From: Nannocystis bainbridge
GTDB lineage: Bacteria > Myxococcota_A > Polyangia > Nannocystales > Nannocystaceae
Direction: 5' to 3'
Length of the DNA stretch: 64,000 nucleotides
NCBI RefSeq assembly: GCF_028368995.1
Contig: NZ_JAQNDL010000002.1
Coordinates: forward strand, 545,724 to 609,723
Positions 1 through 64,000 of this stretch are shown here, in pieces. Every line of letters begins with the position of its first letter. Positions within the stretch are counted from its first letter, which is position 1. The notes under the pieces are model-generated. The model saw only the letters and a list, made by a program, of their open reading frames with translations, was not told where the DNA came from and did no database searches. Made by a program: the position numbers and the translations under genes.

Positions 1-806
1 CAGCGCGCACGAGCGAGGCCCAGGCGCTCGCGCAGGTTGCCCCGCTCGCTCCACCACACCAGGCCGAAGTACTGCCAGGCGTGGAAGAAGTTCATGATGA
101 AGAACGCCTCGCCGAAGCTGTTGAAGCCCCAGGTGTAGAGCGAGCAGGCGCCGGTGAACACCAGCAGGGCGACCTTCTGCGGCGAGACCTGGTAGCCGCG
201 GCGGTGCAGTCGCACGTAGGCGAGCACGTAGACGAGCAGGTAGAGCGCGCCGCCGAAGAGCAGCGCGGGCGCCCACGAGGCCTGGTGTGCCTCGGCGAAG
301 ATGGGGATCTCGCGCACGGCCGTGGCGCCGACGTGCTCGAACGCGGCGAACGGCTCGAGGTGATCGAGCAGCGTCGCGCCGGCGAGGATCGGACCGACGT
401 ACAGCAGCAGGTTCAAGCCGAGGTCGAGGCGGCGGCCGGCGTCAGGCGGGTTGCCGCGACGCGCGTCGTAGATGCGTCCGAGCCCGAAGGTCTGCAGGCT
501 CGAATGCACGACATCCCACCAGACCGTCAGCACGATCGCCGTCGCCAGCAGCCAGTCGGACGCGCACAGCAGGAACAACAGTACGAACGGCACGGCGACG
601 AAGCGGCGCGGGTGGCGAGCGAAGATCTGCCGGTTCAGGTGACTGCGCACGAACACGAGCCCCAGGTGCGCGAAGATAAAACTGCCGATGAAGATGCTCG
701 TCACGGTGCCGTGCCGGCCCCACAGCTCGAGCTCTTCGTCGGCGAGCGGCGTGCCGGAGATCGTTATCCCGAGGCCCAGCGCCAGCAGCGGCGCACCGAT
801 GAACAT
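1..806 (-). CDS. multi-pass integral membrane protein, partial (C-terminus beyond window start)
   Basis: Reverse-complement translation from ATG (fwd cat 804-806) reads MFIGAPLLALGLGITISGTPLADEELELWGRHGTVTSIFIGSFIFAHLGLVFV...LLVYVLAYVRLHRRGYQ...FFIMNFFHAWQYFGLVWWSERGNLRERLG with no stop down to position 1. It has several hydrophobic helices. It is absent from the ORF track because it runs off the window. The + ORF 81..1103 is its antisense shadow. Confidence 0.55.
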   Translation of the reverse strand, partial: MFIGAPLLALGLGITISGTPLADEELELWGRHGTVTSIFIGSFIFAHLGLVFVRSHLNRQIFARHPRRFVAVPFVLLFLLCASDWLLATAIVLTVWWDVVHSSLQTFGLGRIYDARRGNPPDAGRRLDLGLNLLLYVGPILAGATLLDHLEPFAAFEHVGATAVREIPIFAEAHQASWAPALLFGGALYLLVYVLAYVRLHRRGYQVSPQKVALLVFTGACSLYTWGFNSFGEAFFIMNFFHAWQYFGLVWWSERGNLRERLGLARAR

Positions 807-1140
807 CACGGCGTCGTAAAACGGCCCGGCGATGAACGGCCCGCGCACCGTCGCAGTGTACCGGGCAACGACTTCGGGATCAGCTTCTCGCGCGTGTTCG
901 GGACCACGAGCATCACCGGCCAGGCCGGAGCGTACCTGCGCGACGTCTTCTGCGGGCCGACGACCGTGCCGTCCAGCAACGCGACGTCGCTCGACAACTA
1001 CGGCGTGCGGCCGATCGAGGCGCCTCCGCCAGGTCAGTGCGAGTTGTTAGCGAGCGAACGCGGCGGTCCTGGCAGCCGCAGGGGTGCCAGCTCGGCAGCT
1101 TGATCGCGGCCGCGGGCGAGCTCGGTGTAGGGGTGAGCTG

Positions 1141-1851
1141 TCACCAGTGCCACTTGCCCTTGCCCTTGTGCTTGTGCTTGCCCTTGTGCTTATGCTTGTG
1201 CTTGTGGATATGCACGGTCGGGACATCGATGACGATGACGCCGACATAGACCGGGCGGACCGCGAACAGCCAGCCGTAGAACGCCGGACCGCCCGTGACC
1301 ACGATCGTGTCGTTCTGGACGACGATCGGGACGTCGTAGTCGTACACGATCGTGTCGTGGCCGATGACGCAGGGCGCGTAGGTCGCCTTGACCACCAGGG
1401 TGTTCGTCGTCTTGTCCGGCGCGAAGTCGATGAAGGCGACGATCAGGGCGTTGTCCTTCTCCTCCTTCGACGACGGGATCACGTGCAGCTCGAACACGAT
1501 CTCGTCGTTCGGCTTCTTGACCTCGACGATCTGGATCTTGTCGAGCTTGCCGTCGCCGTCGATGTCGATGCTGTGCAGCTTCTCCTTGGGATTGTTGAGC
1601 TGCTTCTCCAGCACCTCGGCGTCCTTGACCTTACCCTTCTTGATCAAAAAGTTGATGGTCTCGAGGTCGAGCGCCTCGGGCTTGATCTGGGCCTCGACGT
1701 TCGCCTGCACATCGACGGCCGCGACCGCTGCGGGCTCGTCGGCCTGCTCCGAGACGGGTTCACCCTTGGACTTCGCCGCGATGACGGCGTCGCACGCGAA
1801 AGAGGAGGAGGTGGCGGCGACGATCAGTGCGCACAGGAAGGGCTTTGTCAT
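1141..1851 (-). CDS. lipoprotein with EF-hand-like DxDxDG loop and C-terminal His-Lys dipeptide repeat tail
   Basis: Signal peptide plus Cys (LIVAATSSSFAC), an IDIDGDGKLDKIQ Ca-binding-like loop, and C-terminus HIHKHKHKHKGKHKHKGKGKWHW. Composition is protein-like, unlike the antisense + ORFs. Confidence 0.75.
   Translation of the reverse strand: MTKPFLCALIVAATSSSFACDAVIAAKSKGEPVSEQADEPAAVAAVDVQANVEAQIKPEALDLETINFLIKKGKVKDAEVLEKQLNNPKEKLHSIDIDGDGKLDKIQIVEVKKPNDEIVFELHVIPSSKEEKDNALIVAFIDFAPDKTTNTLVVKATYAPCVIGHDTIVYDYDVPIVVQNDTIVVTGGPAFYGWLFAVRPVYVGVIVIDVPTVHIHKHKHKHKGKHKHKGKGKWHW
1147..1206 (-). repeat. hexanucleotide (CTTGYG)n coding microsatellite encoding the HK tail
   Basis: Forward strand reads cacttgcccttgcccttgtgcttgtgcttgcccttgtgcttatgcttgtgcttgtgg, about 9 units. 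Confidence 0.7.
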
Positions 1852-2282
1852 GGGGGACCTCGAGCGACAGTGCCTTCGACAGGCGCCGCCCTGGTCATTC
1901 TAAACGCAGATGCGGTGGCGAAAGCGCGACGAGCGGGCTCTGCCCGAGAGGGGCGCGGAGGTCGCATCGCCCATGCCCTCGCAGCAGCCGGCTCAATGCT
2001 CGCACACGCCGCCGAGCTGCATGCAATCACCAGGCATGCACGTATTCGAGTTCGGGCCGCGGTCGAGGCCCGCGGAAGTCGGAGGGTGCAGTACATGCGC
2101 CGCACTTCGTCGTTTGCGGGTCTCCATCTTCGAGCGCAGTCGTCGTCATGCATGGCGCCTCGCGGCCCGCTCGGTCTGCTCGCGACTCGCTCGGGGCCCT
2201 CGGTCCGCAATTCCATGCAACGGGCGATTCGCTCGGCGCGATGAAGGCGACGGCACGCGGCTGTCGCCGTCCGGGGGCGCGG

Positions 2283-3257
2283 CTATTGCCGGGTGTGGGC
2301 GACGCCTCGCAGCTCGGCGGTGAGCGGCGGAGTGACGCCGGTCCAGGTGAGGCCGTCGGGGCTGTAGGCGATGTTGCCGCCGACGCCGACGGCGACGTGG
2401 CGCTGGCCGTCGCTGGCGACGTCGTTCAGGTTGGTCAAAAATGGCGAGGGCCGGGCGACCCAGGTGATGGCGTCGGTGGAGGCGAGGATCTGGCCGCCGC
2501 CGCCGACGGAGATCCAGCCGCCGGGGCCGTAGGTGATGCCGCGCGGGTCGGCGGCGAGGTTGAAGAGCGGGGTGTAATTCCAGTTCAGGCCGTCGCCCGA
2601 ATAGGCGGACTTGATCGGGCCGAGCATGGCGAAATTGGGGGCACCGTGGCCGAGCGCGCCGTAGCGATCGCCGGTCGGGCTGCCGTCGATGCGCTGGACC
2701 CAGCCGACGCCGTCCTGCCAGTTGAAGGCGCCGAAGTTCATGGCGTCGGCCTGGTAGTTGCCGATGGCGACGAGGGTGACGCCGTCGCCGGCGAGGTCGA
2801 TGAGCATGTGCTTGGGCGCGGGCAGGTCAGGCCGGGTCCAGGTGATGCCGTCGTCGGACTGGAGCGTCTCGGCGCCGGCGCTGTAGTCGCCGCCGACTGC
2901 GATGAAGCGGGTGCCGTGCCAGCGCACGGCGTAGAGGTCGCGCGAGGAGGGGCTCGAGGAGGCGCTCCACTCGACGCCGTCGTCGGAGTGGAGGATCTTG
3001 CCGGCCTGGCCGACGGCGACGTACATCTCGGCGCCGTAGGCGACGTCGTTGAGGGCGGTGGTGATGCCGGAGGTGGAGATGGTCCACTGGGCGCCGTTGG
3101 CGGAGCGCACGATGGCGCCGGCGTCGCCCACGGCGATGAAGAGGTCGACGCCCACCGGGCCGCCGGTGCCGCTGTCGCTGTCGGTGTCGCCGGCAGGCGG
3201 GAAGAAGATGCAGCCGGAGACGGCGAGGACGAACGACGCGACGACGACGCGGAACAT
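2283..3257 (-). CDS. BNR/Asp-box repeat (sialidase-like beta-propeller, Ycf48-like) lipoprotein
   Basis: Lipoprotein signal VLAVSGC. Repeated SxDxGxTW Asp-boxes: HSDDGVEWSA, QSDDGITWTR, YSGDGLNWNY, YSPDGLTWTG, RSANGAQWTI. Confidence 0.8.
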   Translation of the reverse strand: MFRVVVASFVLAVSGCIFFPPAGDTDSDSGTGGPVGVDLFIAVGDAGAIVRSANGAQWTISTSGITTALNDVAYGAEMYVAVGQAGKILHSDDGVEWSASSSPSSRDLYAVRWHGTRFIAVGGDYSAGAETLQSDDGITWTRPDLPAPKHMLIDLAGDGVTLVAIGNYQADAMNFGAFNWQDGVGWVQRIDGSPTGDRYGALGHGAPNFAMLGPIKSAYSGDGLNWNYTPLFNLAADPRGITYGPGGWISVGGGGQILASTDAITWVARPSPFLTNLNDVASDGQRHVAVGVGGNIAYSPDGLTWTGVTPPLTAELRGVAHTRQ

Positions 3258-3583
3258 GGCCCGGCAAAGCTAGCCGCGCGCGCCACGGGTGTCGAGGCGC
3301 GGCGCGGCGCGGCGCGGCGGCCCGCGGTGACGCGCGCCGACGCGATACCGGCGACGGATGACGTGGGTCGACGTTCGGCGCGGGGAGTGAGCGTGACGAG
3401 GCGGAGCGCGTGGCCGCACCGAGCCGGGTCGAGGACGGATGCCGAGCTCCGCGCGGAGGCTTCACGTCACGCGTCGGAGCCCTGTGCGCGGTGAGGCTTC
3501 GCGCGGACGCTCGGGTCGTGCTCCTCACTCGCGGGCCAGCTGTCCCGAAGGACATGTGGGCCCGGAGCCGCTGCGGCGGCCCT

Positions 3584-4165
3584 CTAGCTGGTCGCCTGCG
3601 GCAGGCGGCGGGGGCGGCGGTAGGGGGTGTTCTCCAGCGGGTTGTCGCCGACCAGCGAGGGGCCGAGGAGGTGCTCCATCAGGTTGAGCAGCTCGATGCG
3701 CTCCTCGTCGGTGCCGCGGGCGCGCGCGAGGTCGTAGAAGAAGGCCGGGATGGTGAGGGCCATGAACATGGCCACGAGGCCCAGCTTGGGGCCGGTGAGG
3801 CCGGTGAGGCCGAGCCAGGCCAGGCTGGTGGCCCACATGATCCAGAAGCTGGCCTGGCGGGCGAACGGGCCGCGGGTGAAGCGACACTGCACGGCGGTCC
3901 CCTGGGGCATCGGCACGAGCTCGGCCTCGAGGGTCATGCGGCGCATGATGGCCGGGCCGGTGTCGACCACGCCGGCGGTGACGTTCTGGCACACGCGGAA
4001 CTTGCGCGCGCCGAGCTCGGCGAGGAACCGGCGGCGGCTGCGGCTGCGGGCCGGGAAGCCCTCGAGCACCTGGATGTTGGCGTCGCCGCGGAGCCGCGCC
4101 AGGACCTCGGGGGGCGCGAGGTCGACGTGGTAGGTCAGCGCTTCGGGCAGGGCGCGCAGGGGCAC
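3584..4165 (-). CDS. hypothetical protein with C-terminal hydrophobic helices
   Basis: 193-aa ORF with natural composition and a WIMWATSLAWLGLTGL...LVAMFMALTIPAFFY segment. It lies 90 bp downstream of the SEDS gene on the same strand. Confidence 0.5.
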   Translation of the reverse strand: MPLRALPEALTYHVDLAPPEVLARLRGDANIQVLEGFPARSRSRRRFLAELGARKFRVCQNVTAGVVDTGPAIMRRMTLEAELVPMPQGTAVQCRFTRGPFARQASFWIMWATSLAWLGLTGLTGPKLGLVAMFMALTIPAFFYDLARARGTDEERIELLNLMEHLLGPSLVGDNPLENTPYRRPRRLPQATS

Positions 4166-4256
4166 GTGCGCGCGAGTATTGGCGATTTCCCCGGCGCTCG
4201 CCAGCGACTCGCGGTTCGGGCGACGCGCAGCGGGCGTGCGCCCGCTCGGCGGCGGC

Positions 4257-5588
4257 TCAGGAGCGCGCGACGCGGGCGTTGCGGCGAGGGCCGGCGGTGA
4301 CGGTGGCGGCGCGCTTCCACGGCCACCAGGCGCGGCGCGGCGGCTCGGCGGAGCGCTGGCGCCGGTCGGTCCGCGCCGGGCGCTCGGCCGCGGGGGCGCG
4401 GCTGCGCTGGTCGCTGATCCGCCACGGGCGCGGGCGGCGGGAGATCGAGAGCAGGATCCCGGTCGCGCCCATGCTGACGAGCAGCGAGGAGCCGCCGTAC
4501 GACAGGAACGGCAGGGTGATGCCCTTGGCCGGGATCACGTCGAGGACGACCGAGATGTTGATCAGGGCCTGGAAGCCGAACAGGGCCGACAGGGCGACGG
4601 CGAGGTAGGTGCCGAAGCGGTCGGGGGCGCCGCGGGCGGCCACGAGCCCGCGCCAGACCAGCAGGCAGAACAGGCCGATCACGGTCCACACGCCGACCAG
4701 GCCGAGCTCCTCGGCGATGCTGGCGAGGATGAAGTCGGTGTGGTTCTCGGGCAAAAACCCGAGCTTCTGCCGGCCGGCGCCGAGCCCGAGGCCCCATGTG
4801 CCGCCCGAGCCGACGGCGATCAGCGACTGCTGGATCTGGTACGACTGCTCGCCCGAGAGGAAGTCGAGCAGGCGGCCCTTGCGGAAGCCGACGCCGACGA
4901 TCTGCGACCAGGCCAGCGGCGCGGCCAGCATCATGGCGGCGACCACGTAGGTGATCCGCGTGCCGGCGACGAACAGCGCGGTGAGCGTCACGGCGCCGAG
5001 GAGGATCGTGGTGCCGAGGTCCTTCTCGAGCAGGACCAGGACCATGGTCAGCGAGGCGATCAGGAGCGGCGGGAGGAAGCCGGCCTTGAAGCGGCGCACG
5101 CGCTCGCCCTGGCGGGCCAGCATGGCCGAGAGGAACATCGCCAGGAACACCTTGGCGAGCTCGCTCGGCTGGATGTTGATGCCGGGGGCGCGGATCCACC
5201 GGCGGGCGCCGTTGACCTCGTCGCCGACGGCGAGCACGAGCAGCAGGCCCATGAGGCCGATGCCCATCAGGTGCGGGGCGAAGCGGCGGAAGATCCGGTA
5301 GTCGAGCCGCGACGTGAGGACCATGACGCCGGTGCCGAGCGCGAACAGCACGCTCTGGCGGCCGAGGAAATACTCCCAGTCGTGGTAGCGCACCCGCGCG
5401 GTGTAGACGCTGGCGCTGTAGACCATGACGAGGCCGAGGCAGGCCAGCGACATGGCGGCGAAGAACAGCCAGGGGTCCATGGCCCGCCGCTCCTCGCCCG
5501 CGTCCGCGACGAGCGACGGCGAACCCTCCTCGGGGTCGGCGACGAGGTCGCATCCCGGGTCGGGGGCCGCGGTCTCGTTGGGGGTCAC
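4257..5588 (-). CDS. SEDS-family peptidoglycan glycosyltransferase (FtsW/RodA/SpoVE)
   Basis: Motifs SELAKVFLAMFL, QSYQIQQSLIAVGSGGTWGLGLGAGRQKLGFLPENHTDFILASIAEELG, and GATGILLSI. About 10 TM helices. An alternative start MDPWLFF lies at about 5480. Confidence 0.88.
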   Translation of the reverse strand: MTPNETAAPDPGCDLVADPEEGSPSLVADAGEERRAMDPWLFFAAMSLACLGLVMVYSASVYTARVRYHDWEYFLGRQSVLFALGTGVMVLTSRLDYRIFRRFAPHLMGIGLMGLLLVLAVGDEVNGARRWIRAPGINIQPSELAKVFLAMFLSAMLARQGERVRRFKAGFLPPLLIASLTMVLVLLEKDLGTTILLGAVTLTALFVAGTRITYVVAAMMLAAPLAWSQIVGVGFRKGRLLDFLSGEQSYQIQQSLIAVGSGGTWGLGLGAGRQKLGFLPENHTDFILASIAEELGLVGVWTVIGLFCLLVWRGLVAARGAPDRFGTYLAVALSALFGFQALINISVVLDVIPAKGITLPFLSYGGSSLLVSMGATGILLSISRRPRPWRISDQRSRAPAAERPARTDRRQRSAEPPRRAWWPWKRAATVTAGPRRNARVARS

Positions 5589-5800
5589 GCCCAGGGCCCT
5601 CGCACAGGTGCGCGCGCGAGGCGAGTTTTCGGCGCAAACCGGGGGGCGCGCGGGCGCGCAGCGCCAGGTTGACAGCCGGGCGTGTCAACTTGACCGGAGG
5701 TCGTGCCCAAATGGCGCCGGAGCGGCCTCGGAGGGGCTTTTTGACGCTGTCGGCGGGGACTTGCGCGAGCCGGGGGGGTCGCGTCATCCTCACGGAGTCC

Positions 5801-6952
5801 ATGCAGTTCTCGCGTCGTCCGCTCCACGGCCTGTGCGTCGTGCTCGCAGCCTCGCTGATGGCGCCGCCCGTGGCCGCCGCGCCAGCGAAGACCCAAGACG
5901 CGCCGGCCGGCACCGCCAGCTCGAGCCGGCCGATCGACGCCGACATGCCGGACGCCGGCGACGAGGCGATCCCCGACGACGCGCTCGAAGAGGGCCAGGT
6001 CGCGGCCGGCGCCCGCGCGACGTCCGGCGCGGGCCCGAAGACCGGCTCGGGCCTCTCGATGTCGCGCAAGCCCAATGTCGGCTCCGACACGCTGGCCCTG
6101 CAATTCGACGCCGAGGCGTCGGCCCGCTTCGACGAGGGCAACTACCGCGAGGCCGCCCGCATGTGGGTCAAGGCGCTCGACGTGCTGTCGGAGAACGAGT
6201 CGAACCACTCGGTCCGCTCGGCGATCCTGCTCAACGCGGTCACCGCCTACGAGCAGCTGTTCGTCGAGTCCGGCGACGTCGACATGCTCAAGCGCGGGCA
6301 GGTCATCATCGCGGACTACCTGCGCGCCTGCAAGAAGCGCTACGGGACCGCCTGCGAGCGCTACCCGGAGACGATGGACGCCCGCAAGCGCCTCGAGGAG
6401 CTGATCAAGCGCATCGAAGAGGTGCAGCCGAAGATCAAGAAGATCCCGCCCGAGATCGACACGGCGCCGGGCGGCCGGCCGTACAACCGGGCGATCACGC
6501 AGCCGTCGGCGCCGGCGTGGATGGGGGCGTCGTTCGCGGTCGGCGTGGCGCTGATCGGCGGCGGCGTGACGCTGGCCTACTGGGCCCGCACCAACCCGAA
6601 GTTCAAGGAGACGGACGCGGACGCGCTCGAGTCGCAGCTCATCCGCTTCCGCGACGAGACCGACACCGGCGGCACCGACGACACGGGGACCGACGGGACC
6701 GACGGGACCGACGGGACCGACGGCGCCCCGACGTCGGGGACGACGCAGATCGAGCTGGCCCCGAAGGTCCGCGGCGACCTGGCGACGGCCGCGGGGGTGT
6801 TCCTGGCCGTGGCCGGCCTCGGCCTCATCGTCATGGCGTCGGTCAAGCTGGCCAAGCACCGCCGGATCAACCGCGAGCGGGCGTCAGTGCTGTCGGTGTT
6901 CCCGGCGTTCACGCCCGGCGGCGGCGGGCTCGGGCTCACCGGGCGGTTCTAG
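5801..6952 (+). CDS. secreted/membrane-anchored hypothetical protein with (GTD)n repeat
   Basis: ATG at 5801. Signal peptide MQFSRRPLHGLCVVLAASLMAPPVAAAP, a TM segment (WMGASFAVGVALIGGGVTLAYW), a TDTGGTDDTGTDGTDGTDGTDG repeat and a second C-terminal TM. Confidence 0.7.
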   Translation: MQFSRRPLHGLCVVLAASLMAPPVAAAPAKTQDAPAGTASSSRPIDADMPDAGDEAIPDDALEEGQVAAGARATSGAGPKTGSGLSMSRKPNVGSDTLALQFDAEASARFDEGNYREAARMWVKALDVLSENESNHSVRSAILLNAVTAYEQLFVESGDVDMLKRGQVIIADYLRACKKRYGTACERYPETMDARKRLEELIKRIEEVQPKIKKIPPEIDTAPGGRPYNRAITQPSAPAWMGASFAVGVALIGGGVTLAYWARTNPKFKETDADALESQLIRFRDETDTGGTDDTGTDGTDGTDGTDGAPTSGTTQIELAPKVRGDLATAAGVFLAVAGLGLIVMASVKLAKHRRINRERASVLSVFPAFTPGGGGLGLTGRF

Positions 6953-7024
6953 GGCCTGTCCCCGCGGACAGGTGCGAGAGGGCATGTCCTGGCGGGCATG
7001 TTCTTGAGGGCAGGTGCCCGAGGG

Positions 7025-7206
7025 CATGTCCTCGGGGGCATGTCCTCGGAGCATGTCCTCGGAGCATGTCCTCGGAGCATGTCCTCGGAGCATGTCCTCG
7101 GAGCATGTCCTCGGAGCATGTCCTCGGAGCATGTCCTCGGAGCATGTCCTCGGAGCATGTCCTCGGAGCATGTCCTCGGAGCATGTCCTCGGAGCATGTC
7201 CTCGGG
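7025..7206 (+). repeat. 13-bp tandem array GCATGTCCTCGGA x ~13 (half-site of the GGACATGTCC palindrome), flanked by inverted-repeat hairpins
   Basis: Perfect units at 7038, 7051 ... 7194, with degenerate units upstream. The left flank has ggcctgtccccgcggacaggtgc and the right flank gacaggtgcgggggcacctctgtc. It is intergenic, between a stop at 6952 and the fghA start at 7319. Confidence 0.9.
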
Positions 7207-7318
7207 GACAGGTGCGGGGGCACCTCTGTCGCGGTGAGCAGGCTCGGCAGCAGCGGGCGGGCCGCGGCGCTCGCGGCGGGCTACCGCGCGGGGCCGCCCG
7301 GTGCTAGGGTCGCGGGTG

Positions 7319-8164
7319 ATGGATCTGCGGACGATCAGCGAGAGCCGCTGCTTCGGCGGCGTACAGGGGACCTACAGCCACGCTTCGACATCGACCGGGA
7401 CGGAGATGCGCCTGTCGGTGTTCGTGCCGGAGCAGGGCCGCTCGCGCGCGCTGCCGGCGGTGATCTTCCTGTCGGGGCTGTCGTGCACCGAGGAGAACTT
7501 CACGGTCAAGGCGGGCGCCCAGCGCTACGCGGCCGAGCTGGGGCTGATCCTGGTGGCGCCCGACACGAGCCCGCGCGGGCCGGGCGTGGCCGACGATCCC
7601 GCGTATGACCTGGGCCAGGGGGCCGGGTTTTACGTCGACGCGACGGAGTCGCCGTGGGAGCCGCATTTCCGCATGTACTCGTACGTGGCGACGGAGCTGC
7701 CGGGCCTGATCGCCGGCAACTTCCCGCTCCGCGCCGGGGCGCTCGGGATCATGGGCCACTCGATGGGCGGGCACGGGGCGCTGGTGGCGGGGCTACGCGA
7801 GCAGGCGACGTTCGGGTCGGTGTCGGCGCTGGCGCCGATCGCCACGCCGTCGCAAGTGCCGTGGGGGATCAAGGCGTTCTCGGCGTATCTGGGGCCGGAG
7901 GCGCAGCGGTGGCGCCCGTACGACGCGACGGCGCTGGTCGAGGACGGGCTCACGCGCAAGGACCCGATCCGCGTCGATCAAGGCGAGGCGGACAAGTTCC
8001 TCGGCGAGCAGCTGCGGCCGGAGGTGTTCGCGGCGGCGTGCGAGCGGGCCGGCCAGCCGGTGACGGTGCACCGGCACGCCGGCTACGACCACGGGTATTT
8101 CTTCGTGGCGACGCTGGTCGGCGAGCACCTGCGCCACCACGCCGAGCTGCTCGCGCGGCGCTGA
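7319..8164 (+). CDS. fghA: S-formylglutathione hydrolase (esterase D family)
   Basis: N-terminal MDLRTISESRCFGGVQGTYSHASTSTGTEMRLSVFVP and the active-site motif GHSMGGHGAL. About 280 aa, typical for this family. Confidence 0.85.
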   Translation: MDLRTISESRCFGGVQGTYSHASTSTGTEMRLSVFVPEQGRSRALPAVIFLSGLSCTEENFTVKAGAQRYAAELGLILVAPDTSPRGPGVADDPAYDLGQGAGFYVDATESPWEPHFRMYSYVATELPGLIAGNFPLRAGALGIMGHSMGGHGALVAGLREQATFGSVSALAPIATPSQVPWGIKAFSAYLGPEAQRWRPYDATALVEDGLTRKDPIRVDQGEADKFLGEQLRPEVFAAACERAGQPVTVHRHAGYDHGYFFVATLVGEHLRHHAELLARR

Positions 8165-8230
8165 GGCTTCGCGGCGGCGACGGGTCGTGAGGCGAGGTAT
8201 CGGGGGCGCGTGCTCCGCTAGTTCGGCTCT

Positions 8231-8336
8231 TGACCCGATGTCGTGAGCAGGACCGCGGGCAGGCAGACTCCCGAGCACGGCTCATGACGCGATGTCGTGA
8301 GCAGGACCGCAGGCAGGCGGACTCTCGAGCACGGCC
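8231..8336 (+). repeat. tandem direct repeat, ~54 bp x2
   Basis: tgacccgatgtcgtgagcaggaccgcgggcaggcagactcccgagcacggc is followed by tgacgcgatgtcgtgagcaggaccgcaggcaggcggactctcgagcacggc. It lies between convergent genes. Confidence 0.8.
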
Positions 8337-8362
8337 CGCGACCTCTCGGATGGCCTGGCAGA

Positions 8363-9103
8363 TCAGGGGAACACGAGCTCGATCGCAGTCGTGCCCGGGA
8401 AATCGAGCATGGCCTCGGCGACCCGCCCCGTGCCGGACAGCGTGCCCGTGAGCTCGCACCAGCCGTCTTCGTTGGCCGCGCAGGAGCAGTCGCCGCACTC
8501 GATCAGGGTGTCGCTGGCGAACGCCTCGAGGCCCAGGAGCCCGGGCGCGACCTGCTGCTCCTCGAGGCAGGACGTGTTGTCGCAGAATTCGCCCGCGCAG
8601 GCGGCGGGGACCGCGAATTCGACGAAGTGATTGCCGGTCCACACGAGGTCGAATCGGCCGCCCGGCTCGAGCCGCACGACCTCGGCGGAGCCGCAGCCGT
8701 CGCTGCAGCCGCACGAGGACTGCATGCCGGCGCAGGTCTCACAGGCCAGGGCATCGACCCGCAAAAGCCCGGCGTCGGCCGCCGCGAGGACCACGAACGG
8801 ACGATTGCCGCAGCCGTCGTCGGGCTGGAAAAACAGCGGGGTCATGCCGCCGTTGCGCAGGGTGAGCGTGACCTCCGGTCCGGCGGGGAGCGTCGAGGCG
8901 CCGCACTCGGCCGGGGTGTCGGTGGTGCCCGCGGTGCTGGTGGGATCGGCGTCGGTCGTGGGCGTGCCGGTATCGCCGGAGGTCGAGGGACCGTCCGTCG
9001 CGGTGATGGAATCCGAGGCGCTCTCGGTCGCCTGCTCTTTTTCACCGCACGCCGCGAACACGAGCCCGAAGAAGGCTGCCAGTCTGTAAAGATCAAGCTT
9101 CAT
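8363..9103 (-). CDS. cysteine-rich secreted lipoprotein
   Basis: Signal MKLDLYRLAAFFGLVFAAC, a Ser/Thr/Asp-rich linker, and a Cys-rich C-terminal domain (CETCAGMQSSCGCSDGCGSAE). Confidence 0.75.
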   Translation of the reverse strand: MKLDLYRLAAFFGLVFAACGEKEQATESASDSITATDGPSTSGDTGTPTTDADPTSTAGTTDTPAECGASTLPAGPEVTLTLRNGGMTPLFFQPDDGCGNRPFVVLAAADAGLLRVDALACETCAGMQSSCGCSDGCGSAEVVRLEPGGRFDLVWTGNHFVEFAVPAACAGEFCDNTSCLEEQQVAPGLLGLEAFASDTLIECGDCSCAANEDGWCELTGTLSGTGRVAEAMLDFPGTTAIELVFP

Positions 9104-9240
9104 GGCGGCATGTTAGGCCGAAGGGACCGCGGTGACGAGCGGCGGGAGTTTCGGCGACGCGTCGGGTGCGGTCGACGGCGCGGAGCTGCAGCGCCTCTCG
9201 GCGGGTGCGGTAAGACGTCTGGCTGCGCCCGCGCCGGCTG

Positions 9241-10329
9241 TCAGAGCGGGACCAGGCAGTGGCCGAAATTTTCGAGGTCGGGCGGGGCCTCGCCGTCGGC
9301 GTAAGGGGAGAGGCACATCAGCTCGGGCGGGCAGGCGGGCTGGGATAGGTCGCAGTACGGGGTGCAGCAGGACGGGTCGGCGGGATTGCAGGTGGGGACG
9401 TATTCGGTGGAGACGCACAGGTGGCCGGGATCGCAGTCGTTCGTGGCGGAGCAGACCTCGGTGTAGGCGCCGCCGTCGCCCGAGATGTCTGGGACGCAGA
9501 CCGGGTCGAGGCCGACACAGACCTGTCCCATAGGACAGGCTGCGGGGCCGGCGAGCGGATCGCAGGTCGGCTCGCACAGGTGGATCTCGAGCTCGTCGTC
9601 GCCCCAGACCTGGCAATGGGTGGCCGGGTCGGCGCATTCGGGCGCGTCGGGGCTGCCGGTGCAGCGCGCGGTGCAGATGCCCTGCGCGGTGTCGGCGTCG
9701 ACGCGGCTGCACACGGCTCCCGGGGCGCAGTCGCCCCACGACCACGAGCCGTCGGAGGTGACGGTGCAGGGCTCGCCGACGGGGACGCCGGGGGCCGGGA
9801 CGGGCACGCACGACCACCGGTCGGCGAAGGGGTCGTCGTCGCGCGAGACCGGCAAGCAGGTGGTGCCCTCGGTGCGGCAGGCGTCGGGATCCCAGGGGTC
9901 GCAGCGGTTGTTCTGGGCGCAGAGCACGGCGTCGCCGAACTCGCAGGGATCGGCGTAGCCGCACTGATAGCCGCCGCAGATCTGGTGGACGCAGTCGAGG
10001 CTGCAGATGGTGTGGCGATCGCAGCCAGGAGGCAGCGGTACGCACTGGACCTCGGGATAGCCGACGCAGGCGTCGTCGGCCCCGACCCACTGGCAGAACT
10101 CGTCAGGGCCACACATGGCGCACGGATGTTCGGCGCCGCCGGTCGACGAATCGTCGGTGGTCGAGTCGTCGCTCGTGCCGGTCGTCGCGTCCGAGCTGCT
10201 GCTGGTGGAGACGGCCTGCGGCTCGGTGGTGTCCGCCGTGTCGCTCTCGGTGGCCGGGGCCTGGGAGCAGGCGACCAGAAGGAGGACCAGTGAGCTCGAT
10301 AACGCGCGGAGCAAAGACGGGCGGTCCAT
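9241..10329 (-). CDS. cysteine-rich repeat lipoprotein (CDPW..C / FEDVGxCxLP family paralog)
   Basis: Signal LVLLLVAC, an acidic S/T linker, many paired Cys, and a C-terminus ENFGHCLVPL resembling the genes at 24182 and 25129. Confidence 0.8.
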   Translation of the reverse strand: MDRPSLLRALSSSLVLLLVACSQAPATESDTADTTEPQAVSTSSSSDATTGTSDDSTTDDSSTGGAEHPCAMCGPDEFCQWVGADDACVGYPEVQCVPLPPGCDRHTICSLDCVHQICGGYQCGYADPCEFGDAVLCAQNNRCDPWDPDACRTEGTTCLPVSRDDDPFADRWSCVPVPAPGVPVGEPCTVTSDGSWSWGDCAPGAVCSRVDADTAQGICTARCTGSPDAPECADPATHCQVWGDDELEIHLCEPTCDPLAGPAACPMGQVCVGLDPVCVPDISGDGGAYTEVCSATNDCDPGHLCVSTEYVPTCNPADPSCCTPYCDLSQPACPPELMCLSPYADGEAPPDLENFGHCLVPL

Positions 10330-10729
10330 CTTTGTCAGTTTCGTTGGCTTTCAAGGCGAGCGCAACTATAAATTCTCGGCGCGGGTTCGCGCTAGCGGAA
10401 CAAGGATTCGCCAGGGGCCCGGCGCAAGAGCTGTCTCAAAGTTCAGGTGTGGTCGGCGGGCGTTCGGCTGGTTTACCTGTCCGAAGAGGCAGGTAATCCG
10501 GATGGTCGGGCTGAGGCTGTCCGAGCGTCGAGATCGTGAGCGGCACAGCCGGCATGACGCCCCGGCGGTTCCTGCTCGAGGCGGACGGGTCGAGCCGGGA
10601 CGACTGACGGCAGGTTTCACGCGCGTCGAGCCCGGTCGCGGGCATGCGACTGCCACTTCGAGTGGAAGGCTCGCTTGCTCGCCAAGCTCGCAACGGATAC
10701 CTTTCTCACTCCAGGTTCAGGACAAAGAG

Positions 10730-11062
10730 ATGTCGAGCTCGAATGTACTCACGTTCACGGAGCAGAATTTCGAGCAGGAGGTCGTCCAGGCGTCCTGGTT
10801 CGTGCCTGTGTTGGTGGTATTCACGGCGACCTGGGCCGGGCGCTGTAGCGAGCTCTTGCCGATCGTCGAGAAGATCGCGGACGACTACCAGGGCAAGGTC
10901 AAGGTGGGCATCCTGGACATCGACGGTGCCCCCGAGACCACTCAGAAGAACGGGGTCAAATCCGTCCCGACCTCCATCGCGTTCAGAGGCGGGAGCAAGG
11001 TGAGCATCGAGCCGGGCCTCACGAGCCGCGAAGTCCTGCTCAGCATGCTGAGCTTGGCATAG
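10730..11062 (+). CDS. thioredoxin-fold protein with degenerate active site (WAGRC instead of WCGPC)
   Basis: MSSSNVLTFTEQNFEQEVVQASWFVPVLVVFTATWAGRCSELLPIVEKIADDYQGKVKVGILDIDG...VPTSIAFRGG has thioredoxin topology. ATG at 10730 is preceded by a lower-GC leader. Confidence 0.7.
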   Translation: MSSSNVLTFTEQNFEQEVVQASWFVPVLVVFTATWAGRCSELLPIVEKIADDYQGKVKVGILDIDGAPETTQKNGVKSVPTSIAFRGGSKVSIEPGLTSREVLLSMLSLA

Positions 11063-11318
11063 CCAGGACGGCGGCGTTGTGGGGTAGTGGATCGATCCCG
11101 CCGCCAACGACGCTCGCCTCGAGCGTGGCTCGCAGCGTGACCGCCGAAGGAAAGGGCCCGCGAAAGCGATGAGCCGCATGGCTGACGAGCGCAGCCTGGG
11201 CATCCTGGACTTTCATCGATGCCCACCCGGGCATCGCTGTGCCATGCGAAGCGTGGTCCCGCCGTCTCTCGTGTACCTGCCTGAAGAGACAGGTGGTACT
11301 GCTGGGCTCACTGACCGA

Positions 11319-11336
11319 AGAGACAGGGCTCTGTCT
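11319..11336 (-). terminator. perfect hairpin GAGACAG-GGCT-CTGTCTC downstream of the minus-strand gene ending at 11391
   Basis: Seen in sequence. There is no U-tract, which is common in high-GC genomes. Confidence 0.25.
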
Positions 11337-11390
11337 CCCCGGCCGTGCGCGGCCGCCCGCGGCTCGAGGGGCGGCCCGCGAGGGCTCCGC

Positions 11391-12260
11391 TCAGACCGGG
11401 CAGCCGGGCTCGCCCATGTCGCAGCAGAGGCAGGCGGACGTGCCCATCTCTTCGCCGCAGAAGCCGTGGTCGTAGAGGGCCATCATGTCGTCGCCGACCT
11501 CGGTGCACTGGATGAAGCAGTCGAACTCGGCCAGCTTGCCGTAGATGCAGGTGTTGAGGTTGACCTCGTCGGCGCAGGAGGCCGGGTCGCTGTTCTCGCA
11601 GGCGGTGCCGGGGCCATCGCCGCAGATGAACTCGACCGACTTGCCGTTGTCGATGCAGCCGTAGGCGAAGTCGTAGCCGTCGAAGTTGCAGCTGTCCTTG
11701 GCGAGGTTGGGCTCGAGGACCCAGGTGTCGCCGTCGCAGCGGTAGATCTGGCTGCCCTCGGGGCCGCAGGCCTCGGTCATCGTGCACCAGAACTGGCCGT
11801 TTTTGCAGCTGTCGGGCGGCGGCTGCTCGCCGCGACACTCCTCGACGCCGGTGGTGGTGCTCTCGCTGGTGTCGCTGGTCTCGGTGGTGCTCGCCGTCTC
11901 GTCCGTGGTGCTCGTGGAGGAGGTGGCCGGGATCGTGGTCGAGTCGGTGTCGGTCGAGTCGGTGGTGGTGGTGGTCGGCTCGCTGGTCGAGGTCGGCTCG
12001 ACGGTGGTGGTGCCGACGCTCGGCGACGAGGTGGTGTCCGCGACGGGACAGCACGACAGGTCGTCGGGGTCGTCGGTGCAGTACTCGAAGCCGTCGTTGC
12101 AGTAGCAGTCCTCGCCGTCGAGGTACGCGTTGGGATCGTCGCACACGAACTGGCCGGTGTCGGAGTCGGTGCTGGTCGTGGTGTTGCCGCTCGTGAAGAC
12201 GCAGGCCGGCGAGAGCGCCAGGAGGGCCAGGAGGGCGATTTTGCGAGGTAAGCGAGCCAT
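11391..12260 (-). CDS. cysteine-rich secreted lipoprotein
   Basis: Signal LLALLALSPAC, a long T/S/D/E-rich linker, and a Cys-rich C-terminal domain. Confidence 0.75.
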   Translation of the reverse strand: MARLPRKIALLALLALSPACVFTSGNTTTSTDSDTGQFVCDDPNAYLDGEDCYCNDGFEYCTDDPDDLSCCPVADTTSSPSVGTTTVEPTSTSEPTTTTTDSTDTDSTTIPATSSTSTTDETASTTETSDTSESTTTGVEECRGEQPPPDSCKNGQFWCTMTEACGPEGSQIYRCDGDTWVLEPNLAKDSCNFDGYDFAYGCIDNGKSVEFICGDGPGTACENSDPASCADEVNLNTCIYGKLAEFDCFIQCTEVGDDMMALYDHGFCGEEMGTSACLCCDMGEPGCPV

Positions 12261-12292
12261 GGCGAAAAAAATGACACAACCCGCCGCGCGCG

Positions 12293-13504
12293 TCAGGGCA
12301 ATTTATCGCCCGTGTCGCACAGGAAGCGGAAGCTGTAGCCGCCAGGCGCGGGCAGGGCCTTGTAGCTCTTCACGCTGCCGTCCTGGTTCCACTGGTAGAG
12401 CATCGAGCAGCCCTCGCACGCGCCGAGCTCGTCGGGCTCGCCGCTGCCGACGGCGACGTCGCTGACGTACCAGGCCTCGTCGTCGCCGGCGCGCCACTCG
12501 GGACAGTCGAGCCCGTTGAGCGGCGCGTCGACGCAGCTCTGCCCCGCGGTGACCGGATAGATCCCCAGAATCTGCAAGTAGTCGGCGCCGCTCTTCACCG
12601 CCCCGCCGCCGACGGGTTCGAGGTCCTCGCCGGTGACGACCTGCCAGGCGGCTTCGAGGTGGGCCGGGCTGCGCGGGGTGAACAGCTGCATGCCCCACTC
12701 GTTGCAGGTGGTCTCGGCCTTGGTGGCGGTGGCGGGGCTGGGGTTCATGCCGGCGGCGACGTCGACCTTGAGGAAGGTGTAGCCGCCGCCGTCGGTGGCC
12801 TCGTCGAGGGCGCACCAGACCTGGATCGAGTCGGCGACGCCCTCGCGGCGCACGCTGAAGATGCCGCTGACGGCCGCGGGGTCGGCCTCCTGCCACTCGC
12901 GGCAGCTGTGGGCGTACTGGCACGAGGGCAGGCAGTCGGGGCCGTCCTCGCAGTCCTCGAGCTCGGGCTCGACCACGCCGTCGCCGCAGCCGGGGCCGGC
13001 GGCGCTGCAGTCGGCGAGGCAGCCGCCGTAGCTGCCGTCGTTGACGCCGTCGTCGCAGACCTCGCCGCCGTTGAGGACACCGTCGCCGCAGGCGGGGACG
13101 CGGCACTCGGTCGTGCAGGCGCCGTCGTCGGCGTTGTCGGGGCCGAGGTCGCACTCCTCGGCGGCCTTGTTGACGAGGCCGTCGCCGCAGGTGGCGTTGA
13201 GGCAGGCGGTGGTGCAGTCGCCGTCGTCGGCGTTGGCGGGCCCGAGGTCGCACTGCTCGCCGGGGTCGACGAAGCCGTCGCCGCAGGCGGGCCCGGCGGT
13301 GGTGGAGGTCGGGCCCGCGGTCGGGTCGTCAGTGGTGGAGCTGGTGGTCTGGGGCGGCGGCTGGGTGGTCCCGATGTCGGTCGTGCCGATGTCCGAGGTC
13401 GCGTTCGACTCGGTCTCGGTGTTGGCGTTGGGGTCGAGGCACGCAGGCAGGGCCGTGACGCTCAACAGGGGCAGCGAGATCCAGAGGCGCGACGCGATGG
13501 GCAT
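12293..13504 (-). CDS. lipoprotein with Cys-rich CGDG...ECD repeats and C-terminal fibrinogen-related-like domain
   Basis: Start MPIASRLWISLPLLSVTALPAC. Repeats ACGDGFVDPGEQCDLG...DCTTAC (x4). C-terminal VWCALDEATDGGGYTFLKVD resembles the FReD core C[DM]xxxxGGGWT. Confidence 0.7.
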   Translation of the reverse strand: MPIASRLWISLPLLSVTALPACLDPNANTETESNATSDIGTTDIGTTQPPPQTTSSTTDDPTAGPTSTTAGPACGDGFVDPGEQCDLGPANADDGDCTTACLNATCGDGLVNKAAEECDLGPDNADDGACTTECRVPACGDGVLNGGEVCDDGVNDGSYGGCLADCSAAGPGCGDGVVEPELEDCEDGPDCLPSCQYAHSCREWQEADPAAVSGIFSVRREGVADSIQVWCALDEATDGGGYTFLKVDVAAGMNPSPATATKAETTCNEWGMQLFTPRSPAHLEAAWQVVTGEDLEPVGGGAVKSGADYLQILGIYPVTAGQSCVDAPLNGLDCPEWRAGDDEAWYVSDVAVGSGEPDELGACEGCSMLYQWNQDGSVKSYKALPAPGGYSFRFLCDTGDKLP

Positions 13505-13724
13505 GGGCGCCAGGATTTGTCCACGATTCAGCCTGGGCCGCAAGAGGCGCCGGCGCGCGCGGGGGCGGCGAGCTGATTCAAAAGACAGGCCGCGGCGATG
13601 ACGTGGGGTGACTGCGACCGGGCCGGGGGTGGGTTCGGGCGAACTCGAAGTCGTGGGCTGCACATACGACGAGGCCGCGGGCCCTGGGGGGGCGCGCGGC
13701 CTCGTCGGCGGCCTCGGAGCCGCG

Positions 13725-16700
13725 TCAGCGCGATTTGACTTCGAAGCCGAGGGCGCGCCGGGCCCCGACGTAGGCCGGGCTGACGGCGAACACCAGCAGG
13801 TCGCGCAGGTCGGCGTCGTGGGCGGCGCGGGCCTTGAGGGCGGCGCTGCGTTCACCTGGCTCTTGGGGCAGGCCGAGGATGTCGAGCGCGGCGCCGAGGT
13901 TGCGCGACAGGCACAGGCCGACGCGGTCGCCGGAGCGCTGGACCCACGCGCGCCAGTCGCGGCTGTCGAAGCCCTCCTGCTCGCGCTCCTTGAACTGGCC
14001 GCTGAGCTGGCGCGCCAGCCGGATCGGCAGCTTGCGCGCGAGGGTCTGGCCGAGCCGCGTGGCCAGGTCGGCCTCGTCGCGGGTGCGCACGCGCCGGGTG
14101 TGGCGCGGGTGGAACGCCTGCAGCGCGGCCGCGAGGACCCCGGCGAACAACGGCCGCGGCAGGCCGGCGACCAGGATCGCGGCCGGGCGGGTGAAGAACA
14201 GCGCGCGGCCGAGGGCGAAGCGCAGGCGCGGCGCGGTGGTCTCGGCGCGGGCGGCCGGGCCGACGAGGATCACCGGCGAGTGCACGCACGAGACGCTGGT
14301 CCAGCCGCCCTCGACGTGCATCTCGGGGAGCAGGCCGACATCGGCGAGGCGCACGCCCTGGGCGGCCATCTGGGTCCCGAGCTCGGTCCAGACCTTCCAC
14401 AGCAGGGTGTCCTTGTCGGTCTCGGCCTCGATCCAGGCGGCCTCGTTGAACTGCGGGCGCGGCAGCTCCTCGGCCAGCAGCTCGGCGGCGCCCTCCCACA
14501 GCGCGGTCATGGCCGGGACCACGCCGGCGTCGGCGGGGGCCGGCTCGACGACGGTGGCCGGGTCGAGCTTGCCGCCGCGGACCGACAGCAGCTCGTGGCT
14601 GGTGAGGAAGGCGCCGGCCTCGGCGTGGCCGGGGCTGACGATGCGCAGCAGCTGATGGATGGCGTGGGCGCGGTGCTCCTCGCCGGCCTCGGCGCAGTGG
14701 CGGGCCAGGGCGGCCAGGCTGGCCTCGTCGAGCGGATCGAGGTGCAGCAGGGCGTCGGAGTTGGTGCGCACCTGCGGGCCCTGGATCTTCTCGTCGGCGT
14801 AGAGCTTGGCGAGCTGGCGCCGCGGGGCCAGGCCGAGGCCGGTCGGGTCGAGCTCGGCGGCCCGCTCGAGCAGCCGGATCGCCTGCGCGGGGCGGCTGTC
14901 CTTCGGGTCAGGCGATGGCTCGGCCTGGACCACGAGATCGGCCAGACGGACCAGCAGGCGCTGGCGATCGCGGGCCTCGCGTGGGTCACCAGGCGGCTTC
15001 TGGACGCTCTCGCGGGCCAGGTAGGCGCGCACCGCCGGCTCGATCTCGTCGACCGCACCGGTGGCCCGCAGGGCGTCGACGAGGCCGTGGATCGGGGCGG
15101 CGGCGTCGGGCAGCAGCGGGGCGGCGGCGCGGGCGTAGGCGAGCGCGCGCGCGGGGTCGCCGGGCTCGCCGCGCTGGAGGGCGATCTTGACGCCCTCGAG
15201 CAGGAAGCCGACGCGCTTGGCGTCGCGCAGGTCGGGGTGGTGGAGCAGGCGGTCGAGGCAGCCGAGGGCGATGCCGGCGTTGCGGGTGACGGCGGTCCAG
15301 AAGGCGGCCTCGAGCTGGCGGCGGTCGAGCACCGGGTGCGGGATGTGCTGGATCAGCGCGAGGCCGGCCTGGACCGCCTCGAAGGCGGCGCCGAGGATCT
15401 TCTGCGCCGAGGCGCTGACGACCGTCTCTTCGCCGGACTCGGCGGCGGCCCCGGCGGCCTCGTGGAACAGCATGCCGGCGGCGAGCAGGGCCCGGCCGCG
15501 GGCCTCGGGGTCCTGCTCGAGGTCGGCGAGCGCGAGGGTGTGGTCGGCGGCGTCGACCAGCCGGCCCGACTCCTGGGCCAGCTGGGCCAGGGCGGCGCGG
15601 GCCTTGCGGTGGCGGGGGGCCAGCTCGAGCGCGCGGGCGTAGCGGGCCGCCAGGCGGTCGGTGGGGGCGTTCTGCTTGGCGTCGCACTCGGCGGCGAGGA
15701 TCAGCAGATCGGCGACCACCGAAGCCCGCTCGGGCGCGACCGGGGTGCCGGCGGCGAGGCGCTGCTCGACCGGCTCGAGGGCGGCCACGGCGTCGCGGTA
15801 ACGACCGGCGGCGGCGCGGTTGTGGGCCATGCCGGCGCGGATCTCGAGGTCGTCGGGGACGTGGCGCAGGGCCATCGAGAGCCGGCGGTAGGCCTCGTTG
15901 GCGCGGTCGGTCTGCTCGAACAGGCGCGCCAGCATCAGCAGGCCCTCGACCAGGCGCGGCTGGTCGCGGGTCAGGCCGAACGCCTCGACCGCGGCCTCGA
16001 GCGTGGCCTCGGCCTCGGCGTGCAGGCCGGCGTCGATGAGGGCGGCGCCGAGGGCCAGGCGCGCGGGCGCGTGGTCGGGGTCGGCGGCGAGGGCCGCCTC
16101 GAAGCGCTGGCGGGCGCGGGCGAACTCCTGGCCGCCGCGCAGGAGGGCGCGGCCGCTCTCGGTGAGGATCCGGGCCCGGATCTCGGGGTCGTCGATCTGG
16201 GCCAGCTGGGCGTCGAGCAGGGCGTCGGCGCCGTCGAGGTCGCCGGCGGCCAGGCGCAGGCCGACCAGGCCCTCGATCGCCTGCGACAGCCGGCGGCTGC
16301 GCTGCGGGGCGCCGGGGGCCAGCTCGGCGAGCACGCGGGTGAACAGCTGGGCGGCCAGCTCGGGCTCGTGAAGGCGGTCGCGGGCGATCGCGGCGGCCTC
16401 GAGGATGCCGTCGGGCTCGCCGACGGCGGCGAGGCTGACGGTGAGGGCCCGGTCGTCGCCGAGGGCCCGCGCGAGCGCGACGCGGCGCTGCTGCAGGCCG
16501 AGGGCGGCCTCCGGCGGGGCGTCGGCGAGGGCCTCGTCGAGGGTCTCGAGCGCGCCGCGGGGGTCACCTGCCTCTTCGGCCAGGGCGGTCGCCAGCGCCT
16601 CGGCGATCCGCACCCGGCGGGCCGCCAGCGCCGGCGAGACCGGCTCGGGGATGTCGAACGGCAGCGGCTCCTCCGCGAGCGGCTCGTTGCGCACCTCCAT

Positions 16701-19700
16701 GTCGCTGACGATCTCGGCCAGGCGCCGGCGCAGCATCTCGATGCCGTCGTCCATGCGCCCGCCCTTGCGGTAGAGGCGGGACAGGCCGAGCACGACGTCG
16801 TCGTTCTCGGGGGCCTCGGCGGCCAGCGTCTCGAGCGTCTCGAGCGCGGCGGTCTCGTCGCCCTGGCCCTCTTGCAGGGCCCGCGCCTTGACGACCAGGA
16901 GGGCGATGCGAGCGTCGCGGTCGCCGGGGCCGACCTGGGCCAGGCGGCGGTCGAGGATCGGCAGCAGCTTGGCGTACTGCTCGCTGCGCAGGTAGAGGCT
17001 CTGCAGGCGCGCCAGCGCGTCGGGGTCGCCGGGGTTGTGGTCGAGGACCTCGGACCAGCCGGCGATCGCGGCGTCGAGCTGGCCGAGGCGCTCCTCGGTG
17101 AGGGTGGCGGCGCGGGCCAGGCAGCGCACGCGCGCGTCGGGGTTGGGCACCACCTCGGCGGCGGTGCGCAGGGCCTCGACCGCGCGGACCCACAGGCCCT
17201 CGCGCTGGAGGATCTCGATCAGCTCGGCGTGGACGTCGGCGGTCTCCGGGGTCTCTTTGACCAGGGCCTCGAGCCGACGGATGGCCTCGAGCGAGCGGTC
17301 GGCCCGGTAGGCGAGGTCGCGCGCGAGCTGGAGGACGCGGGGGATCCGCTCCGCGAGCGGGAGGCCGTCGGCCTCGACGTCGTAGAGCCGCGCCGAGGCC
17401 TCGGCGGCCTCGCGCTCGCGCCCGGTCTTGGCGTGCAGCGCGGCCAGGCTGCGCAGCGCGCCGAGGTGCTTCGGCGAGACCGCGAGCACGCCGCGGTACT
17501 GCTCCTCGGCGCGCTCGGGCTGACCTGTCTGTTCGTACAGGTCGGCGAGGCGCGAGTGATAGGCGACGATGTGCTCGGGCAGGGTGAGGTCGGACAGCAG
17601 GCGCGAGAGCGCGGCGATCAGGCGCTCGGGGTCGGCTGTCCGTTCGGCCATGTGGACGAGGCCGGTGAGCGCGGCCGCGTCGTCGGGCACCAGGGCCAGG
17701 GCCTCTTCGTAGCGCTCGAGCGCGGCGTCGGGCCGGCCGGCGCCCTCGTCCCACAGGCGGGCGAGCAGGCGCTGCAGGCCGGCGCGCTCGGACTTGCTGG
17801 CGGGGACCACCGAGGCGTAGGCGTGGGCGAGCTCGTGCCAGGCGCTGCTGGCGGCGGGGCGGACCGGCACGACCGGGGCCTCGAGCTCGGGCAGGGCCGG
17901 CAGGCCGGCGGTGACGGCGTCGATGAGCTCGCGGCTGGCGACCGGCGGCGGCGGGGGCAAGCTGGCCGCGGGGACAGGTTCGGGCGGGCGCGACGGCGGC
18001 GGCGGGGCGGCGGGCCGGCGGGTCGGCGGCGGGGCCTTGGCGAGCGGCTTGCCGCCCGGCGGGCGCGGCGGGGTCGGCCCCCGCGGCTTGGCGGCGGGCC
18101 GCGGCAGCGAGCGCTTGTGAGACACAGGCCGCGGGGCGTCGTCGTCGAGCTCGAGCATCTCGTCGAGGTCGAGCACGCCGGACACCTCGGCGCTCGGGCG
18201 CTTCGGCGCCGGACCGACCAGGCTGTCCTCGATCGGCTCGAAGTCGGCGAGGTCGAACACGCCGGACTCTTGCCGCGGCAGGCCGGCCGCGCGCACGCTG
18301 ACCGAGCCCGAGGCCTCGAGCGGCTCGAGCTCGGCGATGTCGACGATGTCGGTCTCGCCGCGGCTCGGCCGCGGGGCGCGGACCTTGATCGCGGTGGCCG
18401 ACAGCTCGACGGGCTCGAGGTCGGCGAGGTCGACGATGTTGGTGTGCGTCTCGCTGCGGAAGGTCTTGCCGGGGCGGGCGACGACCTCCTTGCCGCCGCC
18501 GCGCCGCAGCTCCTCGAGCGGCTCGAGCTCGGACAGCTGGATCTCGGCGGTCGGGCGCGACAGCTCCTCGAGGTCGTCGAGCTCCATCACGCTCGACTCC
18601 TCTTTCTTGCGGGCCTTGACGGCCATGCGCGGGGCGAGCGTGTCGGGGTCGAGGCCGAGCTTGCGCCACTGGTCGCGGTCGGCCAGCTCGGGTGGGGCGA
18701 TCTGCGGCCACAGCAGCGGATCGCGGGCCTGCGGCGGGCTGGTGTAGGTGCCGGTCAGGCCGGCGAGGTGCCACATCTTGGCGTGCGCGGGCCCGAGCTC
18801 ACCTGTCTCGGGGGGCAGGTCGCCCTGCAGCTTCCAGGCGGCGATCCGGGCCCGCAGCGCGTACTCGGGCCGGCCGAGGCAGTTCTCGTAGAGCTCGGCG
18901 ATCTGGGTCAGCAGCTTGCCCTGCTGGGCCTTGCCGGTCCCGAAGTGCAGCTCGCTCGCGGGCGCGAGCAGGAGCAGGTGCCACAGGTTGTCGCGCTCGG
19001 CCAGGCGGTCGAGCTCGAAGCGGGCCTCCTCGTGGCCGGGGTGGAGCGCGAGGGCCCGCAGCCACTCGGCGATCGCGCCGGCGGTGTCGCCGAGGCCGGC
19101 GCGCAGCTCGGCGCGGCGCTTGAGCAATTGCAGCTTGAGCGCGGGATCGACGGTCTGGCCGATGATCTGCTGGGTGACCGAGAGCAGGGTCAGGGCGCCG
19201 GTCGGCGGGGTGTCGGGGCTCTTGTTCTCGTCGACCTTGGCGGCCATCGCCTCGATCGCGGGCATCAGCGCGGTGCCGTCGCGATCGTAAGCGACGCCGA
19301 GCCGCAGGGTGCGCAGCGAGGCCAGCGGATCCTGGCGCTTCTCGTAGTCGATGCGGGCCGAGTCCTTGAGCTGATTGAGGCCGCCGCGTTCGTTGCGCTG
19401 CAGCTTGGCGAGCGCGAGGCCGCGGTGATGATCGGCGAGCTCGGGCCACAGTTGATGGCGCTGGGCCAGCTCGGTCATCAGGCCGGCGGCCTCCTCGGCG
19501 AGCGAGGGGTCGGCCGGGCGCAGGTCGGTCTCGGCGCGGCGCAACCACTGGAAGGCGCGCTTCGGATCGTGGAGGTGGCGCTCGTAGATCTTGGCGATCG
19601 CGGCGCAGGCGTCGAAGCGGCCGAGGCCGGTCCGGGCGCGGGCGAGCTTGGCCTCTTGCAGGTCGACCAGCGCCTGCCACATCTGATGCTGTTCGCCGAG

Positions 19701-22700
19701 GGCCTCGATCTGGCGCCCGAGGTCCTCGTCGTCGGGCCGCAGCTTGTAGGCGCGCTGCAGGTAGCCGATCGCGCGCGCGGGGTCGCCGAGGCGCTCGCGG
19801 GCGATCTCGGCGGCCGAGATCAGCAGGGTGATGGTGCCGAAGTCGCCGTAGTTGGGGGTCTTCTCCTGGAAGGCCAGCTCCTGCTCGCTGACGTCGAGCA
19901 TCTGCGGCCACAGGCCGTGGGCCTGGGCCAGACCCTCGAGGCGAGCTTGCACGGCGCCGGCGTCGAGGCCGGCGCGCAGGGCCACGAAGTAGGCCTTGCG
20001 GCCCCAGGCGAAGGCGAGGTCGGGGTCGCCGATCTTCTTCTCGGCGGTGGCGGAGGCGCCGAGGCACAGGTCGATCTGGCCGCGGCTCTCGGCGCGCGCG
20101 CTCATCTCGGTGAAGCGCTCGCCGTAGACGACGAGCAGGTCCTTGTACATGCCGTGGCGCTCGGCGAACGCCTCGATCTTGGTCTTGAGGTCGCGGCTGC
20201 CGGGGGCGATGCCGAGGGCCCGCCCGAGCAGCGCGAGCGCCCGCTTGGCGTGGCCGAGCCCGAACTCGCACACCTCGGCCATCTGCTCGAGGGTGACGAC
20301 CTGCTGGGCGGCGTCGGTGAGGCTCTCGAGCCGCTTGCCGAGAGTGTCGAGGGTGGCCTGGTGATCGCCGGCCAGCGCCTGCAGCTCGCCGAGGACCTTG
20401 AGGCCCTCGCCGTCGTCGGGCTCCTCGCGCATGAACCGCTGGAACGCGGCGGTGGCCTTGTGCGGGGCGCCGAGGTTGACGACGTAGGTGCGGGCGATCA
20501 GCGAGAACAGCTCGCGCCGCTCCTCGGTCTCGAGCGCCGACAGCAGCAGCACCTCGGCGTGGCGGATCAGGCGGTCGAACTGGCCGGCGCGCTCGTACAG
20601 CTCGAGCAGCTTGAGGGCGACGTCGCGGTTGCCGATGGCGGTGGTCGACGCGAGCTGCTCGAGCACGCGGATGGCGGCGGCCGGGTTGTCGAGCCGGTCG
20701 GCCAGCACCTCGGCGCGCTCCCAGCCGATGCCGAGCGCCTCCTCGTCGCTGTCGGCCATCTCCTGCAGGGTGCCGAGCGAGGCGGCCAGACCGTGCCAGC
20801 TGCCGAGGTTGCGGTAGAGGCGGGTCAGCGCCTCGGTCGCGCCGCGGTGGTCGCGGTGGATCCGGAGCGCGCGCTCGAAGGCCGAGCAGGCCAGGTCGGC
20901 GTCGCCGAGCGACGACTCGGCGACGTGGCCCAGGCGCATGAGGTAGTCGAGCTGGCGGATCGGCGGGGTGCGGGCCGAACTGGCGGCCTTGCCGAGCAAG
21001 TTGGCCAGCTCCTCGCGGTTGCCGAGCGCCTCGTAGGCGGCGATCAGCTTGTCGGTGACCTCGAGGTTGTGCGGGTCGCCGGCCTGCAGCTGCGTCCACG
21101 CCTGGGCCGAGCGCTGCGGGTCCTGCAGCTTGCGGTCGGCGACGTCGGCCATGCGGCGGATGATGCGGGTCCGCTGGGCCGGCTCGCCGACCAGGCCGAG
21201 CTCGCGCGACAGGGCTTCGTGCTCGCCGCCGGCGTCACCGAGCTCGGCCGACAGGCCCTGCATGCGGTGCACGGCGTCGATGTCGGAGGGGCTGTAGCCG
21301 AGGATCTGCTCGCAGGCCCACAGCGCTTCGCGCGGGCTGTGCAGCTCGTGCTGCCACAGCTCGGCCATGCGCCGCAGCAGGACCACGCGCTGCGAGATGC
21401 TGCGGGTGACGTCGTGCTGGCGCCGCAGCAGGTCGATGACCTGGTCGTAAGCACCTGTCCTCTCGTACATCTCGGCGAGCGCGCGCAGGGCCCCCTCGTG
21501 GCCGGGCGCGAGCGCCAGCATCTCCTGCAGCAGGACGATGGTGCGCTGCGGGTCGGTCATGCGCTCGCGGTGGGCCTGCGACAGCCGGCGCAGGACCTCG
21601 AAGCGGCGCTGCGGATCGACGGTGCGCTGCAGCTCGGCCTCGAGGGTGGCGAGGTTGGCGTCGAGCATGCGCGCGCGCTTGTCGATGCGCGCGATCTGGT
21701 CGCGCGGGCGCCAGTCGTTGGGGTAGGCGAGAGCGAGCCGGTTCCAGGCGTCGAGGGCCCCGGCGAGGTCGCCGAGGCGGCGCTCGTAGATCTCGGCGAG
21801 CTCGACGAAGTGCTCGGCGAACTCGCTGCGCGCCAGCGGGCTGTCGGCGCCGCCGCCCATCTGCAGCGCTTGATCGACCTGGTAGAGGATGAGGCCGGCC
21901 AGGTGCGACCAGTTGTTCTTGCGCCGCCAGTGCTCCTTGTAGCCCTCGAACGCCTCGTGGTTGAAGGGCTCGCGCTCGAGCACGCGGTAGAAGCTGACGG
22001 CGGCCCGCTCCTCGTCGCCGAGGTCCTCGCGGGCGACGCGGGCGGCCCACAGCAGCTTGTCGGTCGGCAGGCCGCCAGGGTCCTGCTCGGACCAGCGCTC
22101 GTAGAGGCCGACGAGGCCGTGGTTGTCGCCGAGCTCGACGAGCAGCGCCTCGAGCCGCAACCACGCGTCGCCGCCAGGCCGCTCGAGCCGCGAGGCCTGC
22201 TCGTAGCAGGCGCGCGCCTCTTCGCGACGGGCGAGGCGAGTCTCGAGCAGCTCGCCGCGCGAGAGCCACAGGCCGTAGCTGTCGGCCTCGGTGACGTAGC
22301 CGATCCACGCCCCGTAGAGGTCGTCGAGCTCCATCCACTTCTCCTGCGCCATCAGCAGCTCGGCCAGCGCGTTGCCGGCCTCGTGGTGATCGGGGCGCAG
22401 GCTCATGGCCCGACGCAGGAGGCTGTAGGCGATCTTTTCGTCGCCCTGGCTGCGCGCCAGCTTGGCGGCGCGGAAGAACACGTCGGCGGCCTTTTGCAGG
22501 CCCTCGTCGCTGGCCTTGCCGCTGCCGAGGTAGAGGGCGCCGAAGGCCCGCAGGGCGGCGACGTCGTCAGGGTTGGCCTTGAGCGCGGCCTGGAGGTGGA
22601 GGGCCGCGGAGGGGATGTTCTCGAGCTGCTCGGCCTCGATGCGGGCGAGCCGGAGATGGAGGGAGGCGAAGCGGTCGCGCTCGCGGACGCTGTCGGTGCG

Positions 22701-23372
22701 CGCGAGCTCGACGTTGATCAGATCGATGACGCGCAGCCAGGCGCCGGCCTGGAGATGGAGGCGAATGAGCTGGTCGCTGGCGTCGCGCTCGCCATGGTTG
22801 ATCTCGAGCGCGGCTCTGTAGCAAGCGATCGCCTCGTCGACCTGGCACCGCTGCTCGTCGACCTTGCCGAGCTCGACGAGCGCGCCCGGGACGGCGGCGC
22901 GATCGTGCCGCCGCAGATGATCGAGGCGAAACTTGAGGAGGGTGGCGAGCTCGTCGAGGCTGCCGAGCTCGCCGTAGACCTTGCGCAACTGCTCGTAGGC
23001 GCGGTTGTTGTGCGGCTCGGCCTGGAGGGCGCGCACGAGGGCGTAGGCGGCCTGGGCCTTGTCCTTGACGCGGTCGTTCCACAGCTCGAAGGCCTGGACA
23101 CAGAGCTCGGCGACCTTGGGCGGGCCAGTGATGGCGGCGGCGTGGACGACGAGCAGGGTGGCGAGGCCGCTCCAGTTCTCGGCCTCGCGGAAGGCCCGCC
23201 GCAGCTTCAAGAAGGCGTCGTCGCTGGGCTTGGCGCGAAACGCCGTCAGCTCGGGCGGCTCTCCAGGAGCCACCGGCGGCAACGGGCAAGGCAGATCGTG
23301 AGGCGAGGGCTGGCGCTTGGGCGCGACGGCAGTTTCGGGCATGGGCTTGGTGCCGCGAGCGGGGCCGCCCAA
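13725..23372 (-). CDS. giant tetratricopeptide-repeat (TPR) protein, 3215 aa, with central Pro-rich linker
   Basis: One uninterrupted ORF, Leu/Ala/Glu/Arg-rich, with dozens of TPR-like units (LADLYEQTGQPERAEEQYRGVLAVSP and similar) and a PRPAAKPRGPTPPRPPGGKPLAKAPPPTRRPAAPPPPSRPPEP segment. The + ORF 13608..23417 is its antisense shadow. Confidence 0.85.
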   Translation of the reverse strand: MGGPARGTKPMPETAVAPKRQPSPHDLPCPLPPVAPGEPPELTAFRAKPSDDAFLKLRRAFREAENWSGLATLLVVHAAAITGPPKVAELCVQAFELWNDRVKDKAQAAYALVRALQAEPHNNRAYEQLRKVYGELGSLDELATLLKFRLDHLRRHDRAAVPGALVELGKVDEQRCQVDEAIACYRAALEINHGERDASDQLIRLHLQAGAWLRVIDLINVELARTDSVRERDRFASLHLRLARIEAEQLENIPSAALHLQAALKANPDDVAALRAFGALYLGSGKASDEGLQKAADVFFRAAKLARSQGDEKIAYSLLRRAMSLRPDHHEAGNALAELLMAQEKWMELDDLYGAWIGYVTEADSYGLWLSRGELLETRLARREEARACYEQASRLERPGGDAWLRLEALLVELGDNHGLVGLYERWSEQDPGGLPTDKLLWAARVAREDLGDEERAAVSFYRVLEREPFNHEAFEGYKEHWRRKNNWSHLAGLILYQVDQALQMGGGADSPLARSEFAEHFVELAEIYERRLGDLAGALDAWNRLALAYPNDWRPRDQIARIDKRARMLDANLATLEAELQRTVDPQRRFEVLRRLSQAHRERMTDPQRTIVLLQEMLALAPGHEGALRALAEMYERTGAYDQVIDLLRRQHDVTRSISQRVVLLRRMAELWQHELHSPREALWACEQILGYSPSDIDAVHRMQGLSAELGDAGGEHEALSRELGLVGEPAQRTRIIRRMADVADRKLQDPQRSAQAWTQLQAGDPHNLEVTDKLIAAYEALGNREELANLLGKAASSARTPPIRQLDYLMRLGHVAESSLGDADLACSAFERALRIHRDHRGATEALTRLYRNLGSWHGLAASLGTLQEMADSDEEALGIGWERAEVLADRLDNPAAAIRVLEQLASTTAIGNRDVALKLLELYERAGQFDRLIRHAEVLLLSALETEERRELFSLIARTYVVNLGAPHKATAAFQRFMREEPDDGEGLKVLGELQALAGDHQATLDTLGKRLESLTDAAQQVVTLEQMAEVCEFGLGHAKRALALLGRALGIAPGSRDLKTKIEAFAERHGMYKDLLVVYGERFTEMSARAESRGQIDLCLGASATAEKKIGDPDLAFAWGRKAYFVALRAGLDAGAVQARLEGLAQAHGLWPQMLDVSEQELAFQEKTPNYGDFGTITLLISAAEIARERLGDPARAIGYLQRAYKLRPDDEDLGRQIEALGEQHQMWQALVDLQEAKLARARTGLGRFDACAAIAKIYERHLHDPKRAFQWLRRAETDLRPADPSLAEEAAGLMTELAQRHQLWPELADHHRGLALAKLQRNERGGLNQLKDSARIDYEKRQDPLASLRTLRLGVAYDRDGTALMPAIEAMAAKVDENKSPDTPPTGALTLLSVTQQIIGQTVDPALKLQLLKRRAELRAGLGDTAGAIAEWLRALALHPGHEEARFELDRLAERDNLWHLLLLAPASELHFGTGKAQQGKLLTQIAELYENCLGRPEYALRARIAAWKLQGDLPPETGELGPAHAKMWHLAGLTGTYTSPPQARDPLLWPQIAPPELADRDQWRKLGLDPDTLAPRMAVKARKKEESSVMELDDLEELSRPTAEIQLSELEPLEELRRGGGKEVVARPGKTFRSETHTNIVDLADLEPVELSATAIKVRAPRPSRGETDIVDIAELEPLEASGSVSVRAAGLPRQESGVFDLADFEPIEDSLVGPAPKRPSAEVSGVLDLDEMLELDDDAPRPVSHKRSLPRPAAKPRGPTPPRPPGGKPLAKAPPPTRRPAAPPPPSRPPEPVPAASLPPPPPVASRELIDAVTAGLPALPELEAPVVPVRPAASSAWHELAHAYASVVPASKSERAGLQRLLARLWDEGAGRPDAALERYEEALALVPDDAAALTGLVHMAERTADPERLIAALSRLLSDLTLPEHIVAYHSRLADLYEQTGQPERAEEQYRGVLAVSPKHLGALRSLAALHAKTGREREAAEASARLYDVEADGLPLAERIPRVLQLARDLAYRADRSLEAIRRLEALVKETPETADVHAELIEILQREGLWVRAVEALRTAAEVVPNPDARVRCLARAATLTEERLGQLDAAIAGWSEVLDHNPGDPDALARLQSLYLRSEQYAKLLPILDRRLAQVGPGDRDARIALLVVKARALQEGQGDETAALETLETLAAEAPENDDVVLGLSRLYRKGGRMDDGIEMLRRRLAEIVSDMEVRNEPLAEEPLPFDIPEPVSPALAARRVRIAEALATALAEEAGDPRGALETLDEALADAPPEAALGLQQRRVALARALGDDRALTVSLAAVGEPDGILEAAAIARDRLHEPELAAQLFTRVLAELAPGAPQRSRRLSQAIEGLVGLRLAAGDLDGADALLDAQLAQIDDPEIRARILTESGRALLRGGQEFARARQRFEAALAADPDHAPARLALGAALIDAGLHAEAEATLEAAVEAFGLTRDQPRLVEGLLMLARLFEQTDRANEAYRRLSMALRHVPDDLEIRAGMAHNRAAAGRYRDAVAALEPVEQRLAAGTPVAPERASVVADLLILAAECDAKQNAPTDRLAARYARALELAPRHRKARAALAQLAQESGRLVDAADHTLALADLEQDPEARGRALLAAGMLFHEAAGAAAESGEETVVSASAQKILGAAFEAVQAGLALIQHIPHPVLDRRQLEAAFWTAVTRNAGIALGCLDRLLHHPDLRDAKRVGFLLEGVKIALQRGEPGDPARALAYARAAAPLLPDAAAPIHGLVDALRATGAVDEIEPAVRAYLARESVQKPPGDPREARDRQRLLVRLADLVVQAEPSPDPKDSRPAQAIRLLERAAELDPTGLGLAPRRQLAKLYADEKIQGPQVRTNSDALLHLDPLDEASLAALARHCAEAGEEHRAHAIHQLLRIVSPGHAEAGAFLTSHELLSVRGGKLDPATVVEPAPADAGVVPAMTALWEGAAELLAEELPRPQFNEAAWIEAETDKDTLLWKVWTELGTQMAAQGVRLADVGLLPEMHVEGGWTSVSCVHSPVILVGPAARAETTAPRLRFALGRALFFTRPAAILVAGLPRPLFAGVLAAALQAFHPRHTRRVRTRDEADLATRLGQTLARKLPIRLARQLSGQFKEREQEGFDSRDWRAWVQRSGDRVGLCLSRNLGAALDILGLPQEPGERSAALKARAAHDADLRDLLVFAVSPAYVGARRALGFEVKSR

Positions 23373-23819
23373 AATACCACGGCCGCGCAGGCGTGTGGTT
23401 TGCGGGCGGACAGGTGACCGTGAACAGCGCGGGGCGCAGGCGGCGCTCGGAGAGGTCGGTGATGGGGGCGGGGAGCCTCAAGGCCGGGGCGGTTCCGCGC
23501 GAGGAGGGTCGCGGTTGTGGCTTCGCGAATTGCCGGCGGCGCCTCGCTGGGGGTCCGGGGAAGGATCGTCGTCGAGTTCAGCGGCTGGATGGGCGTTCGT
23601 GCCTCACGCCCATCCCGCCTCGTATTCGACGTCGACCCTTCCCCGGACCCCCGGCACGGCTGCAGCCGTGAGAGGCCCGCGCGCCGGTCCCGGCTCCGCT
23701 GGCGATCTCGGAGGGGCGGGGGCCGGAGGGCGGCTGTTCGACGGCCAGGGCTGGCCGCCGAACAGCCGCCATCTGGGAGTCCTCGCCGCGGCGTGCGTTC
23801 GCCGGCGGGGAGACGATCG

Positions 23820-23960
23820 CGGGGAATGTGGAGAGTTGAAGGCGGCGGCGGAACAGGCGGGCCTTGAATGTGAGTAGGGGGTGAACGTGAGGGGCGGCGA
23901 ATGGGGAGGTTGAGAATGTTGGTAGTCGTTCACGGTGGCTGTAGTGATTCGCTGTTTGCC
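23820..23960 (+). other. purine-rich, lower-GC element with repeated GAATGTGAG-like motifs in an 800-bp divergent intergenic region
   Basis: ggggaatgtggagagttgaagg ... gaatgtgagtagggggtgaacgtgagg ... gaatggggaggttgagaatgttgg, with strand-asymmetric G/A content. Confidence 0.5.
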
Positions 23961-24181
23961 GGAGAGAATATTGGCGTGGGTCGCGGGGCGGTGCGTGGTG
24001 TGCAGCGCGTCCGCGGGCGCGGATGTCCGAGCGGTGCGCGAACGGGGCGTGGTGATTTGTTTCGTGCGAAGCAGCGAGCGCGGCGTGAGGGGGCGGCTCG
24101 CGGTCGGTCGTCGAGGAGCGAGCTTCGGGGTCCGCAGGCCAATGATTCCCGAACGTGCCGGACAAGAACGGCGCGACGATC

Positions 24182-25060
24182 ATGCAGCGATATATTCTGT
24201 GGTTCTCTGTGATGTCCGGCGCGCTGGTCGCCGGCTGCTCCGAAGCTTCGAACTCCGCGACGGAGGCGGCGCCGTCGACGACGGATGATGCGACGAGCAC
24301 AGGCGCGCCGACGACGGCGGGCCCGACGGGCGAGTCCACCGAGACGGGCGCGGCGCCGACCAGCAGCGGCGGCGAGGAGCTCGGGCAGTGCGATCCGTGG
24401 CTGCAGGACTGCCCGGAGGGGCACAAGTGCATGGCGTTCGCGCCGGAGGGCGAGGGGGCGTTCACGGGCACGAAGTGCACGCCGGTGGCGGCGAACCCGG
24501 GCTCGCTCGGAGATCCATGCAAGGTCGAGGACGGCTGGTGGAGCGGGGTCGATGATTGTGATCACGGGCTCGCGTGCTGGGACGTCGACCCGGCCGACAA
24601 CTCGGGGCAGTGCGTGGCGCTGTGCCGGGGTAGCGAGGACGATCACGGCTGTCCCGGGTCGGACGATGTATGCGTGTTTTGGGTCCCGGGGGTGGCGCAC
24701 GTGTGTCTGCAAGGCTGCGACCCGCTGCTGCAAGATTGCGCGGAGGGGCAGGGCTGCTTGCCGAACTGGGCCAATGGCGGCCAGGATTTCGTGTGCCAGG
24801 CGGAGTATTCAGCGGAGGAGGGCCAGGTGTTCGACCCCTGCGAATTCACCAACGCGTGCGATCCGGGGCTGCTGTGCTGGGGGCCGGGCAGCGCCCTGGA
24901 ATGTGAACAGGATGCGATCGGGTGCTGCCTGCCGTTCTGCGACTTGAAAGATCCGCAGTGCACGGGCGAGGGGGCGGTGTGCACGTCGTTTTACGAGGCG
25001 GCGGGCAGCGAGCCGTTGCCGCAGTTCGAGGATGTGGGGATCTGCGTGCTGCCGGGCTGA
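24182..25060 (+). CDS. cysteine-rich repeat lipoprotein (CDPW family)
   Basis: MQRYILWFSVMSGALVAGC, then QCDPWLQDCPEGHKC, ending FEDVGICVLPG. Confidence 0.8.
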   Translation: MQRYILWFSVMSGALVAGCSEASNSATEAAPSTTDDATSTGAPTTAGPTGESTETGAAPTSSGGEELGQCDPWLQDCPEGHKCMAFAPEGEGAFTGTKCTPVAANPGSLGDPCKVEDGWWSGVDDCDHGLACWDVDPADNSGQCVALCRGSEDDHGCPGSDDVCVFWVPGVAHVCLQGCDPLLQDCAEGQGCLPNWANGGQDFVCQAEYSAEEGQVFDPCEFTNACDPGLLCWGPGSALECEQDAIGCCLPFCDLKDPQCTGEGAVCTSFYEAAGSEPLPQFEDVGICVLPG

Positions 25061-25128
25061 GGTCCCGACTGTGGAAGGGCGAACTTGCGCGGCGGAACAG
25101 CCTCGCTGTTTTGTGGTATTTCGTCGTC

Positions 25129-26109
25129 ATGGCCTCGCCGTCTCGCCGCCGAATCGTGTGGTTCTCTCTCGCCTTCGCCTGCGCTTGCGGCCCCAAACCG
25201 GCTGCCGAGACGACCGACGCCACTGACTCGGCGAGCACTGCCGAGCCGGGGAGCACCACCGGCGATACCACGGTCGTCGAGACCACCTCGACGACCGGCG
25301 GTACTTCGACGACCGCCGGCTCCACCGCGCCGAACCCTACCACCGCGAGTCCCACCACGAGCGACAGCGGCGATTCGACCGGCGCCACCGGTACTCCCTT
25401 CATCACGCCTCCCGACCTCGGCGGCGGAGGCTGTCCCAGAGCCGCCGCCAGCTCCTGCGACCCATGGACGCAGAATTGCCCCTCTGACGACAAGTGCGCG
25501 CCTTCGGGGGGCGGCTGCGGCGTCTTCACCAGAACAGTCTGCCACGAGCTGCCCGACCAGCCGGTGCCGCTCGGCGGCATCTGCGAATCGGAGGGTCATC
25601 CGCTGAGCGGCCGCAATGATTGCGAGCTCGGCACCACCTGCTGGTTCATCGATCCCGAGACCTTGATCGGCACCTGCGTCAGCCTGTGCCACGGTTCCCC
25701 CGTGGCCCCCGATTGCTCGCATGTCCCCGGCACCGCCTGCGTGCTCGTCCACGACGGCCTCGACGCCCCGCTGTGCCTGCCGACCTGCGACCCCTTCGCG
25801 CTGACCTGTCCCGAAGGACATCACTGCCACCCGAGCGCGCTCACCCCCGCGCTGTTCGCCTGCACCCCCGACGCCTCGCTCGGCGCCGCCTTCGAGGCGT
25901 GCGACAAGGCCGATTGCGCCGCCGGCCTGCTGTGCAGCGAGTCGGAGGCGGCCGCCGTCGAGTGCGCCCCCGACACGAACTGCTGCACCCCGCTGTGCGA
26001 CCTCGATACCCCCGATTGCCCCGGCGTCGGCCAGGTCTGCCTGCCGTACTACGAGATGGGCCAGGCGCCCGCCGGGCTCGAGGACGTCGGACGCTGCGGC
26101 CTGCCGTGA
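25129..26109 (+). CDS. cysteine-rich repeat lipoprotein (CDPW family paralog)
   Basis: MASPSRRRIVWFSLAFACACG, then SCDPWTQNCPSDDKC, ending LEDVGRCGLP. It lies 68 bp after the previous paralog, so the two are probably an operon. Confidence 0.8.
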   Translation: MASPSRRRIVWFSLAFACACGPKPAAETTDATDSASTAEPGSTTGDTTVVETTSTTGGTSTTAGSTAPNPTTASPTTSDSGDSTGATGTPFITPPDLGGGGCPRAAASSCDPWTQNCPSDDKCAPSGGGCGVFTRTVCHELPDQPVPLGGICESEGHPLSGRNDCELGTTCWFIDPETLIGTCVSLCHGSPVAPDCSHVPGTACVLVHDGLDAPLCLPTCDPFALTCPEGHHCHPSALTPALFACTPDASLGAAFEACDKADCAAGLLCSESEAAAVECAPDTNCCTPLCDLDTPDCPGVGQVCLPYYEMGQAPAGLEDVGRCGLP

Positions 26110-26139
26110 TTCGACCAGGGGGATGAGGGGCGGAATGCA

Positions 26140-26215
26140 GTCCGTGTTGCGAGGCGGCGAGCAGCGAGCCGTCGCCGCAGTTCGAGGATGTGGGGAGCTG
26201 CGTGCTGCCGGGCTG
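26140..26215 (+). pseudogene. duplicated 3'-end fragment of the Cys-rich lipoprotein gene (copy of ~24990-25060)
   Basis: gcgagcagcgagccgtcgccgcagttcgaggatgtggggagctgcgtgctgccgggctgagg matches the last ~70 nt of gene 24182..25060 with about 5 mismatches. There is no upstream ORF body. Confidence 0.7.
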
Positions 26216-26432
26216 AGGCTTAAAAAGCGGAGCCAGGGCGCGCCGTCGACCGCAGGCGTGCCGGGGCGGCTCGATGGACGCGGGCGGGGAGACCTGGGAA
26301 GATGCCGGGGAGCGTGTCTCTTCAGGCGGTCATCCTTCGACGATCTGCGGCCTCTCGGGCGCTGCCCTGGCCGGTCGGGAGGTCGGCCGAAGCGAAGAGC
26401 TTGGACGGTGCCGGGCATCGAGAGGTGATCCG

Positions 26433-26996
26433 ATGAGAGCTGCGATGGCGATCCTGGGGATATGCGTGCAGGCCCTGCTGGCGTGCGACAAGGGCGACGG
26501 CAAGACCACGGACACGGCGAGCTCGGCGAGCTCGACGAGCACCACCGGCGACGACGGCCCGACCAGCGGCGGGACCACCGAGGCGAGCGCGAGCTCGACC
26601 GAGGCGGGTTCGAGCACCAGCGGCCCGATGGCCTGCGAGTTGGTCGTCGGGCCGTCGGACGAGTTCGAGGTCGAGGATCCCGACGGGTGCTTCGCAGCGG
26701 CGGACGAGGCGGGCTGTCTCGCTGTCGAGAGCCAGTGCACGGCCCTCTACGGGGTGCCGATGACGTGCACGGACGACACGTGGTGCGCGCCCGATGGCGC
26801 GGCCTCCGTGTATCTCGGGTGCCGCCCGTTCACGATATGCAAGCTGAACGCGAAGGCGGTCTGCCGGAAGGGCCCGAGCGGGGTCGAGGGCTTCTGGACG
26901 ATGACCTGCACCCCCGAGGGCTTCGGTCTCTGCGCCCCGAACCTGCAGGAGACGGAGGCCAGCGCCCCACCCGACGCCCCGCCCACGTGTGAATGA
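26433..26996 (+). CDS. cysteine-rich secreted lipoprotein
   Basis: MRAAMAILGICVQALLAC lipobox, an S/T-rich linker, and a Cys-rich domain. Confidence 0.7.
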   Translation: MRAAMAILGICVQALLACDKGDGKTTDTASSASSTSTTGDDGPTSGGTTEASASSTEAGSSTSGPMACELVVGPSDEFEVEDPDGCFAAADEAGCLAVESQCTALYGVPMTCTDDTWCAPDGAASVYLGCRPFTICKLNAKAVCRKGPSGVEGFWTMTCTPEGFGLCAPNLQETEASAPPDAPPTCE

Positions 26997-27041
26997 ACGA
27001 TGCCGGCGCGGCAGCCTTCGTGCCGCGCAGGCGCGAGAGGT

Positions 27042-27800
27042 TCAGAAGCGGCCGGTGAGGCTGACGAGGGCGCCGCGCGGGGTGGGGTTCATGCCGGCGG
27101 AGAAGCGACGGGCGCGGTCGTTGCGGTGGAGCAGGGGGATGAGGGTGCCGATGGCGGTGCCGGCGAGGGAGCCGAACAGGACGTCGGTCCAGAAGTGTTT
27201 GCCGGCCTCGACGCGCAGGACGGCGGTGGCGGCGGCGAGGCCCATCGCGCCCAGCCACAGGGGGACGGCGGCGCGGGCCCGCGGGTGGCGCAGAGTGAAG
27301 ATGGTGGCCCAGGCGCTCATCATGGCGAAGGCGGTCGAGGTGTGACCTGAATAAAAGGACAGGCGGGCCTCCTCGGCGTTGACGTCGCCGAGCTCGCTCT
27401 CGGGCTCGTAGCTGTAGGGCCGCGGGCGCCGGACGGCGAGCTTGACGAGGTTGTTGAGGCCGACGTTGACGGTGAGGACCTCGAACAGGACGACGACGTC
27501 GCGGGCCCAACCGGCCGCGGCGTGCCGGTAGGAGCCGGGGGCGCGCCGGCCGGTGACGAGGGTGTCGGCGAGGTCGGCGAGCACGGGGATGGCGATGGCG
27601 CCGTAGAGGAGGGCGTCGGAGGCGTGGGCGGCGGCGAGGTTCTGATTGCCGAGGACGCGCCGGTCGAGGGCGTTGATGTGGCTGCGATCGCAGGCGCTGC
27701 AGCCGGGCCAGCGCATGTCGCGAGCGGCGAGATCGATGCCGATGGCGGTGACGAGGCCGAGGGTGATGACGGGGACGTCGACGGCGGGCCGCAGGCGCAT
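27042..27800 (-). CDS. PAP2-family phosphatase (phosphatidic acid phosphatase type 2)
   Basis: Motifs KLAVRRPRPY (KxxxxxxRP), SFYSGHTS (PSGH) and RVEAGKHFWTDV (SRxxxxxHxxxD). Start taken at MRLRPAVDV. An alternative upstream start (28178) adds a signal-peptide-like MPRRLLSALLVVLTASPAAA plus a linker that is the translation of the hairpin repeats. Confidence 0.75.
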   Translation of the reverse strand: MRLRPAVDVPVITLGLVTAIGIDLAARDMRWPGCSACDRSHINALDRRVLGNQNLAAAHASDALLYGAIAIPVLADLADTLVTGRRAPGSYRHAAAGWARDVVVLFEVLTVNVGLNNLVKLAVRRPRPYSYEPESELGDVNAEEARLSFYSGHTSTAFAMMSAWATIFTLRHPRARAAVPLWLGAMGLAAATAVLRVEAGKHFWTDVLFGSLAGTAIGTLIPLLHRNDRARRFSAGMNPTPRGALVSLTGRF

Positions 27801-27902
27801 GAGGTGCGGCGGGAGTGATGGAGGAGGGGGCGGGAGCGGGGGAGCGGCGGCGGGGACGATGCCCGCGGGCGTGTCGGCGGTGGGCGGAGCGTCGGGGGCT
27901 GC

Positions 27903-28060
27903 GCTGTCGGACATGTCTTCGGGGACATGTTCGGAGGGGCCGGTGGGTGTGGTGGTCGTTTCGGACATGTCTTCGGGGACATGTACGGAAGGACCGGTCG
28001 GTGCGGCGGACTTGGCGGACATGTCTGGGGAGACATGTGCGGAGGGACCGGTGGGCTGCC
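27903..28060 (+). repeat. ~54-bp tandem repeat x3, each unit carrying a double hairpin GGACATGTCTTCGGGGACATGTWCGG
   Basis: tcggacatgtcttcggggacatgttcgg... / tcggacatgtcttcggggacatgtacgg... / ggacatgtctggggagacatgtgcgg. It lies between the divergent PAP2 gene (-) and the gene starting near 28370 (+). Confidence 0.85.
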
Positions 28061-28369
28061 AGGCGCCGAGTGACTCGCGAGTCGGGGCCAGCGCGGTCCG
28101 GGCGGGGACGAGCGGGTGGGCGGCGGCCGGCGAGGCGGTCAAGACCACGAGCAGGGCGGAGAGCAGGCGGCGCGGCATCGCGGGTCGGCCGAGTATGCCC
28201 GGTCGCGGCGGGACCGGGCAGCCGCGAGATGGTCTTCGGGACAGGTGAACCCATGCGGTCCGCGGCGAGGAGTGGCGGCTCGGGGGATTCGCGGGCGAAG
28301 CACGATGTTTGCGTCGATCGCGCGCGGCTGGCGGCGGGCGCACGCGTCGCGGTAGATTGCGTCTCTGGC

Positions 28370-29689
28370 ATGCAGACCGAGACGTACGCGGAGCTCGAGG
28401 CACGGTTGACGACGGCGGTTGCGAGCGCGGCGGGCGGGGACGCGGCGGCGGCGGAGCGGCTGGCGGACGAGCTGGAGGCGCTGGCGAAGGCGCCTCCGTG
28501 CCGCGAGGGCTGGCCGCGGCCGGGCAGCGTGGCGTACATGACGTTCGACGCGTTCCTCAAGGTCGAGGGAGCAGGCCGGGCGCCGCTGGAGCGGCTCGCG
28601 GGGCCGTTTTTGCGGGCGATCGCGGCCCACCCGGAGACGCTGGGGGTGCCGCATCGGTTCGCGCCGGCGACGATGCTCGGGCCGTCGGCGATCCCGCTGC
28701 TGCTGGCGCTGCTGGACCGCGGGCTGCGATCGACGTCGCGGGCGACGATCGAGGCGCTCGGCGAGTACAACCCGGGTAACGAGGTGGGGTTCAAGCTGGC
28801 GAGCGAAGCGGTGGCACGATTGCTGGCGTACACCGACGGTGAGGCGGTCGCGGCGGGGTTGCTGGGGCTCGAATGGAACGACGAGCGCATGTGGCTGCTG
28901 TTCCGGGTGCTGACGGAGGCGAACGCGCTGCGGCCGGGCGAGGTCGAGCCGGGGGCCGCGGCGGCGCTGCGGGGGCTGGTGGCAGGGACGGCGACGATCT
29001 CGGGCTCGGGGGCGGACCGGCTGCGGGCGCTGCTGCTGCGGGCGAAGATCATCCCGAAGTCGATGGCGCCGGCGATCCGTCTGGCGACGCTGCCGAAGCA
29101 GCTGCCGCAGACGGTGGCGGAGGCGCTGGCGCTGATGGGCACGTGGGGGCTGTCGGCGGCCGACGTGGAGGCGAAGGGTCCGGCGAGGCCGCGCGAGATC
29201 GAGGCGCTGGCGAAGCAGGTGAAGCCGCGGCTGCCGAAGGCGCTGACGCAATTGCTGGGCACGCACGCGAAGCTCGGCAACCGCGACCTCGGGCCGCCGG
29301 CGCGCATGCGGGCGCTGATCGGGGAATTGGCGGAGATGCTCGAGGAGCACGAGGAAGACGCGGACGAGGCCGAAATGGGCCGCGGGCAATACGACGTGCG
29401 TGGCTTCGATCCGGGGAAGAAGGCGATCCCGCTCGGTACCGATCCGTCCGGCGACCTGTTCTTCCTGGCGACGGGGGCGAAGTCGGCGGCCGGGACGGCG
29501 CCGGTGATCCGCTTTCGCCACGACCAGACGCTGGTGGGGACGATCGCGGCCGACTCGCTCGGCGAGTACGTGGCGCTGATCCTCGCCCGCGCGTACGCCC
29601 GCCGCGAGGGCCTGGAGTCGCAGCTGGACAGGCTCGAGGGGCGCAAGCGGACGATCGTGTCAGGGTACAAGCCGCCGAAGCGGGCGTGA
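28370..29689 (+). CDS. hypothetical protein (possible SMI1/KNR4-like C-terminal region)
   Basis: Natural composition from MQTETYAELEARL onward. The upstream part of ORF 27815.. is translated repeat DNA (TCLRGHV...). Alternative starts lie at 28229 and 28253. C-terminus reads GFDPGKKAIPLGTDPSGDLFFLATG. Confidence 0.55.
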   Translation: MQTETYAELEARLTTAVASAAGGDAAAAERLADELEALAKAPPCREGWPRPGSVAYMTFDAFLKVEGAGRAPLERLAGPFLRAIAAHPETLGVPHRFAPATMLGPSAIPLLLALLDRGLRSTSRATIEALGEYNPGNEVGFKLASEAVARLLAYTDGEAVAAGLLGLEWNDERMWLLFRVLTEANALRPGEVEPGAAAALRGLVAGTATISGSGADRLRALLLRAKIIPKSMAPAIRLATLPKQLPQTVAEALALMGTWGLSAADVEAKGPARPREIEALAKQVKPRLPKALTQLLGTHAKLGNRDLGPPARMRALIGELAEMLEEHEEDADEAEMGRGQYDVRGFDPGKKAIPLGTDPSGDLFFLATGAKSAAGTAPVIRFRHDQTLVGTIAADSLGEYVALILARAYARREGLESQLDRLEGRKRTIVSGYKPPKRA

Positions 29690-29774
29690 GCGGCCGGGTC
29701 GCACGCGAGGCGGAGGTCGGCCCACGGAGGCGACGGAGGGGGCGCGGGCGGCCGTGGGGGGTCGTGGCCGCTCG

Positions 29775-29833
29775 CTGCACAAACATGGCGATGTGTGCAA
29801 TGGCGGCTTGCACAAATGTGCCGCGGTGTGCAA
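29775..29833 (+). promoter_or_regulatory. two operator-like inverted repeats (TGCACA-N12-TGTGCA and TTGCACA-N12-TGTGCAA) directly upstream of the TetR gene
   Basis: ctgcacaaacatggcgatgtgtgcaatggcggcttgcacaaatgtgccgcggtgtgcaacc. Confidence 0.6.
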
Positions 29834-29837
29834 CCGT

Positions 29838-30779
29838 GTGACGGTGGACGGGGCGCGGGGCAACGGCGAGACGCGGGAGGCGATCCTCGACGCGACCGAT
29901 CGGCTGCTGACGAGCCGGGGCTTCCGCGAGGTGACGATGGACGACATCGCGGCCGAGGCGGGGGTCAGCCGGCGCACGATCTACATGTACTTCCCGAGCA
30001 AGATCGAGGTCGGGCTGTCGTCGATCGACCGGGTGGTGGCGCAGACGTTCGCGCGGCTGACGGCGCTGGCGAGCAGGGGCGGCGACCCGGCCGAGGTGCT
30101 GCGCGCGGTGCTGGTCGAGCGGGTGCTGCGGCGGTTCGACAGCGTGAGCGCGTATCGTCAGAGCCTGGACGAGCTGTTCGAGGCGGTGCGGCCGGCATAC
30201 ATGGCCCGAAGGACAGCCCACATGGCGCGCGAGGTGGCGCTGGTGGCGGAGGTGCTGGCGGCCGGGCGGGCGTGCGGGCGGTTCGAGCTCGACGACGCGG
30301 CGGCGACGGCCTCGTCGCTGGTAAAGGCGACGAACGCGTTCCTGCCGTACAGCCTGAGCGTGGTCGAGCTCGGGGAGCGAGCGAAGATCGAGGTGGAGGT
30401 CCGGCGCATGGCGGCGCTGCTGCTGCGGAGCGTGATGACGCCGGCGGGGCTGCACGCGGGGGCAGGGACGAAGAGCGCGGCGCAGACGAAGGGCGCGGCG
30501 CAGACGAAGGGCGCGGCGCAGACGAAGGCAGCGGCGACGACAGCGGCGACGACGAAGGCAGCGGCGAAGACTGCGGTGACGACGAAGGCAGCGGCGACGA
30601 CTGCGGCGACGAAGAAGCCTGCGGCGACGACGAAGGCCGCGGCGACGAAGAAGCCTGCGGCGAAGGGGACGACTTCGACGACGGAACCTGCGGCGACGAG
30701 GAAGCTCGCCGCGACGACGAAGACTGCGGCGAAGGTCGCGGCGCGGGTGAAGGGTCGGGGCCGCGAGCGGGCGGGGTGA
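29838..30779 (+). CDS. TetR-family transcriptional regulator with histone-H1-like Ala/Lys/Thr-rich C-terminal tail
   Basis: HTH TREAILDATDRLLTSRGFREVTMDDIAAEAGVSRRTIYMYFPSK. Tail AAQTKGAAQTKGAAQTKAAATTAATTKAAAKTAVTTKAAATTAATKKPAATTKAAATKKPAAKG. GTG start placed after the operators. Confidence 0.75.
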   Translation: MTVDGARGNGETREAILDATDRLLTSRGFREVTMDDIAAEAGVSRRTIYMYFPSKIEVGLSSIDRVVAQTFARLTALASRGGDPAEVLRAVLVERVLRRFDSVSAYRQSLDELFEAVRPAYMARRTAHMAREVALVAEVLAAGRACGRFELDDAAATASSLVKATNAFLPYSLSVVELGERAKIEVEVRRMAALLLRSVMTPAGLHAGAGTKSAAQTKGAAQTKGAAQTKAAATTAATTKAAAKTAVTTKAAATTAATKKPAATTKAAATKKPAAKGTTSTTEPAATRKLAATTKTAAKVAARVKGRGRERAG

Positions 30780-30794
30780 CGAAAGGCGACGGAG

Positions 30795-31922
30795 GTGAAG
30801 ATGCGATTGTCGACGGTGATTCTCGGGTGGTTGTCCGTGTCCACGTTGCTCGGCTGTGCTTCGGCGGCAGCGGCTGCGCCGGCGCCACCGTCACCTGCGG
30901 GGCCGCAGATGGCGGTGCCGGTGACGCCGCCGCCGCGGGGGCCGGATGGGCCGATCACGGCGGCCGAGCGCGACGAGGCGATCGAGGCGATCGCGCGCGA
31001 GCTGACTGCGAAGTACGTGTTCCCGGCCAAGGCGAACGAGGTGGTGAAGTCGATCCGGGCCCGCCACAAGCGCGGCGAGTACGACAAGCTGACGACGGGG
31101 CACGCGCTGGCGACGACGTTGACCGATCACGTGAACGCGGTGCTGCGCGACGCGCACTTCAACATCCGCTTCAGCAAGGAGACGCTGCCGCCGATGCAGG
31201 GCGGGGACACGCTGTCGCCGGAGGAGCAGGCCCGCTTCGAGGTGTTCAGCCGGCGCATGAACGGCGGGTTCGAGAAGGTCGAGCGGCTGCCGGGCAACCT
31301 CGGCTATCTCGAGGTGCGCGGGTTCGGGTTCCCCGGCCGCGGATTCGAGGCGGCGGCGGCGGCGATGGCGTTCCTGCAGGATACGGACGCGCTCATCATC
31401 GACATCCGTCGCAACGGCGGCGGCGACCCGTCGGTGGTGGCGTACCTCTGCAGCTATCTGTTCGCCGATCGGGTGCACCTGAACGACCTGTACTTTCGGC
31501 CAGCCGACGAGACGCACCAGTTCTGGACGTCACCGGTGCCGGGCAAGGCGTACACGGGCCGCGAGGTCTATGTGCTGACGAGCAAGCAGACGGGCTCGGC
31601 GGCGGAGGAGTTCGCGTACAACCTGCAGAACCTGCGGCGCGCGACGATCGTCGGCGAGGTGACGTGGGGCGGGGCGAACCCGGGCGAGATGGTCCGCCTC
31701 GGCGCGCACTTCTCGGCGTTCGTGCCGACGGGGCGGGCGATAAGCCCGATCACGAAGACGAACTGGGAGGGCGTGGGCGTGCAGCCCGATATCGCGACGC
31801 CGCCGGACGATGCGCTGCGCGTGGCGCAGGTCAAGCTGCTGGAGAAGCAGCTGGCGAAGGTGACCGAGCCGGAGCTGAAGGCGGGCCTGGAGGCGCGACT
31901 GCGCGAGCTGCAGCCGCAATGA
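30795..31922 (+). CDS. S41-family peptidase (C-terminal processing protease-like) lipoprotein
   Basis: Signal LLGCASA, the S41 core ALIIDIRRNGGGDP, and YVLTSKQTGSAAEEFAY. Confidence 0.75.
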   Translation: MKMRLSTVILGWLSVSTLLGCASAAAAAPAPPSPAGPQMAVPVTPPPRGPDGPITAAERDEAIEAIARELTAKYVFPAKANEVVKSIRARHKRGEYDKLTTGHALATTLTDHVNAVLRDAHFNIRFSKETLPPMQGGDTLSPEEQARFEVFSRRMNGGFEKVERLPGNLGYLEVRGFGFPGRGFEAAAAAMAFLQDTDALIIDIRRNGGGDPSVVAYLCSYLFADRVHLNDLYFRPADETHQFWTSPVPGKAYTGREVYVLTSKQTGSAAEEFAYNLQNLRRATIVGEVTWGGANPGEMVRLGAHFSAFVPTGRAISPITKTNWEGVGVQPDIATPPDDALRVAQVKLLEKQLAKVTEPELKAGLEARLRELQPQ

Positions 31923-31959
31923 CGCGGACGCCCGCGGATGACGCGGGCCGAGGTCGAGC

Positions 31960-32240
31960 TGTCGGAGTCACTGGCGAACGTGATGGAGCAGGGCCTCGCG
32001 GCGCGAGGATGACGACGCCCGCGGACGGCCCGTTGCGTGGAGTTCACGGCGAACTGGTGGAGAAACCGGCGAGGGCGTCAGAGTCGTGGCTCGAGCCGCG
32101 GCTGCGATGATGACCACGCCGCAGACGACGGGCGTGGGGCCCAGGGCGAGCTCGGGAGAAACCGGCGAGGGCGACGGATTCGCGGCTCGAGCTGCGGCTG
32201 CGATGACGACGACTCCGCAGACGACGGGCGTGGCCCAGGT
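31960..32240 (+). repeat. ~97-bp tandem direct repeat (about 2.5 copies) in the intergenic region upstream of the LysM gene
   Basis: gagaaaccggcgagggcgtcagagtcgtggctcgagccgcggctgcgatgatgaccacgccgcagacgacgggcgtgg is repeated with minor changes. ORF 32037..32297 is its translation artefact. Confidence 0.8.
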
Positions 32241-32487
32241 CGTGCGAGTCGCGCGGTGCGTGAGTCCGCCCGGGGGCCGCGGAAGCGCCGGTCGTAGCGA
32301 GGTCGATGATTGGTATCGGTGGGCCCGAGTTCGGGGTGGGCCGATTCCCGTGAAGCGGGTGTCGTCATTCGAAAGCGCGCCCGAATGCGCGCACCCACGA
32401 TACGGTCCGCGCAATCACGCGCGAGGCGAGCGGAACGCAGCATTGACGGCGCTCGCCAGAGGGGAGTAACCGTGACGGTCGCCTGTC

Positions 32488-33123
32488 ATGCCGAAGCAGC
32501 GCAAGGTCGAGCCGGGAGATTGCCTGTCCAGCATCGCCTATGAGCACGGCTTCTTCAGCGCGACGGTGTGGAACGCGGGCGCCAACGCGGGGCTGCGGAG
32601 CGCGCGGCGGGAGCCCAACTTGCTGGTGCCCGGCGACGTGGTGGTGATCCCCGATCGGCGTGACAAGGGCGTCGGGTGCCCGACCGATCAGCGGACCCTG
32701 TTTCGGCGCCGCGGCGTGCCGGCCCGGCTCAACCTGGGGTTCGTCGAGGACGAGGAGCCGTGCGCGGACACGCCGTACGTGCTGCTGGTCGACGGGGCGC
32801 GCTTCGAGGGGGTGACCGACGGGGAGGGCCGGCTGTCGGTGCCGATCTCGCCGGCGGCCCGGCAGGCGCGGGTGATCCTCGGCGTCGGGCCGGAGGCCGT
32901 CGAGTACACGTTCAACCTCGGCCGGCTGCTGCCGCCCGATCAGGACGACGGCGTGCGCGCGCGGCTCGAGAACTTCGGCCACTCGTGCGGCGGCGAGACC
33001 GGGCCGCTCGGGCCGCAGACGGCGGCGGCGCTGCGCAACTTCCAGGTCGAGCAGGGGCTGGCGCCGAGCGGGATCGTCGACGACGAGACGCGCGCGCGGC
33101 TGTCGGCGCACCATGGCTCTTAG
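32488..33123 (+). CDS. LysM domain plus peptidoglycan-binding (PGBD_1) domain protein
   Basis: LysM: VEPGDCLSSIAYEHGFFSATVWNAGANAGLRSARREPNLLVPGDVVVIP. PGBD: GPLGPQTAAALRNFQVEQGLAPSGIVDDETRARL. It ends 12 bp before the next gene. Confidence 0.8.
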   Translation: MPKQRKVEPGDCLSSIAYEHGFFSATVWNAGANAGLRSARREPNLLVPGDVVVIPDRRDKGVGCPTDQRTLFRRRGVPARLNLGFVEDEEPCADTPYVLLVDGARFEGVTDGEGRLSVPISPAARQARVILGVGPEAVEYTFNLGRLLPPDQDDGVRARLENFGHSCGGETGPLGPQTAAALRNFQVEQGLAPSGIVDDETRARLSAHHGS

Positions 33124-33135
33124 GACAGGTGACAC

Positions 33136-36100
33136 ATGACGCGGTGGGTCGACACGATCGATAAGCGTGAGGTCCCGCGCCAGACCGCTGGCCGGCTGAC
33201 CTGGAGCGACCTCGACGATCTGCGCACGCCCGGACGGGCGCTGTCGGAGGACCTCGTGGCCTACGCGGTCGAGGATTTCTTGGGGGTCAAGCAGGATCGC
33301 GTGACGTGGGTCCGGCCGATCCTTCCGGTGCCGGACGGCGCGCTCGACGTCGACGATCACGCTGCGCCGCGGCTGACCTGTCGCGTGCTTTGCCACGGTC
33401 ACTACAGCTTGCTGGTGCTCGATCGCCACACGGGCGAATTGCTGCACCTCGATACGGCCAACCGGAATCACAACAACGCCCAGGCCGAGGCGCTGGTCGG
33501 CGGTGGGGGGCGGATCACGCACGCGGCGTGGGTGCCGAAGCAGCAGTCGGGGAGCAACAATTGCGGGCCGATGGTGGCGCTGATGCTGGCGGCGATCGCC
33601 GGGACCGACGGCGCGCCCGCCAACGTCCGCCGGGCGATCACGGGCGGGGTCTCCAACGACGCGGCGGAGCGGCTGCGCCGGGCGCTGCTCGATCACTTCA
33701 AGCCGATGTTCGTCGAGGACGACGAGGACGACGACGGCGCGCTCGAGGATGAGGCGCGGGGCGAGGCGCCGCGCGAGAGCTCCGGTGAGCCGCCGCCGGT
33801 GCTGTTGGACGAGGCGCCGGGCGAGATCGTCGACGACGTCGCGGAGGAGGACGAGCCGGGTGAGCCGCCGCCGGTGCTGTTGGACGATGCGCCGGACGAG
33901 ATCGTCGACGACGTCGCGGAGGAGGACGAGCCGGGTGAGCCGGTCGCCGAGGAGATCGACGTGGTGGTCGCGCGCGCGCCGTGGCTGCCGCCGGCGATCG
34001 ACTACGCGGGGTTCGTCGATCTGCGGCCGGTGCCGCCAGTGCCCGAGTCGTCGAACGTGCACGACGTGCCGCGCAGCGAGCACGCGGCGGAGGTCCGCTC
34101 GACGCACGCGCGCTCGCGCCTGCAGCTGGAGGCGCTCTACCTCGAGGACGCGGACGGGCAGCGCTCGCGGGCGTACCGCTACCCCGCCGACGTCGATCAC
34201 GCCGCGCCGGCGGAGGATCAGCGGTTCGCGTTCCGGGTCGACGATCCGGCGCCGCAGTCGATCCGCTGGCGGATCCGTCACGCGAAGCCGCTGCGGCGCG
34301 GGGTGCTCGAGCTGTTCGTGGCCGGTCGCGCCGAGCCGGTGTGGTCGCGCGCGCTGTCGGCGGAGGAGCTCCGAACCTCGCCCGGGGGCGAGCGCAGCGA
34401 CGGCAGCACGGTCGAGGGCGGGCTCGCGTGGACGGGCAGCTTCGCCGGCGGGGCGCCGGCAGACGGCCGGGTCCGCGCCGGCGAATCGCCGTACAAGCTC
34501 AAGCTGACGATCTTCAGCAAGACCGGCGCGGTGGTGGCGAAGCGGCAGGCGTGGACGTACTTCGACGTCCCGTATCAACACAAGTACGCGCTGCTGAGCT
34601 ACGTGCCGAGCACCGAGTTCGGCTGCTTCGGCGTCCGCTTCGATCCGGCGCGGGCGCGGCTCGACGTGTTCATCGACGCGATGTTCGCGTTCCTGCCGGT
34701 GACGCCGGTCGAGGCGGCGTGGGATCCGGGTCGCAAGGCGGAGATCGTCGCCAATTATCCGCGACGGATCCACGCCGACTGGAGCGGGCACTACGATCTG
34801 AGCTGCGACGGGGTCCGGGCCGCGCCGGTCATCGTCTTGAGCGGGCGGCACGTCCAGGACCTGCCCGCGATGGAGGGCACGGACAACCCGCTCAGCGTCG
34901 AACCGGCGCTGGTGCGCCGCATGGACCGGGACTCGCTCCACTTCTTCGCGTGGTTCCGCGACGGGATCGGGCGCTCGGGGCTGATGCTCCACCCGCTCAG
35001 CGCGAGCGTGAATCTGTTCGCGCCCTCGGCCTTCGACGAGGATCAAGCGAGCATGATGCTCAGCAGTCCGACGATCCGCGAGGACCTGCAACGGGCGCAG
35101 CGGAGCGTGCTCGAAGCGCTGCGCGAGGACGCGGGCTTCGCCGCGACCGGGGCTCGCATCGAGGTGCTCGATGAAGGCAGGCCCGACGCGCGGCCGCGGA
35201 TCGTGCTGCCGTTCGCGTCCAGGGTCGAGGAGCTCGATCCGGCGACGCACCGGGTCGCGCTCGACCGCCTGGTGACGGTGCTCAACGCGATCCGCGGCGA
35301 GCTCAACACCGACGTGCCGGTGTTCGTGACCGGCTGCATGAAGCGGAGCGAGCGCAGCAAGCTGCTGCGGCGACAGCACCACGACCGGGAGCGCGCGGCG
35401 CACGTGTCGGCGTACTTGCGCCGCGAGGGCGGGCTGGCGGCGCCAGCGTACCCCGAGGGGGCGACGGCGCGGCAGATGGTCGCGGGGCGCGGCTACGTGG
35501 TGCAGGCGAAGGACGGTCAGATCCGCGAGCAGGGCGGCGTCGAGATCGAGATCGGTTACACCGACGACGCCGAGTACTCGCAGGTGATGGTCGGGCGGAC
35601 GGCCTACTGCGCGCTCGTCCACGAATTCGGGCACATGCTGGGGATCCCCGACGAGTACATGACGTACGAGTTCGACACGTCGACCTGCAGCATCGCTTCG
35701 AGCCAGCCGCGGCTGCGGGAGATGTGCCTCGACAAGGGGATCGCGGCGCCGGAGTTCCCCCGCGAGGGCGCGAACCTGTTCCACGCGGCGTTGATGTCGG
35801 CGGGGGTGCGGTTCTACGAGCGCTACTACCTGACGATCGCCGAGGCGGTGGAGAAGGCGACGACGCTGGCGATGGGGGCGCCGCGGCGGTGGGACATCGG
35901 CGCGAACGAGACGGTGGCCGAGGCGACCGACGAGGCGTTTCACCAGCGGTACGACCATTTCGGGTTGATCGAGGCGCTGCACAGGGCGCGGCGGGCGGTG
36001 CAGCGGCACGAGGTGGCGCCGGTGCGGCTCCTGGCGTCGATCCGGCGGAAGATCCTGCGGACCGTCGCGGGGGCCAGGATCGCGTATCTGCGGGTGGTCA

Positions 36101-38478
36101 GCCGCGACACGCTGGCGCCGGTCCATCGCGTGGGGCCGGTGCGGGTGCTGATCGGGGTCGGTGTGTTCGACGGCGACGAGGTGCTGCACGCCAGCATCCA
36201 CGCGCGCCAGTGGCCGCTCACCTGCACCATCGCGCTGCCGCTGGGGACGCAGGTCGTGGAGGGGGTACACTTGCCCGCGACGGGCGACGGTCGCGTGCCA
36301 GTGACGCTGCGGTCGCGCTGGGCGTTCGAGGGGACCGGCGTGTTCACCTGCTCGACGCTGCGGGTGCGGTTCTTCGCGACCGCCGACGGCGATGCGCCGC
36401 TCGACGTGTTCGCCGGCCACACGCTGCGCGGGCGCGACCTCGGCAGCGCCGAGGGCGTGGTGCTGTACATGGAGGGCGAGCCCCAGGGGGCGGAGTTGGG
36501 GCTGCAGCTACGCTCCGACACGCACCTCTTGAGCCCCGACGTGGCCCGCGTCGAGCTCGGGAGCACGCGCGCCGCGCTCGACGTGTACGCGCCGGTCCAC
36601 GAGCCGCCGGCGGTGCCGCAGCCGCTGTCGGCCGCCGATCGGCTCGCTCCCGGCGCCGTCGTGCTGCTCGATCACGAGGACGCGCGTCGACCCCGGACCC
36701 TCGTCACCGTGCATCGCCCGCACGGGGCCACGCGGCGGCTGCGGCTGCGGCTGCGGGGCGGCAAGGTCGATCTGTTCGCGGCCGAGCGGGCCACGCCGGG
36801 CGAGGCGAAGCTGGGGGCCGAGCGGCGGCGCGGCGACGATGTCGCGTGGGAGTACGTGATCCCCGACGAGCGCTTCGACGCCAGGGGCCGCGCGTCGTTC
36901 TGGCTGGCCGGCGCGGCGGTCAGCGGGGCCGCCCGCGACGCCAGCGTGGAGCTGCGCTGGGAGGGCAAGCAGCTCGAGCTGGCCAGCGCGAGGCTGACGG
37001 TGGTGGACGTGACGCTGACGGCCACGGTGCCGGCGACGCGGGCCCGCACCGAGCGAACGGTCTCGCTGCGGCCGGTGACGGTGGGCGCGAATCAATTGCT
37101 GATCGCCCGCGACGGTGAGCGGCGGCGGGCGACCACCGACGATCAGGTGTTCGACGCGGCGCGGATGGGCGCGTCGCGGCTGGCGAAGATCCGGGCGACG
37201 CATCCGTACGCCACGACGGACTTCGACAAGAACCCGCCGCTGGTGCTGATCCGCGGGTCGCTCGGGGACTCGCAGGTCCGCGTCGATCTGGCGATCGCGC
37301 CGGCCGAGCTGGCGCCGGCCGTCGCGTGGGACATCGCGCGCGCGGCCGACGACACCATCGACGAGGCGCCGCCGGTGCTCAACCCGGGGGGCCTGCGCTG
37401 TACGTTCGGCGACGGGGCGACCGGTTCGTTCCACGTGCGGGCGCTGCTCGGCGGACGACCGCTGGCGGTCCTCAACCTCGTGATGGTGGCTGCGACGCTG
37501 CAGCCCGACGGCGACGGCGAGGACGAGCGGTCGCGGGCGGGGGTGGAGATAGCCCGACCGCACGAGATCGACGGGGATTCGATCGACAACGCGATGGCCC
37601 GCGAGTTTGGGCAGCCGCAGATCGTGCGGATCAAGAGCGGTGACTTCGGGGCCCAGCCGTGCGTGCGCCTGCGCGGCAAGGTGCGCCTGATCAGCGGCGG
37701 GCCGAGGGGGCGTCGCGGCCTCGATCAGGTGGCGGCAGGGTGGGTGCAGAACTTGACCCACGTGCTGGTGCGCTCGCGCTACGAGGGCGGGCGGCAGATC
37801 GAGCTGGGCCACGTGCACAACAAGGAGGGCGCGTCGATCCTGCGCCCGTTCATGCCCGGCGCCGACGCAGGGGACAGCTACTTCGTCGGCGCCGACGTCG
37901 CTATCGCGCTCGAGCAGGACGTCGGGGTCGACACGCCGATCCTGGACACGGGCCTCATGGGCCAGGGCGGCGCCGACTCGGTGCTGGGGAACAGCAAGTT
38001 CGAGGAGGTCTGGAACGCCCACGGGTTGGAGCTCCGGGTCGAGGCGCTCGACGCCCCGGCGACCGAGTTCTTCGTCCACTACCCGGGCCAGCCAGAGGCG
38101 CTGCTGACCCGGATCCGCTACGAGCACGACTTCCGCGCCTATCTGTGCGTGTGGACCAATTGCATCGGGGCGGCGGCGTCGAACAAGACCGAGTTCCGCG
38201 CGGCCAGCTACGCCGCCGACCGCTGCGTGGCGGTGCTCCGCCGCGTCGACTGGTCGCTGAAAGGACGCTGGCGGGTCCGCTGGGAGGGGCTCGTCGAGGG
38301 CGAGATCGCCGGGCCGGGCTGGGCGACGAAGATCCGGATCGAGCCGCTCGCGCCGGAGGACGAGCTGCGGGCGGTGCTGGACGCCACGATCGATGAAGCG
38401 AGGCCGGCGCGCGACGCGGGGGTCGAGCTGTACTACCCGACCGAGCTGCAGGTGTTCGCCTGGCAGGGCAGCGAGTGA
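33136..38478 (+). CDS. 1780-aa multidomain protein: N-terminal Ulp1/C48-like cysteine protease, acidic 28-aa tandem repeat, internal snapalysin-like HExxHxxGxxD metzincin motif
   Basis: HYSLLVLDRHTGELLHLDTAN aligns to the Ulp1 motif HWxLxvIDxxxxxIxYxDS. VPKQQSGSNNCGPMV aligns to QQxNGxDCG, giving His-Asp-Gln-Cys order. Repeat EDEPGEPPPVLLDEAPGEIVDDVAE x2. ALVHEFGHMLGIPDEY matches HExxHxxGxxD. There is no signal peptide. Confidence 0.8.
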   Translation: MTRWVDTIDKREVPRQTAGRLTWSDLDDLRTPGRALSEDLVAYAVEDFLGVKQDRVTWVRPILPVPDGALDVDDHAAPRLTCRVLCHGHYSLLVLDRHTGELLHLDTANRNHNNAQAEALVGGGGRITHAAWVPKQQSGSNNCGPMVALMLAAIAGTDGAPANVRRAITGGVSNDAAERLRRALLDHFKPMFVEDDEDDDGALEDEARGEAPRESSGEPPPVLLDEAPGEIVDDVAEEDEPGEPPPVLLDDAPDEIVDDVAEEDEPGEPVAEEIDVVVARAPWLPPAIDYAGFVDLRPVPPVPESSNVHDVPRSEHAAEVRSTHARSRLQLEALYLEDADGQRSRAYRYPADVDHAAPAEDQRFAFRVDDPAPQSIRWRIRHAKPLRRGVLELFVAGRAEPVWSRALSAEELRTSPGGERSDGSTVEGGLAWTGSFAGGAPADGRVRAGESPYKLKLTIFSKTGAVVAKRQAWTYFDVPYQHKYALLSYVPSTEFGCFGVRFDPARARLDVFIDAMFAFLPVTPVEAAWDPGRKAEIVANYPRRIHADWSGHYDLSCDGVRAAPVIVLSGRHVQDLPAMEGTDNPLSVEPALVRRMDRDSLHFFAWFRDGIGRSGLMLHPLSASVNLFAPSAFDEDQASMMLSSPTIREDLQRAQRSVLEALREDAGFAATGARIEVLDEGRPDARPRIVLPFASRVEELDPATHRVALDRLVTVLNAIRGELNTDVPVFVTGCMKRSERSKLLRRQHHDRERAAHVSAYLRREGGLAAPAYPEGATARQMVAGRGYVVQAKDGQIREQGGVEIEIGYTDDAEYSQVMVGRTAYCALVHEFGHMLGIPDEYMTYEFDTSTCSIASSQPRLREMCLDKGIAAPEFPREGANLFHAALMSAGVRFYERYYLTIAEAVEKATTLAMGAPRRWDIGANETVAEATDEAFHQRYDHFGLIEALHRARRAVQRHEVAPVRLLASIRRKILRTVAGARIAYLRVVSRDTLAPVHRVGPVRVLIGVGVFDGDEVLHASIHARQWPLTCTIALPLGTQVVEGVHLPATGDGRVPVTLRSRWAFEGTGVFTCSTLRVRFFATADGDAPLDVFAGHTLRGRDLGSAEGVVLYMEGEPQGAELGLQLRSDTHLLSPDVARVELGSTRAALDVYAPVHEPPAVPQPLSAADRLAPGAVVLLDHEDARRPRTLVTVHRPHGATRRLRLRLRGGKVDLFAAERATPGEAKLGAERRRGDDVAWEYVIPDERFDARGRASFWLAGAAVSGAARDASVELRWEGKQLELASARLTVVDVTLTATVPATRARTERTVSLRPVTVGANQLLIARDGERRRATTDDQVFDAARMGASRLAKIRATHPYATTDFDKNPPLVLIRGSLGDSQVRVDLAIAPAELAPAVAWDIARAADDTIDEAPPVLNPGGLRCTFGDGATGSFHVRALLGGRPLAVLNLVMVAATLQPDGDGEDERSRAGVEIARPHEIDGDSIDNAMAREFGQPQIVRIKSGDFGAQPCVRLRGKVRLISGGPRGRRGLDQVAAGWVQNLTHVLVRSRYEGGRQIELGHVHNKEGASILRPFMPGADAGDSYFVGADVAIALEQDVGVDTPILDTGLMGQGGADSVLGNSKFEEVWNAHGLELRVEALDAPATEFFVHYPGQPEALLTRIRYEHDFRAYLCVWTNCIGAAASNKTEFRAASYAADRCVAVLRRVDWSLKGRWRVRWEGLVEGEIAGPGWATKIRIEPLAPEDELRAVLDATIDEARPARDAGVELYYPTELQVFAWQGSE

Positions 38479-38572
38479 ACGACATGTCTCATGGGACATG
38501 CCTACAATGACATATCGTGAATGACATGTCGTGGAGAGCATGTCCACAAGGACATGCTCTTCGGGGCAGCCT
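38478..38572 (+). repeat. cluster of GACATGTC-type hairpin elements between convergent genes
   Basis: gacatgtctcatgggacatgcc ... atgacatatcgtgaatgacatgtcgtggagagcatgtccacaaggacatgctcttcgggg. Confidence 0.8.
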
Positions 38573-38575
38573 CGC

Positions 38576-39340
38576 TCAGGCCGACAGCTGGGCGCCGTCG
38601 AGCGCGAGCGAGTGGCCGGTGATGAACGAGGCGTCGTCGCTGGACAGCCAGGCGATGGCGCGGCCGACCTCGTCGGCGCGGCCGGGGCGGCCCATCGGGA
38701 TGGCGGCGATCACGGGCTCCATCACGGCGGGGAAGTGAGCGAGGGCGCTGTCGACCATCGGCGTGCCGGTGATGGCGGTGGGGGCGACGCAGTTGACGCG
38801 GATGTTCTGCCTGGCGTGGCCGAGGGCGGCCGAGCGGGTGATGCCGAGCACGGCGTGCTTGGTGGCGACGTAGGCGGAGCCGGTGGGGGTGCCGACGTGC
38901 GAGAGGATCGAGGCGACGTTGACGATGCTGCCGCCGCCGCCCTGGGCGACCATCTGCCGCAGCTGGTGCTTCATGCCGAGCAGGGTGCCGCGGACGTTGA
39001 CGGCCATCATGCGATCGAAGGCGTCGCCGTCGACGTCGGTGACGGGGCCGAAGTCCTCGCAGACGCCGGCCGAGTTGACGGCGCAGTCGAGCCGACCATA
39101 GGCGGCGACGGTGGCGGCGACGCCGGCGACGATGTCTTGCTCGACGGTGACGTCGAGGGTGATGAACATCGCGGCCGCGCCGCGGGCCCGCAGCTGCTCG
39201 GCGACCTCCTCGCCCTCGGCCCGGCGCCGGGCGGCGATCACGACTTTGGCCCCGGCGTCGGCGAAGGCGAAGGCGGTCGCCTTGCCGATGCCCGAATTGC
39301 CCCCGATGATCAGCGCGACCCTGTCTCGCAACGATTGCAT
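38576..39340 (-). CDS. short-chain dehydrogenase/reductase (SDR)
   Basis: IIGGNSGIGKA (TGxxxGxG), NSAG, and YVATKHAV (YxxxK). Start at MQSLRDRVALII. Confidence 0.85.
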   Translation of the reverse strand: MQSLRDRVALIIGGNSGIGKATAFAFADAGAKVVIAARRRAEGEEVAEQLRARGAAAMFITLDVTVEQDIVAGVAATVAAYGRLDCAVNSAGVCEDFGPVTDVDGDAFDRMMAVNVRGTLLGMKHQLRQMVAQGGGGSIVNVASILSHVGTPTGSAYVATKHAVLGITRSAALGHARQNIRVNCVAPTAITGTPMVDSALAHFPAVMEPVIAAIPMGRPGRADEVGRAIAWLSSDDASFITGHSLALDGAQLSA

Positions 39341-39469
39341 GCGGCGTTGTCCTCCCGGCCGAGGATAACCGGAGGCGAGCGCGTGGCGGCGGTGCGCGGG
39401 CTGGGCGAGCTCTCGCGGCGGTTCGGTGGACGGCGTCACGCGGGCCGGGGAGGCGCCGCGAGGGCGAGT

Positions 39470-41317
39470 TCACGGCGCGGGCACGGGCTCGGCCCCGAGG
39501 TCGCGGGCGAGGTCGGCGAGCTCGCCGATGGGGACCTGCAGGGCGGGCAGGCGGGTGATGTCGGTCCGCGCGGCCTGGGCGATGGTCTCGCTGGCGCGCA
39601 TGACGAGGCCGCCGTGGGGATCGGCGACCACGGTGTAGCCGGCCTTGCGCAGGCGGGTGAGGCGAGCCTGGGCCGAGGGCGAGAGGTCGGTGGCGGTGAT
39701 GCGCAGGGAGGGCACGCGGCCGGGCCAGATGGCGGCGAGGTAGGCGGTGATCCGCGGGGGGTAGACGACGCCGCCGGCTGTCTTTTCGTTCAGGTGAACG
39801 TCGACCAGAGCGGGGTAGCCGCTGACGTCGCAGCGCACGGCGCCGTGGAGGTGGCTGGTCCACATGGCCTCGGGGCTGACAGGCGCGGGCCACAGGCCGT
39901 CGAACCACGCGGCGATGGCGTCGTAGCTGGGCAGGCGCTGGCCGCCGAGGGCGTCGCCGAGGCGCTGGACCTCGGCGCCGAACCGCTCGCCGCGCTCCTC
40001 ACGACGCAGGCGCAGGAAGATCGCAAGCACGGCGATCGCCGCGGCGAGGTACCACAGGCCGAACAGCAGCAGGCCGCCGCAGACGATGGCGACGAACAGC
40101 AGGCCGAGGCCGCCGCCCTGGACCTGCTGCTGGCGCCGCTCGTCGGCGTGGCGGGCCAGGAGGGCGCGGCGGGCCACGGCGAGGGCGCTGGCGGGGATCC
40201 GCCCCTCGGGCTCGGGTTCGGCGGCGTCGGGCCGGTCGGGGAGGATCGAGCGGACGGCGGCGAAGAGGGCGTGGGTGGCGACGGCGGGCTGGCCGTCGGC
40301 AGGCTCGCGCACGGCGGCGACGAGCAGCGGGGCCTCGGCCAGGCCGCCGGGCGGAGGGGCGAGCGCCGCGGTCTGGGCGGGCGCGCTCTGGCTGGCGCCA
40401 GGGCGGTTGTAGAGGATGGAGAGCAGCGAGGAGTTCGAGGGGTTGATCGCGGCGCCGGGGAGGGTGTCGCTGGCGCTGGTGCGAGCGGTCGGGTCGCGCG
40501 CGAGGCTGGCCCCGAAGACAGGTGCGTCGGCGGGCGCGGGCAGCGGGCCGGACAGGACGGCGGGGTCGAGGCGGGCGGCGGGATCGGGATCGGTGTCGGG
40601 GCCGGAGATGTCCGCAGGGACAGGTGGGGGCGGGAGGCCGGCGGGCAGGGTCTGCGCGGCGATGGGGATGTCCGCGGGGACAGGTTGGATGTCCGCGGGG
40701 ACAGGTGAGATGTCCACGAGGACAGGTGAATACGAGCTGTCTGCGGGGACATGTGAGATGTCCGCGGGGACATGTGAGATGTCCTCGGGGACAGGTGCGT
40801 CGGCGGCAGCACGTTCGCGGACGGCGTGCTCGGCGGCGGCGGGCCGGGGGCCGGGCGGGCGGCCGGGGCGTGAGCCGGGCTGGACGGCGGCGGCCGGGCC
40901 CTGCAGGGTGTCGCCGGGGTGGGGCGGGGCTTCGCCGGCGAGGTCGATGTCCTTGAGGACAGGTCGCACCGGGGCGGGGTCGGCAGGGGCGGGGGCGGGG
41001 CCGATCGAGAGCAGGGTGGTCGGCGGGACGGGCGCGGCGAGCAGGCTGGCGGCGAGCCCGGGCTGGTGGCGCACGCGGACCGGCGCGGCGAACTCGAGGT
41101 CGGGATCAGGGCTGTCTTTGGGGACAGGTGACCCCTGGACCAGGTCGCGCACGGCCTGCTGGATGGCCCGCTCGTAGAGGGCGAGGGCGTCGGCGACGGC
41201 CGGCGGCAGCCCATGCGATCGAGCGCACGCGGGGCAGTCAGCGGCGCCGCGGATGTCGTCGAGCGAGAGCGCGTGCTGACAGTGCGGGCAGCGCAACGCG
41301 AGGGTCGGAGAGAGCAC
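39470..41317 (-). CDS. zinc-ribbon / Pro-rich linker / single-TM / C-terminal domain protein
   Basis: CPHCQHALSLDDIRGAADCPACARSH (CxxC...CxxC), TM LGLLFVAIVCGGLLLFGLWYLAAAIAVLAIF. The linker contains PEDISHVPADISHVPADSSY, encoded by the hairpin repeats at 40600-40810. Confidence 0.65.
   Translation of the reverse strand: MLSPTLALRCPHCQHALSLDDIRGAADCPACARSHGLPPAVADALALYERAIQQAVRDLVQGSPVPKDSPDPDLEFAAPVRVRHQPGLAASLLAAPVPPTTLLSIGPAPAPADPAPVRPVLKDIDLAGEAPPHPGDTLQGPAAAVQPGSRPGRPPGPRPAAAEHAVRERAAADAPVPEDISHVPADISHVPADSSYSPVLVDISPVPADIQPVPADIPIAAQTLPAGLPPPPVPADISGPDTDPDPAARLDPAVLSGPLPAPADAPVFGASLARDPTARTSASDTLPGAAINPSNSSLLSILYNRPGASQSAPAQTAALAPPPGGLAEAPLLVAAVREPADGQPAVATHALFAAVRSILPDRPDAAEPEPEGRIPASALAVARRALLARHADERRQQQVQGGGLGLLFVAIVCGGLLLFGLWYLAAAIAVLAIFLRLRREERGERFGAEVQRLGDALGGQRLPSYDAIAAWFDGLWPAPVSPEAMWTSHLHGAVRCDVSGYPALVDVHLNEKTAGGVVYPPRITAYLAAIWPGRVPSLRITATDLSPSAQARLTRLRKAGYTVVADPHGGLVMRASETIAQAARTDITRLPALQVPIGELADLARDLGAEPVPAP
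40600..40810 (+). repeat. tandem hairpin units GAGATGTCC-NCGGG-GACAKGT (~19 bp, about 8 copies) embedded in frame in a coding linker
   Basis: ggatgtccgcggggacaggtgagatgtccacgaggacaggtgaa...ggggacatgtgagatgtccgcggggacatgtgagatgtcctcggggacaggtg. Confidence 0.85.
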
Positions 41318-41695
41318 GGCGCGACGATACCGCAGAACGCGGGGGCGGGGCCTGTCCGGCGGACGCGAGCGTGGGCGCGCAGACGGGCGCGGCGCGGCCG
41401 ACGAGGCGGCGGGCTGGTCGAGCGCGGCAGATGTCGCGTGCGCGAGGTCCGGGATCGACCACGGCGAGGCAAGGTGACGAGATCGTCAGGATGCAGCGAC
41501 GCGGGGAGATGGCTCGGTGAGGTGCAGTCGCGGTCGGTCGAGTCGCCGGCGCATGATGTCGAGTACGCGAGCACGGGCCAGGCCGAGGCGGTGAACGAGC
41601 AGGGACGAGGGAGTGCATGCGTCCGCGCGACCGGCAGACCCGCATGGGCTTCACGGGCCCCGCTCCCGGGTGCGCGGGCCATCGGGTCGCTGTCG

Positions 41696-41818
41696 CCATG
41701 GGCGAGCGAGAGCGGTCGTTCGGGACGGCGCGGCGAGAGCGATGTTTTGGAAACCTCGACCGGGCGCGGAGGCCATGGGCGAGCGAGGGCGGTCGTTCGG
41801 GACGGCGCGGCGAGAGCG
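41696..41818 (+). repeat. 45-bp direct repeat x2 (77-bp period) in the 700-bp leader of the M16 peptidase gene
   Basis: catgggcgagcgagagcggtcgttcgggacggcgcggcgagagcg and catgggcgagcgagggcggtcgttcgggacggcgcggcgagagcg. Confidence 0.8.
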
Positions 41819-42038
41819 GGGTCAGGTTCAAAAAAACACGACCGGGGGCGGGGGCCGGTGCGGGCGAGATCGGCGGAACGAAGGTCAGGGCCCGGGAATG
41901 CGGGCCGAGGGCGCGGCAGTCGGGGCCCGCGCTCGGGCGCGGAACGGCGGCTCCGGGCCGTTTTGGCGGTGTCTGGGGCGCTTGCGGCTGGGTCCGCCGG
42001 ACGCGCGGGCGAGGATGCGCGCGGCGGCGAGTCGCGGT

Positions 42039-44792
42039 ATGAGGAGGCGCCGCGCGCGACCGCGGGCGGCGAGCTTTACCGTGCCCGATCTGCCCGTCTC
42101 GCCTCCCTCGCCCCGCGGCCTCGCCCTTCCGGGGGCCGCCACTTCCTTCGCGCCGCTCGTCGACGAGCGGCTGGCCAACGGCGCCCGCCTGCTGATCCTG
42201 CCGGGCCGCCCGACCGGCTCCGGGCCGGCGGCGGTGCAGCTATGGGTCGGCTCGGGCACGGCGGCCGAGCGCCCGGACGAGCACGGCTGCGCCCACCTGC
42301 TCGAGCACATGCTCTTCAAGCCATGTGCTTTGGGACATGGCCCAAAGAGCATCCGCGCGCGCCTGGCCGCGGCCGGGCTGCGGCGCGCCGAGGAGGCGCT
42401 CGACCTGGCGGGGGCGATCGAGGCGCTCGGCGGCGACATCAACGCGTTCACCAGCCACGACGAGACGGTGGTGCACGTGACGGCGCCGGCGGCCCGCGCG
42501 GCCGAGGCGGCGGCGATCATCTCGGCGGCGGCGCTGTTCCCGACGCTGGACCCGGCCACGCTGGCGCAGGAGCGCGAGGTGGTGATCGAGGAGATCAAGC
42601 AGTACGACGACGATCCGGGCCAGCGGGTGACGCAGGCGGCGCTGTCGCGGGTGTACGGGGCGCACGCGTACGCGCGGCCGGTGCTGGGGCTCGAGGCGGA
42701 GGTCGCGGGGCACACGGCGGCGCGGCTGCGTGGGTATCACCGGCGGGCTTACGCGGGTGAGCGGCTGACGCTGGTGGCGGTCGGGCCGGTCGACGTGGCG
42801 GCGCTGCGCAAGGTGGCGCGGGCGATCGTCGGGGCGGTGCCGGCAGCCAAGGCGCGCGCGTCGGCGGGCGAGCCGGGGGTCAAGCCGGGGGTGACGCTGC
42901 GCCGGGCCGAGGTCCAGGAGACCTACGCGCTGCTGGCCTGGCCGGCGCCGGAGGCCGGGGCGGCGGAGGCGGCGGCGATCGACGCGGCGTCAGTGGTGCT
43001 CGGCAACGGCGAGTCGTCGCGCCTGGTCGCCGAGACTCGGCGCAAAGACCAGGTCGTCTCGGACATCCAGGCCCACTGCGACTCGCTGCGCCACGGCGGG
43101 ACGGTGATGGTGTCGGCGCGCACGACCGCGAAGCAGACGACGGCGGCGGTGACGGCGGTGCTGGCCCAGGTGCGGCGGCTGGCGGACGCGGCGGTGTCGG
43201 CGGAGGAGCTGGCGCGGGCCAAGGCGATCCTCGAGAGCGACCTGGTCTATCGGCGCGAGACGGTGCAGGGCCAGGCGCACGCGCTCGGGGCCTGCGCGAC
43301 GCTGTTCGGCGATCTGGCCCGCGAGCGCGAGTACTACGCGGCCCTGGCGGCGCTGACCCCCGAGGCGGTCCGCTCGGCCTGCGCGCGCTGGCTCGACCCG
43401 GCGCGCGCGTGCGTCAGCCTCGAGCTGCCGCGCGCGGAGGTGGATGTAGCGACGGCCAAATCCCTGAAGGCCGCCGTGAGCGAGGCGCTGAAGCCGGCGC
43501 CGGCGCGGGCGCGCGGCGGGGTGACGCCGAAGCGGGCCAGCGACGGGATCGAGACGGTGACGCTGTCGAGCGGGCTGCGCCTGCTGGCGCGGGTCGAGCC
43601 GGCGGTGCCGGTGGCGGCGGGCTGGCTGATCTGGCCGGGCGGGCTGCGGCGCGAGCCGGCGGCGCTGGCCGGGGCGAACTCGCAGATCGCGGCGCTGCTG
43701 ACCCGCGGCAACGCGCGCACCAGCGGCGAGGCGCTGAGCCAGGCGATCGACGGCATGGCGGCGGGGCTCGACGGGTTCGCCGGCCGCAACAGTCTGGGCC
43801 TGCATTTCGAGTGCCTGGCGCGCCACTTCCCGGCGGTGCTCGGGCACGCGCTCGATTGCGCGACGACGCCGAAGTTCGCGGCCGAGGAGCTCGAGGAGGA
43901 GCGCCGGGTGGCGCTGCAAGACCTGGCGTCCGAGGTCGACGATCCGGGCCAGGTGGCCAGCCGCGGGCTGGCCGCGATCCTCTACGGCGAGCACCCGTTC
44001 AGCCGCCCGGGCCGCGGGACGCCGGCGGGGCTGCGGGCGCTGACGCCGGCCAAGCTGCGCGGGCTGTGGCGCCGCGACTACCCGATCGGGCAGGCGGTGC
44101 TGGCCCTGGCCGGCGACATCGACGTGGCGGCGGCGGCGGCCCAGGTCGAGGCGGCGCTGCGCGAGGCTGGCCTTCAGGACAGGCTGTCCTCGGGGCCAGG
44201 TGCGCTCAAGAAGTTCGGCGCGCCGACCGGGCCGCGCGAGCGCGAGATCTTCCAGGACCGCGAGCAGGCCCACATCGCCCTCGGGTGGCCGGGGATCGCT
44301 GTCGGCGATCCGCGCGAGCCGACGCTCGACGTGCTCAGCGCGGTGCTCGGCGGGCAGACCGGGCGGCTGTTCACGGCGCTGCGCGAGGTCCAGGGGCTGG
44401 TGTACGAGGTGTCGATGAGCAGCGTCGAGGGCCTCGACGCCGGCCACGTGGCGATCCACGCGTCGACGAGCCAGGACAAGCTGCCGAAGGCGCTGGCCGC
44501 GATCGCGGCGGAGGTCGAGCGCGCGATGCGAGAGCCGCCGACGGCGGCGGAGGTCGAGCGCGCCAAGGCGTGGCTGGTCGGCCAGTTCGAGCTGGGGCAG
44601 CAGCGCCGCAGCCGGATGGCGTCGCTGCTGGCGCTGTCCGAGGTCTACGGGCTGCCGCGCGCGCGGGCGTTCGCGTACCCGCAGCGGGTGGGGGCGGTGA
44701 CGACAGACGGGGTGTGGGCATTGGCCCGGACGCTGTTCCGCCCGCAATGGGCGGCGCGCTGCGTGGTCCGGGCGCGCCGGCGCAAGGGCTGA
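42039..44792 (+). CDS. two-unit M16-family (pitrilysin/insulinase-like) zinc peptidase
   Basis: Inverted zincin motif HGCAHLLEHMLFK (HxxEH), N-terminal FAPLVDERLANGARLLILPG, and a second inactive M16 repeat downstream. Alternative in-frame starts at 42015 and 41613. Confidence 0.8.
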   Translation: MRRRRARPRAASFTVPDLPVSPPSPRGLALPGAATSFAPLVDERLANGARLLILPGRPTGSGPAAVQLWVGSGTAAERPDEHGCAHLLEHMLFKPCALGHGPKSIRARLAAAGLRRAEEALDLAGAIEALGGDINAFTSHDETVVHVTAPAARAAEAAAIISAAALFPTLDPATLAQEREVVIEEIKQYDDDPGQRVTQAALSRVYGAHAYARPVLGLEAEVAGHTAARLRGYHRRAYAGERLTLVAVGPVDVAALRKVARAIVGAVPAAKARASAGEPGVKPGVTLRRAEVQETYALLAWPAPEAGAAEAAAIDAASVVLGNGESSRLVAETRRKDQVVSDIQAHCDSLRHGGTVMVSARTTAKQTTAAVTAVLAQVRRLADAAVSAEELARAKAILESDLVYRRETVQGQAHALGACATLFGDLAREREYYAALAALTPEAVRSACARWLDPARACVSLELPRAEVDVATAKSLKAAVSEALKPAPARARGGVTPKRASDGIETVTLSSGLRLLARVEPAVPVAAGWLIWPGGLRREPAALAGANSQIAALLTRGNARTSGEALSQAIDGMAAGLDGFAGRNSLGLHFECLARHFPAVLGHALDCATTPKFAAEELEEERRVALQDLASEVDDPGQVASRGLAAILYGEHPFSRPGRGTPAGLRALTPAKLRGLWRRDYPIGQAVLALAGDIDVAAAAAQVEAALREAGLQDRLSSGPGALKKFGAPTGPREREIFQDREQAHIALGWPGIAVGDPREPTLDVLSAVLGGQTGRLFTALREVQGLVYEVSMSSVEGLDAGHVAIHASTSQDKLPKALAAIAAEVERAMREPPTAAEVERAKAWLVGQFELGQQRRSRMASLLALSEVYGLPRARAFAYPQRVGAVTTDGVWALARTLFRPQWAARCVVRARRRKG

Positions 44793-44799
44793 GAGGCCA

Positions 44800-45060
44800 G
44801 GGTGAGGGGCCTGTCCTTCGGGACAGGCGGGGCGCGGTGCGGACGGGGGCATGGGATGTCCCGAAGGACATGTCCTTCGGGATGAGACGCGGCGACGCTG
44901 GTGAGAGCGCGGGATGTCCCGGAGGACATGCTCTTGGGGACATTGTCAATAGTCACCGGCGTGGGATGTCCCGGAGGACATGTCCCTCAAGACATGCACG
45001 GGCCGGCGAGTCCGTGGTGGCGCGCGGACAAGCATGTCCCTCAGGACATGTCCTCAGGGC
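44800..45060 (+). repeat. BIME-like cluster of palindromic elements (core GGACATGTCC; 24-bp perfect palindrome TCCCGAAGGACATGTCCTTCGGGA)
   Basis: ggcctgtccttcgggacagg; gggatgtcccgaaggacatgtccttcgggatg; gggatgtcccggaggacatgctcttggggacat; gggatgtcccggaggacatgtccctcaagacatg; gcatgtccctcaggacatgtcctcagg. Confidence 0.9.
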
Positions 45061-45269
45061 CAGTCGTCGAGATCGAGGCCGCGGGACAGCTCGGGGTCGT
45101 CGGCCAGGAGGTCGCGCAGGGTCGCCTCGCGCAGGCCGAGGGCGCGGGCGCCGGCGCTCACGCTGGCCTGGGCGGCGAGCACGGCCCGGACCTCGCGGCG
45201 GAAGGCGAGCGGGTCGGTGCGGCGCAGGGCCAGCAGCAGCGGTTCACGAGGCTCGGCGGGCAAGGTCAC
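45054..45269 (-). CDS. possible small Fis-like HTH protein (71 aa)
   Basis: LAAQASVSAGARALGLREATLRDLLADDPEL resembles a Fis-type HTH. It could be a GC-driven spurious ORF. Confidence 0.25.
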   Translation of the reverse strand: MTLPAEPREPLLLALRRTDPLAFRREVRAVLAAQASVSAGARALGLREATLRDLLADDPELSRGLDLDDWP

Positions 45270-45323
45270 GCGCGAGGACTGTAGCGCTTGTCGTGGCGCG
45301 GGCGGGCGTGTTCAATGGGCGCG

Positions 45324-45950
45324 ATGCCAGGACGACGGGCCGACGCGTGGATCTTGCTGGGGCTGCTGCTGGGCGGGTGCGACCCGAAAGCGCAGAGAGA
45401 GCTGGAGGCGGCGCGGGAAGAGCTGGCGGCGATGTCGACGCGGCTGCGAGACCGCGGGCTCGAGATCGAGGCGCTGACGGTCGAGCTCGACAAGGTCCGG
45501 GCGGCCCGCGCAGCGTGCGAGACGGAGCGGGCCAGGCCGGTGGAGACCGACGGTGCGCCGCCCGCCGAGGCCCCGCCGGCGGGCGAGCCGCCGCCCGCGG
45601 GAGAGGCGACGCTGACGCCGATCTGCACCGACGGGGTGTGCGTGGTGAAGCGGGGCGAGATCGAGGCGTTCCTGGCCAGGCCGGAGGCGGTGGTCCGGAT
45701 GGCGCGCGTGATCCCGGCGATCGAAGCGGGCAATTCGGTCGGCTTCAAGCTGTTCGCGATCCGTCCCGAGTCGCCGCTGGCCCTGGTGGGGTTTAAAAAT
45801 GGGGACCTGGTGCGCACGGTGGGGGGGCAGGAGGTCCATGACATGGAGGCGATGCTGCGCGCCTATACGCAGCTGCGCACGCTCGACCGCTGGACGTTCA
45901 CCGGCACGCGCAAGAGCGGGCCGTTCGAGGTGACGATCGTGGTCCAGTGA
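45324..45950 (+). CDS. lipoprotein with coiled coil and C-terminal PDZ-like domain
   Basis: MPGRRADAWILLGLLLGGC, coiled-coil ELEAAREELAAMSTRLRDRGLEIEALTVELDKVRAAR, and AIEAGNSVGFKLFAIRPESPLALVGFKNGDLVRTVGGQEV. Confidence 0.6.
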   Translation: MPGRRADAWILLGLLLGGCDPKAQRELEAAREELAAMSTRLRDRGLEIEALTVELDKVRAARAACETERARPVETDGAPPAEAPPAGEPPPAGEATLTPICTDGVCVVKRGEIEAFLARPEAVVRMARVIPAIEAGNSVGFKLFAIRPESPLALVGFKNGDLVRTVGGQEVHDMEAMLRAYTQLRTLDRWTFTGTRKSGPFEVTIVVQ

Positions 45951-45986
45951 TGTCCAAAAGGACAGGCTGGCTGTTCGCAGGGACAG

Positions 45987-46214
45987 TCACCGGGCGTCGG
46001 GGTCGAACTGGAACACGGCCTCGAGCGGGACGGCGAACACGAGGGCGATCCGGAACGCGACCTCGAGCGAGGGGGCATACTTGCCGCCCTCGATGGCGTT
46101 GACGGTCTGACGACTGACGCCGATCCGCTCGGCCAGCTCCTGCTGGGTCATCTCGCCGCGCTCGAAGCGGAGCTGGCGGATCCGGTTTTTGACGCTGCCG
46201 CGCGCGGGCTCCAC
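45987..46214 (-). CDS. XRE-family helix-turn-helix transcriptional regulator (~76 aa)
   Basis: IRQLRFERGEMTQQELAERIGVSRQTVNAIEGGKYAPSLEVAFRIALVF. GTG start lies 2 nt after the stop of the upstream membrane-protein gene. Confidence 0.65.
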   Translation of the reverse strand: MEPARGSVKNRIRQLRFERGEMTQQELAERIGVSRQTVNAIEGGKYAPSLEVAFRIALVFAVPLEAVFQFDPDAR

Positions 46215-46216
46215 GG

Positions 46217-46672
46217 CTAGATCCCGCGCCGGTAGTAGACGAGCTGCAAGCCGAGGCGGGCCAGCTCCGAGAGGTACAGCGAGAGCAGCAGCAGGTGCGC
46301 GACCCACACCGGCTCGACGGCGACGACGAGGGCGCCGATGGCCCCGATGACGCCGGTGGCGAGGATCCAGCCGGTGCGGCTCTCGGCGCGCCACTCGATC
46401 TCGTGGTCGCGGACGTCGGCCGGCTCGGGACGACCGACGAGCGCGGCGACGAGGTGGCCGCCGACGAGGATCGCGACCAGGAGGACGACGGCGACGACGA
46501 ACACGCCGGCGAAGGCGGGCAAGATCGTGATGCCGCTGGCGAGCATCCAGCCGGCGACGACGAAGTAGGCACCCAGGGCGAGGGCGACGCCGACGAGCTG
46601 GATCCAGACGCTGCGCTCCTCGAACGAGGCGCCCGGGCGAGGCTCGCGGGTGACAGCTTGGCTTGACATCAT
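46217..46672 (-). CDS. small multi-TM membrane protein co-transcribed with the XRE regulator
   Basis: MMSSQAVTREPRPGASFEERSVWIQLVGVALALGAYFVVAGWMLASGITILPAFAGVFVVAVVLLVAILVGG..., with 3-4 TM helices. Confidence 0.6.
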   Translation of the reverse strand: MMSSQAVTREPRPGASFEERSVWIQLVGVALALGAYFVVAGWMLASGITILPAFAGVFVVAVVLLVAILVGGHLVAALVGRPEPADVRDHEIEWRAESRTGWILATGVIGAIGALVVAVEPVWVAHLLLLSLYLSELARLGLQLVYYRRGI

Positions 46673-46722
46673 GTCAAAGATACGCGACACGCCGGCCGTG
46701 TCAAGCCGGCTTGACATGGATC
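46660..46722 (-). promoter_or_regulatory. two perfect palindromes with TTGACA -35-like arms (TTGACAT-C-ATGTCAA over the start codon; TGTCAAGCCGGCTTGACA upstream)
   Basis: ggcttgacatcatgtcaaagatacgcgacacgccggccgtgtcaagccggcttgacatgg. Confidence 0.6.
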
Positions 46723-47173
46723 GGCAAAGGTCGCGGAACGCCTGGCCTGCAGGCGCTGGCGTCGATGCGGGCGCGAGTGAACACGGAAGTAAAGTTCGCG
46801 GAGATGTGGCACGGGGCACACAGATCTGCTCCAAGCGCGAGCGAGCGCGACGGCGCGCCTGGGCCGTGGCTCATCTCGTACAGGCGAGCGAAGTACGGTG
46901 GCTCTCGAGGGCCGCCGTACCTGACTCTTGGGGCAGGTCACATGCTGGCTCGCGGATGATGATCGGGGCGTTCACGCGGGTTGTGTTGGGTGACGCCACG
47001 CGGTGGGTCGTGGTCGCGCCGAATTGCGAGGTCGAGCCGGATGGCCCATGGGACATGTTCGTGCGGACAGGTAGCGAGCATGCAGCCGTCTCGCTACCCG
47101 TCCTACGAGGCGCAGGCGAGCCGGTGTTGGCATGACCTCGCGCTGCGGGCTCAGGCGGCGCGGGCGCGGGCGT

Positions 47174-48982
47174 TCACGCGGCGGAGGCGACGCCGAGGGT
47201 GCGGGCGAGGGCGCGGGCGACGGCGAGGGGGCGGCCCTTGAACACGCGGACGTAGGGGATCGTGCTGGCCCGGGCGGCGCGGGCGAGGATGCCGTCGATG
47301 TTGTGGGCCTGGAAGCCGGTGGCGATCAGCACGTAGTCGTAGCTGTGGCGCGAGATGCTCTCGCACTGGGCCTGGACCTTGCGGGCGTTGCCGTCGCACC
47401 AGGTGATGTCGAGGCCGAGCGACTCCTCGAGCTTGGACTTGAGGTCCGGGTCCTCGCGGTTGCTGACGAACAGGACCCGCTTGCCCTCGACCTTGGGTCG
47501 GACCTGGGCCACCAGGTGCGCGCCCGGATCGTCGACGTCGTCGTTCTCTTCCTCGGTGTCGTGGTCGCTGTCGGTCGGCAGCACGCCGAGCTCGCCGCGC
47601 TTGAGCACGTCTTGCAGGCCGGTGAGGCGGCGGCGCATGCGGCGGTCCTCGAACAGGTCGGGCCGCAGGGCGTCGATGCGCGGGCGGATCGGCTGGATCA
47701 GCGACGCGACCTCGGGGGTGTTGTGGGCGTCGAAGGCCCGGCCCAGGAAGGCCAGCAAGGTCTCGTCGTCGAAGCCGTCGACGCCGGCGAGGGCGTCGCG
47801 CTCCGCTCGCACGGCGGCCTGTTGCTGGCGCACCTGGTCGGCCGAGGGGCCGGTCTTGGCGCGCTCGGGCGGCGGGATGAAGTCGGGGTCGAGCCAGCGC
47901 CGCAATTGCGGCAGGCGCTCGCCGAGGCGCCCCGCGAGCCAGCGCAGGCGGCCCATCACGGCGCCCCAGGTCTCGGGCTCCTCGGCGGCGATAAAGCGCC
48001 GGATGTCGCGCAGCGCCTGGGCGTGCTTGACGAGCGCGTCGAGCTGGTCGTTGGGGAGCTCCTCGGGCGGCGTGGTGAGGTGCCGCGGCGGCGGGTCGGT
48101 GACGTTGCCGGCGATGGCCTCGACGGCGCGCTGGGCCTCGCGCAGGAGGGTCCGCGGCGGGCCCGGCGGGGCCTTGCGCGGGCGGTCGGCCCAGCCGTAG
48201 TCGTCGACGGGAACCTCGCTGGTCATCGCCCGCTCGCGGTGGTTCTGCACGAACTCGTGGGCCTCGGCCCAGGTCTTGGGCGCGTGCAAGGTCTTGAGCC
48301 CGAGCTCGGCGACCACACACGCGGGCACGGCATTCATCTGCAGCGCCTGGACCGAGCCGGGCCACAAGGTCTTGCTGAGGTTGGTCAGCTCGTGGGCGAT
48401 CCGCCGCACCAGCACGGTGATCTTGTGCTCGCCCTGGAACTGCTCGTCGAAGCTGCGCGCGCGCGAGATCCAGGCCAGCATGTAGACCTTTTGATAGCGC
48501 GGGGACATCAGCGCGAAGTCGGGCCGCATGTCCTGGATGTCCTTGAGGATCTCTTCGAGGGTCTCGCGCGCCTCGGCGACCGCGGCCGCGGGATAGGTCG
48601 GCAGCTGGATCCGTCCGACGATCGGGCTGCGCGGCAGCTCGGGCTCGGGCGCGGGGGCGGGCGTGGGCGTGGGCGTGGGCGTGGGCGGAGGGGGCGGGAT
48701 AACTTCGGCGGATACGGGGGCGCTGACCGGCGCGGGCTGCGGACGGGCTGGCTCCTGGGCGAGGCCGTCGCGGAAGCGATCGAACAGCTGACGCGCGGCG
48801 GCCGAGGGGAACATCTGCGTCAGCGCGTCTTCGAGGGCGCTGTCGCGGTCGGAGCCGCGGCCGAGCCAGCGCTCCGTGTCGCGCCAGATCAGCACCTCGG
48901 TCCACTGATGGGTATACGTCGCGTGGCGGTAGCCGCTGTCCGCGAGAAACTTGGGTAGCCAGCGCGCGCCGTCGTCGTGCAT
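47174..48982 (-). CDS. hypothetical protein (602 aa) with Pro-rich linker
   Basis: Natural composition. PPPPPTPTPTPTPAPAPEP linker. C-terminal KRVLFVSNREDPDLKSKLEESLGLDITWCDG...YDYVLIATGFQAHNIDGILARAARASTIPYVRV looks like a Rossmann-like fold. Confidence 0.65.
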   Translation of the reverse strand: MHDDGARWLPKFLADSGYRHATYTHQWTEVLIWRDTERWLGRGSDRDSALEDALTQMFPSAAARQLFDRFRDGLAQEPARPQPAPVSAPVSAEVIPPPPPTPTPTPTPAPAPEPELPRSPIVGRIQLPTYPAAAVAEARETLEEILKDIQDMRPDFALMSPRYQKVYMLAWISRARSFDEQFQGEHKITVLVRRIAHELTNLSKTLWPGSVQALQMNAVPACVVAELGLKTLHAPKTWAEAHEFVQNHRERAMTSEVPVDDYGWADRPRKAPPGPPRTLLREAQRAVEAIAGNVTDPPPRHLTTPPEELPNDQLDALVKHAQALRDIRRFIAAEEPETWGAVMGRLRWLAGRLGERLPQLRRWLDPDFIPPPERAKTGPSADQVRQQQAAVRAERDALAGVDGFDDETLLAFLGRAFDAHNTPEVASLIQPIRPRIDALRPDLFEDRRMRRRLTGLQDVLKRGELGVLPTDSDHDTEEENDDVDDPGAHLVAQVRPKVEGKRVLFVSNREDPDLKSKLEESLGLDITWCDGNARKVQAQCESISRHSYDYVLIATGFQAHNIDGILARAARASTIPYVRVFKGRPLAVARALARTLGVASAA

Positions 48983-49508
48983 CGCCCGTTACGCTAGTCT
49001 TTTCGCGCTGCTGCTGCAACGAAGGGACAAAATGCCGCGCGCGGCCCGAGGTCCGCGCGGGCAGGGTGAGGGCCTGCCGTGGCGGAGGCTGTTCAGCGCC
49101 GCGCGCGCCGTCGCGGACGCCGTTCGCCGCCAGTGAGGCCCGAGCAAGACGGCGTGCAGCGGTTCGGCTGCCGATGACCGCGCCGACGTCGACGCTCGAG
49201 ATGGCGCCGCGGATGAAAGTCGACTTGTCGTCAGCCAAGAAGCGACAAAGGCGAGCGATGTCGTCAGGCTCCCCCGCGCGGACGACCGGGTGTGATCGAT
49301 CAGCGACTGACAGTCCTTCTCGGGGATGCTCTCGTCCGGTGGCGGATGTGCCAGCGGCGGACGTCCCGGCAGTCACCTGTCCGGACCTCAGTCCGCTCGC
49401 TGGGGCGGGTCAGATCTGCGAGGCGGCCGGCGAGCCCCTCGACGAGGGACGCGACGCCGGCCTCGCCGCCGAGCAATGCTCGTGCACCTGCTTCGAGCGG
49501 CTGCTCGC

Positions 49509-50780
49509 TCAGCGACGGCGCGCCTGGATCGCATCGAGCGCGGCGTGTTCGTACGCGCGACCGGAGGCGGCGGCGGCGGCGTCGCCCTCGGCGAGCACGA
49601 GCGAGCCGTCGGCGAGGGCGCGGAGGATCGTGTGCGCGGGGGCGGCGATGACGTGAGCGTCCTGGGAATCGGTGGGGAGCGCGACGAACCGAACTTCGAG
49701 ATCGAGGGCCTCGCACAGAGTGTTGAGCAGGCCGATCACGGCGGGCACGTCGAGCCAGTCCGACCGGTCGCCGGCGACGATCTCGAATGTGCAGTCGGGC
49801 AGGAACGCTCGCAGGCGATAGGCGTCGCGCAGCTGATCGGGATCCGCGTCGTCGTCGTCGTCGTCGTCGTCCGACTCGACATGGGAGACCTCTTCGAACA
49901 AGACTTCGTCGAGCGCCGGCGCGACGAGGTCGGCGAGCCGGCGCAGCAGGTGATCGTGGCGGTTGGGCCAGGCGTCGGTCTCGGTGTCGAAGACGAGACC
50001 CTGGCCGATGGGCACGCCGGAGTCACTCGGAGGCGGCGCGTCGTAATCGTCGTCGTCCGCGCCGCTCGCGGGCGGCGCGGTGTGTCTCGCCAGCGCGTCG
50101 AGCAGGCACCGGCGGTTGTCGTCGTCACGCACGACCTCGAGCATCGCCTGCAGCTCGGCGGTGACGGCGGGGCGCGCCAGCCGGCCGAGCGCGCGGGCGG
50201 CGGCCGCCAGCGCGGGGTTCCAGTCGCCGGGGAGGGCCGCGTTTGCGACTGCGATCATGCGGGCGAGCGGGAGGCGCTCCAGCGAGCGCTGCGAGCCGCC
50301 GAAGTAAGCGGCGCAGGTCGGGTCGTCGACGAGCCGTGACGCGAACAGGGCGTCGAGGGTGGGTTCCGGCGGGATCCGCGGCTCGCTCGCGATGGCCTTT
50401 GCGAGGCCCGTGCGTACGCCGGGGGGAATTCCGTCGTCCGCGAGGCAGCGCGCGAGCCAGGCGGAGAGCGGGGCGAGCAGAGGCGGCTCGCGCAGGAGCT
50501 CGGCGACGATCGAACCGTACACATACCCGACGTCGCGCGCCTCGTCGGGCGCGACGGTGACGAGGGCGCGCACGAGGTCGTCGAGCGCACCGAGGTCGCC
50601 GCGGCGGATCCGGTGGGCGAGCAGACCGGTCGGTGCGTGCTGCGACGAATACGAGTCGAGCGCGGCGTGAGTGGTGGCGAGTTCCAGGTCGAGCCGCGGG
50701 GCCCGTCCCGGGGTCGGCTGGACTTCGAGGTACAGGAACGGGGAATCGTGCTCGCGGCGGATCGGGGTCGGCTCGTCCAC
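49509..50780 (-). CDS. hypothetical protein (423 aa) with poly-Asp tract
   Basis: Natural composition. The D8 run is encoded by a (GTC)8 repeat on the forward strand near 49845-49870. Confidence 0.6.
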   Translation of the reverse strand: MDEPTPIRREHDSPFLYLEVQPTPGRAPRLDLELATTHAALDSYSSQHAPTGLLAHRIRRGDLGALDDLVRALVTVAPDEARDVGYVYGSIVAELLREPPLLAPLSAWLARCLADDGIPPGVRTGLAKAIASEPRIPPEPTLDALFASRLVDDPTCAAYFGGSQRSLERLPLARMIAVANAALPGDWNPALAAAARALGRLARPAVTAELQAMLEVVRDDDNRRCLLDALARHTAPPASGADDDDYDAPPPSDSGVPIGQGLVFDTETDAWPNRHDHLLRRLADLVAPALDEVLFEEVSHVESDDDDDDDDADPDQLRDAYRLRAFLPDCTFEIVAGDRSDWLDVPAVIGLLNTLCEALDLEVRFVALPTDSQDAHVIAAPAHTILRALADGSLVLAEGDAAAAASGRAYEHAALDAIQARRR

Positions 50781-50894
50781 GGACCGAGGGTACTGCGATC
50801 CGCGGATTGTGCGAAGGCGCCCGGGGTCACGAATCGCGCCGGCATTGCATTGGTGCGCTGACGCGTCCGCCGGCTTGTGGCACCCTCATCGAGG

Positions 50895-51602
50895 ATGCGG
50901 CGGCGATGGGTCCACCTCTCGAGGTGCGCGACGATCCTCGCCGGCTGCGGTGCGTGCACGCGGCCGACCGTGAGCCGTCCGCCCGTGGTCGCGTCGGAGA
51001 GCCGCCCGATCGAGCCGCGCGTCGATGTCGACGACGTGAACGCTGATGGCGCCGCGGCTGCCGAAGCAGAGCCGGAGCGTCACGGCAAGGTCGTGAGGTT
51101 GGACCCACCCGAGCCGCCCGCGCGCGACGAGTACGACGTCTGGGGCGACGTCGAAGGCACGCCGGTCGGCGAGGTCTACGGCGCCGGCGGGCTCGGCTGC
51201 CCTCGCGGAGTCGAGCCGTCGCCTCCCTCTTCGACGCGGCACGGTCGTCGGCCCGTCGCGCGCTTGCGGTCGCTCGAGGCCGAGGGCGCACTGTCCCACG
51301 GCGCGGCCTCGTCGAGCTTCCGCGGGCGCGCCGACAGCCTCCGCGATTGTCAACTCGCGGCCATGGAGGAGCAGCCGGAGCTCGCCGGACGGCTGCGCTT
51401 GCGAATCGACATCGGCGCCGACGGACGCGTGCTCACGGCCGCGAGCGACGGGCTCGATGCGATCGCCGGCTGCGTCCGCGAGGTCGCGCTGCGCTGGCGG
51501 TTCGCACCGGCGGACGCGGGCTCGCGGATCGCCGCAGAGTTCGACCTGCGCACCGAACCCGCCGCGCCCGAGCGTCCGCGACCGCCTTCCTGTCGGAGGT
51601 GA
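50895..51602 (+). CDS. lipoprotein with TonB C-terminal-like domain
   Basis: Lipobox ILAGCGAC. C-terminal LRLRIDIGADGRVLTAASDGLDAIAGCVREVALRWRFAPA fits a TonB-C fold. Confidence 0.6.
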   Translation: MRRRWVHLSRCATILAGCGACTRPTVSRPPVVASESRPIEPRVDVDDVNADGAAAAEAEPERHGKVVRLDPPEPPARDEYDVWGDVEGTPVGEVYGAGGLGCPRGVEPSPPSSTRHGRRPVARLRSLEAEGALSHGAASSSFRGRADSLRDCQLAAMEEQPELAGRLRLRIDIGADGRVLTAASDGLDAIAGCVREVALRWRFAPADAGSRIAAEFDLRTEPAAPERPRPPSCRR

Positions 51603-51832
51603 TGCGCTCCGTCCGCCGCTCGTCGCGCCCCGCCGAGCCGGCCCCGCGCGATCACCAGAGCCCCACGGGGATAGCCCCACCGCGCCCGGGCTGCATGCCC
51701 GCGCCGCGGACGCGAGGTGGGCAGGCGGGCTTTGGGTGGCCGCCTGCGAGCGCAGCCCCGCGCAACCTCACGCTCTCGGGCTGGCCTTTGGTGCAGGCGA
51801 CCCTCGCGGCCTCTCGGTACGCTCGCCGCCCC

Positions 51833-52612
51833 ATGACAAGCACCAATTCACCGCGGATCGCCATCGTCACCGGCGGCGGCAACGGCATCGGCCGGGCCAC
51901 TGCCCTCATGCTCGCCGAGGCCGGCTATGCCGTCGCCGTGTGGGACCTGGCCGAACAGGCAACCGAGGAGGTCGTCTCCGCGATCACGGCCGCGGGCGGC
52001 GTCGCCATCGCGCGCAAGGTCGACGTCAGCAAGCCGGAGGACTGCGCCGCCGGGGCCGCCGCGGTGGTCGAGCGGTTCGGCCGGATCGACGTCCTGATCA
52101 ACAACGCCGGCGTCGTGCGCGACGGCCAGCTGGTCAAGGTCAAGGACGGCCAGGTCGTCGGCCAGATGAGCGCCGAGCAATTCCAGTTCGTCCTCGATGT
52201 CTGCCTCAAGGGCGTGTTCAACTGCACCCAGGCGGTCGTGCCGACGATGATCGCGCAGAAGTACGGCCGGATTGTGAGCACCAGCTCGGTGGTGGCGCTG
52301 TACGGCAACTTCGGCCAGACCAACTACGTCGCGGCCAAGGCCGGCGTGATCGGCATGACGCGCGTGTGGGCGCGCGAGCTCGGCCGCTACGGCATCACCG
52401 CCAACGCGATCGCGCCGGGTTTCATCGCTACGGCGATGGTGCAGAGCATGCCGGAGAAGGTCCTGCAGTCGATGATCGACCACACCCCGGTCGGCCGCGC
52501 GGGTCAGCCGGACGACATCGCCCGGGCCTTCGCCTTCCTCGCCGACGAGAAGTCGAGCTTCATCAACGGCGCGGTCCTCAGCGTCGACGGCGGCTCGGTC
52601 CTCGGGACCTGA
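51833..52612 (+). CDS. SDR-family oxidoreductase, 3-oxoacyl-ACP reductase (FabG)-like
   Basis: IVTGGGNGIGRA, NNAG, YVAAKAG and PGFIATAM. Confidence 0.85.
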   Translation: MTSTNSPRIAIVTGGGNGIGRATALMLAEAGYAVAVWDLAEQATEEVVSAITAAGGVAIARKVDVSKPEDCAAGAAAVVERFGRIDVLINNAGVVRDGQLVKVKDGQVVGQMSAEQFQFVLDVCLKGVFNCTQAVVPTMIAQKYGRIVSTSSVVALYGNFGQTNYVAAKAGVIGMTRVWARELGRYGITANAIAPGFIATAMVQSMPEKVLQSMIDHTPVGRAGQPDDIARAFAFLADEKSSFINGAVLSVDGGSVLGT

Positions 52613-53339
52613 GCGCGCCCGTCGAGGACGCCGGCGCGCCGTCGATGCGATGGCGCGCGGCGCTGCGGGGTGTCGCTCGCCCCGCGCTGAGCCGCACGAG
52701 GGATCGTTCCGGTTCACGCGGGCTGCGAACTCAAGGCGGTGTCGAGGCCGGCCCACAACTGTACGGCGCGCGGCGAGGGCAGGCCGAGCGCGACGAGCTT
52801 TGCCTGCTCCGATGCTTCGGCGGCGGTCCGCCGCACGGTAGCGACCGCGAGCCGGCCGGTGAAGTCGAGCTGTCCGATGAGCCAGGCGTCGAACATTCGC
52901 GGGCGAGCTCGCAGATCAGCGCATTCCGTAAACGACACTGCCGGTGGTGCTGCCGCCGGCAGACACGGAATCACCAGAGTCTGTGGTCGTGGCGCCCATG
53001 ACGGTGGAATCCATGGTGCCCGAATCGGTGGAGGTGCTCGTGTTCGCGGTGGGGGAATCCGTGGTGTCGAATCGGTAGAGGTGCTCGTCCGGGGCAGGCG
53101 TGCGCGCGGAAGCCCGAGGGCACCCGACCTCGATTCGTCGCGCAAGCGAGCTGCCAGGGCAAGTCCGAGCAAAAAATCGTGACGAGCATGGCGAGAGCAT
53201 GGCCGCGCGGAGCGGGCTGTCAGGTTGCCGGGAAGGGTCGGGTAAGGGCGCCGGTGAGCCCTCGCCAGGGTCGCGGAGAATGAGGGCTCGGATCCGCTGC
53301 GCTGGTCTTCGCAGACAAATCGGATTATCGTGCGAGGCG

Positions 53340-53516
53340 ATGGCATTTCCGACCGCAGTCAACGCTCAGATCACCGACGAACTCGTTCAGACGGCCCTCC
53401 GCGCGGGCGTCGAGCAAGACACCGCCCGCAAAGTCGTCGAGTCGATCCTCGATCACCTGGCGAGCCGGGACGTCCTGCTCAGGGAAGGCAGCCCCACGCC
53501 TCAGGCCGCGGATTAG
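53340..53516 (+). CDS. possible small protein (58 aa)
   Basis: MAFPTAVNAQITDELVQTALRAGVEQDTARKVVESILDHLASRDVLL lies 115 bp upstream of the secreted-protein gene. Support is weak. Confidence 0.25.
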   Translation: MAFPTAVNAQITDELVQTALRAGVEQDTARKVVESILDHLASRDVLLREGSPTPQAAD

Positions 53517-53629
53517 CGCATGAAGGCGCCGAGCAGGCGCGAGCGACCGAACGCCCGGCCTGCGGGCCGGGCGGTCCTGAGCGCGGATGGACCAGCCGCG
53601 GCCGACGCGGGCGTGATAGAGGTGAGAAA

Positions 53630-55054
53630 ATGCCTCGACTGTTTGCGCCCGCCCTGGTGATCGCGTCGTGTCTGTTCTCGAGTCCCGCCTGGGCCGTGCA
53701 GACCGACACCGAATTGGTCTGTCTACTGGTCGGAAAGGACTATCACAACGGGACCGATCCGACGTCGGCGCATCAGCCGGACCTGCGGCTGTTCGGCACC
53801 GACCTCGGGTTCTCGTTCCGCCACGACGACAGCGTGGTGATGCTGTTCGGCGACACGTGGATCGAGGAGGACTTCATTTGCGAGCCGCCGAGCTTCACCG
53901 ACGATTCGCTGGCGTTCATCGACCTCGCGGAGGACGACGACCCGGAGGATTGCCTCGACCTGGTGTTCCCGACCGACCTCGCCGACGTGCCGCTGCCGAT
54001 CGAGGTGTGGCAGTCGGGCGTGCTGCAGAACATGGGGCCGCTGCGCACGCCGCTGACGGGCTTCAGCGATGGGCGCCAACTATACGGGATGTTCACCGGC
54101 GACGCGCAGACGTGCCTGGCGGCGCCGGTGTGCCCGGAGGGCCTGACCTGCGTGGGCGGTCTGTGCGGCGACGCGACGAGCTCGCAGGCGGGGTTCGGGA
54201 CGCTGGCGTTTCGCGTCAAGATCGCGTCGGCGACATCGTCGAACCCGACGGTGTTCAACGTCGGCCACGAGTGGCCGACCAACAAGTTCGTCAACCCGAC
54301 CAGCCGCGCGATCGGGGCGCTCGACGAGCGAGATCCGGACAACAACGACTACGAGCCCGGCGAGGAGCCGGACGAGCTGCTGGTGTGGGGGCGACCGGGG
54401 TTCGCGGCCGCGGGCACGGGCACGGCGGATCTTTACCTGCTGCATCACCCGCTGAGCACGCTGAACGGGCCGGGCACGACCATCAATTGGACGCCGCGTT
54501 ACTTCGCGGGGATGAGCGGGTCGGTGCCGACGTGGTCGTCGACGCAGACGGACGCGGTGCCGGTGATCGCGCTGGAGGATGTCGATCCGGTGCTTCACTC
54601 GTCGGTGGCGTATGTGCCGGCGATCCAGAAGTGGGTGCTGCTTTACAGCGGGCGGTGGCCGGGCACGGCGTCGACGCCGACGACGGGGGTGTACATGCGC
54701 ACGGCGCCGCACCCGTGGGGTCCGTGGAGCGAGGCGGACCTGATCTGGCACGCGGTCGACGACGGGGCCTACGATTGCCCGGGCGGGTTCATGTACGACG
54801 AAGAGAGCGTCGGGATGTCCTGCACGCCGACCGATCCGTATCGACCGGGTGCGTTCGAAGCGTGCCCCGCGGAGTCGGCGGATCCGAACGGGGACCTCGG
54901 GGTCGAGTACGGGATCAACATCCTCGACACGTTCACCGCGAGCGGCATGGCCATCGACACGGCGACGATCTACTGGAACCTCTCGACGTGGAACCCGTAC
55001 CGCGTGGTGCTGATGAAGACGGACCTCGACGACAGCGTGATCATCCCGCCGTGA
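53630..55054 (+). CDS. secreted hypothetical protein (475 aa)
   Basis: Signal MPRLFAPALVIASCLFSSPAWA, VMLFGDTWIEEDF, and several Cys pairs. GC is slightly below the window average. Confidence 0.7.
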   Translation: MPRLFAPALVIASCLFSSPAWAVQTDTELVCLLVGKDYHNGTDPTSAHQPDLRLFGTDLGFSFRHDDSVVMLFGDTWIEEDFICEPPSFTDDSLAFIDLAEDDDPEDCLDLVFPTDLADVPLPIEVWQSGVLQNMGPLRTPLTGFSDGRQLYGMFTGDAQTCLAAPVCPEGLTCVGGLCGDATSSQAGFGTLAFRVKIASATSSNPTVFNVGHEWPTNKFVNPTSRAIGALDERDPDNNDYEPGEEPDELLVWGRPGFAAAGTGTADLYLLHHPLSTLNGPGTTINWTPRYFAGMSGSVPTWSSTQTDAVPVIALEDVDPVLHSSVAYVPAIQKWVLLYSGRWPGTASTPTTGVYMRTAPHPWGPWSEADLIWHAVDDGAYDCPGGFMYDEESVGMSCTPTDPYRPGAFEACPAESADPNGDLGVEYGINILDTFTASGMAIDTATIYWNLSTWNPYRVVLMKTDLDDSVIIPP

Positions 55055-55147
55055 GCCGGCGAGCGCGGTGAGCCTTTCGCGGCGACTGCGAAAAAAAATC
55101 GAAGAATTTTGGATCGGGCGGGCGGCCAGCTCACCTATCCCCTTTGC

Positions 55148-55759
55148 ATGAAGACCATCCTGACCGCCTCGCTCTTCGCTGCGTCCCTGGCCTACGGCCA
55201 GCTCCCGGGGCGTGATTCCGACCTGGGCCCGGAGCGCGACGCCGGGTCCGAAGCGCGCCTCCACGCTCCGGAGCCCGCCAGGGCGTCCGCGGAGGCGCCG
55301 CAGGGGAACCAACCCGGCAGCCTCTGCATCATGCCGGGGGTATCCGCGAGCGTGGCGAAGGCCAACCCGGGCACCCAGTACCCTCTGGGCGGAATGAGAC
55401 CGCCCGCCGTGTCATGCCACGACAACAAGGGCAAGCACGCCGTCGGGTACCACTTCAAGCTCTACGTCGGCCCGGGCACCGACTGGCCCGACGCCGTCTG
55501 CAGAGTCGACTACCTCCACAAGCCCGAGGAGCTCACGAGCGCGTGCTGGAACGCCTGCATCGAGCAGAAGAAAGCTTGTTACGCGAAGTTCAGCGGCAAA
55601 AAGGGCAAGCAGCAATGCGATGAGCAACTCATTGCATGCAAGGCCGTCAACGACTCGAAGAAGCACCCGGCCATCCTTCAAGAGCGTTCGAACAGTTTCT
55701 GCAAGCAGCCGGCGCCACCATTCCCGCAGCCGCCGGCGCTCACGGTGACCCCGCCGTAG
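55148..55759 (+). CDS. small secreted Cys/Lys-rich protein in a low-GC segment
   Basis: Signal MKTILTASLFAASLAYGQ, 8 Cys, and a K-rich C-terminal half. A/T-ending codons (aaa, caa, tgt, ttc) are atypical for this genome. An AT-rich leader gcgaaaaaaaatcgaagaattttgg precedes it. Confidence 0.65.
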   Translation: MKTILTASLFAASLAYGQLPGRDSDLGPERDAGSEARLHAPEPARASAEAPQGNQPGSLCIMPGVSASVAKANPGTQYPLGGMRPPAVSCHDNKGKHAVGYHFKLYVGPGTDWPDAVCRVDYLHKPEELTSACWNACIEQKKACYAKFSGKKGKQQCDEQLIACKAVNDSKKHPAILQERSNSFCKQPAPPFPQPPALTVTPP

Positions 55760-56133
55760 AAGCGCGGCCGGGATTTTCGCGCCGCGCTCTGGCCCTGCGG
55801 GTGTGTCGACGCGGCCGACCGCTCGAGCGCGGCCGGCGGCGACGCAGTCCTCGACCTCGCGCGCGATGGCGCTGCCGCCCGCGGCGGTGATCGCGGACAC
55901 GAAGTCCGGGGCTGCCTGTTCGGCCAGGTCTCGTGACGATGGCGATCCGCGGCCGCTCGCTGTCGTCATGGCGAGGCACCGAGAGGCCGCAGGACCCGCC
56001 GCAATACCAAAAGGGGCGAAGATGTGAGCTTGCGCCCTGTCCGTGGCCTGGAGCACGCGGCTCGGGTGGCCACGGAGGACGATGACTGCTGCTTGTCGTC
56101 TCCAGGGCGTTCCCCGTAGGATGCGCCGACCCC

Positions 56134-56421
56134 ATGACAGATGCCGCCCCGCCCGACGCGCTGGTCCGCGAGATCAAGGAGCTCATCATCGAGGCCCTGA
56201 TGCTGCAGGACATGACCCCCGAGGACATCGACCCCGAGGCGCCGCTGCTGGTCGAGGGGCTGGGTCTGGACTCGATCGACGTGCTCGAGCTGGCGATGGC
56301 GATCGGCAAGAAGTACGGCGTCAAGACCCGGGCCGATGACGCGCAGAACCGGCACATCTTCGCCAGCGTGACCAACCTGGCCCGCTTCGTCCAAGAACAG
56401 CGCGCTGCGGCGGCGGGCTGA
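56134..56421 (+). CDS. acyl carrier protein
   Basis: Phosphopantetheine attachment motif LGLDSIDVLEL. 95 aa, acidic. Confidence 0.85.
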   Translation: MTDAAPPDALVREIKELIIEALMLQDMTPEDIDPEAPLLVEGLGLDSIDVLELAMAIGKKYGVKTRADDAQNRHIFASVTNLARFVQEQRAAAAG

Positions 56422-56429
56422 GGCCGGGC

Positions 56430-57080
56430 ATGGCGGACCCTGGTGGCGAGCCGCGGCGAGCCGCGGGGGTCCCGAGGTGGATTCCGGCGGTGCTGCGATC
56501 GATCGTGATCGGCGGCTATCCGCTGGTGGTCTACTTCGGCATGACGCGCTGGAACCCGCGCACGCTGGCGCTGGTGCTCGCGGTCGCGCTGCTGCCGGGG
56601 CTGGTGCTGCGCCTGCGCGAGGCCCGGCGCGAGGACCTGTGGCCGGTGCTGCGGGTGCCGCTGTCGCTGTTCGGGCTGTTCGCCGTGGCGGCGCTGTCGG
56701 GCGAGCAGCGGCTGTTCATGGCCCTGCCGGTGCTGGTCAACCTCGGGCTGCTCGCCAACTTCGCGGCCAGCCTGCGGGGGCCGGTGTCGCTGGTCGAACG
56801 GTTCGCGCGCCTGCAGGAGCCCGAGCTGCCGCCGGGCGGGCCGGCGTACTGCCGCACCTGGACCAAGATCTGGTGCGGGTTCTTCGTCGCCAACGCGGCG
56901 GTCAGCGCCGGCCTGGCGCTGTGGGCCCCGGCGTCGTGGTGGATGCTCTACACCGGGCTTTTGGGGTACCTGCTGATCGGGGTAATGTTCACCGTCGAGT
57001 TCATCGTCCGCAAAGTGACGTTCCGTCGCTTCGGCGACGGGCTGCCCGACCGCCTGCTCCGCCGCTTGCTCCGCGCATGA
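56430..57080 (+). CDS. integral membrane protein (cluster-associated, unknown function)
   Basis: Five to six TM helices. Its stop overlaps the next start (ATGA). Confidence 0.65.
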   Translation: MADPGGEPRRAAGVPRWIPAVLRSIVIGGYPLVVYFGMTRWNPRTLALVLAVALLPGLVLRLREARREDLWPVLRVPLSLFGLFAVAALSGEQRLFMALPVLVNLGLLANFAASLRGPVSLVERFARLQEPELPPGGPAYCRTWTKIWCGFFVANAAVSAGLALWAPASWWMLYTGLLGYLLIGVMFTVEFIVRKVTFRRFGDGLPDRLLRRLLRA

Positions 57081-58999
57081 GGTCCTTCGTCCCGCTCGTC
57101 CACACCGATCCCGCGGCGCCGGTCGCCGTGGGCGAGGCCGTGCGCACGGCGGGCGAGCTGATGCGCGACGCGCGAGCGGTGGCTGCCAGGCTGCCGGCGG
57201 CGACCGCGGGCAGCGAGGTGCTGGTGGTCTGCGGCGATCGCTACCACCTGGCAGTGACGACCCTGGCGGCGTGGCTGCGCGGCCACGCGGTCGCGCTGCC
57301 GCCCAACGCCCAGCCGGCGGCGGTGCGCGCGCTGGCCGGGCGAGCCTCGGTGGTCGCGCTGCTGCACGACTCGGACCTGGCTGACGCGCAGGACGTCCGC
57401 GAGTGGCTCCCGGAGCATGTCCCCGGGGACATGACCGATCCGACATGGCCCGAAGCGCTGGCGGCGGACCGCCGGCTGGCGGTGGTGTACACCTCGGGCA
57501 GCACCGGCGACCACCAGCCGTGCGTCAAGACGGCGGCGCAGCTGCTCGGCGAGGCGCAGACGCTGGCGGCCACGTTCGCGCTGCGGGCCGGCGAGGTGGC
57601 GCTGGCGACGGTGCCGCCGTATCACCTGTACGGGCTGCTGTTCGGGATCCTGGCGCCGCTGGCCGCCGGGGCGGCGTTCGCCCGCGAGACGCCGCTGCAC
57701 GCCGAGACGGTGGCCCACGTGGCGCGTCAGGTGGCGGCGACGGTGCTGGTCAGCACGCCGGCGCACCTGCGCGGGCTGACGGTGCTGCAGCGCGGCGACC
57801 TGCCGCCGCTGTCGCGGGTGTTCTCGTCGGGCGCGCCGCTGCCGCGGGCGACCGCGGACGAGCTGTTGACGGGGCTCGGGCTGCAGGTGACCGAGGTGTA
57901 CGGCTCGTCCGAGACCGGCGGGATCGGCTGGCGTCGGCACGAGGATGTCTCGGGGGACATGTCCCCGGAGACAGCCTGGGCGCCGCTGCCGGGGGTCGCG
58001 GCCGAGGTAGCGAGCGACGGGCGGCTGCTGCTGCGCTCGCCGTTCCTGGCCCCGGACGCGCCGGTGCCGTACCCGTGCGAGGACCGGATCGAGCTCGACG
58101 CGCGCGGCGGGTTCCACCTGCGCGGGCGGCTCGACGGGGTGGTGAAGATCGCCGGCAAGCGGGTGGCGGTCGCCGAGGTCGAGCAGCGGCTGCTGGCGCT
58201 GACGGCGGTGGCCGACGCGGCGGTGGTGGCGGTCGAGTCGCCGGGGGCCCGCGGGCACGAGCTGGTGGCCGCGATCGTGGGCCGCGAGGCCGGGCGCGAC
58301 GCCGGCGAGCTGGTCGCGGAGCTGCGCCGGGCGCTGCTGCCGTGGTTCGACCCGGTGGTGGTGCCGCGGCGGATCAAGGTGGTGCCGGCGCTGCCGCGCG
58401 AGCCGAGCGGGAAGCTGACGCGGCGCAAGCTGCACGCGCTGCTCGGGCTCGACGCGCCAGCGGGCGCGGAGAATGAAGGCACGGCGGCCGGGCGAGGTGG
58501 CGCGAGGGACATGTCCGCGGGGACAGCCAACGAGGCCGCAGGCGGCGTGAAGGACATGTCCTCGGGGACAGCCGCGGCGGGCACGCCGGCGACCGAAGGA
58601 GATGGCGCGAGGGACATGTCCTCCGGGACATCGAGTGAGACCCGCGCGTTCGCGCTGCGCGGGCACGTGCGGCGCGACGACGGCGAGGCTTCGGTGCACG
58701 AGGTCGAGGTCGGGGTGCCGGTCGACCTGGCGTTCTTCCGCGGGCACTTCGAGGGGCGGCCGGTGCTGCCGGGGGTGGCGCAGCTGACGGCGCTGGTGGT
58801 GCCGCAGGTGGCGGCGCTGCGGCCGGAGCTGGGGCGGCTGCGGCGGGCGGCGCGGCTCAAGTTCACCCGGCCGATCGCGCCGGGCGACGCGCTGGTGCTG
58901 CGGCTCGAGGTCCGCGGGACGCAGGTTCGCTTCTCGCTGGCGCGCGCGGGCGAGGTGGTCACGGCGGGCGCGCTCGAGTACGACGCGCGCGGTGGTTGA
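57077..58999 (+). CDS. AMP-dependent synthetase/ligase fused to C-terminal FabZ/FabA-like hotdog dehydratase
   Basis: AMP-binding motif VVYTSGSTGDHQPC and EVYGSSETGG. C-terminal FFRGHFEGRPVLPGVAQLTAL. The interdomain linker carries RDMSAGT/KDMSSGT/RDMSSGT copies of the palindromic element. Confidence 0.8.
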   Translation: MRSFVPLVHTDPAAPVAVGEAVRTAGELMRDARAVAARLPAATAGSEVLVVCGDRYHLAVTTLAAWLRGHAVALPPNAQPAAVRALAGRASVVALLHDSDLADAQDVREWLPEHVPGDMTDPTWPEALAADRRLAVVYTSGSTGDHQPCVKTAAQLLGEAQTLAATFALRAGEVALATVPPYHLYGLLFGILAPLAAGAAFARETPLHAETVAHVARQVAATVLVSTPAHLRGLTVLQRGDLPPLSRVFSSGAPLPRATADELLTGLGLQVTEVYGSSETGGIGWRRHEDVSGDMSPETAWAPLPGVAAEVASDGRLLLRSPFLAPDAPVPYPCEDRIELDARGGFHLRGRLDGVVKIAGKRVAVAEVEQRLLALTAVADAAVVAVESPGARGHELVAAIVGREAGRDAGELVAELRRALLPWFDPVVVPRRIKVVPALPREPSGKLTRRKLHALLGLDAPAGAENEGTAAGRGGARDMSAGTANEAAGGVKDMSSGTAAAGTPATEGDGARDMSSGTSSETRAFALRGHVRRDDGEASVHEVEVGVPVDLAFFRGHFEGRPVLPGVAQLTALVVPQVAALRPELGRLRRAARLKFTRPIAPGDALVLRLEVRGTQVRFSLARAGEVVTAGALEYDARGG

Positions 59000-59027
59000 T
59001 ATGGTCGGAGGGACGGACGAGCGCGAG

Positions 59028-59825
59028 ATGGCCCGAGGGCCAGGTGACGTGTCCGCCGGGACAGCCGCGTTCCGGCCGTGCGCGCTGATCCCGACCTACG
59101 ACAACCCGCGGACGGTGCGCGACGTGGTGCTGCGGGTCAAGGCGCACCTGCCCGCCGTGGTGGTGATCGACGACGGCTCGGGCCCGGAGGGGCGGGCGGC
59201 GGTCGAGGCGATCGGGGCCGAGGGGCTGGCGCACGTGCGCCGGCGGACGCAAAACGGCGGCAAGGGGGCGGCGGTCAAGACCGGGTTCCAGTTCGCCCAC
59301 GAGCTCGGCTACACCCACGCGCTGCAGGTCGACGCCGACGGGCAACATGACCTCGGGGACATCCCGCGCTTCCTCGCGACCGCGCAGGCGCGGCCGGACG
59401 CGCTGGTGCTGGGGGCCCCGGTGTACGACGCCTCGGCGCCGAAGGGCCGGCTCATCGCCCGCAAGATCACCCTGTTCTGGACCGACTTCGAGGCCGGGCG
59501 CGGCGTCATCACCGACCCGATGTGCGGCTTCCGGGTCTACCCGCTGACGCCGGCGCTGGCGCTCGGGCGCACCGGCGACCGCATGGACTTCGACATCGAG
59601 ATCGCGGTGCGGCTGGTGTGGGCCGGGGTGCCGGTGATCAACCTGCCGACGAAGGTCCGCTATATCGGCCGCGACGAGGGCGGGGTGTCGCACTTCCGGG
59701 TGTTCGGCGACAACGTCAAGATCTCGTGGCTGCACACCCGGCTGTCGTTCCAGCGGGTGATGGTGCGCCCGTGGCTCGACCTCTACCGCCGCCTGCGCCG
59801 CCCGGCGCTGCCAGCCGGCCGCTGA
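59028..59825 (+). CDS. family-2 glycosyltransferase
   Basis: CALIPTYDNPRTVRDVVLRV...VVVIDDGSGPEG...QVDADGQHD has the GT2 DxD architecture. Confidence 0.75.
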   Translation: MARGPGDVSAGTAAFRPCALIPTYDNPRTVRDVVLRVKAHLPAVVVIDDGSGPEGRAAVEAIGAEGLAHVRRRTQNGGKGAAVKTGFQFAHELGYTHALQVDADGQHDLGDIPRFLATAQARPDALVLGAPVYDASAPKGRLIARKITLFWTDFEAGRGVITDPMCGFRVYPLTPALALGRTGDRMDFDIEIAVRLVWAGVPVINLPTKVRYIGRDEGGVSHFRVFGDNVKISWLHTRLSFQRVMVRPWLDLYRRLRRPALPAGR

Positions 59826-60083
59826 CCGAGAGGACAGGTTCGATCGGCCATGGCGCAGCAGGCAGGTTTGAAAGGACATGTCCCGGGGGACAGCCGCGAC
59901 GAGGCCGCGAGCGGCGGAGCGGCGGCCGGCGCGGGCGGAGCGAACGGGCGCGGGGCGATGGTCGGCGCGGGCGGCGGGGCAGCGGCCGGTGATGCGAGCG
60001 AGCGCGGGCCGATGGTCGTGGCGAGCGGCGGTGGGGAGAGCCAGGCGGCGGTCGTCGCGGGCGCGGGCGGCGATCGGGCGTGG

Positions 60084-60962
60084 ATGACCCGGCCCGAGCG
60101 CGGGACGGTGCTGGGGATCCGGGCGACGCTGCTGTTCTGCCGGGTGTTCGGGCGCCGCGGGGCGGGGGCGCTGCTGGCGGTGATCACGTTCTACTACGCG
60201 CTGTTCGCCGGGGCCGCGCGCCGGGCCTCGCAGGACTACCTGCGGCGGATCGGCCAGCCGCATGGCTTTTGGGCCAGCTGGCGCCACATCTACACGTTCG
60301 CCCGCTGCGCGCTCGACCGCGTGTTCCTGGTCCGCGGCGAGACCTCGCGGTTCCGCGTGACGCACACGGGCATCGAGCACCTGCGGGCGCTGCAGCAGCA
60401 GGGCAAGGGGGCGCTGCTGCTCGGGGCGCACCTCGGCTCGTTCGAGGCGATGCGGGCCAGCAGCGTCGACAAGCGGCTGCCGATCCACATCCTCGCGTAC
60501 TGGCAGAACGCGAAGATGATCAACGATTTCTTGCGCACCGTCGGGGCCGACTTCGACGTGCGCGTGATCCCGATCGACCCGCGTGACACCAGCTACATCC
60601 TGGCGGCGAAGGAGGCGATCGAGCGGGGCGAGCTGGTGGCCGTGCTCGGCGACCGGGTCGGGGTCAACGACAAGACCTGCACGGCCGACTTCCTGGGCGC
60701 TCCGGCGCGCTTCCCGACCGGGCCGTACACCCTCGCGGCGCTGCTAAAGTGCCCGATTTACTTGACTTTCGGGCTTTACCACGGGCCCGACCGCTACGAT
60801 CTTTATTGCGAGCCCTTCGCCGAACAATTAGAACTGCCCAGAGGCCGCCGCGAGGCCGCCACCGCCGCCCATGTCCAGCGCTACGCCGAACGCCTCGAGC
60901 ACTACTGCCGCCTCGCGCCGCTCAACTGGTTCAACTTCTACGAGTTCTGGAGGGCGGAGTGA
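60084..60962 (+). CDS. LpxL/HtrB-like lipid A biosynthesis (lauroyl) acyltransferase family protein
   Basis: TVLGIRATLLFCRVFGRRGAGALLAVITFYYALF...GALLLGAHLGSFEAM...IHILAYWQNAKMIN. An N-terminal Gly/Ala-rich extension (59850-60083) is probably untranslated. Confidence 0.7.
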   Translation: MTRPERGTVLGIRATLLFCRVFGRRGAGALLAVITFYYALFAGAARRASQDYLRRIGQPHGFWASWRHIYTFARCALDRVFLVRGETSRFRVTHTGIEHLRALQQQGKGALLLGAHLGSFEAMRASSVDKRLPIHILAYWQNAKMINDFLRTVGADFDVRVIPIDPRDTSYILAAKEAIERGELVAVLGDRVGVNDKTCTADFLGAPARFPTGPYTLAALLKCPIYLTFGLYHGPDRYDLYCEPFAEQLELPRGRREAATAAHVQRYAERLEHYCRLAPLNWFNFYEFWRAE

Positions 60963-62488
60963 GTAACGCGCGCGTGCTGCTGGTGGGGCCCGCCGGGCTC
61001 GGCCTCGACGACGTGATCCAGCTGGCCGAAGGGACAGCCTTCCCGGCGCTCGACGACGCGCCGGAGTACCGGGCGCTGTTGGCCCGCGGCGCCGATCACC
61101 TGGCGCGGCGGCTGGCCGCGGGCGAGGTCGTGTACGGGGTCACGACCGGGTTCGGCGACTCGTGCGAGACGGCGGTGCCGGCCGAGCACGTGCCGTCGAT
61201 GCCGGTCAACCTGATGCGCTTCCACGGCTGCGGCACCGGGCGGATCCTCGACGAGGTCGAGGCGGCCGCGGTGGTCGCGGTGCGGCTGGTGGCGCTGGCG
61301 CGCGGCTGGTCGGGCGTGCGGGTCGAGGTGCTCGAGCGGCTGTGCGACTTGCTGAGGCACCGCCTGTTGCCGCGGATCCCCGCCGAGGGCTCGGTCGGGG
61401 CCAGCGGCGACCTGACGCCGCTGTCGTACGTGGTCGCGGCGCTGGTCGGCGAGCGCGAGGTCTGGTTCAAGGGACAGGTGGCGCCGGCGGCCGAGGCCCT
61501 GCGCGCGGCCGGCATCCCGCAGCTGACGCTGCAGCCCAAGGAGAGCCTGGCGCTGATGAACGGGACCAGCGTCATGGTCGGGCTCGGTTGCCTGGCGGTC
61601 GCCCGCGCGCAGCGGCTGGCGCGCCTGTGCGCGGCGCTGACGGCGATGGGCAGCGACGTGCTCGGCGGCAACCCCGCTCACTTCGACGACCGCATCTTCG
61701 CCGCCAAGCCGCACCCGGGCCAGAGAGCCGTGGCGGGGTGGATCCGCGAGGATATCGAGTTCCCGCGGCCCGCAGCCCCCGCGCGCATCCAGGACCGTTA
61801 TTCGATCCGCTGCGCCCCGCACGTGATCGGGGTCCTCGTCGACGCGCTACCCTGGGTCCGGCAGTGGCTCGAGGTCGAGATCGTCGGCGCCAACGACAAC
61901 CCGCTGGTCGACCCGGAGACCGGCGAGGTGCTGCACGGCGGCAACTTCTACGGCGGGCACGCCTGCTTCGCGCTCGACGCCCTGAAGACGGCGGTGGCCA
62001 ACCTCGCCGACCTCGTCGATCGCCAGGTCGCGCTGGTCTGCAACCCCGACACGAACGCGGGCCTGCCGGCCAACCTGGTCGCGCGCACCGGCCCCGATCG
62101 CGCGGCGCATCACGGCTTCAAGGCGATGCAGATCTCGACCTCGGCGCTGGCGGCCGAGGCGTTGAAGCTGACGATGCCGGCCAGCGTCTTCAGCCGCAGC
62201 ACCGAATGCCACAACCAGGACAAGGTGAGCATGGGCACGATCGCGGCGCGCGACTGCCTGCGGATCGTCGAGCTGACCGAGACGGTCGCCGCGATCGGGC
62301 TGCTCACCATGTGCCAGGCGGTCGACCTGCGCTCGGGTCACAACGTGCACGCGCGGGCGCGCACGCTCCACGAGGCGGTCCGCAGGGTGGTGCCGATGGT
62401 CGACGCCGACCGCCGCCAGGACCACGACATCGCCGCGGTGTTGACGCTGATGCGCGCGGGCGCGTTGCCGATCGGAGCGCTGCCGTGA
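60959..62488 (+). CDS. MIO-dependent aromatic amino-acid ammonia-lyase (HAL/PAL/TAL family)
   Basis: MIO motif GSVGASGDLTPLSYVVAALVG, NGTSVMVGLG, and GGNFYGGHACFALD. GTG start overlaps the preceding stop (GTGA). Confidence 0.88.
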   Translation: MSNARVLLVGPAGLGLDDVIQLAEGTAFPALDDAPEYRALLARGADHLARRLAAGEVVYGVTTGFGDSCETAVPAEHVPSMPVNLMRFHGCGTGRILDEVEAAAVVAVRLVALARGWSGVRVEVLERLCDLLRHRLLPRIPAEGSVGASGDLTPLSYVVAALVGEREVWFKGQVAPAAEALRAAGIPQLTLQPKESLALMNGTSVMVGLGCLAVARAQRLARLCAALTAMGSDVLGGNPAHFDDRIFAAKPHPGQRAVAGWIREDIEFPRPAAPARIQDRYSIRCAPHVIGVLVDALPWVRQWLEVEIVGANDNPLVDPETGEVLHGGNFYGGHACFALDALKTAVANLADLVDRQVALVCNPDTNAGLPANLVARTGPDRAAHHGFKAMQISTSALAAEALKLTMPASVFSRSTECHNQDKVSMGTIAARDCLRIVELTETVAAIGLLTMCQAVDLRSGHNVHARARTLHEAVRRVVPMVDADRRQDHDIAAVLTLMRAGALPIGALP

Positions 62489-62889
62489 GCCGCCTTCACG
62501 AGGTCTCGGTCGAGTTCGAGGTCCCGTTCCACGATGTCGACATCCTCAACATCGTCTGGCACGGGCACTACTACAAGTACATGGAGATCGGCCGGACCGC
62601 GCTGATGCGCTCGCGCGGGCTCGACGTCGCCGACATCCGCGGCGCGGGTTACGCCCTGCTGCTGGTCGACAGCCACTGCCGCTACACCTACCCGCTGCGC
62701 TACGCCGACCGCGCCCGCGTCGACGCGTGGTTCGTCGCGGTTGCGCCGCGCCTGGTCGTGGCCTATCGCATCCGCAACCTCAAGGACGACCGCTGCTCGG
62801 CTCGCGGGCAGACGATCCTCGTCACCACCGACCAGGATGGTCGCCTCTTGCAGGAGACGCCCGATGCTCTGCTCCAGCGGCTGGTATAG
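62485..62889 (+). CDS. 4-hydroxybenzoyl-CoA thioesterase-like hotdog thioesterase
   Basis: VSRLHEVSVEFEVPFHDVDILNIVWHGHYYKYMEIGRTALM has the YbgC/4HBT fold signature. GTG start overlaps the ammonia-lyase stop. Confidence 0.7.
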   Translation: MSRLHEVSVEFEVPFHDVDILNIVWHGHYYKYMEIGRTALMRSRGLDVADIRGAGYALLLVDSHCRYTYPLRYADRARVDAWFVAVAPRLVVAYRIRNLKDDRCSARGQTILVTTDQDGRLLQETPDALLQRLV

Positions 62890-62944
62890 CCCACGCTCCC
62901 GTCTGTCCTTCCGGACAGGTCTTTTCAGACATGTCCTCACGGTC

Positions 62945-63637
62945 ATGGCGGTCACGATCGCCGCGGTCGCGCCGCTCGGCCAGGCCCAGGCGGTCGAGCC
63001 GCTGCCGGTGACGGTCGCGGCGCCGCTGGTCACCAGCATCACGCTCGACCAACTGCTGGGCCAGTTCGCCGGCATGAGCGGGCTGCAGGCGACGTTCCGC
63101 GAGGAGAAGCGGATGGCGCTGCTGGCGGCGCCGCTGGTCAACGAGGGCACCATCTATTTCGTGCCGAACGGCAAGAAGCCGCGCCTGGCCCGCCACACGG
63201 CCAAGCCGGCGCGCTCGGTGGTGGTGATCGACGGCTCGGCGCTCAAGCTGGCCGACGACGCCGGCCGCGAGGAGATCGCGCTCGACAAGAGCCCGATGGT
63301 GCGGCTGTTCATCGACTCGTTCATCAAGATCTTCGCCGGCGACCGCGAGGCGCTGACGAACATGTACGCGATGGACCTGCAGGCCGAGGGCCAGCGCTGG
63401 ACGCTGAAGCTGAAGCCGAAGCTGACGCCGCTCGACAAGCTGATCGAGCGGGTCGAGATCGCCGGCGACGGGGTCGTGATCGCGTCGATGCGGGTGGTCG
63501 AGGTCGGCGGCGACGAGGCCGTGACCACGTTCTCGGCCGTCGACGCGACCCGCAAGTTCTCCACCGAGGAGCTGACGGCGCTGTTCAGCCTGCCGCCGAA
63601 GCCGGCCCCGGTCGCGGCCGCGCCGGCGAGCCGCTGA
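62945..63637 (+). CDS. LolA-like outer-membrane lipoprotein carrier family protein
   Basis: MAVTIAAVAPLGQAQA then TFREEKRMALLAAPLVNEGTIYFVPNGKKPRLA...RWTLKLKPK. A hairpin CTGTCC-TTCC-GGACAG sits immediately upstream. Confidence 0.65.
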   Translation: MAVTIAAVAPLGQAQAVEPLPVTVAAPLVTSITLDQLLGQFAGMSGLQATFREEKRMALLAAPLVNEGTIYFVPNGKKPRLARHTAKPARSVVVIDGSALKLADDAGREEIALDKSPMVRLFIDSFIKIFAGDREALTNMYAMDLQAEGQRWTLKLKPKLTPLDKLIERVEIAGDGVVIASMRVVEVGGDEAVTTFSAVDATRKFSTEELTALFSLPPKPAPVAAAPASR

Positions 63638-63658
63638 GGCGGCCTTCCGCACCTGCTC

Positions 63659-64000
63659 CATGGAACCTGCCCGATCAGACAGGCCGAGCGCATGGCGGGC
63701 GGGGATCGGCGCGGCGATCGTCGCCGGGCTGGCGGCGTTCTGCGCCCTGCGCCTGCAGGTGGTCACCGACATCACCGCGTTCATGGCCGACGTCGCCGAC
63801 CCCAAGCTGGCGGCGCTGTCGCGCGGGATGGCCAGCTCGGAGCTGACGCGCACGCTGGTGCTGTCGGTCTCGGACGAGCGCGGCGAGCCGGACGTGGCGA
63901 TCGCCGGGGCGCGGGCGCTGGCCGATCGGCTGCAGAACCGGCCCGAGGTGGCGTGGCTGCGCACGGGGCCGGGCGAGCTGCACGCCGAGGCGATCCACAA
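63659..64000 (+). CDS. MMPL/RND-type exporter, partial (continues beyond window end)
   Basis: MEPARSDRPSAWRAGIGAAIVAGLAAFCALRLQVVTDITAFMADVADPKLAALSRGMASSELTRTLVLSV matches the N-terminus of aryl-polyene-cluster exporters. Confidence 0.65.

What the first reader, a model, noticed from the sequence alone, without database searches (positions are those of the whole stretch)
27903..28060. 54-bp tandem repeat x3 of double-hairpin units in a divergent promoter region; N-termini of both flanking genes are ambiguous because of it
The repeat translates cleanly in several frames. It reads PTGPSAHVSPDMS / PTGPSVHVPEDMS / PTGPSEHVPEDMS on the minus strand, fused to a plausible signal peptide upstream of the PAP2 domain. 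It reads TCLRGHV... on the plus strand. Either the PAP2 protein carries a signal peptide plus a repeat-derived linker, or the repeats are 5'-UTR or promoter DNA.
Basis: partly seen in the sequence, partly recalled or inferred. Interest (0 to 1): 0.5.

Follow-up and report, generated by a model that had tools for sequence, protein, structure and literature searches.

The report
Translated hairpin repeat in phosphatase linker
The 54-bp triple repeat is real, but it is a translated spacer inside a membrane phosphatase gene rather than promoter DNA, and it is built from a 14-bp palindrome (TGTCC-N4-GGACA) that is scattered through Nannocystis genomes and that I could not find described in the papers searched.

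Summary
Observation confirmed: 27905-28055 is a 54-bp repeat of about 2.8 copies, 82-86% identical. Each unit forms one hairpin, not two.

Placement not supported. The window is from Nannocystis bainbridge. The repeat lies inside the PAP2 phosphatase gene (27042-28178, minus strand), 120-275 bp downstream of the start codon. It sits between a signal peptide conserved in five Nannocystis orthologues and the first membrane helix. The coding frame signal (GC3 0.9-1.0) runs on both sides of it. The real divergent spacer is 28179-28369, and the plus-strand gene starts at 28370. The RefSeq model starts at an ATG supplied by the repeat (28022), which truncates the signal peptide.

Each unit carries a near-perfect copy of TGTCC-N4-GGACA. 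The window holds 26 perfect copies against 0.05 expected, and the spacer is always 4 bases. The family is REP-like: enriched 6.7x between convergent genes and not enriched in divergent promoters. About 40% of clusters lie in frame inside genes, in loops and linkers, somewhat like Rickettsia palindromic elements. Rare codons (CAT, CCT, GAA) are always used where they complete the palindrome, so the constraint is on nucleotides. The function of the family remains inferred.

The parts
27905..28066 (-). 54-bp tandem repeat of three units (28066-28013, 28012-27959, 27958-27905). It is translated as three 18-residue spacer units ...PTGPSxHV(P/S)(E/P)DMS...
   Evidence: TRF period 54, 2.8 copies, score 204. 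Gap-free alignment at 86% column identity. Translation.
27914..27927 (.). 14-bp palindrome unit with one mismatch (TGTCTTCGGGGACA) in repeat unit 3. It forms the stem-loop of that unit.
   Evidence: Pattern search with <=1 mismatch. Fold.
27968..27981 (.). 14-bp palindrome unit with one mismatch (TGTCTTCGGGGACA) in repeat unit 2.
28022..28035 (.). Degenerate 14-bp unit with two mismatches (TGTCTGGGGAGACA) in repeat unit 1.
   Evidence: Sequence. Hairpin in the fold.
27042..28178 (-). PAP2-family phosphatase gene of 378 codons, with the full-length start at ATG 28178-28176.
   Evidence: Pfam PF01569, E = 4e-22, residues 229-353. GC3 profile. Orthologue alignment A1.
28119..28178 (-). Signal peptide MPRRLLSALLVVLTASPAAA|HP, with n-region, hydrophobic core and an AAA cleavage motif.
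   Evidence: Read from the sequence. Conserved in the orthologues. AF2 helix at residues 2-13. No signal-peptide predictor was available.
28020..28022 (-). Internal ATG inside GGACATGTC, used as the start of the 326-aa RefSeq model. It is probably a false start.
   Evidence: P0001 is 100% identical and begins MSAKSAAP.
28179..28369 (.). The true divergent intergenic spacer (191 bp) between the PAP2 gene and the plus-strand gene.
   Evidence: GC3 profiles. Both starts are confirmed by orthologues.
28192..28197 (-). -10-like hexamer CATACT, 13 nt upstream of the PAP2 ATG. It is conserved as GGCATACTCG in all Nannocystis orthologues, 8-13 nt from the ATG.
   Evidence: Sequence comparison. The consensus promoter scan found nothing, so this is an inference.
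28370..29689 (+). Divergent neighbouring gene of 439 aa, with a weak SUKH/SMI1 match.
   Evidence: Aligns from Met1 over all 439 aa with the N. pusilla orthologue at 75% identity. Pfam E = 0.0028, below the cut-off.

Best explanation
SHOWN. The 54-bp x3 repeat is coding DNA. It sits in the 5' part of the PAP2 phosphatase gene (27042-28178, minus strand). It encodes three copies of an 18-residue Pro/Thr/Ser/Asp/Glu-rich spacer between a conserved signal peptide and the first transmembrane helix.

SHOWN. At the DNA level each copy carries a slightly degenerate copy of the 14-bp palindrome TGTCC-N4-GGACA. When two such units abut they give GGACATGTCC. This palindrome is the unit of an extremely over-represented dispersed repeat family of Nannocystis and its close uncultured relatives.

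SHOWN FOR THE FAMILY. The spacer is strictly 4 nt, the arms are invariant and the loop is variable. Units commonly form head-to-tail arrays with a 14-bp period. The family is strongly enriched just downstream of genes, above all between convergent genes, and is not enriched in divergent promoter spacers. About 40% of clusters lie inside genes, in frame, in loops and linkers. There the array periods are mostly multiples of three (21, 27, 45, 54, 60 bp).

INFERRED. The family is REP-like, meaning hairpin-forming DNA or RNA that acts at, or is tolerated at, transcript 3' ends. It has also colonised permissive protein segments, as Rickettsia palindromic elements have. The PAP2 linker is one such permissive site. 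It has carried these units since before Nannocystis split from its relatives. Slippage or unequal exchange between units repeatedly produces local tandem arrays. The 54-bp array is the N. bainbridge version, and an uncultured relative has independent 27-bp arrays at the same site. For the PAP2 protein the product is most likely a disordered spacer. The ATG inside GGACATGTCC misleads gene callers into a truncated model.
For: Repeat is coding.
- GC3 in the PAP2 frame is 0.90-1.00 at 28178-28090 and below 27860. It drops to 0.67 only within the repeat.
- The signal peptide and start codon are conserved in 5 orthologues, and the frame stays open through linkers of 102-142 codons.
- The divergent gene starts at 28370.
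- AF2 gives no secondary structure and pLDDT of about 30 for residues 14-130.

The family is real.
- TGTCCNNNNGGACA occurs 26 times in the window against 0.05 expected, and 52 times against 1.78 with <=1 mismatch.
- GGACAT/ATGTCC is the most over-represented hexamer in the window.
- In 664 kb of Nannocystis DNA the spacer is N4 in 235 sites, against 0-2 sites for any other length from 0 to 8. The 14-bp period is seen 149 times.
- 66 of the 99 stretches returned by a scan of 185,579 species' genomes are Nannocystis.
- Extra sites number 2.5 per 10 kb in Nannocystis loci and 0.08 per 10 kb in the other loci.

Context.
- Convergent spacers hold 19.4% of clusters against 2.9% of random positions.
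- Tandem spacers hold 23.6% against 7.3%, at a median relative position of 0.29 from the upstream stop.
- Divergent spacers hold 5.2% against 4.9%.
- Genes hold 42% against 80%.

In-frame colonisation.
- In the AMP-ligase/dehydratase gene 57077-58999 the units sit in two loops and in the interdomain linker. Nannocystis species carry 0-5 RDMSxGT copies there, and distant homologues carry none.
- ORF 39470-41296 carries a 21-bp x6 array that reads HVPADIS.
- In-gene spacings other than 14 bp are 80% multiples of three.
- The frames used are DMS 27, GHV 7 and TCP 2.

Constraint is on nucleotides.
- In PAP2 linkers, every [PSH]-V-P-x-[DA] uses a T-ending codon before GTC: CCT, TCT or CAT. Their background use is 2.8%, 0.6% and 9.4%.
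- VP dipeptides outside the motif use C-ending codons.
- Linker third positions are 15-25% A+T against 4.8% background.

Lineage-specific arrays.
- No 54-bp array exists in the other Nannocystis PAP2 linkers.
- An uncultured relative has independent 27-bp x3 arrays, one at 100% identity, on the same core.
Against: - There are no expression data, so the TSS, the translation start and the 3'-end role are all inferred.
- The gene map used for the context statistics is my own crude GC3-based caller, with imprecise starts. Most loci were ascertained through the motif itself, so the fractions are approximate.
- The units lack a U-tract, so they are not canonical intrinsic terminators (base frequencies).
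- The strict 5-4-5 geometry with invariant arms and no covariation beyond the arms would suit recognition by a dimeric protein as well as a hairpin.
- About 40-50% of copies lie inside genes, which is far more than for classical REPs.
- The cores have persisted in the PAP2 linker over deep divergence. That could mean they have a function there rather than being passengers.
Confidence: 0.75

Rival explanations
1. The repeat is untranslated 5'-UTR or promoter DNA. On this view the PAP2 protein starts at or after the repeat, as in the RefSeq model that starts at 28022.
For: RefSeq annotates the N. bainbridge protein as 326 aa starting inside repeat unit 1, and the N. radixulma protein as 321 aa starting inside a core. 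GC3 inside the repeat is only about 0.67.
Against: The coding signal resumes upstream of the repeat in the same frame (GC3 0.90-1.00 at 28178-28090). The signal peptide, its ATG and an upstream CATACT box are conserved in five orthologues. The frame stays open across linkers whose lengths differ by multiples of three. More distant homologues all have signal peptide, linker and PAP2 domain in that order.
Confidence: 0.04
2. The repeat is selected at the protein level. On this view GHVPEDMS / PVPxDS is a functional peptide motif of the exported linker, for example a His/Asp/Met metal-binding, processing or glycosylation site, and the DNA palindrome is a by-product.
For: The peptide motif recurs about three times at similar positions in every Nannocystis orthologue, and as PVPxDS in relatives at 44-48% identity. 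In genes the DMS frame is preferred, 27 of 36 sites.
Against: The same DNA unit is abundant in non-coding DNA, including a 13-bp x14 array. It occurs in unrelated proteins, including a cytoplasmic AMP-ligase, and in all three frames. Rare T- and A-ending codons are used every time they complete the palindrome, although preferred synonymous codons would encode the same peptide.
Confidence: 0.08
3. The 14-bp units are double-stranded binding sites for an abundant dimeric DNA-binding protein with a CRP/FNR-like 5-4-5 operator geometry, or for a nucleoid-associated protein. On this view the PAP2 repeat is an intragenic array of such sites.
For: The spacer is strictly 4 bp, the 5-bp arms are invariant, the spacer sequence is free, and there is no covariation that extends the stem. 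Perfect and one-mismatch sites are equally frequent, 26 and 26, which suggests that perfect sites are maintained.
Against: There is no enrichment in divergent promoter spacers (1.06x), but strong enrichment downstream of genes. Arrays of up to 14 abutting units and thousands of inferred copies are unlike a regulon. No candidate protein was identified.
Confidence: 0.15
4. The three hairpins have a cis-regulatory role in the PAP2 mRNA. They might slow ribosomes just after the signal peptide to aid membrane targeting, or attenuate or stabilise the transcript.
For: The mRNA strand folds into three stable hairpins (z = -3.1). Rare codons cluster 40-95 codons after the start. Hairpin cores persist at this position in orthologues and in distant homologues.
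Against: The same units occur in cytoplasmic proteins' loops and in non-coding DNA, so no PAP2-specific role is needed. Copy number and spacing differ freely between species. No expression data exist.
Confidence: 0.1

Closest known systems
REP / BIME elements (repetitive extragenic palindromes of Enterobacteria, Pseudomonas and others)
   Same: Both are short palindromic stem-loop units with a shared consensus and high copy number. Both are often clustered in arrays and lie preferentially just after gene ends. In both, the loop varies while the stem is conserved. The REP definition used here is from PMC12306157.
   Different: The unit is only 14 bp, with a rigid 5-4-5 geometry. It has no GTAG or CGTC tag (the tag families are those of PMC3733652, whose title and abstract I saw). 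Arrays are head-to-tail abutting units rather than units in alternating orientation. About 40-50% of copies lie inside genes, whereas REPs 'seldom overlap' coding regions. No RAYT transposase was looked for.
Rickettsia palindromic elements (RPE; Ogata et al. 2000 and 2002, as summarised in PMC10969869)
   Same: Both are palindromic repeats found in frame inside many unrelated protein-coding genes. They add peptide segments in positions compatible with the fold, such as loops and linkers.
   Different: RPEs are elements of about 100-150 bp that encode a conserved peptide of their own, in a reduced intracellular genome. Here the unit is 14 bp, must combine into multiples of three, is mostly extragenic, and lives in a genome whose orthologous contigs are 11-13 Mb. 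No terminal repeats or target-site duplications were seen.
DNA uptake sequences (Neisseria DUS, Haemophilus USS) and HIP1 of cyanobacteria (comparison from my own knowledge)
   Same: All are lineage-specific short oligomers over-represented by orders of magnitude. All occur both in genes, with frame preferences, and between genes. DUS often occur as inverted pairs after genes, and HIP1 is itself a palindrome.
   Different: DUS and USS are asymmetric 9-12-mers with variable pair spacing, tied to competence. HIP1 is a contiguous 8-mer. Neither forms 14-bp-period arrays or has a fixed 4-nt gap. No link to competence or methylation was tested here.
Intragenic coding tandem repeats / PARCEL-type palindromic coding repeats (PMC2996958; title and abstract only)
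   Same: A tandem repeat inside a gene encodes a variable, low-complexity exported segment. The GGACATGTCC palindrome reads the same (D-M-S) from either strand.
   Different: PARCELs are long amphipathic repeat domains spread horizontally among Mollicutes and other microbes. Here the coding repeat is a local expansion of a genome-wide non-coding motif.

Membership tests
PAP2 superfamily phosphatase (PF01569), the host gene | Profile match above the curated cut-off, and the three catalytic motifs KX6RP, PSGH and SRX5HX3D | tested here: met
   78.7 bits against a cut-off of 27.2, E = 4e-22. K246...R253 P254, S277 G278 H279 and R322...H328...D332 are invariant in alignment A1.
Sec-type signal peptide (N-terminus of the PAP2 protein) | Basic n-region, hydrophobic core and small-x-small cleavage motif | tested here: inconclusive
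   MPRR / LLSALLVVLTA / SPAAA|HP is read directly from the sequence and is conserved in the orthologues. No signal-peptide predictor was available.
REP (repetitive extragenic palindrome) | Short (14-40 nt) palindromic unit able to form a stem-loop, with a common consensus | tested here: met
   TGTCC-N4-GGACA, often extended to ACATGTCC-N4-GGACATGT. The hairpins fold with z = -6.5.
REP (repetitive extragenic palindrome) | High copy number in the genome | tested here: inconclusive
   There are 26 perfect copies in 64 kb against 0.05 expected, and 1.7-4 per 10 kb in other Nannocystis loci. Whole genomes could not be counted. Extrapolation gives a few thousand copies.
REP (repetitive extragenic palindrome) | Predominantly extragenic, near gene 3' ends | tested here: inconclusive
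   The 3'-end bias is clear: convergent spacers are enriched 6.7x, and the median relative position in tandem spacers is 0.29. However, 42% of clusters and 14 of the 26 window sites lie inside genes.
REP (repetitive extragenic palindrome) | GTAG or CGTC tetranucleotide tag at one end (the two large REP superfamilies) | tested here: not met
   Flank base frequencies show R-C-M before TGTCC and K-G-Y after GGACA. Neither GTAG nor CGTC is present.
REP (repetitive extragenic palindrome) | Cognate RAYT (IS200/IS605-type Y1 transposase) flanked by the repeats | not tested
RPE / MITE inserted in genes | In-frame presence in unrelated protein-coding genes at structurally permissive sites | tested here: met
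   Seen in the PAP2 linker, the AMP-ligase loops and linker, the ORF 39470-41296 array, and 36 further GGACATGTCC sites in coding sequence.
RPE / MITE inserted in genes | Discrete element of about 100-400 bp with terminal inverted repeats and target-site duplications | tested here: not met
   The unit is 14 bp. Flanks beyond +/-3 nt show no conservation.
Intrinsic (rho-independent) terminator | GC-rich hairpin followed by a U-tract | tested here: not met
   The hairpin is present, but there is no T-run. The terminator scan found 0 sites in 27800-28450, and T is <=0.25 at positions +19 to +29 of the site profile.
CRP/FNR-type operator | 5-4-5 or 5-6-5 palindrome located in promoter regions of a regulon | tested here: not met
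   The geometry fits. Divergent promoter spacers are not enriched, 5.2% against 4.9%, and units form long arrays.

The most novel reading that the evidence does not exclude
TGTCC-N4-GGACA is an undescribed class of bacterial dispersed repeat. It would be a 14-bp palindrome with rigid geometry, confined to Nannocystis and close relatives, and present in an inferred few thousand copies per genome. A dedicated protein or a hairpin-dependent copying process would maintain it at the nucleotide level. It would mark or shape transcript 3' ends, and it would routinely expand in frame inside genes. In that way it would act as a source of new linker and loop peptides in a large free-living genome, a miniature counterpart of the Rickettsia palindromic elements.
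Probability: 0.35. Interest if true: 0.7.

Novelty: new variant of a known kind. Interest (0 to 1): 0.5.

Why it matters
For annotation. The ATG inside GGACATGTCC attracts gene callers. Two of six deposited orthologues of this one gene lose their signal peptide that way, so start-codon errors may be systematic across Nannocystis genomes.

For biology. If the whole-genome picture matches this sample, Nannocystis carries a very abundant REP-like palindrome that also lives in frame inside proteins. That gives a tractable free-living system for two questions. How do short hairpin repeats spread and persist? How does 'selfish' or structural DNA become protein sequence? The strict 5-4-5 geometry predicts a specific binding or processing protein that could be fished out directly.

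For the PAP2 gene itself the finding is ordinary: a variable, probably disordered spacer.

Tried and rejected
- Rfam at gathering thresholds found no known RNA family anywhere in the window. ARAGORN found no tRNA or tmRNA.
- The sigma-70 and terminator consensus scan of 27800-28450 found nothing. The conserved CATACT box is therefore only a comparative inference.
- Literature. GGACATGTCC turns up mainly in papers on the p53 response element, which is a coincidence of sequence. I found no paper on palindromic or REP-like repeats in Nannocystis or myxobacteria. The RepRanger REP survey does not mention Myxococcota.
- A scan of viral contigs for two abutting units gave 0 hits, so there is no sign of a phage origin.
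- I tested whether GGACATGTCC mainly marks true gene starts, as an 'ATG TCC' start context. About 20 of 122 sites have downstream coding in the ATG frame, but several of these are internal linkers. I rejected this as the main role.
- Covariation beyond the 5-bp arms: the outer pair is complementary in 55% of sites against about 47% expected. There is no support for a longer selected stem. The A/T at those positions mostly reflects abutting units.
- The hexamer GGACAT alone is confounded by ordinary GAC-AT[CG] codons. I therefore used the 8-mer, 10-mer and 14-mer patterns instead.
- TRF on the orthologous linkers looked for a shared 54-bp array and found none.

Full report
1. THE OBSERVATION

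The window has 72% GC. TRF reports 27905-28055 as a repeat of period 54 with 2.8 copies, 82% matches, no indels and score 204. Read on the minus strand, the three units (28066-28013, 28012-27959, 27958-27905) align without gaps at 86% mean column identity. The 43-bp block CC.ACCGG.CC.TCCG.ACATGTC.CC..AGACATGTCCG is nearly invariant, and an 11-bp segment is variable.

Each unit contains two GGACATGT octamers 14 bp apart. Because GACATGTC is self-complementary, the two pair with each other. The result is one hairpin per unit, with a stem of 8-11 bp and a 4-nt loop. As single-stranded DNA the fold scores z = -6.5, and as the mRNA strand z = -3.1. 'Double hairpin' is therefore not accurate. Tandem repeats as such are frequent in this window (176 TRF rows).

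2. WHERE THE REPEAT LIES

The best protein match is a PAP2 family phosphatase of Nannocystis bainbridge at 100% identity. The long minus-strand ORF contains an ATG at 28178. It is followed by MPRRLLSALLVVLTASPAAAHP, which has a basic n-region, a hydrophobic core and an AAA motif. The repeat follows, then a Pro-rich stretch, then a PAP2 domain (Pfam PF01569, E = 4e-22, residues 229-353).

Third-codon-position GC in that frame behaves as follows:
- 0.90-1.00 from 28178 to about 28090
- about 0.67 inside the repeat
- 0.9-1.0 from about 27860 to the stop
- no frame signal upstream of 28178 (0.53-0.70)

Orthologues from N. pusilla (three assemblies), N. exedens and N. radixulma show the same layout. 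All begin M[SP]R[CR]L...AAHPL. All have a conserved GGCATACTCG, a -10-like CATACT, 8-13 nt upstream of that ATG. All keep the frame open through linkers of 102-142 codons. More distant homologues also have signal peptide, Pro-rich linker and PAP2 domain in that order. An AlphaFold2 model has mean pLDDT 56.6 from a shallow alignment. It gives a helix for residues 2-13, no secondary structure and pLDDT of about 30 for residues 14-130, and helices at pLDDT 70-90 in the PAP2 domain.

The plus-strand neighbour starts at 28370. Its 439 residues align from Met1 to the end with the 439-residue N. pusilla orthologue at 75% identity. Its frame's GC3 rises only after about 28400.

The repeat therefore occupies codons ~40-95 of the PAP2 gene, and the real divergent spacer is 28179-28369. 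The practical ambiguity is genuine. The RefSeq model (326 aa) starts at the ATG at 28022, inside GGACATGTC of repeat unit 1. The N. radixulma model (321 aa) starts at an ATG inside a core.

3. THE CORE BELONGS TO A DISPERSED FAMILY

GGACATGT occurs 26 times in the window against 0.77 expected. GGACAT/ATGTCC is the most over-represented hexamer.

Spacing analysis on 664 kb of Nannocystis DNA shows what the unit is:
- TGTCC-N4-GGACA occurs 235 times, against 0-2 for any other spacer from 0 to 8.
- GGACA immediately followed by TGTCC occurs 135 times. This is GGACATGTCC, the junction of two abutting units.
- GGACA-N9-GGACA, a 14-bp period, occurs 149 times.

In the window the perfect 14-mer occurs 26 times against 0.05 expected. 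With one mismatch allowed it occurs 52 times against 1.78. The one-mismatch set includes 27914-27927 and 27968-27981 of the finding. The loop is variable, pyrimidine-rich then purine-rich. Position -1 is A or C, and position +1 is T or G. Nothing is conserved further out, and neither a GTAG nor a CGTC tag is present.

4. TAXONOMIC RANGE

I scanned one genome per species for 185,579 species with GGACATGTCCNNNGGGACA. Of these, 66 come from about ten Nannocystis species or MAGs, and the rest are single hits in unrelated taxa. Beyond the ascertained site, Nannocystis loci carry 2.5 further units per 10 kb. The other loci carry 0.08. Orthologue loci that were not chosen through the motif carry 1.7 per 10 kb, and the window carries 4.1.

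Three metagenomic contigs encode PAP2 homologues of 44-48% identity. They also carry the unit in the variant CTGTCC-N4-GGACAG. No viral contig has two abutting units.

5. GENOMIC CONTEXT

I called genes with a simple GC3-based procedure, which gives precise stops and approximate starts. I then compared 191 clusters of units with 20,000 random positions:
- inside genes: 42% against 80%
- convergent (3'-3') spacers: 19.4% against 2.9%
- tandem spacers: 23.6% against 7.3%, at a median relative position of 0.29 from the upstream stop
- divergent (5'-5') spacers: 5.2% against 4.9%

In the window, every intergenic cluster begins 1-63 bp after a stop codon: 3541, 6957, 38541, 44812, 45951, 59879 and 62904. 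This is the distribution of a 3'-end element such as a REP, not of an operator. No T-run follows the units.

6. UNITS INSIDE GENES

Of 122 GGACATGTCC sites, 36 lie in confidently coding DNA. They read D-M-S in 27 cases, G-H-V in 7 and T-C-P in 2.

In the AMP-binding/FabA-like fusion gene 57077-58999 (Pfam), alignment with 17 homologues places the units in two surface loops and in the interdomain linker. That linker holds between 0 and 5 RDMSxGT copies among Nannocystis species, and it is short and motif-free in distant homologues. In two homologues the reading frame runs into a downstream unit and ends ...SDMSGG[ST]CV.

ORF 39470-41296 carries a 21-bp x6 array that reads HVPADIS. Within genes, spacings other than 14 bp are 80% multiples of three.

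7. NUCLEOTIDE-LEVEL OR PEPTIDE-LEVEL CONSTRAINT

Background codon use in 20 window genes is as follows: CCT is 2.8% of Pro codons, TCT 0.6% of Ser, CAT 9.4% of His, GAA 5.9% of Glu, and T3 + A3 together are 4.8%.

I defined the PAP2 linkers at the protein level in nine sequences. Every [P/S/H]-V-P-x-[D/A] uses the T-ending codon that completes TGTCC, and Val is GTC. VP dipeptides outside the motif use C-ending codons. Linker third positions are 15-25% A+T.

The peptide could be encoded with preferred codons, yet it never is. The constraint, or the copying process, therefore acts on the nucleotides.

8. HISTORY OF THIS ARRAY

All Nannocystis orthologues have about three cores (GGACATGnCCCGAGGACATGTCC, reading GHVPEDMS) at comparable positions, while the spacers differ in sequence and length. 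TRF finds no 54-bp array in them.

In N. bainbridge the units share an extended PTGPS.HV prefix, so the 54-bp periodicity is a lineage-specific duplication or homogenisation. An uncultured relative has independent 27-bp arrays on the same core, one with three copies at 100% identity and one with 3.3 copies at 87%.

I infer that the linker is a permissive site where the units persist and repeatedly seed local tandem expansion. The likely mechanism is slippage or unequal exchange between the short direct and inverted repeats.

9. INTERPRETATION AND ITS LIMITS

Shown:
- The repeat is coding.
- The annotation start is probably wrong.
- The core is a member of a highly over-represented, lineage-restricted 14-bp palindrome family.
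- That family has a 3'-end bias and a large in-frame intragenic fraction.

Inferred:
- The family acts as, or is tolerated as, hairpins at transcript 3' ends.
- The intragenic copies are passengers that yield disordered peptide.
- Slippage made the array.

Not excluded:
- A dimeric DNA-binding protein may recognise the units. The rigid 5-4-5 geometry, invariant arms and equal numbers of perfect and one-mismatch sites would fit.
- The hairpins may have a local mRNA-level role in PAP2 expression.

The context statistics rest on about 0.66 Mb of sequence, mostly ascertained through the motif, and on a crude gene caller.

10. COMPARISON AND NOVELTY

The family works like REP/BIME elements in being palindromic, having a consensus, being abundant and lying near 3' ends. 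It fails or leaves open several REP criteria: the tag, extragenic exclusivity and the RAYT association.

It resembles Rickettsia palindromic elements in living in frame inside unrelated genes (PMC10969869). It is ten times shorter and has no peptide of its own.

It shares lineage-specific over-representation and frame bias with DUS/USS and HIP1, a comparison from my own knowledge.

I found no description of it in the searchable literature.

As submitted, the finding is an ordinary variable linker. The motif behind it is a new variant of a known kind of element and deserves a whole-genome follow-up.

Noticed in passing
window 6957-7210: A 13-bp repeat (GCATGTCCTCGGA) of 13.9 copies at 98% identity lies in the spacer after gene 5690-6952. 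It is bracketed by perfect 14-bp units at 6957 and 7197. It is a near-perfect, probably slippage-prone derivative of the same family, and 13 is not a multiple of three.
   Followed up: partly
window 40609-40961 (ORF 39470-41296, minus strand): A 21-bp x6 array of the same unit lies inside a 608-aa protein with no Pfam match and reads (H/P)VPADIS repeatedly. The N. exedens orthologue (L001 3801-5672) also carries units (L001 4163-4517).
   Followed up: partly
window 57077-58999: An AMP-binding + FabA/ApeI-like fusion protein has units in two loops (about 57418 and about 57946-57973) and three RDMSxGT copies in the interdomain linker (58507-58630). Copy number in that linker varies from 0 to 5 among Nannocystis species.
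   Followed up: yes
window 44812-45062: A cluster of 5 perfect and 2 imperfect units starts 20 bp after the stop of a 903-aa ORF whose likely N. exedens counterpart is an M16 peptidase. It includes a perfect 22-bp palindrome, CCCGAAGGACATGTCCTTCGGG, at 44860-44881.
   Followed up: no
window 38485-38554: Units lie between two convergent genes (stops at 38478 and 38576), next to a 14-bp-period stretch AATGACAT(A/G)TCGTG at 38506-38533. This is one of the lowest-GC spots of the window (51%).
   Followed up: no
window 28020-28022; L004 about 10020: The RefSeq PAP2 models of N. bainbridge and N. radixulma start at ATGs that belong to the palindrome core (GGACATG) and so lose the signal peptide. Because the motif is abundant and contains ATG, similar false starts may be common in Nannocystis annotations.
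   Followed up: partly
window 28192-28197 and orthologous positions in L001-L004 and L107: A conserved GGCATACTCG lies 8-13 nt upstream of the PAP2 ATG. This suggests a leaderless or very short-leader mRNA. No Shine-Dalgarno sequence is evident.
   Followed up: no
window 30467-30735 (3' end of gene 29754-30779): Nested 18/30/36-bp repeats encode an Ala/Lys/Thr-rich tail (AAQTKGAAQTKG..KAAATTAATTK) at the C-terminus of a regulator that looks TetR-like from its N-terminal sequence. TetR_N genes lie near the PAP2 gene in L001 and L004. The repeats are unrelated to the palindrome family.
   Followed up: no
P0123 and P0128 (homologues of 57077-58999): Their C-termini end ...LSDMSGG(S/T)CV. The reading frame runs into a palindrome unit downstream of the usual stop, so 3'-end units can become C-terminal extensions.
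   Followed up: no
L024 and L046 (Kribbella spp.): These two unrelated actinobacterial loci each hold 5-6 GGACATGT octamers and two 14-bp units within 8 kb, more than the single hits seen in nearly all other non-Nannocystis loci. This may be a local repeat.
   Followed up: no
window 25807-25820 (gene 25564-26109): A perfect unit is read in the rare T-C-P frame (CPEGH) inside a Cys-rich secreted protein. The Cys codon there may have been co-opted, or the match may be coincidental.
   Followed up: no

Follow-up and report, generated by a model that had tools for sequence, protein, structure and literature searches.

The locus described here lies in a high-GC window (the window being the whole 64 kb stretch of DNA that was analysed). 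It comprises a gene for a TetR-family regulator, two palindromes upstream of this gene, and a gene for an S41 family peptidase directly downstream (Table 1). In the list of open reading frames, the regulator extends from 29754 to 30779, and its product scores 56.6 bits against the Pfam family TetR_N, well above the cut-off of 24; a match to TetR_C_27 is weak. The tetR start was placed through an alignment of the window with the upstream regions of four Nannocystis genomes. The most likely start is GTG 29844, which is level with the annotated MNGPRGNGETREA starts of the Nannocystis orthologues. Other in-frame starts are at 29838 and at 29754 (the start in the list). No Shine-Dalgarno sequence was seen before GTG 29844. 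The closest relatives of the protein are from Nannocystis (Myxococcota), and its core is 87-88% identical to that of N. pusilla.

Table 1. Predicted features of the tetR-S41 locus, in window positions; the tetR and S41 starts given are the most likely and the likelier start, respectively.
Feature	Position	Strand	Description and basis
Putative operator O1 (distal)	29776..29800	.	TGCACA-N12-TGTGCA(A), exact motif match
Putative operator O2 (proximal)	29808..29833	.	TTGCACA-N12-TGTGCAA; ends 11 nt before the start codon
tetR coding sequence	29844..30779	+	311 aa, GTG start; Pfam, orthologue alignment, third-position GC
TetR_N helix-turn-helix DNA-binding region	29883..30002	+	Pfam PF00440, E=2e-15; recognition helix VSRRTIYMYF
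Predicted disordered basic Ala/Thr/Lys tail, aa 206-311	30459..30776	+	Composition, pLDDT, absent outside Myxococcota
In-frame tandem DNA repeats building the tail	30467..30735	+	Periods 18, 30, 36, 69 (Tandem Repeats Finder)
IRBP-like S41 peptidase lipoprotein gene	30801..31922	+	Pfam, PDB search, synteny

An AlphaFold model of the regulator, made with 96 aligned sequences as input, is all-helical over residues 1-205, with eight helices and pLDDT above 90. Foldseek comparison of the model with the PDB gave 374 matches at E≤1e-3, and all 50 among the matches listed are TetR-family proteins. They include MmfR, EthR2, an Rv0078-DNA complex, EthR, and FadR, with identities of 18-26%. No close characterised relative was found by PDB sequence search or in NCBIfam; in the latter, neither the TetR nor the S41 protein has a match above cut-off, and TetR equivalog matches fall far below their cut-offs. 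Pfam, the modelled fold, and the structural matches agree that the gene encodes a TetR regulator, as a sequence-only reading of the locus had proposed, and the protein has the two-domain all-alpha fold of the family.

The motif TGCACA-N12-TGTGCA occurs at exactly two sites in the 64 kb (29776-29799 and 29809-29832). By chance, 0.03 sites are expected, and two sites were reached in none of 100 shuffles of the window that preserved dinucleotide composition. The starts of O1 and O2 are separated by 33 bp, and the pair spans about 57 bp. Both had been described as 7-12-7 operators in the tetR leader. The two sites are indeed exact copies of the motif, but only O2 is a true 7-12-7 repeat; O1 has C in its left flank, not T. 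With a start at GTG 29844, both operators stand upstream of the coding region, in what may be either transcribed leader or promoter. A simple scan of 29600-32100 found no sigma-70 promoter.

Conservation of the palindromes was assessed in 40 loci encoding relatives of this TetR, taken from contigs of one genome per species (306 kb in total). In most of these loci, the sequence TTGCAC(A/G)-N12-(T/C)GTGCAA is present within 160 nt upstream of the tetR orthologue. Sites with zero mismatches number 27 in the 306 kb; all 27 are 26-67 nt upstream of tetR, and none is elsewhere. N. pusilla, N. exedens, and N. punicea have two tandem copies, with O1 kept at the matching position, and N. radixulma has one intact copy and a decayed O1. 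A single copy is found in a Polyangiaceae MAG and in Armatimonadota (mostly Fimbriimonadaceae), and O2 is the counterpart of the single operator before tetR orthologues in other phyla. In Armatimonadota, a TATAAT-like hexamer usually occurs within about 10 nt after the operator. The half-sites of Nannocystis operators are invariant, and their 12-nt spacers are free in sequence and fixed in length. Non-myxobacterial operators have A/T-rich, partly conserved inner arms and an invariant C at position 12.

There is also co-variation between the motif and the DNA-binding domain. Loci that bear it encode the recognition helix (S/A)(R/K)RT(I/L/V)Y, and the four motif-less loci (L019, L034, L035, and L039) encode GKG(S/T)(V/I)Y instead. 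Other palindromes are present in two of the three motif-less loci for which there is upstream sequence, including CTGACCA-N11-TGGTCAG in L035. Conservation of the motif together with co-variation with the recognition helix is the pattern expected of a cognate operator. The palindromes are strongly supported as putative autoregulatory operators of this TetR, and the suggestion that the regulator controls itself through the inverted repeats is upheld by their conservation solely upstream of tetR orthologues and by their co-variation with the helix.

For the S41 gene, the listed start is GTG 30795, 15 nt past the TetR stop. This is the distance given in the sequence-only reading, and it holds for the listed start; the likelier start is ATG 30801, with a gap of 21 nt. 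A GGAGG Shine-Dalgarno sequence at 30791-30795 lies 5 nt upstream of this ATG. The N-terminus of the product, MRLSTVILGWLSVSTLLGC, reads as a lipobox-type signal. In tblastn searches with the window's neighbouring proteins, 32 of the 40 loci had an S41 gene directly 3' of tetR and in the same orientation (37-80% identity). No third conserved gene of the cassette was found with the window neighbours in tblastn or with reciprocal ORFs from five Armatimonadota loci. An intrinsic terminator scan of 29600-32100 gave no terminator-like site between tetR and the S41 gene, and the two genes of N. exedens overlap at the tetR stop and the S41 start. Because of the synteny, the short gap, the lack of a terminator, and the N. 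exedens overlap, the locus is best read as a tetR-S41 operon controlled by the upstream operator. Autoregulation of this operon is well supported by motif position, helix co-variation, and tetR-S41 synteny. The S41 gene had been put forward earlier as the regulated target, and that proposal is strongly supported by tetR-S41 as the sole conserved unit and by the short gap and the N. exedens overlap.

The S41 product has a Pfam match to Peptidase_S41 (77 bits) and a weak match to the IRBP-type Peptidase_S41_N; no PDZ domain was found by Pfam. In the PDB, the match has E=3e-31 for single IRBP (RBP3) modules and 2e-113 for the protein with all four modules, whereas Ctp-type C-terminal processing proteases are matched at only about 1e-5 (CtpB at about 7e-5). 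In an alignment of 32 sequences, Ser266 of the motif TGSAAEE is kept in at least 90%. Where Ctp has its catalytic Lys there is a Gly, and several His are conserved. These comparisons assign the protein, which is far nearer to vertebrate IRBP modules than to Ctp, to the bacterial IRBP-like clade. This IRBP-like identity was missed in the first reading of the locus. It is from this bacterial clade that vertebrate IRBP has been proposed to derive by horizontal transfer (PMC10120077). Regulation and gene neighbourhood are not treated in that paper (PMC10120077); the word "operon" is absent from it, and "TetR" is matched only by chance. The literature searched yielded nothing on TetR-S41 pairings or on Lys-rich tails at the C-terminus of TetR proteins.

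The C-terminal tail of the regulator is about 106 residues long and is composed of 35% A, 24% T, 16% K, 7.5% G, 5% R, and 3% Pro. Its acidic residues are two E and no D, and the net charge is +20. K and R number 17 and 5 in the tail but 3 and 25 in the core. For residues 206-311, AlphaFold models no secondary structure, at a pLDDT of 42-57. The underlying DNA repeats include a period of 18 with 3.9 copies (94% matches) and a period of 30 with 4 copies (88% matches). All repeat periods in this tail and in the N. exedens tail are multiples of 3. Units present are AAQTKG (three times) and KKPAA/TKAAA, with KPAA twice and TKAAA four times. The repetitive, AKT-rich tail with three AAQTKG units that was reported from the sequence is confirmed, and it is not a product of the wrong frame. 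Third-position GC stays at 0.83-1.0 in the tetR frame, tail included, and orthologous loci translated to the stop codon are also tailed; a frameshift is ruled out on these grounds. The sequence-only reading had envisaged that the tail might be absent in orthologues and attributable to a frameshift. Neither is the case, since the GC frame is intact and complete Myxococcota orthologues are basic-tailed.

High GC content does not account for the abundance of Lys in the tail. Six-frame translated segments of 30 aa from the window have a mean charge of +3.5, contributed by Arg, and a mean Lys content of 0.9%; at least 13% Lys is reached in only 0.4% of them, and the tail is the sole such Lys-rich segment in the window. 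Pfam at E≤10 gave no match for this tail or for that of N. exedens. Two large protein searches gave no tail homologue at E≤10 among 1390 word-sharing candidates, a null that does not mean similar tails are absent elsewhere, as composition-bias filters probably suppress such queries. No detectable sequence relation to H1, AlgP, Hc1, or Hc2 was found with Pfam or the protein searches. Charge density is 0.19 per residue, versus 0.25 for a pure KPAA repeat. The earlier description of the tail as H1/AlgP-like is partly apt, in that it is Lys/Ala-rich, repetitive, and predicted to be disordered; it does not extend to homology, and the tail is Thr-rich and Pro-poor. The likeness thus appears to be one of composition alone, and the DNA compaction that the description implied is hypothetical.

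Tails of the relatives were read from translations of each locus that ran as far as the stop codon. In Armatimonadota and other phyla, 0-10 residues follow the last helix, except in L015, which has an unrelated, non-basic extension of 41 residues. The Polyangiaceae MAG encodes a tail of 15 residues with a net charge of +5. Tails in N. pusilla, N. radixulma, and N. punicea are 25-34 residues long, with net charges of +10 to +12 and 16-21% Lys; that of N. pusilla is 25 aa on a core 87% identical to the present one. N. exedens has 123 residues and a net charge of +28, with the repeat AAELxTKRxAAKQ and a 51-nt period. A different, Arg-rich C-terminus that is frame-shifted in appearance is encoded by N. 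pusilla strain P0001. Metagenomic orthologues likewise have short basic tails, and the shorter orthologous tails are rich in Arg, Lys, and Pro with few Thr. With cores that are 87% identical, species still have tails of very different length and sequence. All complete Myxococcota orthologues examined are basic-tailed, and Nannocystis tails contain 11-21% Lys.

Among 150 representatives at 50% identity, drawn from 1.84 billion proteins, none has a comparable tail; the two long proteins in this set arise from read-through into a secreted beta-lactamase-like hydrolase encoded downstream. A long tail (>100 residues) is limited to two Nannocystis lineages, that of the window and N. exedens. The different units of the two point to at least two independent origins by repeat expansion, and a short basic tail is a Myxococcota-wide trait of this orthologue group. 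The tail is an unusual but not unprecedented add-on to a TetR protein.

We propose that the locus is a self-contained two-gene cassette in which tetR is followed by a gene whose product is an IRBP-like S41 serine peptidase, secreted and of lipoprotein type. Ligand-free TetR would bind the 24-26 bp palindromes, which cover the last ~70 bp before the tetR start codon, and would block the promoter, silencing both tetR and the S41 gene. A small-molecule ligand would release TetR and relieve repression. The conserved outer pentamers of a palindrome are 19 bp apart, centre to centre, which is too far for one dimer; judged from this geometry, two dimers per palindrome are most likely, as in QacR. The Nannocystis operator pair would then hold an array of up to four dimers, presenting up to eight tails of +20 each. 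The tails would most likely make non-specific electrostatic contacts with flanking DNA or with another polyanion, and such contacts would raise occupancy, slow dissociation, or bridge both operators. Replication slippage of in-frame repeats would have lengthened the tail here and separately in N. exedens. The analysis shows membership of the TetR family, conservation and co-variation of the operator, synteny, and the reading frame, composition, predicted disorder, and phyletic pattern of the tail; we infer repression, stoichiometry, ligand response, and tail-DNA binding. The operator and operon part of this explanation is well supported and highly probable, while the function given to the tail is evenly balanced. 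Taken as a whole, an autoregulated tetR-S41 cassette with a DNA-contacting tail is somewhat probable.

Another origin of the long tail is conceivable, in which slippage during replication of a GC-rich, low-complexity stretch gave rise to it without functional effect. It would be tolerated at an exposed C-terminus, and only a short basic stub or nothing at all would matter. The occurrence of the long form in just two Nannocystis lineages with unrelated repeat units is consistent with neutrality, and so is the youth of the repeats, whose 18-nt units are 94% identical. The short N. pusilla tail on a closely similar core, the aberrant C-terminus of strain P0001, and the lack of such a tail in all 150 representatives point the same way. 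The cassette works tail-less in other phyla, and this, together with the variability of the tails, means that the long form may add little. Neutral slippage is nevertheless on the unlikely side. It does not readily account for a basic tail in every complete Myxococcota orthologue examined, with Lys in Nannocystis far above the six-frame mean, or for the near absence of acidic residues. Nor does it predict that all repeat periods stay in frame with coding-like third-position GC and that cationic character is preserved in both independent expansions. The tail might instead be directed to polyphosphate granules, RNA, or anionic membrane lipids, or be a Thr-phosphorylation switch for myxobacterial Ser/Thr kinases, and its H1 likeness would then reflect regulation or tethering instead of compaction. 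The C-terminal KPAA/KTAAA domain of AlgP, which is similar in composition, is found at polyphosphate granules, and the spacing of the granules depends on it (PMC9239181); 24% Thr is unusual among H1/AlgP-type tails. The Thr-richness is, however, not conserved, as the shorter orthologous tails have few Thr, and the tail belongs to a sequence-specific DNA-binding protein that has its own operon as sole conserved partner; a target other than DNA, or a phosphorylation switch, is very unlikely.

The inverted repeats could also be taken for RNA hairpins of an attenuator in the leader, or for the sites of another regulator. Each repeat could give a stem of 6-7 bp with a 12-nt loop, and this would be compatible with the lack of a Shine-Dalgarno sequence upstream of tetR and of an identified promoter in 29600-32100. 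Hairpins were rejected chiefly because the arms are invariant rather than co-varying, with no compensatory change. Across phyla, the motif accompanies tetR, and it is altered where the recognition helix is altered, which speaks against this alternative. No Rfam match was found in the whole window, and the Armatimonadota site is upstream of the -10-like box, which puts it outside the transcript. Attenuation or control by another regulator is accordingly extremely improbable.

The autoregulated tetR-S41 cassette is an ordinary TetR circuit; what is notable is the cross-phylum operator, the IRBP-like S41 partner, and the lineage-specific, expandable polycationic tail. Current understanding is not overturned, and basic low-complexity tails have arisen repeatedly on bacterial DNA-binding proteins. 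The locus defines an operator (TTGCACR-N12-YGTGCAA), its repressor, and its target, conserved from Myxococcota to Armatimonadota. It provides a regulatory handle on bacterial IRBP-like S41 proteins, because the effector of the TetR would tell what they respond to. The Nannocystis proteins and their relatives also form a natural series of tail lengths on one TetR scaffold (essentially none, 15-34, 106, and 123 residues), which is a clean system for the effects of Lys-rich tails on a sequence-specific DNA-binding protein.

A bolder version of this reading is clearly unlikely. In it, the ligand-sensing TetR and its operator have co-travelled with the IRBP-type S41 gene across phyla, and the Nannocystis tail, tunable in length and possibly phosphorylatable at Thr, makes the repressor a DNA-bridging nucleoid-associated protein. 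If so, the TetR effector would reveal which natural small molecule is linked to the ancestors of vertebrate IRBP, and the number of tail repeats would set the threshold of repression. Should that effector also be a lipid or isoprenoid, the handling of hydrophobic ligands would be older than the transfer to vertebrates.

As an octamer, EthR occupies about 55 bp, a length similar to the ~57 bp of O1 and O2 together. The present system resembles the QacR/EthR type in its TetR fold and in its long palindrome of 24-26 bp, the outer arms of which are beyond the reach of one dimer. It differs in its low identity to solved TetR structures (18-26%) and in its target, which is neither an efflux pump nor a monooxygenase but a secreted peptidase. 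None of the solved TetR relatives has a long C-terminal tail. QacR is described, in a passage of PMC3241653, as binding its operator as a dimer of dimers.

Basic extensions at the N-terminus are present in the majority of TetR-family regulators, and SimR has such an arm, basic and disordered, which increases affinity and makes contact with the minor groove of the DNA (PMC3241653). SimR and the protein described here both have a flexible, positively charged extension on a TetR core. The SimR arm is N-terminal, about 28 aa long, and Arg-rich; the present tail is C-terminal, is attached to the ligand-binding/dimerisation domain, and has 106 aa. Unlike the SimR arm, it is repetitive, rich in Lys, Ala, and Thr, and variable in length between species.

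The KPAA domains of AlgP and PhaF share with this tail Lys/Ala-rich tandem repeats, predicted disorder, and instability of repeat number, and its KPAA and TKAAA units recall the KPAA and KTAAA of AlgP (PMC9239181). The tail differs from these domains in having no detectable sequence homology to them, in its Thr (24%) and Pro (3%) content, and in its lower charge density. It is also carried by a sequence-specific local repressor and not by a nucleoid- or granule-associated protein.

Lys-rich, low-complexity PAKKA tails of mycobacterial Hlp/HU and of M. smegmatis Ku modulate DNA binding, are lineage-specific, and have evolved repeatedly on unrelated DNA-binding proteins (PMC3553676), and they are the nearest parallel in concept. 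Removal of the Lys-rich tail of M. smegmatis Ku increased DNA affinity (PMC3553676), so tighter binding by a longer tail is not guaranteed. A precedent on a myxobacterial transcription factor is the H1-like domain of Anaeromyxobacter CarD, as stated in a passage of PMC2919716 (citing Garcia-Heras 2009). The present tail is similar to the PAKKA tails and CarD in being a lineage-specific, Lys-rich, low-complexity tail on a DNA-binding protein, and it differs from them in host protein family and in repeat unit. The S41 partner resembles the bacterial IRBP-like S41 proteins of Kalluraya et al. (2023; PMC10120077) in its match to IRBP modules and its retained catalytic Ser, and it differs from those described there in its link to a dedicated TetR and operator.

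The two operators predicted upstream of tetR, palindromes of the form TGCACA-N12-TGTGCA (O1 and O2), are separated by 9 nt (29800-29808) that read ATGGCGGCT in the window and ATGGTGGCT in Nannocystis relatives. In the alignment of Nannocystis upstream regions, these 9 nt are conserved, whereas the spacers within each operator are not. A third possible palindrome, TGTGCAA-N7-TTGCACA, is formed through this stretch, which may belong to the promoter or offer the regulator a second register for binding.

Among the loci carrying tetR relatives, four more distant ones (L019, L034, L035, and L039, from Acidobacteriota, Eisenbacteria, and Gemmatimonadales MAGs) encode a different recognition helix (GKGS/T) and have no TGCAC motif; L035 has CTGACCA-N11-TGGTCAG upstream in its place. 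Recognition helix and operator appear to have co-evolved here. Nannocystis sp. RBIL2 (locus L006) provides a natural operator-less variant. Both operators and the 5' end of tetR are missing there, and the S41 gene is retained. The tetR homology starts at residue 50, exactly at the end of a Phage_integrase-family gene (2950-4587 of the locus; Pfam E=1e-24), and the variant probably arose when a mobile element inserted into the locus.

In N. pusilla strains, the cores of P0001 and P0002 (locus L001) are nearly identical and their C-termini unrelated, with an Arg/Cys-rich 45-aa end in one and a Lys/Arg/Pro 25-aa tail in the other; the discrepancy appears to stem from a frameshift within the tail-coding repeats or from how those repeats were assembled. 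Two distant metagenomic TetR relatives (P0232 and P0250) are called as fusions to a downstream secreted beta-lactamase-like serine hydrolase, suggesting that related TetRs are paired with other secreted serine hydrolases.

Neighboring features are listed in the table. Outside Nannocystis, none of the four listed genes is conserved beside tetR. The tandem 79-nt copies are 90% identical, lie 96 nt apart, and each contain a CCACGCC...GGCGTGG hairpin; the unit has no further copy elsewhere in the 64-kb window and no Rfam match.

Features flanking tetR and the S41 gene in the window
Feature	Position	Strand or location	Remark
PAP2-family gene	27042-28403	minus	
ORF upstream of tetR	within 27042-29689	plus	weak SMI1/KNR4 match, E=0.0055
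79-nt unit, two tandem copies	32059-32233	intergenic, downstream of S41 gene	
PG_binding_1 protein gene	32488-33123		
1780-aa ORF	33136-38478		no Pfam match

The S41 product encoded downstream of tetR (30801-31922) carries a signal peptide with a lipobox and is a member of the bacterial IRBP-like clade. It resembles vertebrate IRBP/RBP3 modules (E=3e-31 per module) far more closely than Ctp proteases (about 1e-5); the catalytic Ser is kept, and the position of the Ctp catalytic Lys is occupied by Gly. Vertebrate IRBP has been proposed to derive from the bacterial clade to which this protein belongs (PMC10120077).

Follow-up and report, generated by a model that had tools for sequence, protein, structure and literature searches.

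Introduction

The vgrG loci of type VI secretion systems (T6SS) encode LysM and PG_binding_1 'co-effector' proteins, such as Kalk_10460 of Ketobacter alkanivorans (Commun Biol 2023, PMC10673891). LysM and PG_binding_1 belong to a set of six domain families present at such loci, and pull-down experiments showed that LysM proteins link VgrG to the toxin encoded downstream (PMC10673891). Other T6SS cargo effectors depend on DUF4123 (Tap-1/TEC) proteins. T6SS genes have been reported in Nannocystales (PMC10196010).

We analysed 64,000 nucleotides of DNA (the window) from the myxobacterium Nannocystis bainbridge, which contain two adjacent genes with a likely relation to these systems. Like the LysM co-effectors, the smaller product is a stand-alone LysM protein without a signal peptide, encoded directly upstream of a putative toxin gene. 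A full-length homologue is encoded immediately behind VgrG on a plasmid from Chromatiaceae, the family that PMC10673891 also names for PG_binding_1. It differs from them in uniting LysM and PG_binding_1 with a central beta domain in one protein of 205-255 aa. Its partner is a giant metzincin-like protein rather than a lysozyme, NlpD or NlpC/P60 toxin, and the pair is an orphan in Nannocystis.

A preliminary description of this DNA had proposed a cell-wall-associated dual-protease system of the producer, and had also raised an undescribed effector or toxin, or a cell-envelope remodelling machine. The effector fits best: with a probability of roughly 65%, the pair is an orphan T6SS (or, more broadly, contractile injection system) cargo effector plus its adaptor, type VI secretion being a route that the description had not named.

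Results

A conserved pair of genes

Both ORFs (Table 1) are real, with strong coding codon-position GC all along, including the N-terminal 285 codons of the large gene, and the large-gene product is identical to a Nannocystis bainbridge hypothetical protein. The reported positions, the 12-bp separation, the myxobacterial source and all quoted peptides were confirmed. A Shine-Dalgarno-like AGGTG (33127-33131) lies 4 nt upstream of the large-gene ATG, and a 12-nt spacer carrying this element would imply coupled expression of both genes; comparably short gaps (6-29 bp) occur at five orthologous loci. It is this element that the string formerly quoted as a hairpin contains: no inverted repeat was found at the large-gene start codon, and the RNA fold around it was no better than that of shuffles (z +0.35). 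By eye, an N-terminal hydrophobic signal-like stretch is absent from both proteins, as had been noted for the large one.

Table 1. Features of the gene pair, in positions of the window.
Feature	Coordinates	Strand	Extent	Description
Small gene	32488..33123	+	211 aa	ORF; LysM-like + central beta domain + PG_binding_1; proposed adaptor/co-effector
Intergenic spacer gacaggtgacac	33124..33135	+	12 nt	between small and large gene
Large gene	33136..38478	+	1780 aa	ORF; proposed giant cargo effector
N-terminal add-on domain	33136..33720	+	aa 1-195	collinear His89 / Asp106 / Gln136-137 / Cys143; resembles clan CE (Ulp1-like), putative
Acidic Pro-rich tandem repeat	33784..33942	+	75 bp (25 aa) x 2.1 copies	Tandem Repeats Finder, 97% matches
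Domain A	33991..34575	+	aa ~286-480	N-terminal domain of all family members; proposed loading/adaptor-binding
Peptidase unit	34603..35850	+	aa ~490-905	N-terminal beta segment, OmpA-fold domain, zinc site, Met-turn-like motif
OmpA-fold domain	35188-35565	+	aa ~685-810	PDB profile match PA0833-PD, E 2.3e-5
Zinc-binding motif HEFGHMLGIPDEY	35620..35658	+	aa 829-841	Asp839 at third ligand position
Met-turn-like motif ALMSAG	35788..35805	+	aa 885-890	Met887
All-beta C-terminal region	36076..38475	+	aa ~981-1780, ~800 aa	array of Ig-like/beta-sandwich domains

In the small protein, aa ~4-58 form a LysM-like domain and aa ~151-208 the PG_binding_1 domain; a beta domain lies between them, and the chain ends in a conserved HGS. 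Its PG_binding_1 match to Pfam is significant (E 8.8e-11), and the LysM match of the single sequence is under the Pfam cut-off (E 0.058). A profile of seven orthologues (A2) matched both domains in solved structures (LysM, 4uz2, E 4e-4; PG_binding_1, 4xxt, E 4e-6), bearing out the domain composition first proposed.

Relatives of the large gene are almost always preceded by the small gene. At seven other loci (L001, L005, L007, L008, L009, L014, L016), a full-length orthologue of the small protein (30-56% identity) is encoded beside such a relative, 6-110 bp upstream at six of them and two genes downstream at the seventh. One of these, L016, is from Enhygromyxa salina, which belongs to the same family as Nannocystis. 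P0018 and P0023, two of the proteins that begin with domain A, come after a LysM/PG_binding_1 gene. The two genes form a conserved unit.

A giant protein family with a metzincin-type zinc site

Residues 286-1780 of the large protein belong to a family of about 1400-1570 aa that lacks annotation, occurs in scattered phyla (including Rhodothermota, Gemmatimonadota and Hydrogenedentota) and is rare, being present in 3 of 185,579 species representatives. Its members begin with domain A; next come an OmpA fold, then the HExxHxxGxxD zinc site and its Met-turn-like motif, and finally ~800 aa of Ig-like sandwiches. Domain A opens all family members as well as other giant proteins with a different centre, and is shared as the N-terminus by P0014, P0017, P0018, P0021, P0023, P0031, P0032 and P0044. 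The C-terminal ~800 aa were modelled by AF2 with pLDDT mostly 80-96; the array is common to P0012, P0014, P0017, P0023 and P0054 and is most conserved in its ~350-aa C-terminal region. Domain A and this array form a conserved chassis, which relatives keep while their centre carries either an Asp-type or a His-type zinc site.

Stand-alone proteins of ~360-510 aa match exactly two stretches of the family profile, and these delimit the peptidase unit. Within the unit, Pfam OmpA scores above cut-off in the relatives P0056 and P0045; in the large protein, inspection by eye shows that the OmpA-like domain has lost the Asp found in the TD motif with which such domains usually bind peptidoglycan.

The zinc-site residues are nearly invariant in the alignment (H829, 42/44; E830, 44/44; H833, 42/43; G836, 40/45). 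Asp839 is found in 43 of 46 aligned sequences and the remaining three carry His, the canonical ligand; relatives with canonical HExxHxxxxxH align column for column with this site. Because His stands in relatives exactly at the Asp839 position, the reading of HExxHxxGxxD as a conserved metzincin-type zinc site with Asp as third ligand (an 'Asp-variant metzincin') holds. As in snapalysin and the metzincins M6, M10 and M12, a conserved Met follows about 48 residues on (consensus S-[IL]-M-S-x-G; Met887, 39/47; Gly890, 43/47), and then a predicted helix (RYYLT...; model 315-333, aa 895-913).

The likeness to snapalysin (MEROPS M7), which shares the HExxHxxGxxD motif and its Asp third ligand, thus stood as far as the site is concerned and failed as family membership. 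We reject the latter: the Peptidase_M7 HMM gave no match to the large protein, even when isolated segments were searched with a cut-off of E<=10. Pfam M6 matches are weak and sub-threshold (E 0.019 / 0.0016), and relatives give weak, scattered M7, M10, M12B and M91 matches. The large protein further differs from snapalysin and the metzincins in the OmpA fold ahead of its zinc helix and in embedding the site in 1780 aa without signal peptide or propeptide.

An N-terminal addition found in the Nannocystis protein

In relatives domain A is strictly N-terminal, whereas in the Nannocystis protein 285 residues precede it. These include the peptides HYSLLVLDRHTGELLHLDTAN (aa 89-109) and VPKQQSGSNNCGPMV (aa 133-147), and an acidic repeat, described as 28 aa and in fact 25 aa long, which links the addition to the family core; relatives begin after it, at aa ~286. 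The order His, Asp, Gln, Cys and the local context resemble those of Ulp1/SENP (C48, clan CE), ChlaDub1, XopD and SseL (HYSLLVLD..LDT..QQSGSNNCG in Nannocystis versus HWxLxxxD..DS..QQxNxxDCG in Ulp1/SENP and CE effectors). A scan of six-frame translations totalling 641,284 aa gave a single occurrence of the composite pattern, and 2 of 200,000 shuffles contained it. The order of secondary-structure elements predicted for aa 1-195 agrees with a CE fold and places Cys143 at the N-terminal end of a helix.

Beyond the motif, the domain shows no significant sequence, profile or structural similarity to Ulp1/SENP or bacterial CE effectors. Peptidase_C48, like Peptidase_M7, had no HMM match in the large protein, searches of isolated segments at E<=10 included, aa 1-195 matched no PDB sequence, Smith-Waterman scores against SENP1 and Ulp1 were at chance level, the AF2 (AlphaFold) model was unusable (pLDDT 39), and no homologue was found in 1.84 billion representatives. 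We therefore regard the Ulp1/C48 assignment, whose basis is the motif, as unproven. Since every relative lacks the addition, the label 'dual protease' does not describe the family.

These data bear on an anti-eukaryotic effector that would enter fungal or protist prey through a T6SS or by another route, and in which the clan-CE domain would strip ubiquitin-like modifiers or acetylate host proteins, the metallopeptidase would degrade host proteins, and LysM could bind chitin. The motif, the fitting fold order and the absence of an immunity gene speak for it, as anti-eukaryotic effectors usually have none. We nevertheless consider it unlikely: the CE assignment found no HMM, structural or evolutionary support, and a domain absent from all relatives cannot explain the conserved pair. 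Bacterial walls are the target suggested by the PG_binding_1 and OmpA-like folds, and the LysM-linked T6SS toxins so far described are mostly peptidoglycan hydrolases (PMC10673891).

Linkage to T6SS genes

Relatives of the large gene and the family of the small protein are linked to T6SS genes; most loci of large-gene relatives are orphans outside machinery operons. P0014, which shares domain A and the C-terminal chassis with the large protein, lies in a metagenomic island ordered Rhs, DUF2169, VgrG, PAAR, DUF4123, P0014, FHA/DcrB, VgrG, PAAR-Rhs. The island also holds a small-protein homologue (E 7e-31); a 590-aa HExxHxxGxxH protein follows it. On the Thiodictyon plasmid pTs485 (Chromatiaceae), a full-length homologue directly follows VgrG (PAAR, annotated VgrG, small-protein homologue, PG-binding protein, 390-aa HExxHxxxxxH protein). 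The Roseithermus relative adjoins a fused TssB-TssC sheath gene, an FHA gene and a DcrB/DUF1795 gene, DcrB (PF08786) being the DUF1795 Eag family (PMC4524185).

The P0014 order VgrG-PAAR-x-DUF4123-effector resembles that of DUF4123 (Tap-1/TEC)-dependent cargo effectors, and accessory genes of 125-133 aa before or after four other relatives (L006, L008, L010, L017) match the C-terminal part of the DUF4123 protein. The window locus, in contrast, has no DUF4123 gene and keeps the LysM/PG_binding_1 gene alone.

The cargo could alternatively belong to an extracellular contractile injection system (eCIS), a phage-tail-like particle. The peptidase unit lies C-terminal to eCIS_core (formerly DUF4157) in P0043 (E 1.7e-32) and P0030 (E 2.8e-28), a reuse as cargo that we also count for the T6SS reading. 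The middle module of the C-terminal region recurs in a Yoonia protein (1361 aa; OmpA+PG_binding_1+HExxH) inside a contractile-injection cluster (sheath/tube/gpD/gp25/Baseplate_J), and LysM proteins are core eCIS components (PMC10673891). However, eCIS_core is missing from the Nannocystis protein, the window yielded no eCIS genes, and full-length relatives and the small-protein family adjoin the T6SS markers VgrG, PAAR, DUF4123, DUF1795 and TssB/C. An eCIS origin is thus very unlikely.

Discussion

In the producer's-wall reading, a protease with Ulp1-like and snapalysin-like parts would be anchored on the producer's own peptidoglycan by the LysM/PG_binding_1 protein and would remodel the envelope, perhaps when myxospores form or where a machine needs an opening in the wall. 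It would account for three peptidoglycan-related folds (LysM, PG_binding_1, OmpA-like) and the missing immunity gene. Neither protein, however, reaches the periplasm by Sec or Tat, because both lack a signal peptide; phyla that do not sporulate (Rhodothermota, Gemmatimonadota, Hydrogenedentota) have the family too; relatives differ in their catalytic centre in the manner of polymorphic toxins; the accessory genes belong to effector-adaptor families (DUF4123-like and DUF1795); and the orphan position of most loci also argues against it. We consider this role quite unlikely.

The T6SS cargo reading draws on the same observations: peptidoglycan-binding folds occur without signal peptides in the pair and in the stand-alone peptidases, and catalytic centres are swapped on a constant domain A and chassis. 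Counted against it are the rarity of the family, which leaves about a dozen loci as the source of the context evidence, the missing TD-motif Asp, and the window, in which the scanned genes include no T6SS core, VgrG, PAAR or known adaptor gene. No immunity gene lies in the window and none is conserved downstream across loci; the next gene after the large one is a convergent short-chain dehydrogenase. The 285 residues ahead of domain A might also interfere with loading.

Under the T6SS reading, the 1780-aa protein would be a giant effector produced in the cytoplasm without a signal peptide. Domain A would be the loading part of its core (aa 286-1780), the OmpA-fold domain and metzincin-like zinc peptidase (His829, Glu830, His833, Asp839, Met887) the toxin unit, and the Ig-like sandwiches a long tail. 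The co-expressed 211-aa protein would act as adaptor or co-effector, binding the effector and docking it on the VgrG spike, by analogy with other LysM proteins of vgrG loci for which this was shown experimentally. After firing by a putative T6SS of Nannocystis, the peptidase would act in the target cell envelope, where peptidoglycan peptides or peptidoglycan-associated proteins are its likeliest substrates. The Nannocystis protein alone would have gained, via the acidic repeat linker, an N-terminal domain that may be a clan-CE cysteine protease.

A zinc peptidase with proposed T6SS delivery has parallels in the C-terminal domain of VgrG2b of P. aeruginosa, which acts in the target periplasm (PMC6899460), and in Rhs-M91 of Salmonella Dublin (PMC13556075). 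No sequence relation to the large protein was detected for either, and both are fused to VgrG or Rhs and come with immunity proteins, whereas the Nannocystis toxin would be a separate cargo that has an adaptor of its own but for which no immunity gene is apparent. Most likely the pair, a zinc-protease toxin with its loading helper, adds a new branch to a type of bacterial weapon already known.

The gene pair and its surroundings

Both open reading frames and the 12-nt gap between them were located where the preliminary description had placed them, and both show the strong codon-position G+C of real genes, also over codons 1–285 of the large frame (G+C of the window, ~72%). The spacer, gacaggtgacac, contains a Shine-Dalgarno-like AGGTG 4 nt 5' of the ATG of the large gene. 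All peptides quoted earlier from the large protein were recovered (aa 89–109, 133–147 and 829–841), as was its acidic tandem repeat, with a unit of 75 bp (25 aa, not the 28 aa reported) in 2.1 copies. A hairpin proposed on the start codon of the large gene is unsupported, because we found no inverted repeat there and the RNA fold was no better than that of shuffled sequences (z = +0.35). The first gene 3' of the pair encodes a short-chain dehydrogenase (SDR) and is convergent, and in the 565 bp upstream of the small gene no frame has a coding signal; this non-coding stretch contains a 96-bp tandem repeat (1.8 copies, 89–90% identical).

Strings resembling GGACAGGTGAC (≤2 mismatches) were found nine times in the window, against 1.5 expected. 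Three of them fall inside a 615-aa minus-strand ORF in which GGACAGGT-like strings are repeated several times, and others lie 5' of start codons and contain a Shine-Dalgarno-like AGGTG. The surrounding contexts are unrelated, and the strings do not form a discrete mobile element.

Elsewhere in the window, a 3215-aa ORF is full of TPR repeats (TPR_19 at E = 2.5e-40 among many matches). Approximately 3 kb upstream of the pair, with TetR and S41 peptidase genes in between, lies a gene for a 624-aa protein with a sub-threshold match to SMI1_KNR4/SUKH-1 at aa 456–586 (E = 0.0055); members of this family are frequent immunity proteins of polymorphic toxins. A DUF4185 protein is encoded 15 kb downstream of the pair; perhaps by coincidence, a plasmid of Eleftheria terrae has one too, 1.5 kb upstream of its small-protein homologue.

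Features of the window and of the related loci (L numbers denote fetched loci; P numbers, retrieved relatives of the large protein; outside the window, 'large gene' stands for its relative)
Feature	Sequence	Position	Strand	Remark
Small-protein ORF	window	32488-33123	+	211 aa; ORF call
Large-protein ORF	window	33136-38478	+	1780 aa; ORF call
96-bp tandem repeat	window	32059-32233
GGACAGGTGAC-like strings	window	23408, 28239, 33123, 40699, 40957, 41122, 49370(-), 57619(-), 61472		three within 40699-41134
ORF with GGACAGGT-like strings	window	39470-41317	-	615 aa
TPR-repeat ORF	window	13725-23372	-	3215 aa
SUKH-1-like gene	window	27815-29689	+	624 aa
DUF4185 gene	window	53330-55054	+
Small-gene orthologue	L001 (MAG)	12 bp upstream of large gene		also 211 aa; ends HGS
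Small-gene orthologue	L005	10 bp upstream of large gene
Small-gene orthologue	L007	110 bp upstream of large gene
Small-gene orthologue	L009/L012, Roseithermus sacchariphilus	29 bp upstream of large gene
Small-gene orthologue	L008, Gemmatimonadaceae MAG	two genes downstream
Small gene before domain-A giant of other centre	L014	6 bp upstream of P0018
Small gene before domain-A giant of other centre	L016, Enhygromyxa salina	9 bp upstream of P0023
Beta-repeat accessory gene	L001	8563-9360
Beta-repeat accessory gene	L007	267-731
Beta-repeat accessory gene	L008	15041-15664
Beta-repeat accessory gene	L009	8683-9294
Beta-repeat accessory gene	L015	15641-16492
DUF4185 gene	L018, Eleftheria terrae NZ_CP106953.1	10701-13505
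Small-protein homologue and 924-aa neighbour	L018, Eleftheria terrae NZ_CP106953.1	14986-18425		4-bp overlap
TssB-TssC fusion, then FHA-SLT fusion	L009, Roseithermus sacchariphilus CP030158	15507-19094
TssB-TssC fusion, then FHA-SLT fusion	L012, Roseithermus sacchariphilus CP030158	15217-18894
Phage-tail-like/contractile-injection cluster	L003, Yoonia sediminilitoris QBUD01000010.1	3951-23917

The small protein combines LysM and PG_binding_1 domains

The description of the small protein as a LysM and PG_binding_1 protein proved correct. PG_binding_1 (PF01471) scored well above its Pfam cut-off (E = 8.8e-11; 42.3 bits vs 23), and LysM (PF01476) was sub-threshold with the single sequence (E = 0.058; 13.8 bits vs 20.9) and emerged through the family profile. 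This profile, built from seven orthologues and run against solved structures, matched LysM structures over aa 4–58 (4uz2, E = 4e-4; SafA; MltD), PG_binding_1 structures (4xxt, E = 4e-6; SleB) and, weakly, the LysM protein of a phage tail-tube initiator. By eye, the small protein has no signal peptide. Its PHROGs and PADLOC matches are to endolysins, solely through the PG_binding_1 domain; a phage lysis module was considered and rejected, since no phage genes surround the pair.

The large protein belongs to a rare family of giants

A word-indexed search with the whole large protein returned only the protein itself, annotated as a hypothetical protein of Nannocystis bainbridge (Myxococcota, Nannocystaceae); with the family alignment it returned P0001, P0003 and the distant P0057 only, and an alignment of the C-terminal part gave no match. 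The word index seems saturated for sequences of such biased composition. The family was revealed by a full HMMER scan of aa 1–1200 against 1.84 billion representatives, which returned 56 proteins. Eight full-length relatives (P0002–P0009; 1403–1569 aa; 25–36% identity) all start at query residue ~286, and the scan found no relative of aa 1–285. We detected no Pfam domain in P0002–P0005, P0007 or P0009, and neither PADLOC nor PHROGs yielded anything for the large protein. The family and its toxin unit are without any curated model. The family is also rare: it was found in 3 of 185,579 species representatives and at one further locus, a short one, in a metagenome scan; scanning the genome-contig collection with the single large protein gave nothing, and the family core (aa 286–1780) had no tblastn match in plasmids.

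A wider set of giants (P0014, P0017, P0018, P0023, P0031, P0032 and P0044) shares only the segment at aa ~286–480, which we call domain A, or in some cases the whole chassis of domain A and the C-terminal ~800 residues; these proteins carry a canonical HExxHxxxxxH. The C-terminal ~800 residues are predicted to be all-beta, and in fold searches with a 1200-aa model the matches for this half were generic Ig-like arrays only (invasin, PrgB, PAD N-terminal and macroglobulin domains), with no zincin, T6SS, phage-baseplate or pore-forming fold among them. A middle beta module is common to the large protein and a 1361-aa OmpA+PG_binding_1+HExxH protein of Yoonia sediminilitoris; the shared module spans ~260 aa, and the HExxH of the Yoonia protein is a C-terminal HEVGH.

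A metzincin-like zinc site follows an OmpA-like domain

We next consider the zinc site, for which the preliminary description had proposed a snapalysin-like motif with Asp as third ligand. In the family alignments, the larger of which holds 49 sequences, the site columns are strongly conserved (H829 in 42/44, E830 in 44/44, H833 in 42/43, G836 in 40/45 and D839 in 43/46), and the other three sequences in the D839 column of the larger alignment, P0014, P0017 and P0023, have His. Met887 (39/47 in the same alignment) lies within S-[IL]-M-S-x-G and is followed by a predicted helix. The conserved HExxHxxGxx[H/D], with a putative Met-turn and C-terminal helix behind it, points at the level of sequence and predicted secondary structure to a metzincin-like peptidase (clan MA(M)). 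That relatives with the canonical motif carry His at the Asp839 column gives good comparative support to an Asp-type metzincin site. The top fold-match lists contained no zincin structure, the 1200-aa multidomain query being swamped there by OmpA and generic Ig-like matches.

Membership in the snapalysin family itself (M7, PF02031) is not borne out: the large protein has no Pfam M7 match and an entirely different architecture. M7 members are small (~130 aa) secreted enzymes. A family-profile match to snapalysin in the PDB covered 16 residues (E = 0.14), one relative had a sub-threshold M7 match (E = 0.0045), M6 matches of the large protein were sub-threshold and ~22 residues long, and across the relatives weak matches were scattered over M6, M7, M10, M12B and M91.

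Within the retrieved set, stand-alone proteins of ~360–510 aa, none with a signal peptide, align with two segments of the family profile (210–300 and 400–610), and we therefore place the peptidase unit at aa ~490–905. In this unit, ~110 residues directly N-terminal to the zinc helix (in aa ~685–810) form an OmpA C-terminal-like domain: the family profile matched the OmpA fold of PA0833-PD (E = 2.3e-5) and YfiB in the PDB, and Pfam OmpA (PF00691) was above threshold in the relatives P0056 and P0045. By eye, this domain of the large protein lacks the Asp of the TD motif that binds peptidoglycan. Two distant relatives, P0043 and P0030, carry the peptidase unit on the C-terminal side of eCIS_core (formerly DUF4157, PF13699); Pfam found no eCIS_core in the large protein.

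The N-terminal domain is a candidate clan-CE protease

The N-terminal 195 residues had been assigned to the Ulp1-like C48 peptidases. His89, Asp106, Gln136/137 and Cys143 stand in clan-CE order with family-typical local context, and the composite pattern has a single match in 641,284 aa of six-frame translations and appears in 2 of 200,000 shuffles, counts that lend weak support because the pattern was written after the site had been seen. The assignment to C48 found no support from profile or sequence searches: Pfam gave no match for aa 1–210 at E ≤ 10 and no C48 (PF02902) for the whole protein at E ≤ 1, the only PDB phmmer matches at E ≤ 10 were to an M23 peptidase and one unrelated protein, with no CE protease among them, and Smith-Waterman scores were at chance level against SENP1 (verified sequence; z = 1.4) and Ulp1 (unverified sequence; z = 0.3). 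A single-sequence AF2 model of aa 1–195 has a helix and strand order compatible with clan CE and places Cys143 at a helix start, at a pLDDT of 39 that is too poor for a fold search. We found no homologue of aa 1–285 among the fetched loci, nor of the N-terminal domain in plasmids and phages (tblastn). Overall, the odds that aa 1–195 are a clan-CE protease are roughly even, and a clan-CE-like N-terminus is not a property of the family.

The pair is conserved at other loci

An orthologue of the small protein (205–216 aa) is encoded near relatives of the large gene at L001, L005, L007, L009/L012 and L008, and the same small gene also precedes domain-A giants with other centres, one of them in Enhygromyxa salina, which belongs to the same family as Nannocystis. 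On the Eleftheria terrae plasmid, a small-protein homologue overlaps the gene for a hypothetical protein of 924 aa in which both domain A and HExxH are lacking; the adaptor family may thus serve other cargo types. A further accessory family (154–283 aa), with one or two beta repeats of ~60 aa and weakly CarboxypepD_reg/MG-like, accompanies the module at five loci and is absent from the Nannocystis window, in which we also found no remnants of two other accessory genes.

Relatives of both proteins lie among genes of contractile systems

Linkage to type VI secretion (T6SS) was observed for relatives and for the small-protein family at L015, L009/L012, L006/L010/L017 and on the plasmid pTs485. 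At L015, P0014, which has domain A and the chassis in common with the large protein, is encoded in an island of the order Rhs, DUF2169, VgrG, PAAR, DUF4123, P0014, FHA/DcrB, VgrG-DUF2345 and PAAR-Rhs; the island also carries a small-protein homologue (E = 7e-31), followed by a 590-aa protein with AHELLHVLGLQHRG at its end. The C-terminal part of the island's DUF4123 protein is matched by accessory genes (125–133 aa) of L006, L008, L010 and L017. DcrB (PF08786) corresponds to DUF1795, a family of Eag chaperones (PMC4524185), and in Roseithermus (L009/L012) the module has a DcrB gene on one side and, on the other, a fused TssB-TssC sheath gene with FHA-SLT. On pTs485 of Ca. Thiodictyon syntrophicum, as annotated in RefSeq, PAAR and a 'type VI secretion system tip protein VgrG' precede a full-length small-protein homologue (33% identity at 97% coverage), behind which come another PG-binding protein and then a 390-aa protein with AHELGHFFSLWH. 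The Yoonia 1361-aa protein is encoded inside a sheath/tube/gpD/gp25/Baseplate_J cluster.

Some of these loci have features of their own. The Roseithermus sheath gene fuses TssB (VipA) and TssC (VipB) in 635–665 aa, and neighbouring genes of 495, 311, 997 and 382 aa have no significant Pfam match; the region may be an unusual T6SS locus. The Yoonia cluster, downstream of a sigma-54 gene, contains sheath, a Phage_TAC_7 tail-assembly-chaperone-like gene, gpD, base_V, gp25, Baseplate_J and a gene for a 1599-aa protein.

In the Nannocystis window, no vgrG, PAAR, T6SS core or known adaptor gene was found among the genes scanned, there is no cognate immunity gene beside the large gene, and no downstream gene is conserved among the loci. 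T6SS genes have been reported for Nannocystales (PMC10196010). A 2023 survey covering 130,825 vgrG loci named six domain families at such loci, LysM and PG_binding_1 included, encoded by genes of their own or joined to VgrG or toxins, and in pull-downs VgrG-toxin binding required LysM proteins (PMC10673891).

A probable orphan T6SS cargo effector with its proposed adaptor

The best-supported reading, to which we give a probability of about 0.65, is that the large protein is an orphan T6SS cargo effector and the small protein its LysM/PG_binding_1 adaptor or co-effector. Conservation of the pair, its domain composition and the conserved zinc site are firm, as is the recurrent genetic association of relatives and adaptor family with VgrG, PAAR, DUF4123, DUF1795 and TssBC. 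In Nannocystis, a T6SS would export the large protein, with the LysM domain of the small protein providing the attachment to VgrG. An OmpA fold in the effector, PG_binding_1 in its partner and a published association of LysM adaptors with toxins that hydrolyse peptidoglycan would make the prey cell envelope the target. The weak points of this reading are the lack of a T6SS gene among the window genes scanned and of an immunity gene, the rarity of the family, and the 285 extra residues that, unusually, precede domain A. What the preliminary description observed is largely borne out. From its interpretation, the metzincin-like Asp site and the idea of an effector or toxin hold, and the C48, snapalysin and hairpin proposals are unsupported, as is a machine remodelling the cell's own envelope, neither protein having a signal peptide.

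A broader proposal appears to us unlikely: the pair would represent an undescribed superfamily of giant contractile-injection effectors, each with a LysM-PG_binding_1 adaptor of its own, a domain for loading at the N-terminus, a metzincin-like toxin that is fused to OmpA and can be exchanged, and a long Ig-like tail. In Nannocystis, this scaffold would have acquired an orphan cysteine protease of clan CE, giving a true dual-protease effector without an immunity gene that may act on both eukaryotic and bacterial prey.

An adaptor with a cargo effector is a well-known kind of system, and so the pair, best read as an adaptor-dependent T6SS cargo effector of known type in a new variant form, extends the catalogue and changes no concept. 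Within that frame, few effectors are being discovered in Myxococcota, Rhodothermota, Gemmatimonadota and Hydrogenedentota, and a compact LysM-PG_binding_1 adaptor would serve as a marker for those of T6SS in these phyla. The peptidase unit, an OmpA fold with an Asp- or His-type metzincin-like peptidase, would be a new toxin unit of T6SS and eCIS cargo for which neither Pfam nor NCBIfam has a model, and the N-terminal domain, if a true clan-CE protease, would be a rare instance on a T6SS cargo protein. For myxobacterial predation, the pair would be a candidate contact-dependent weapon.
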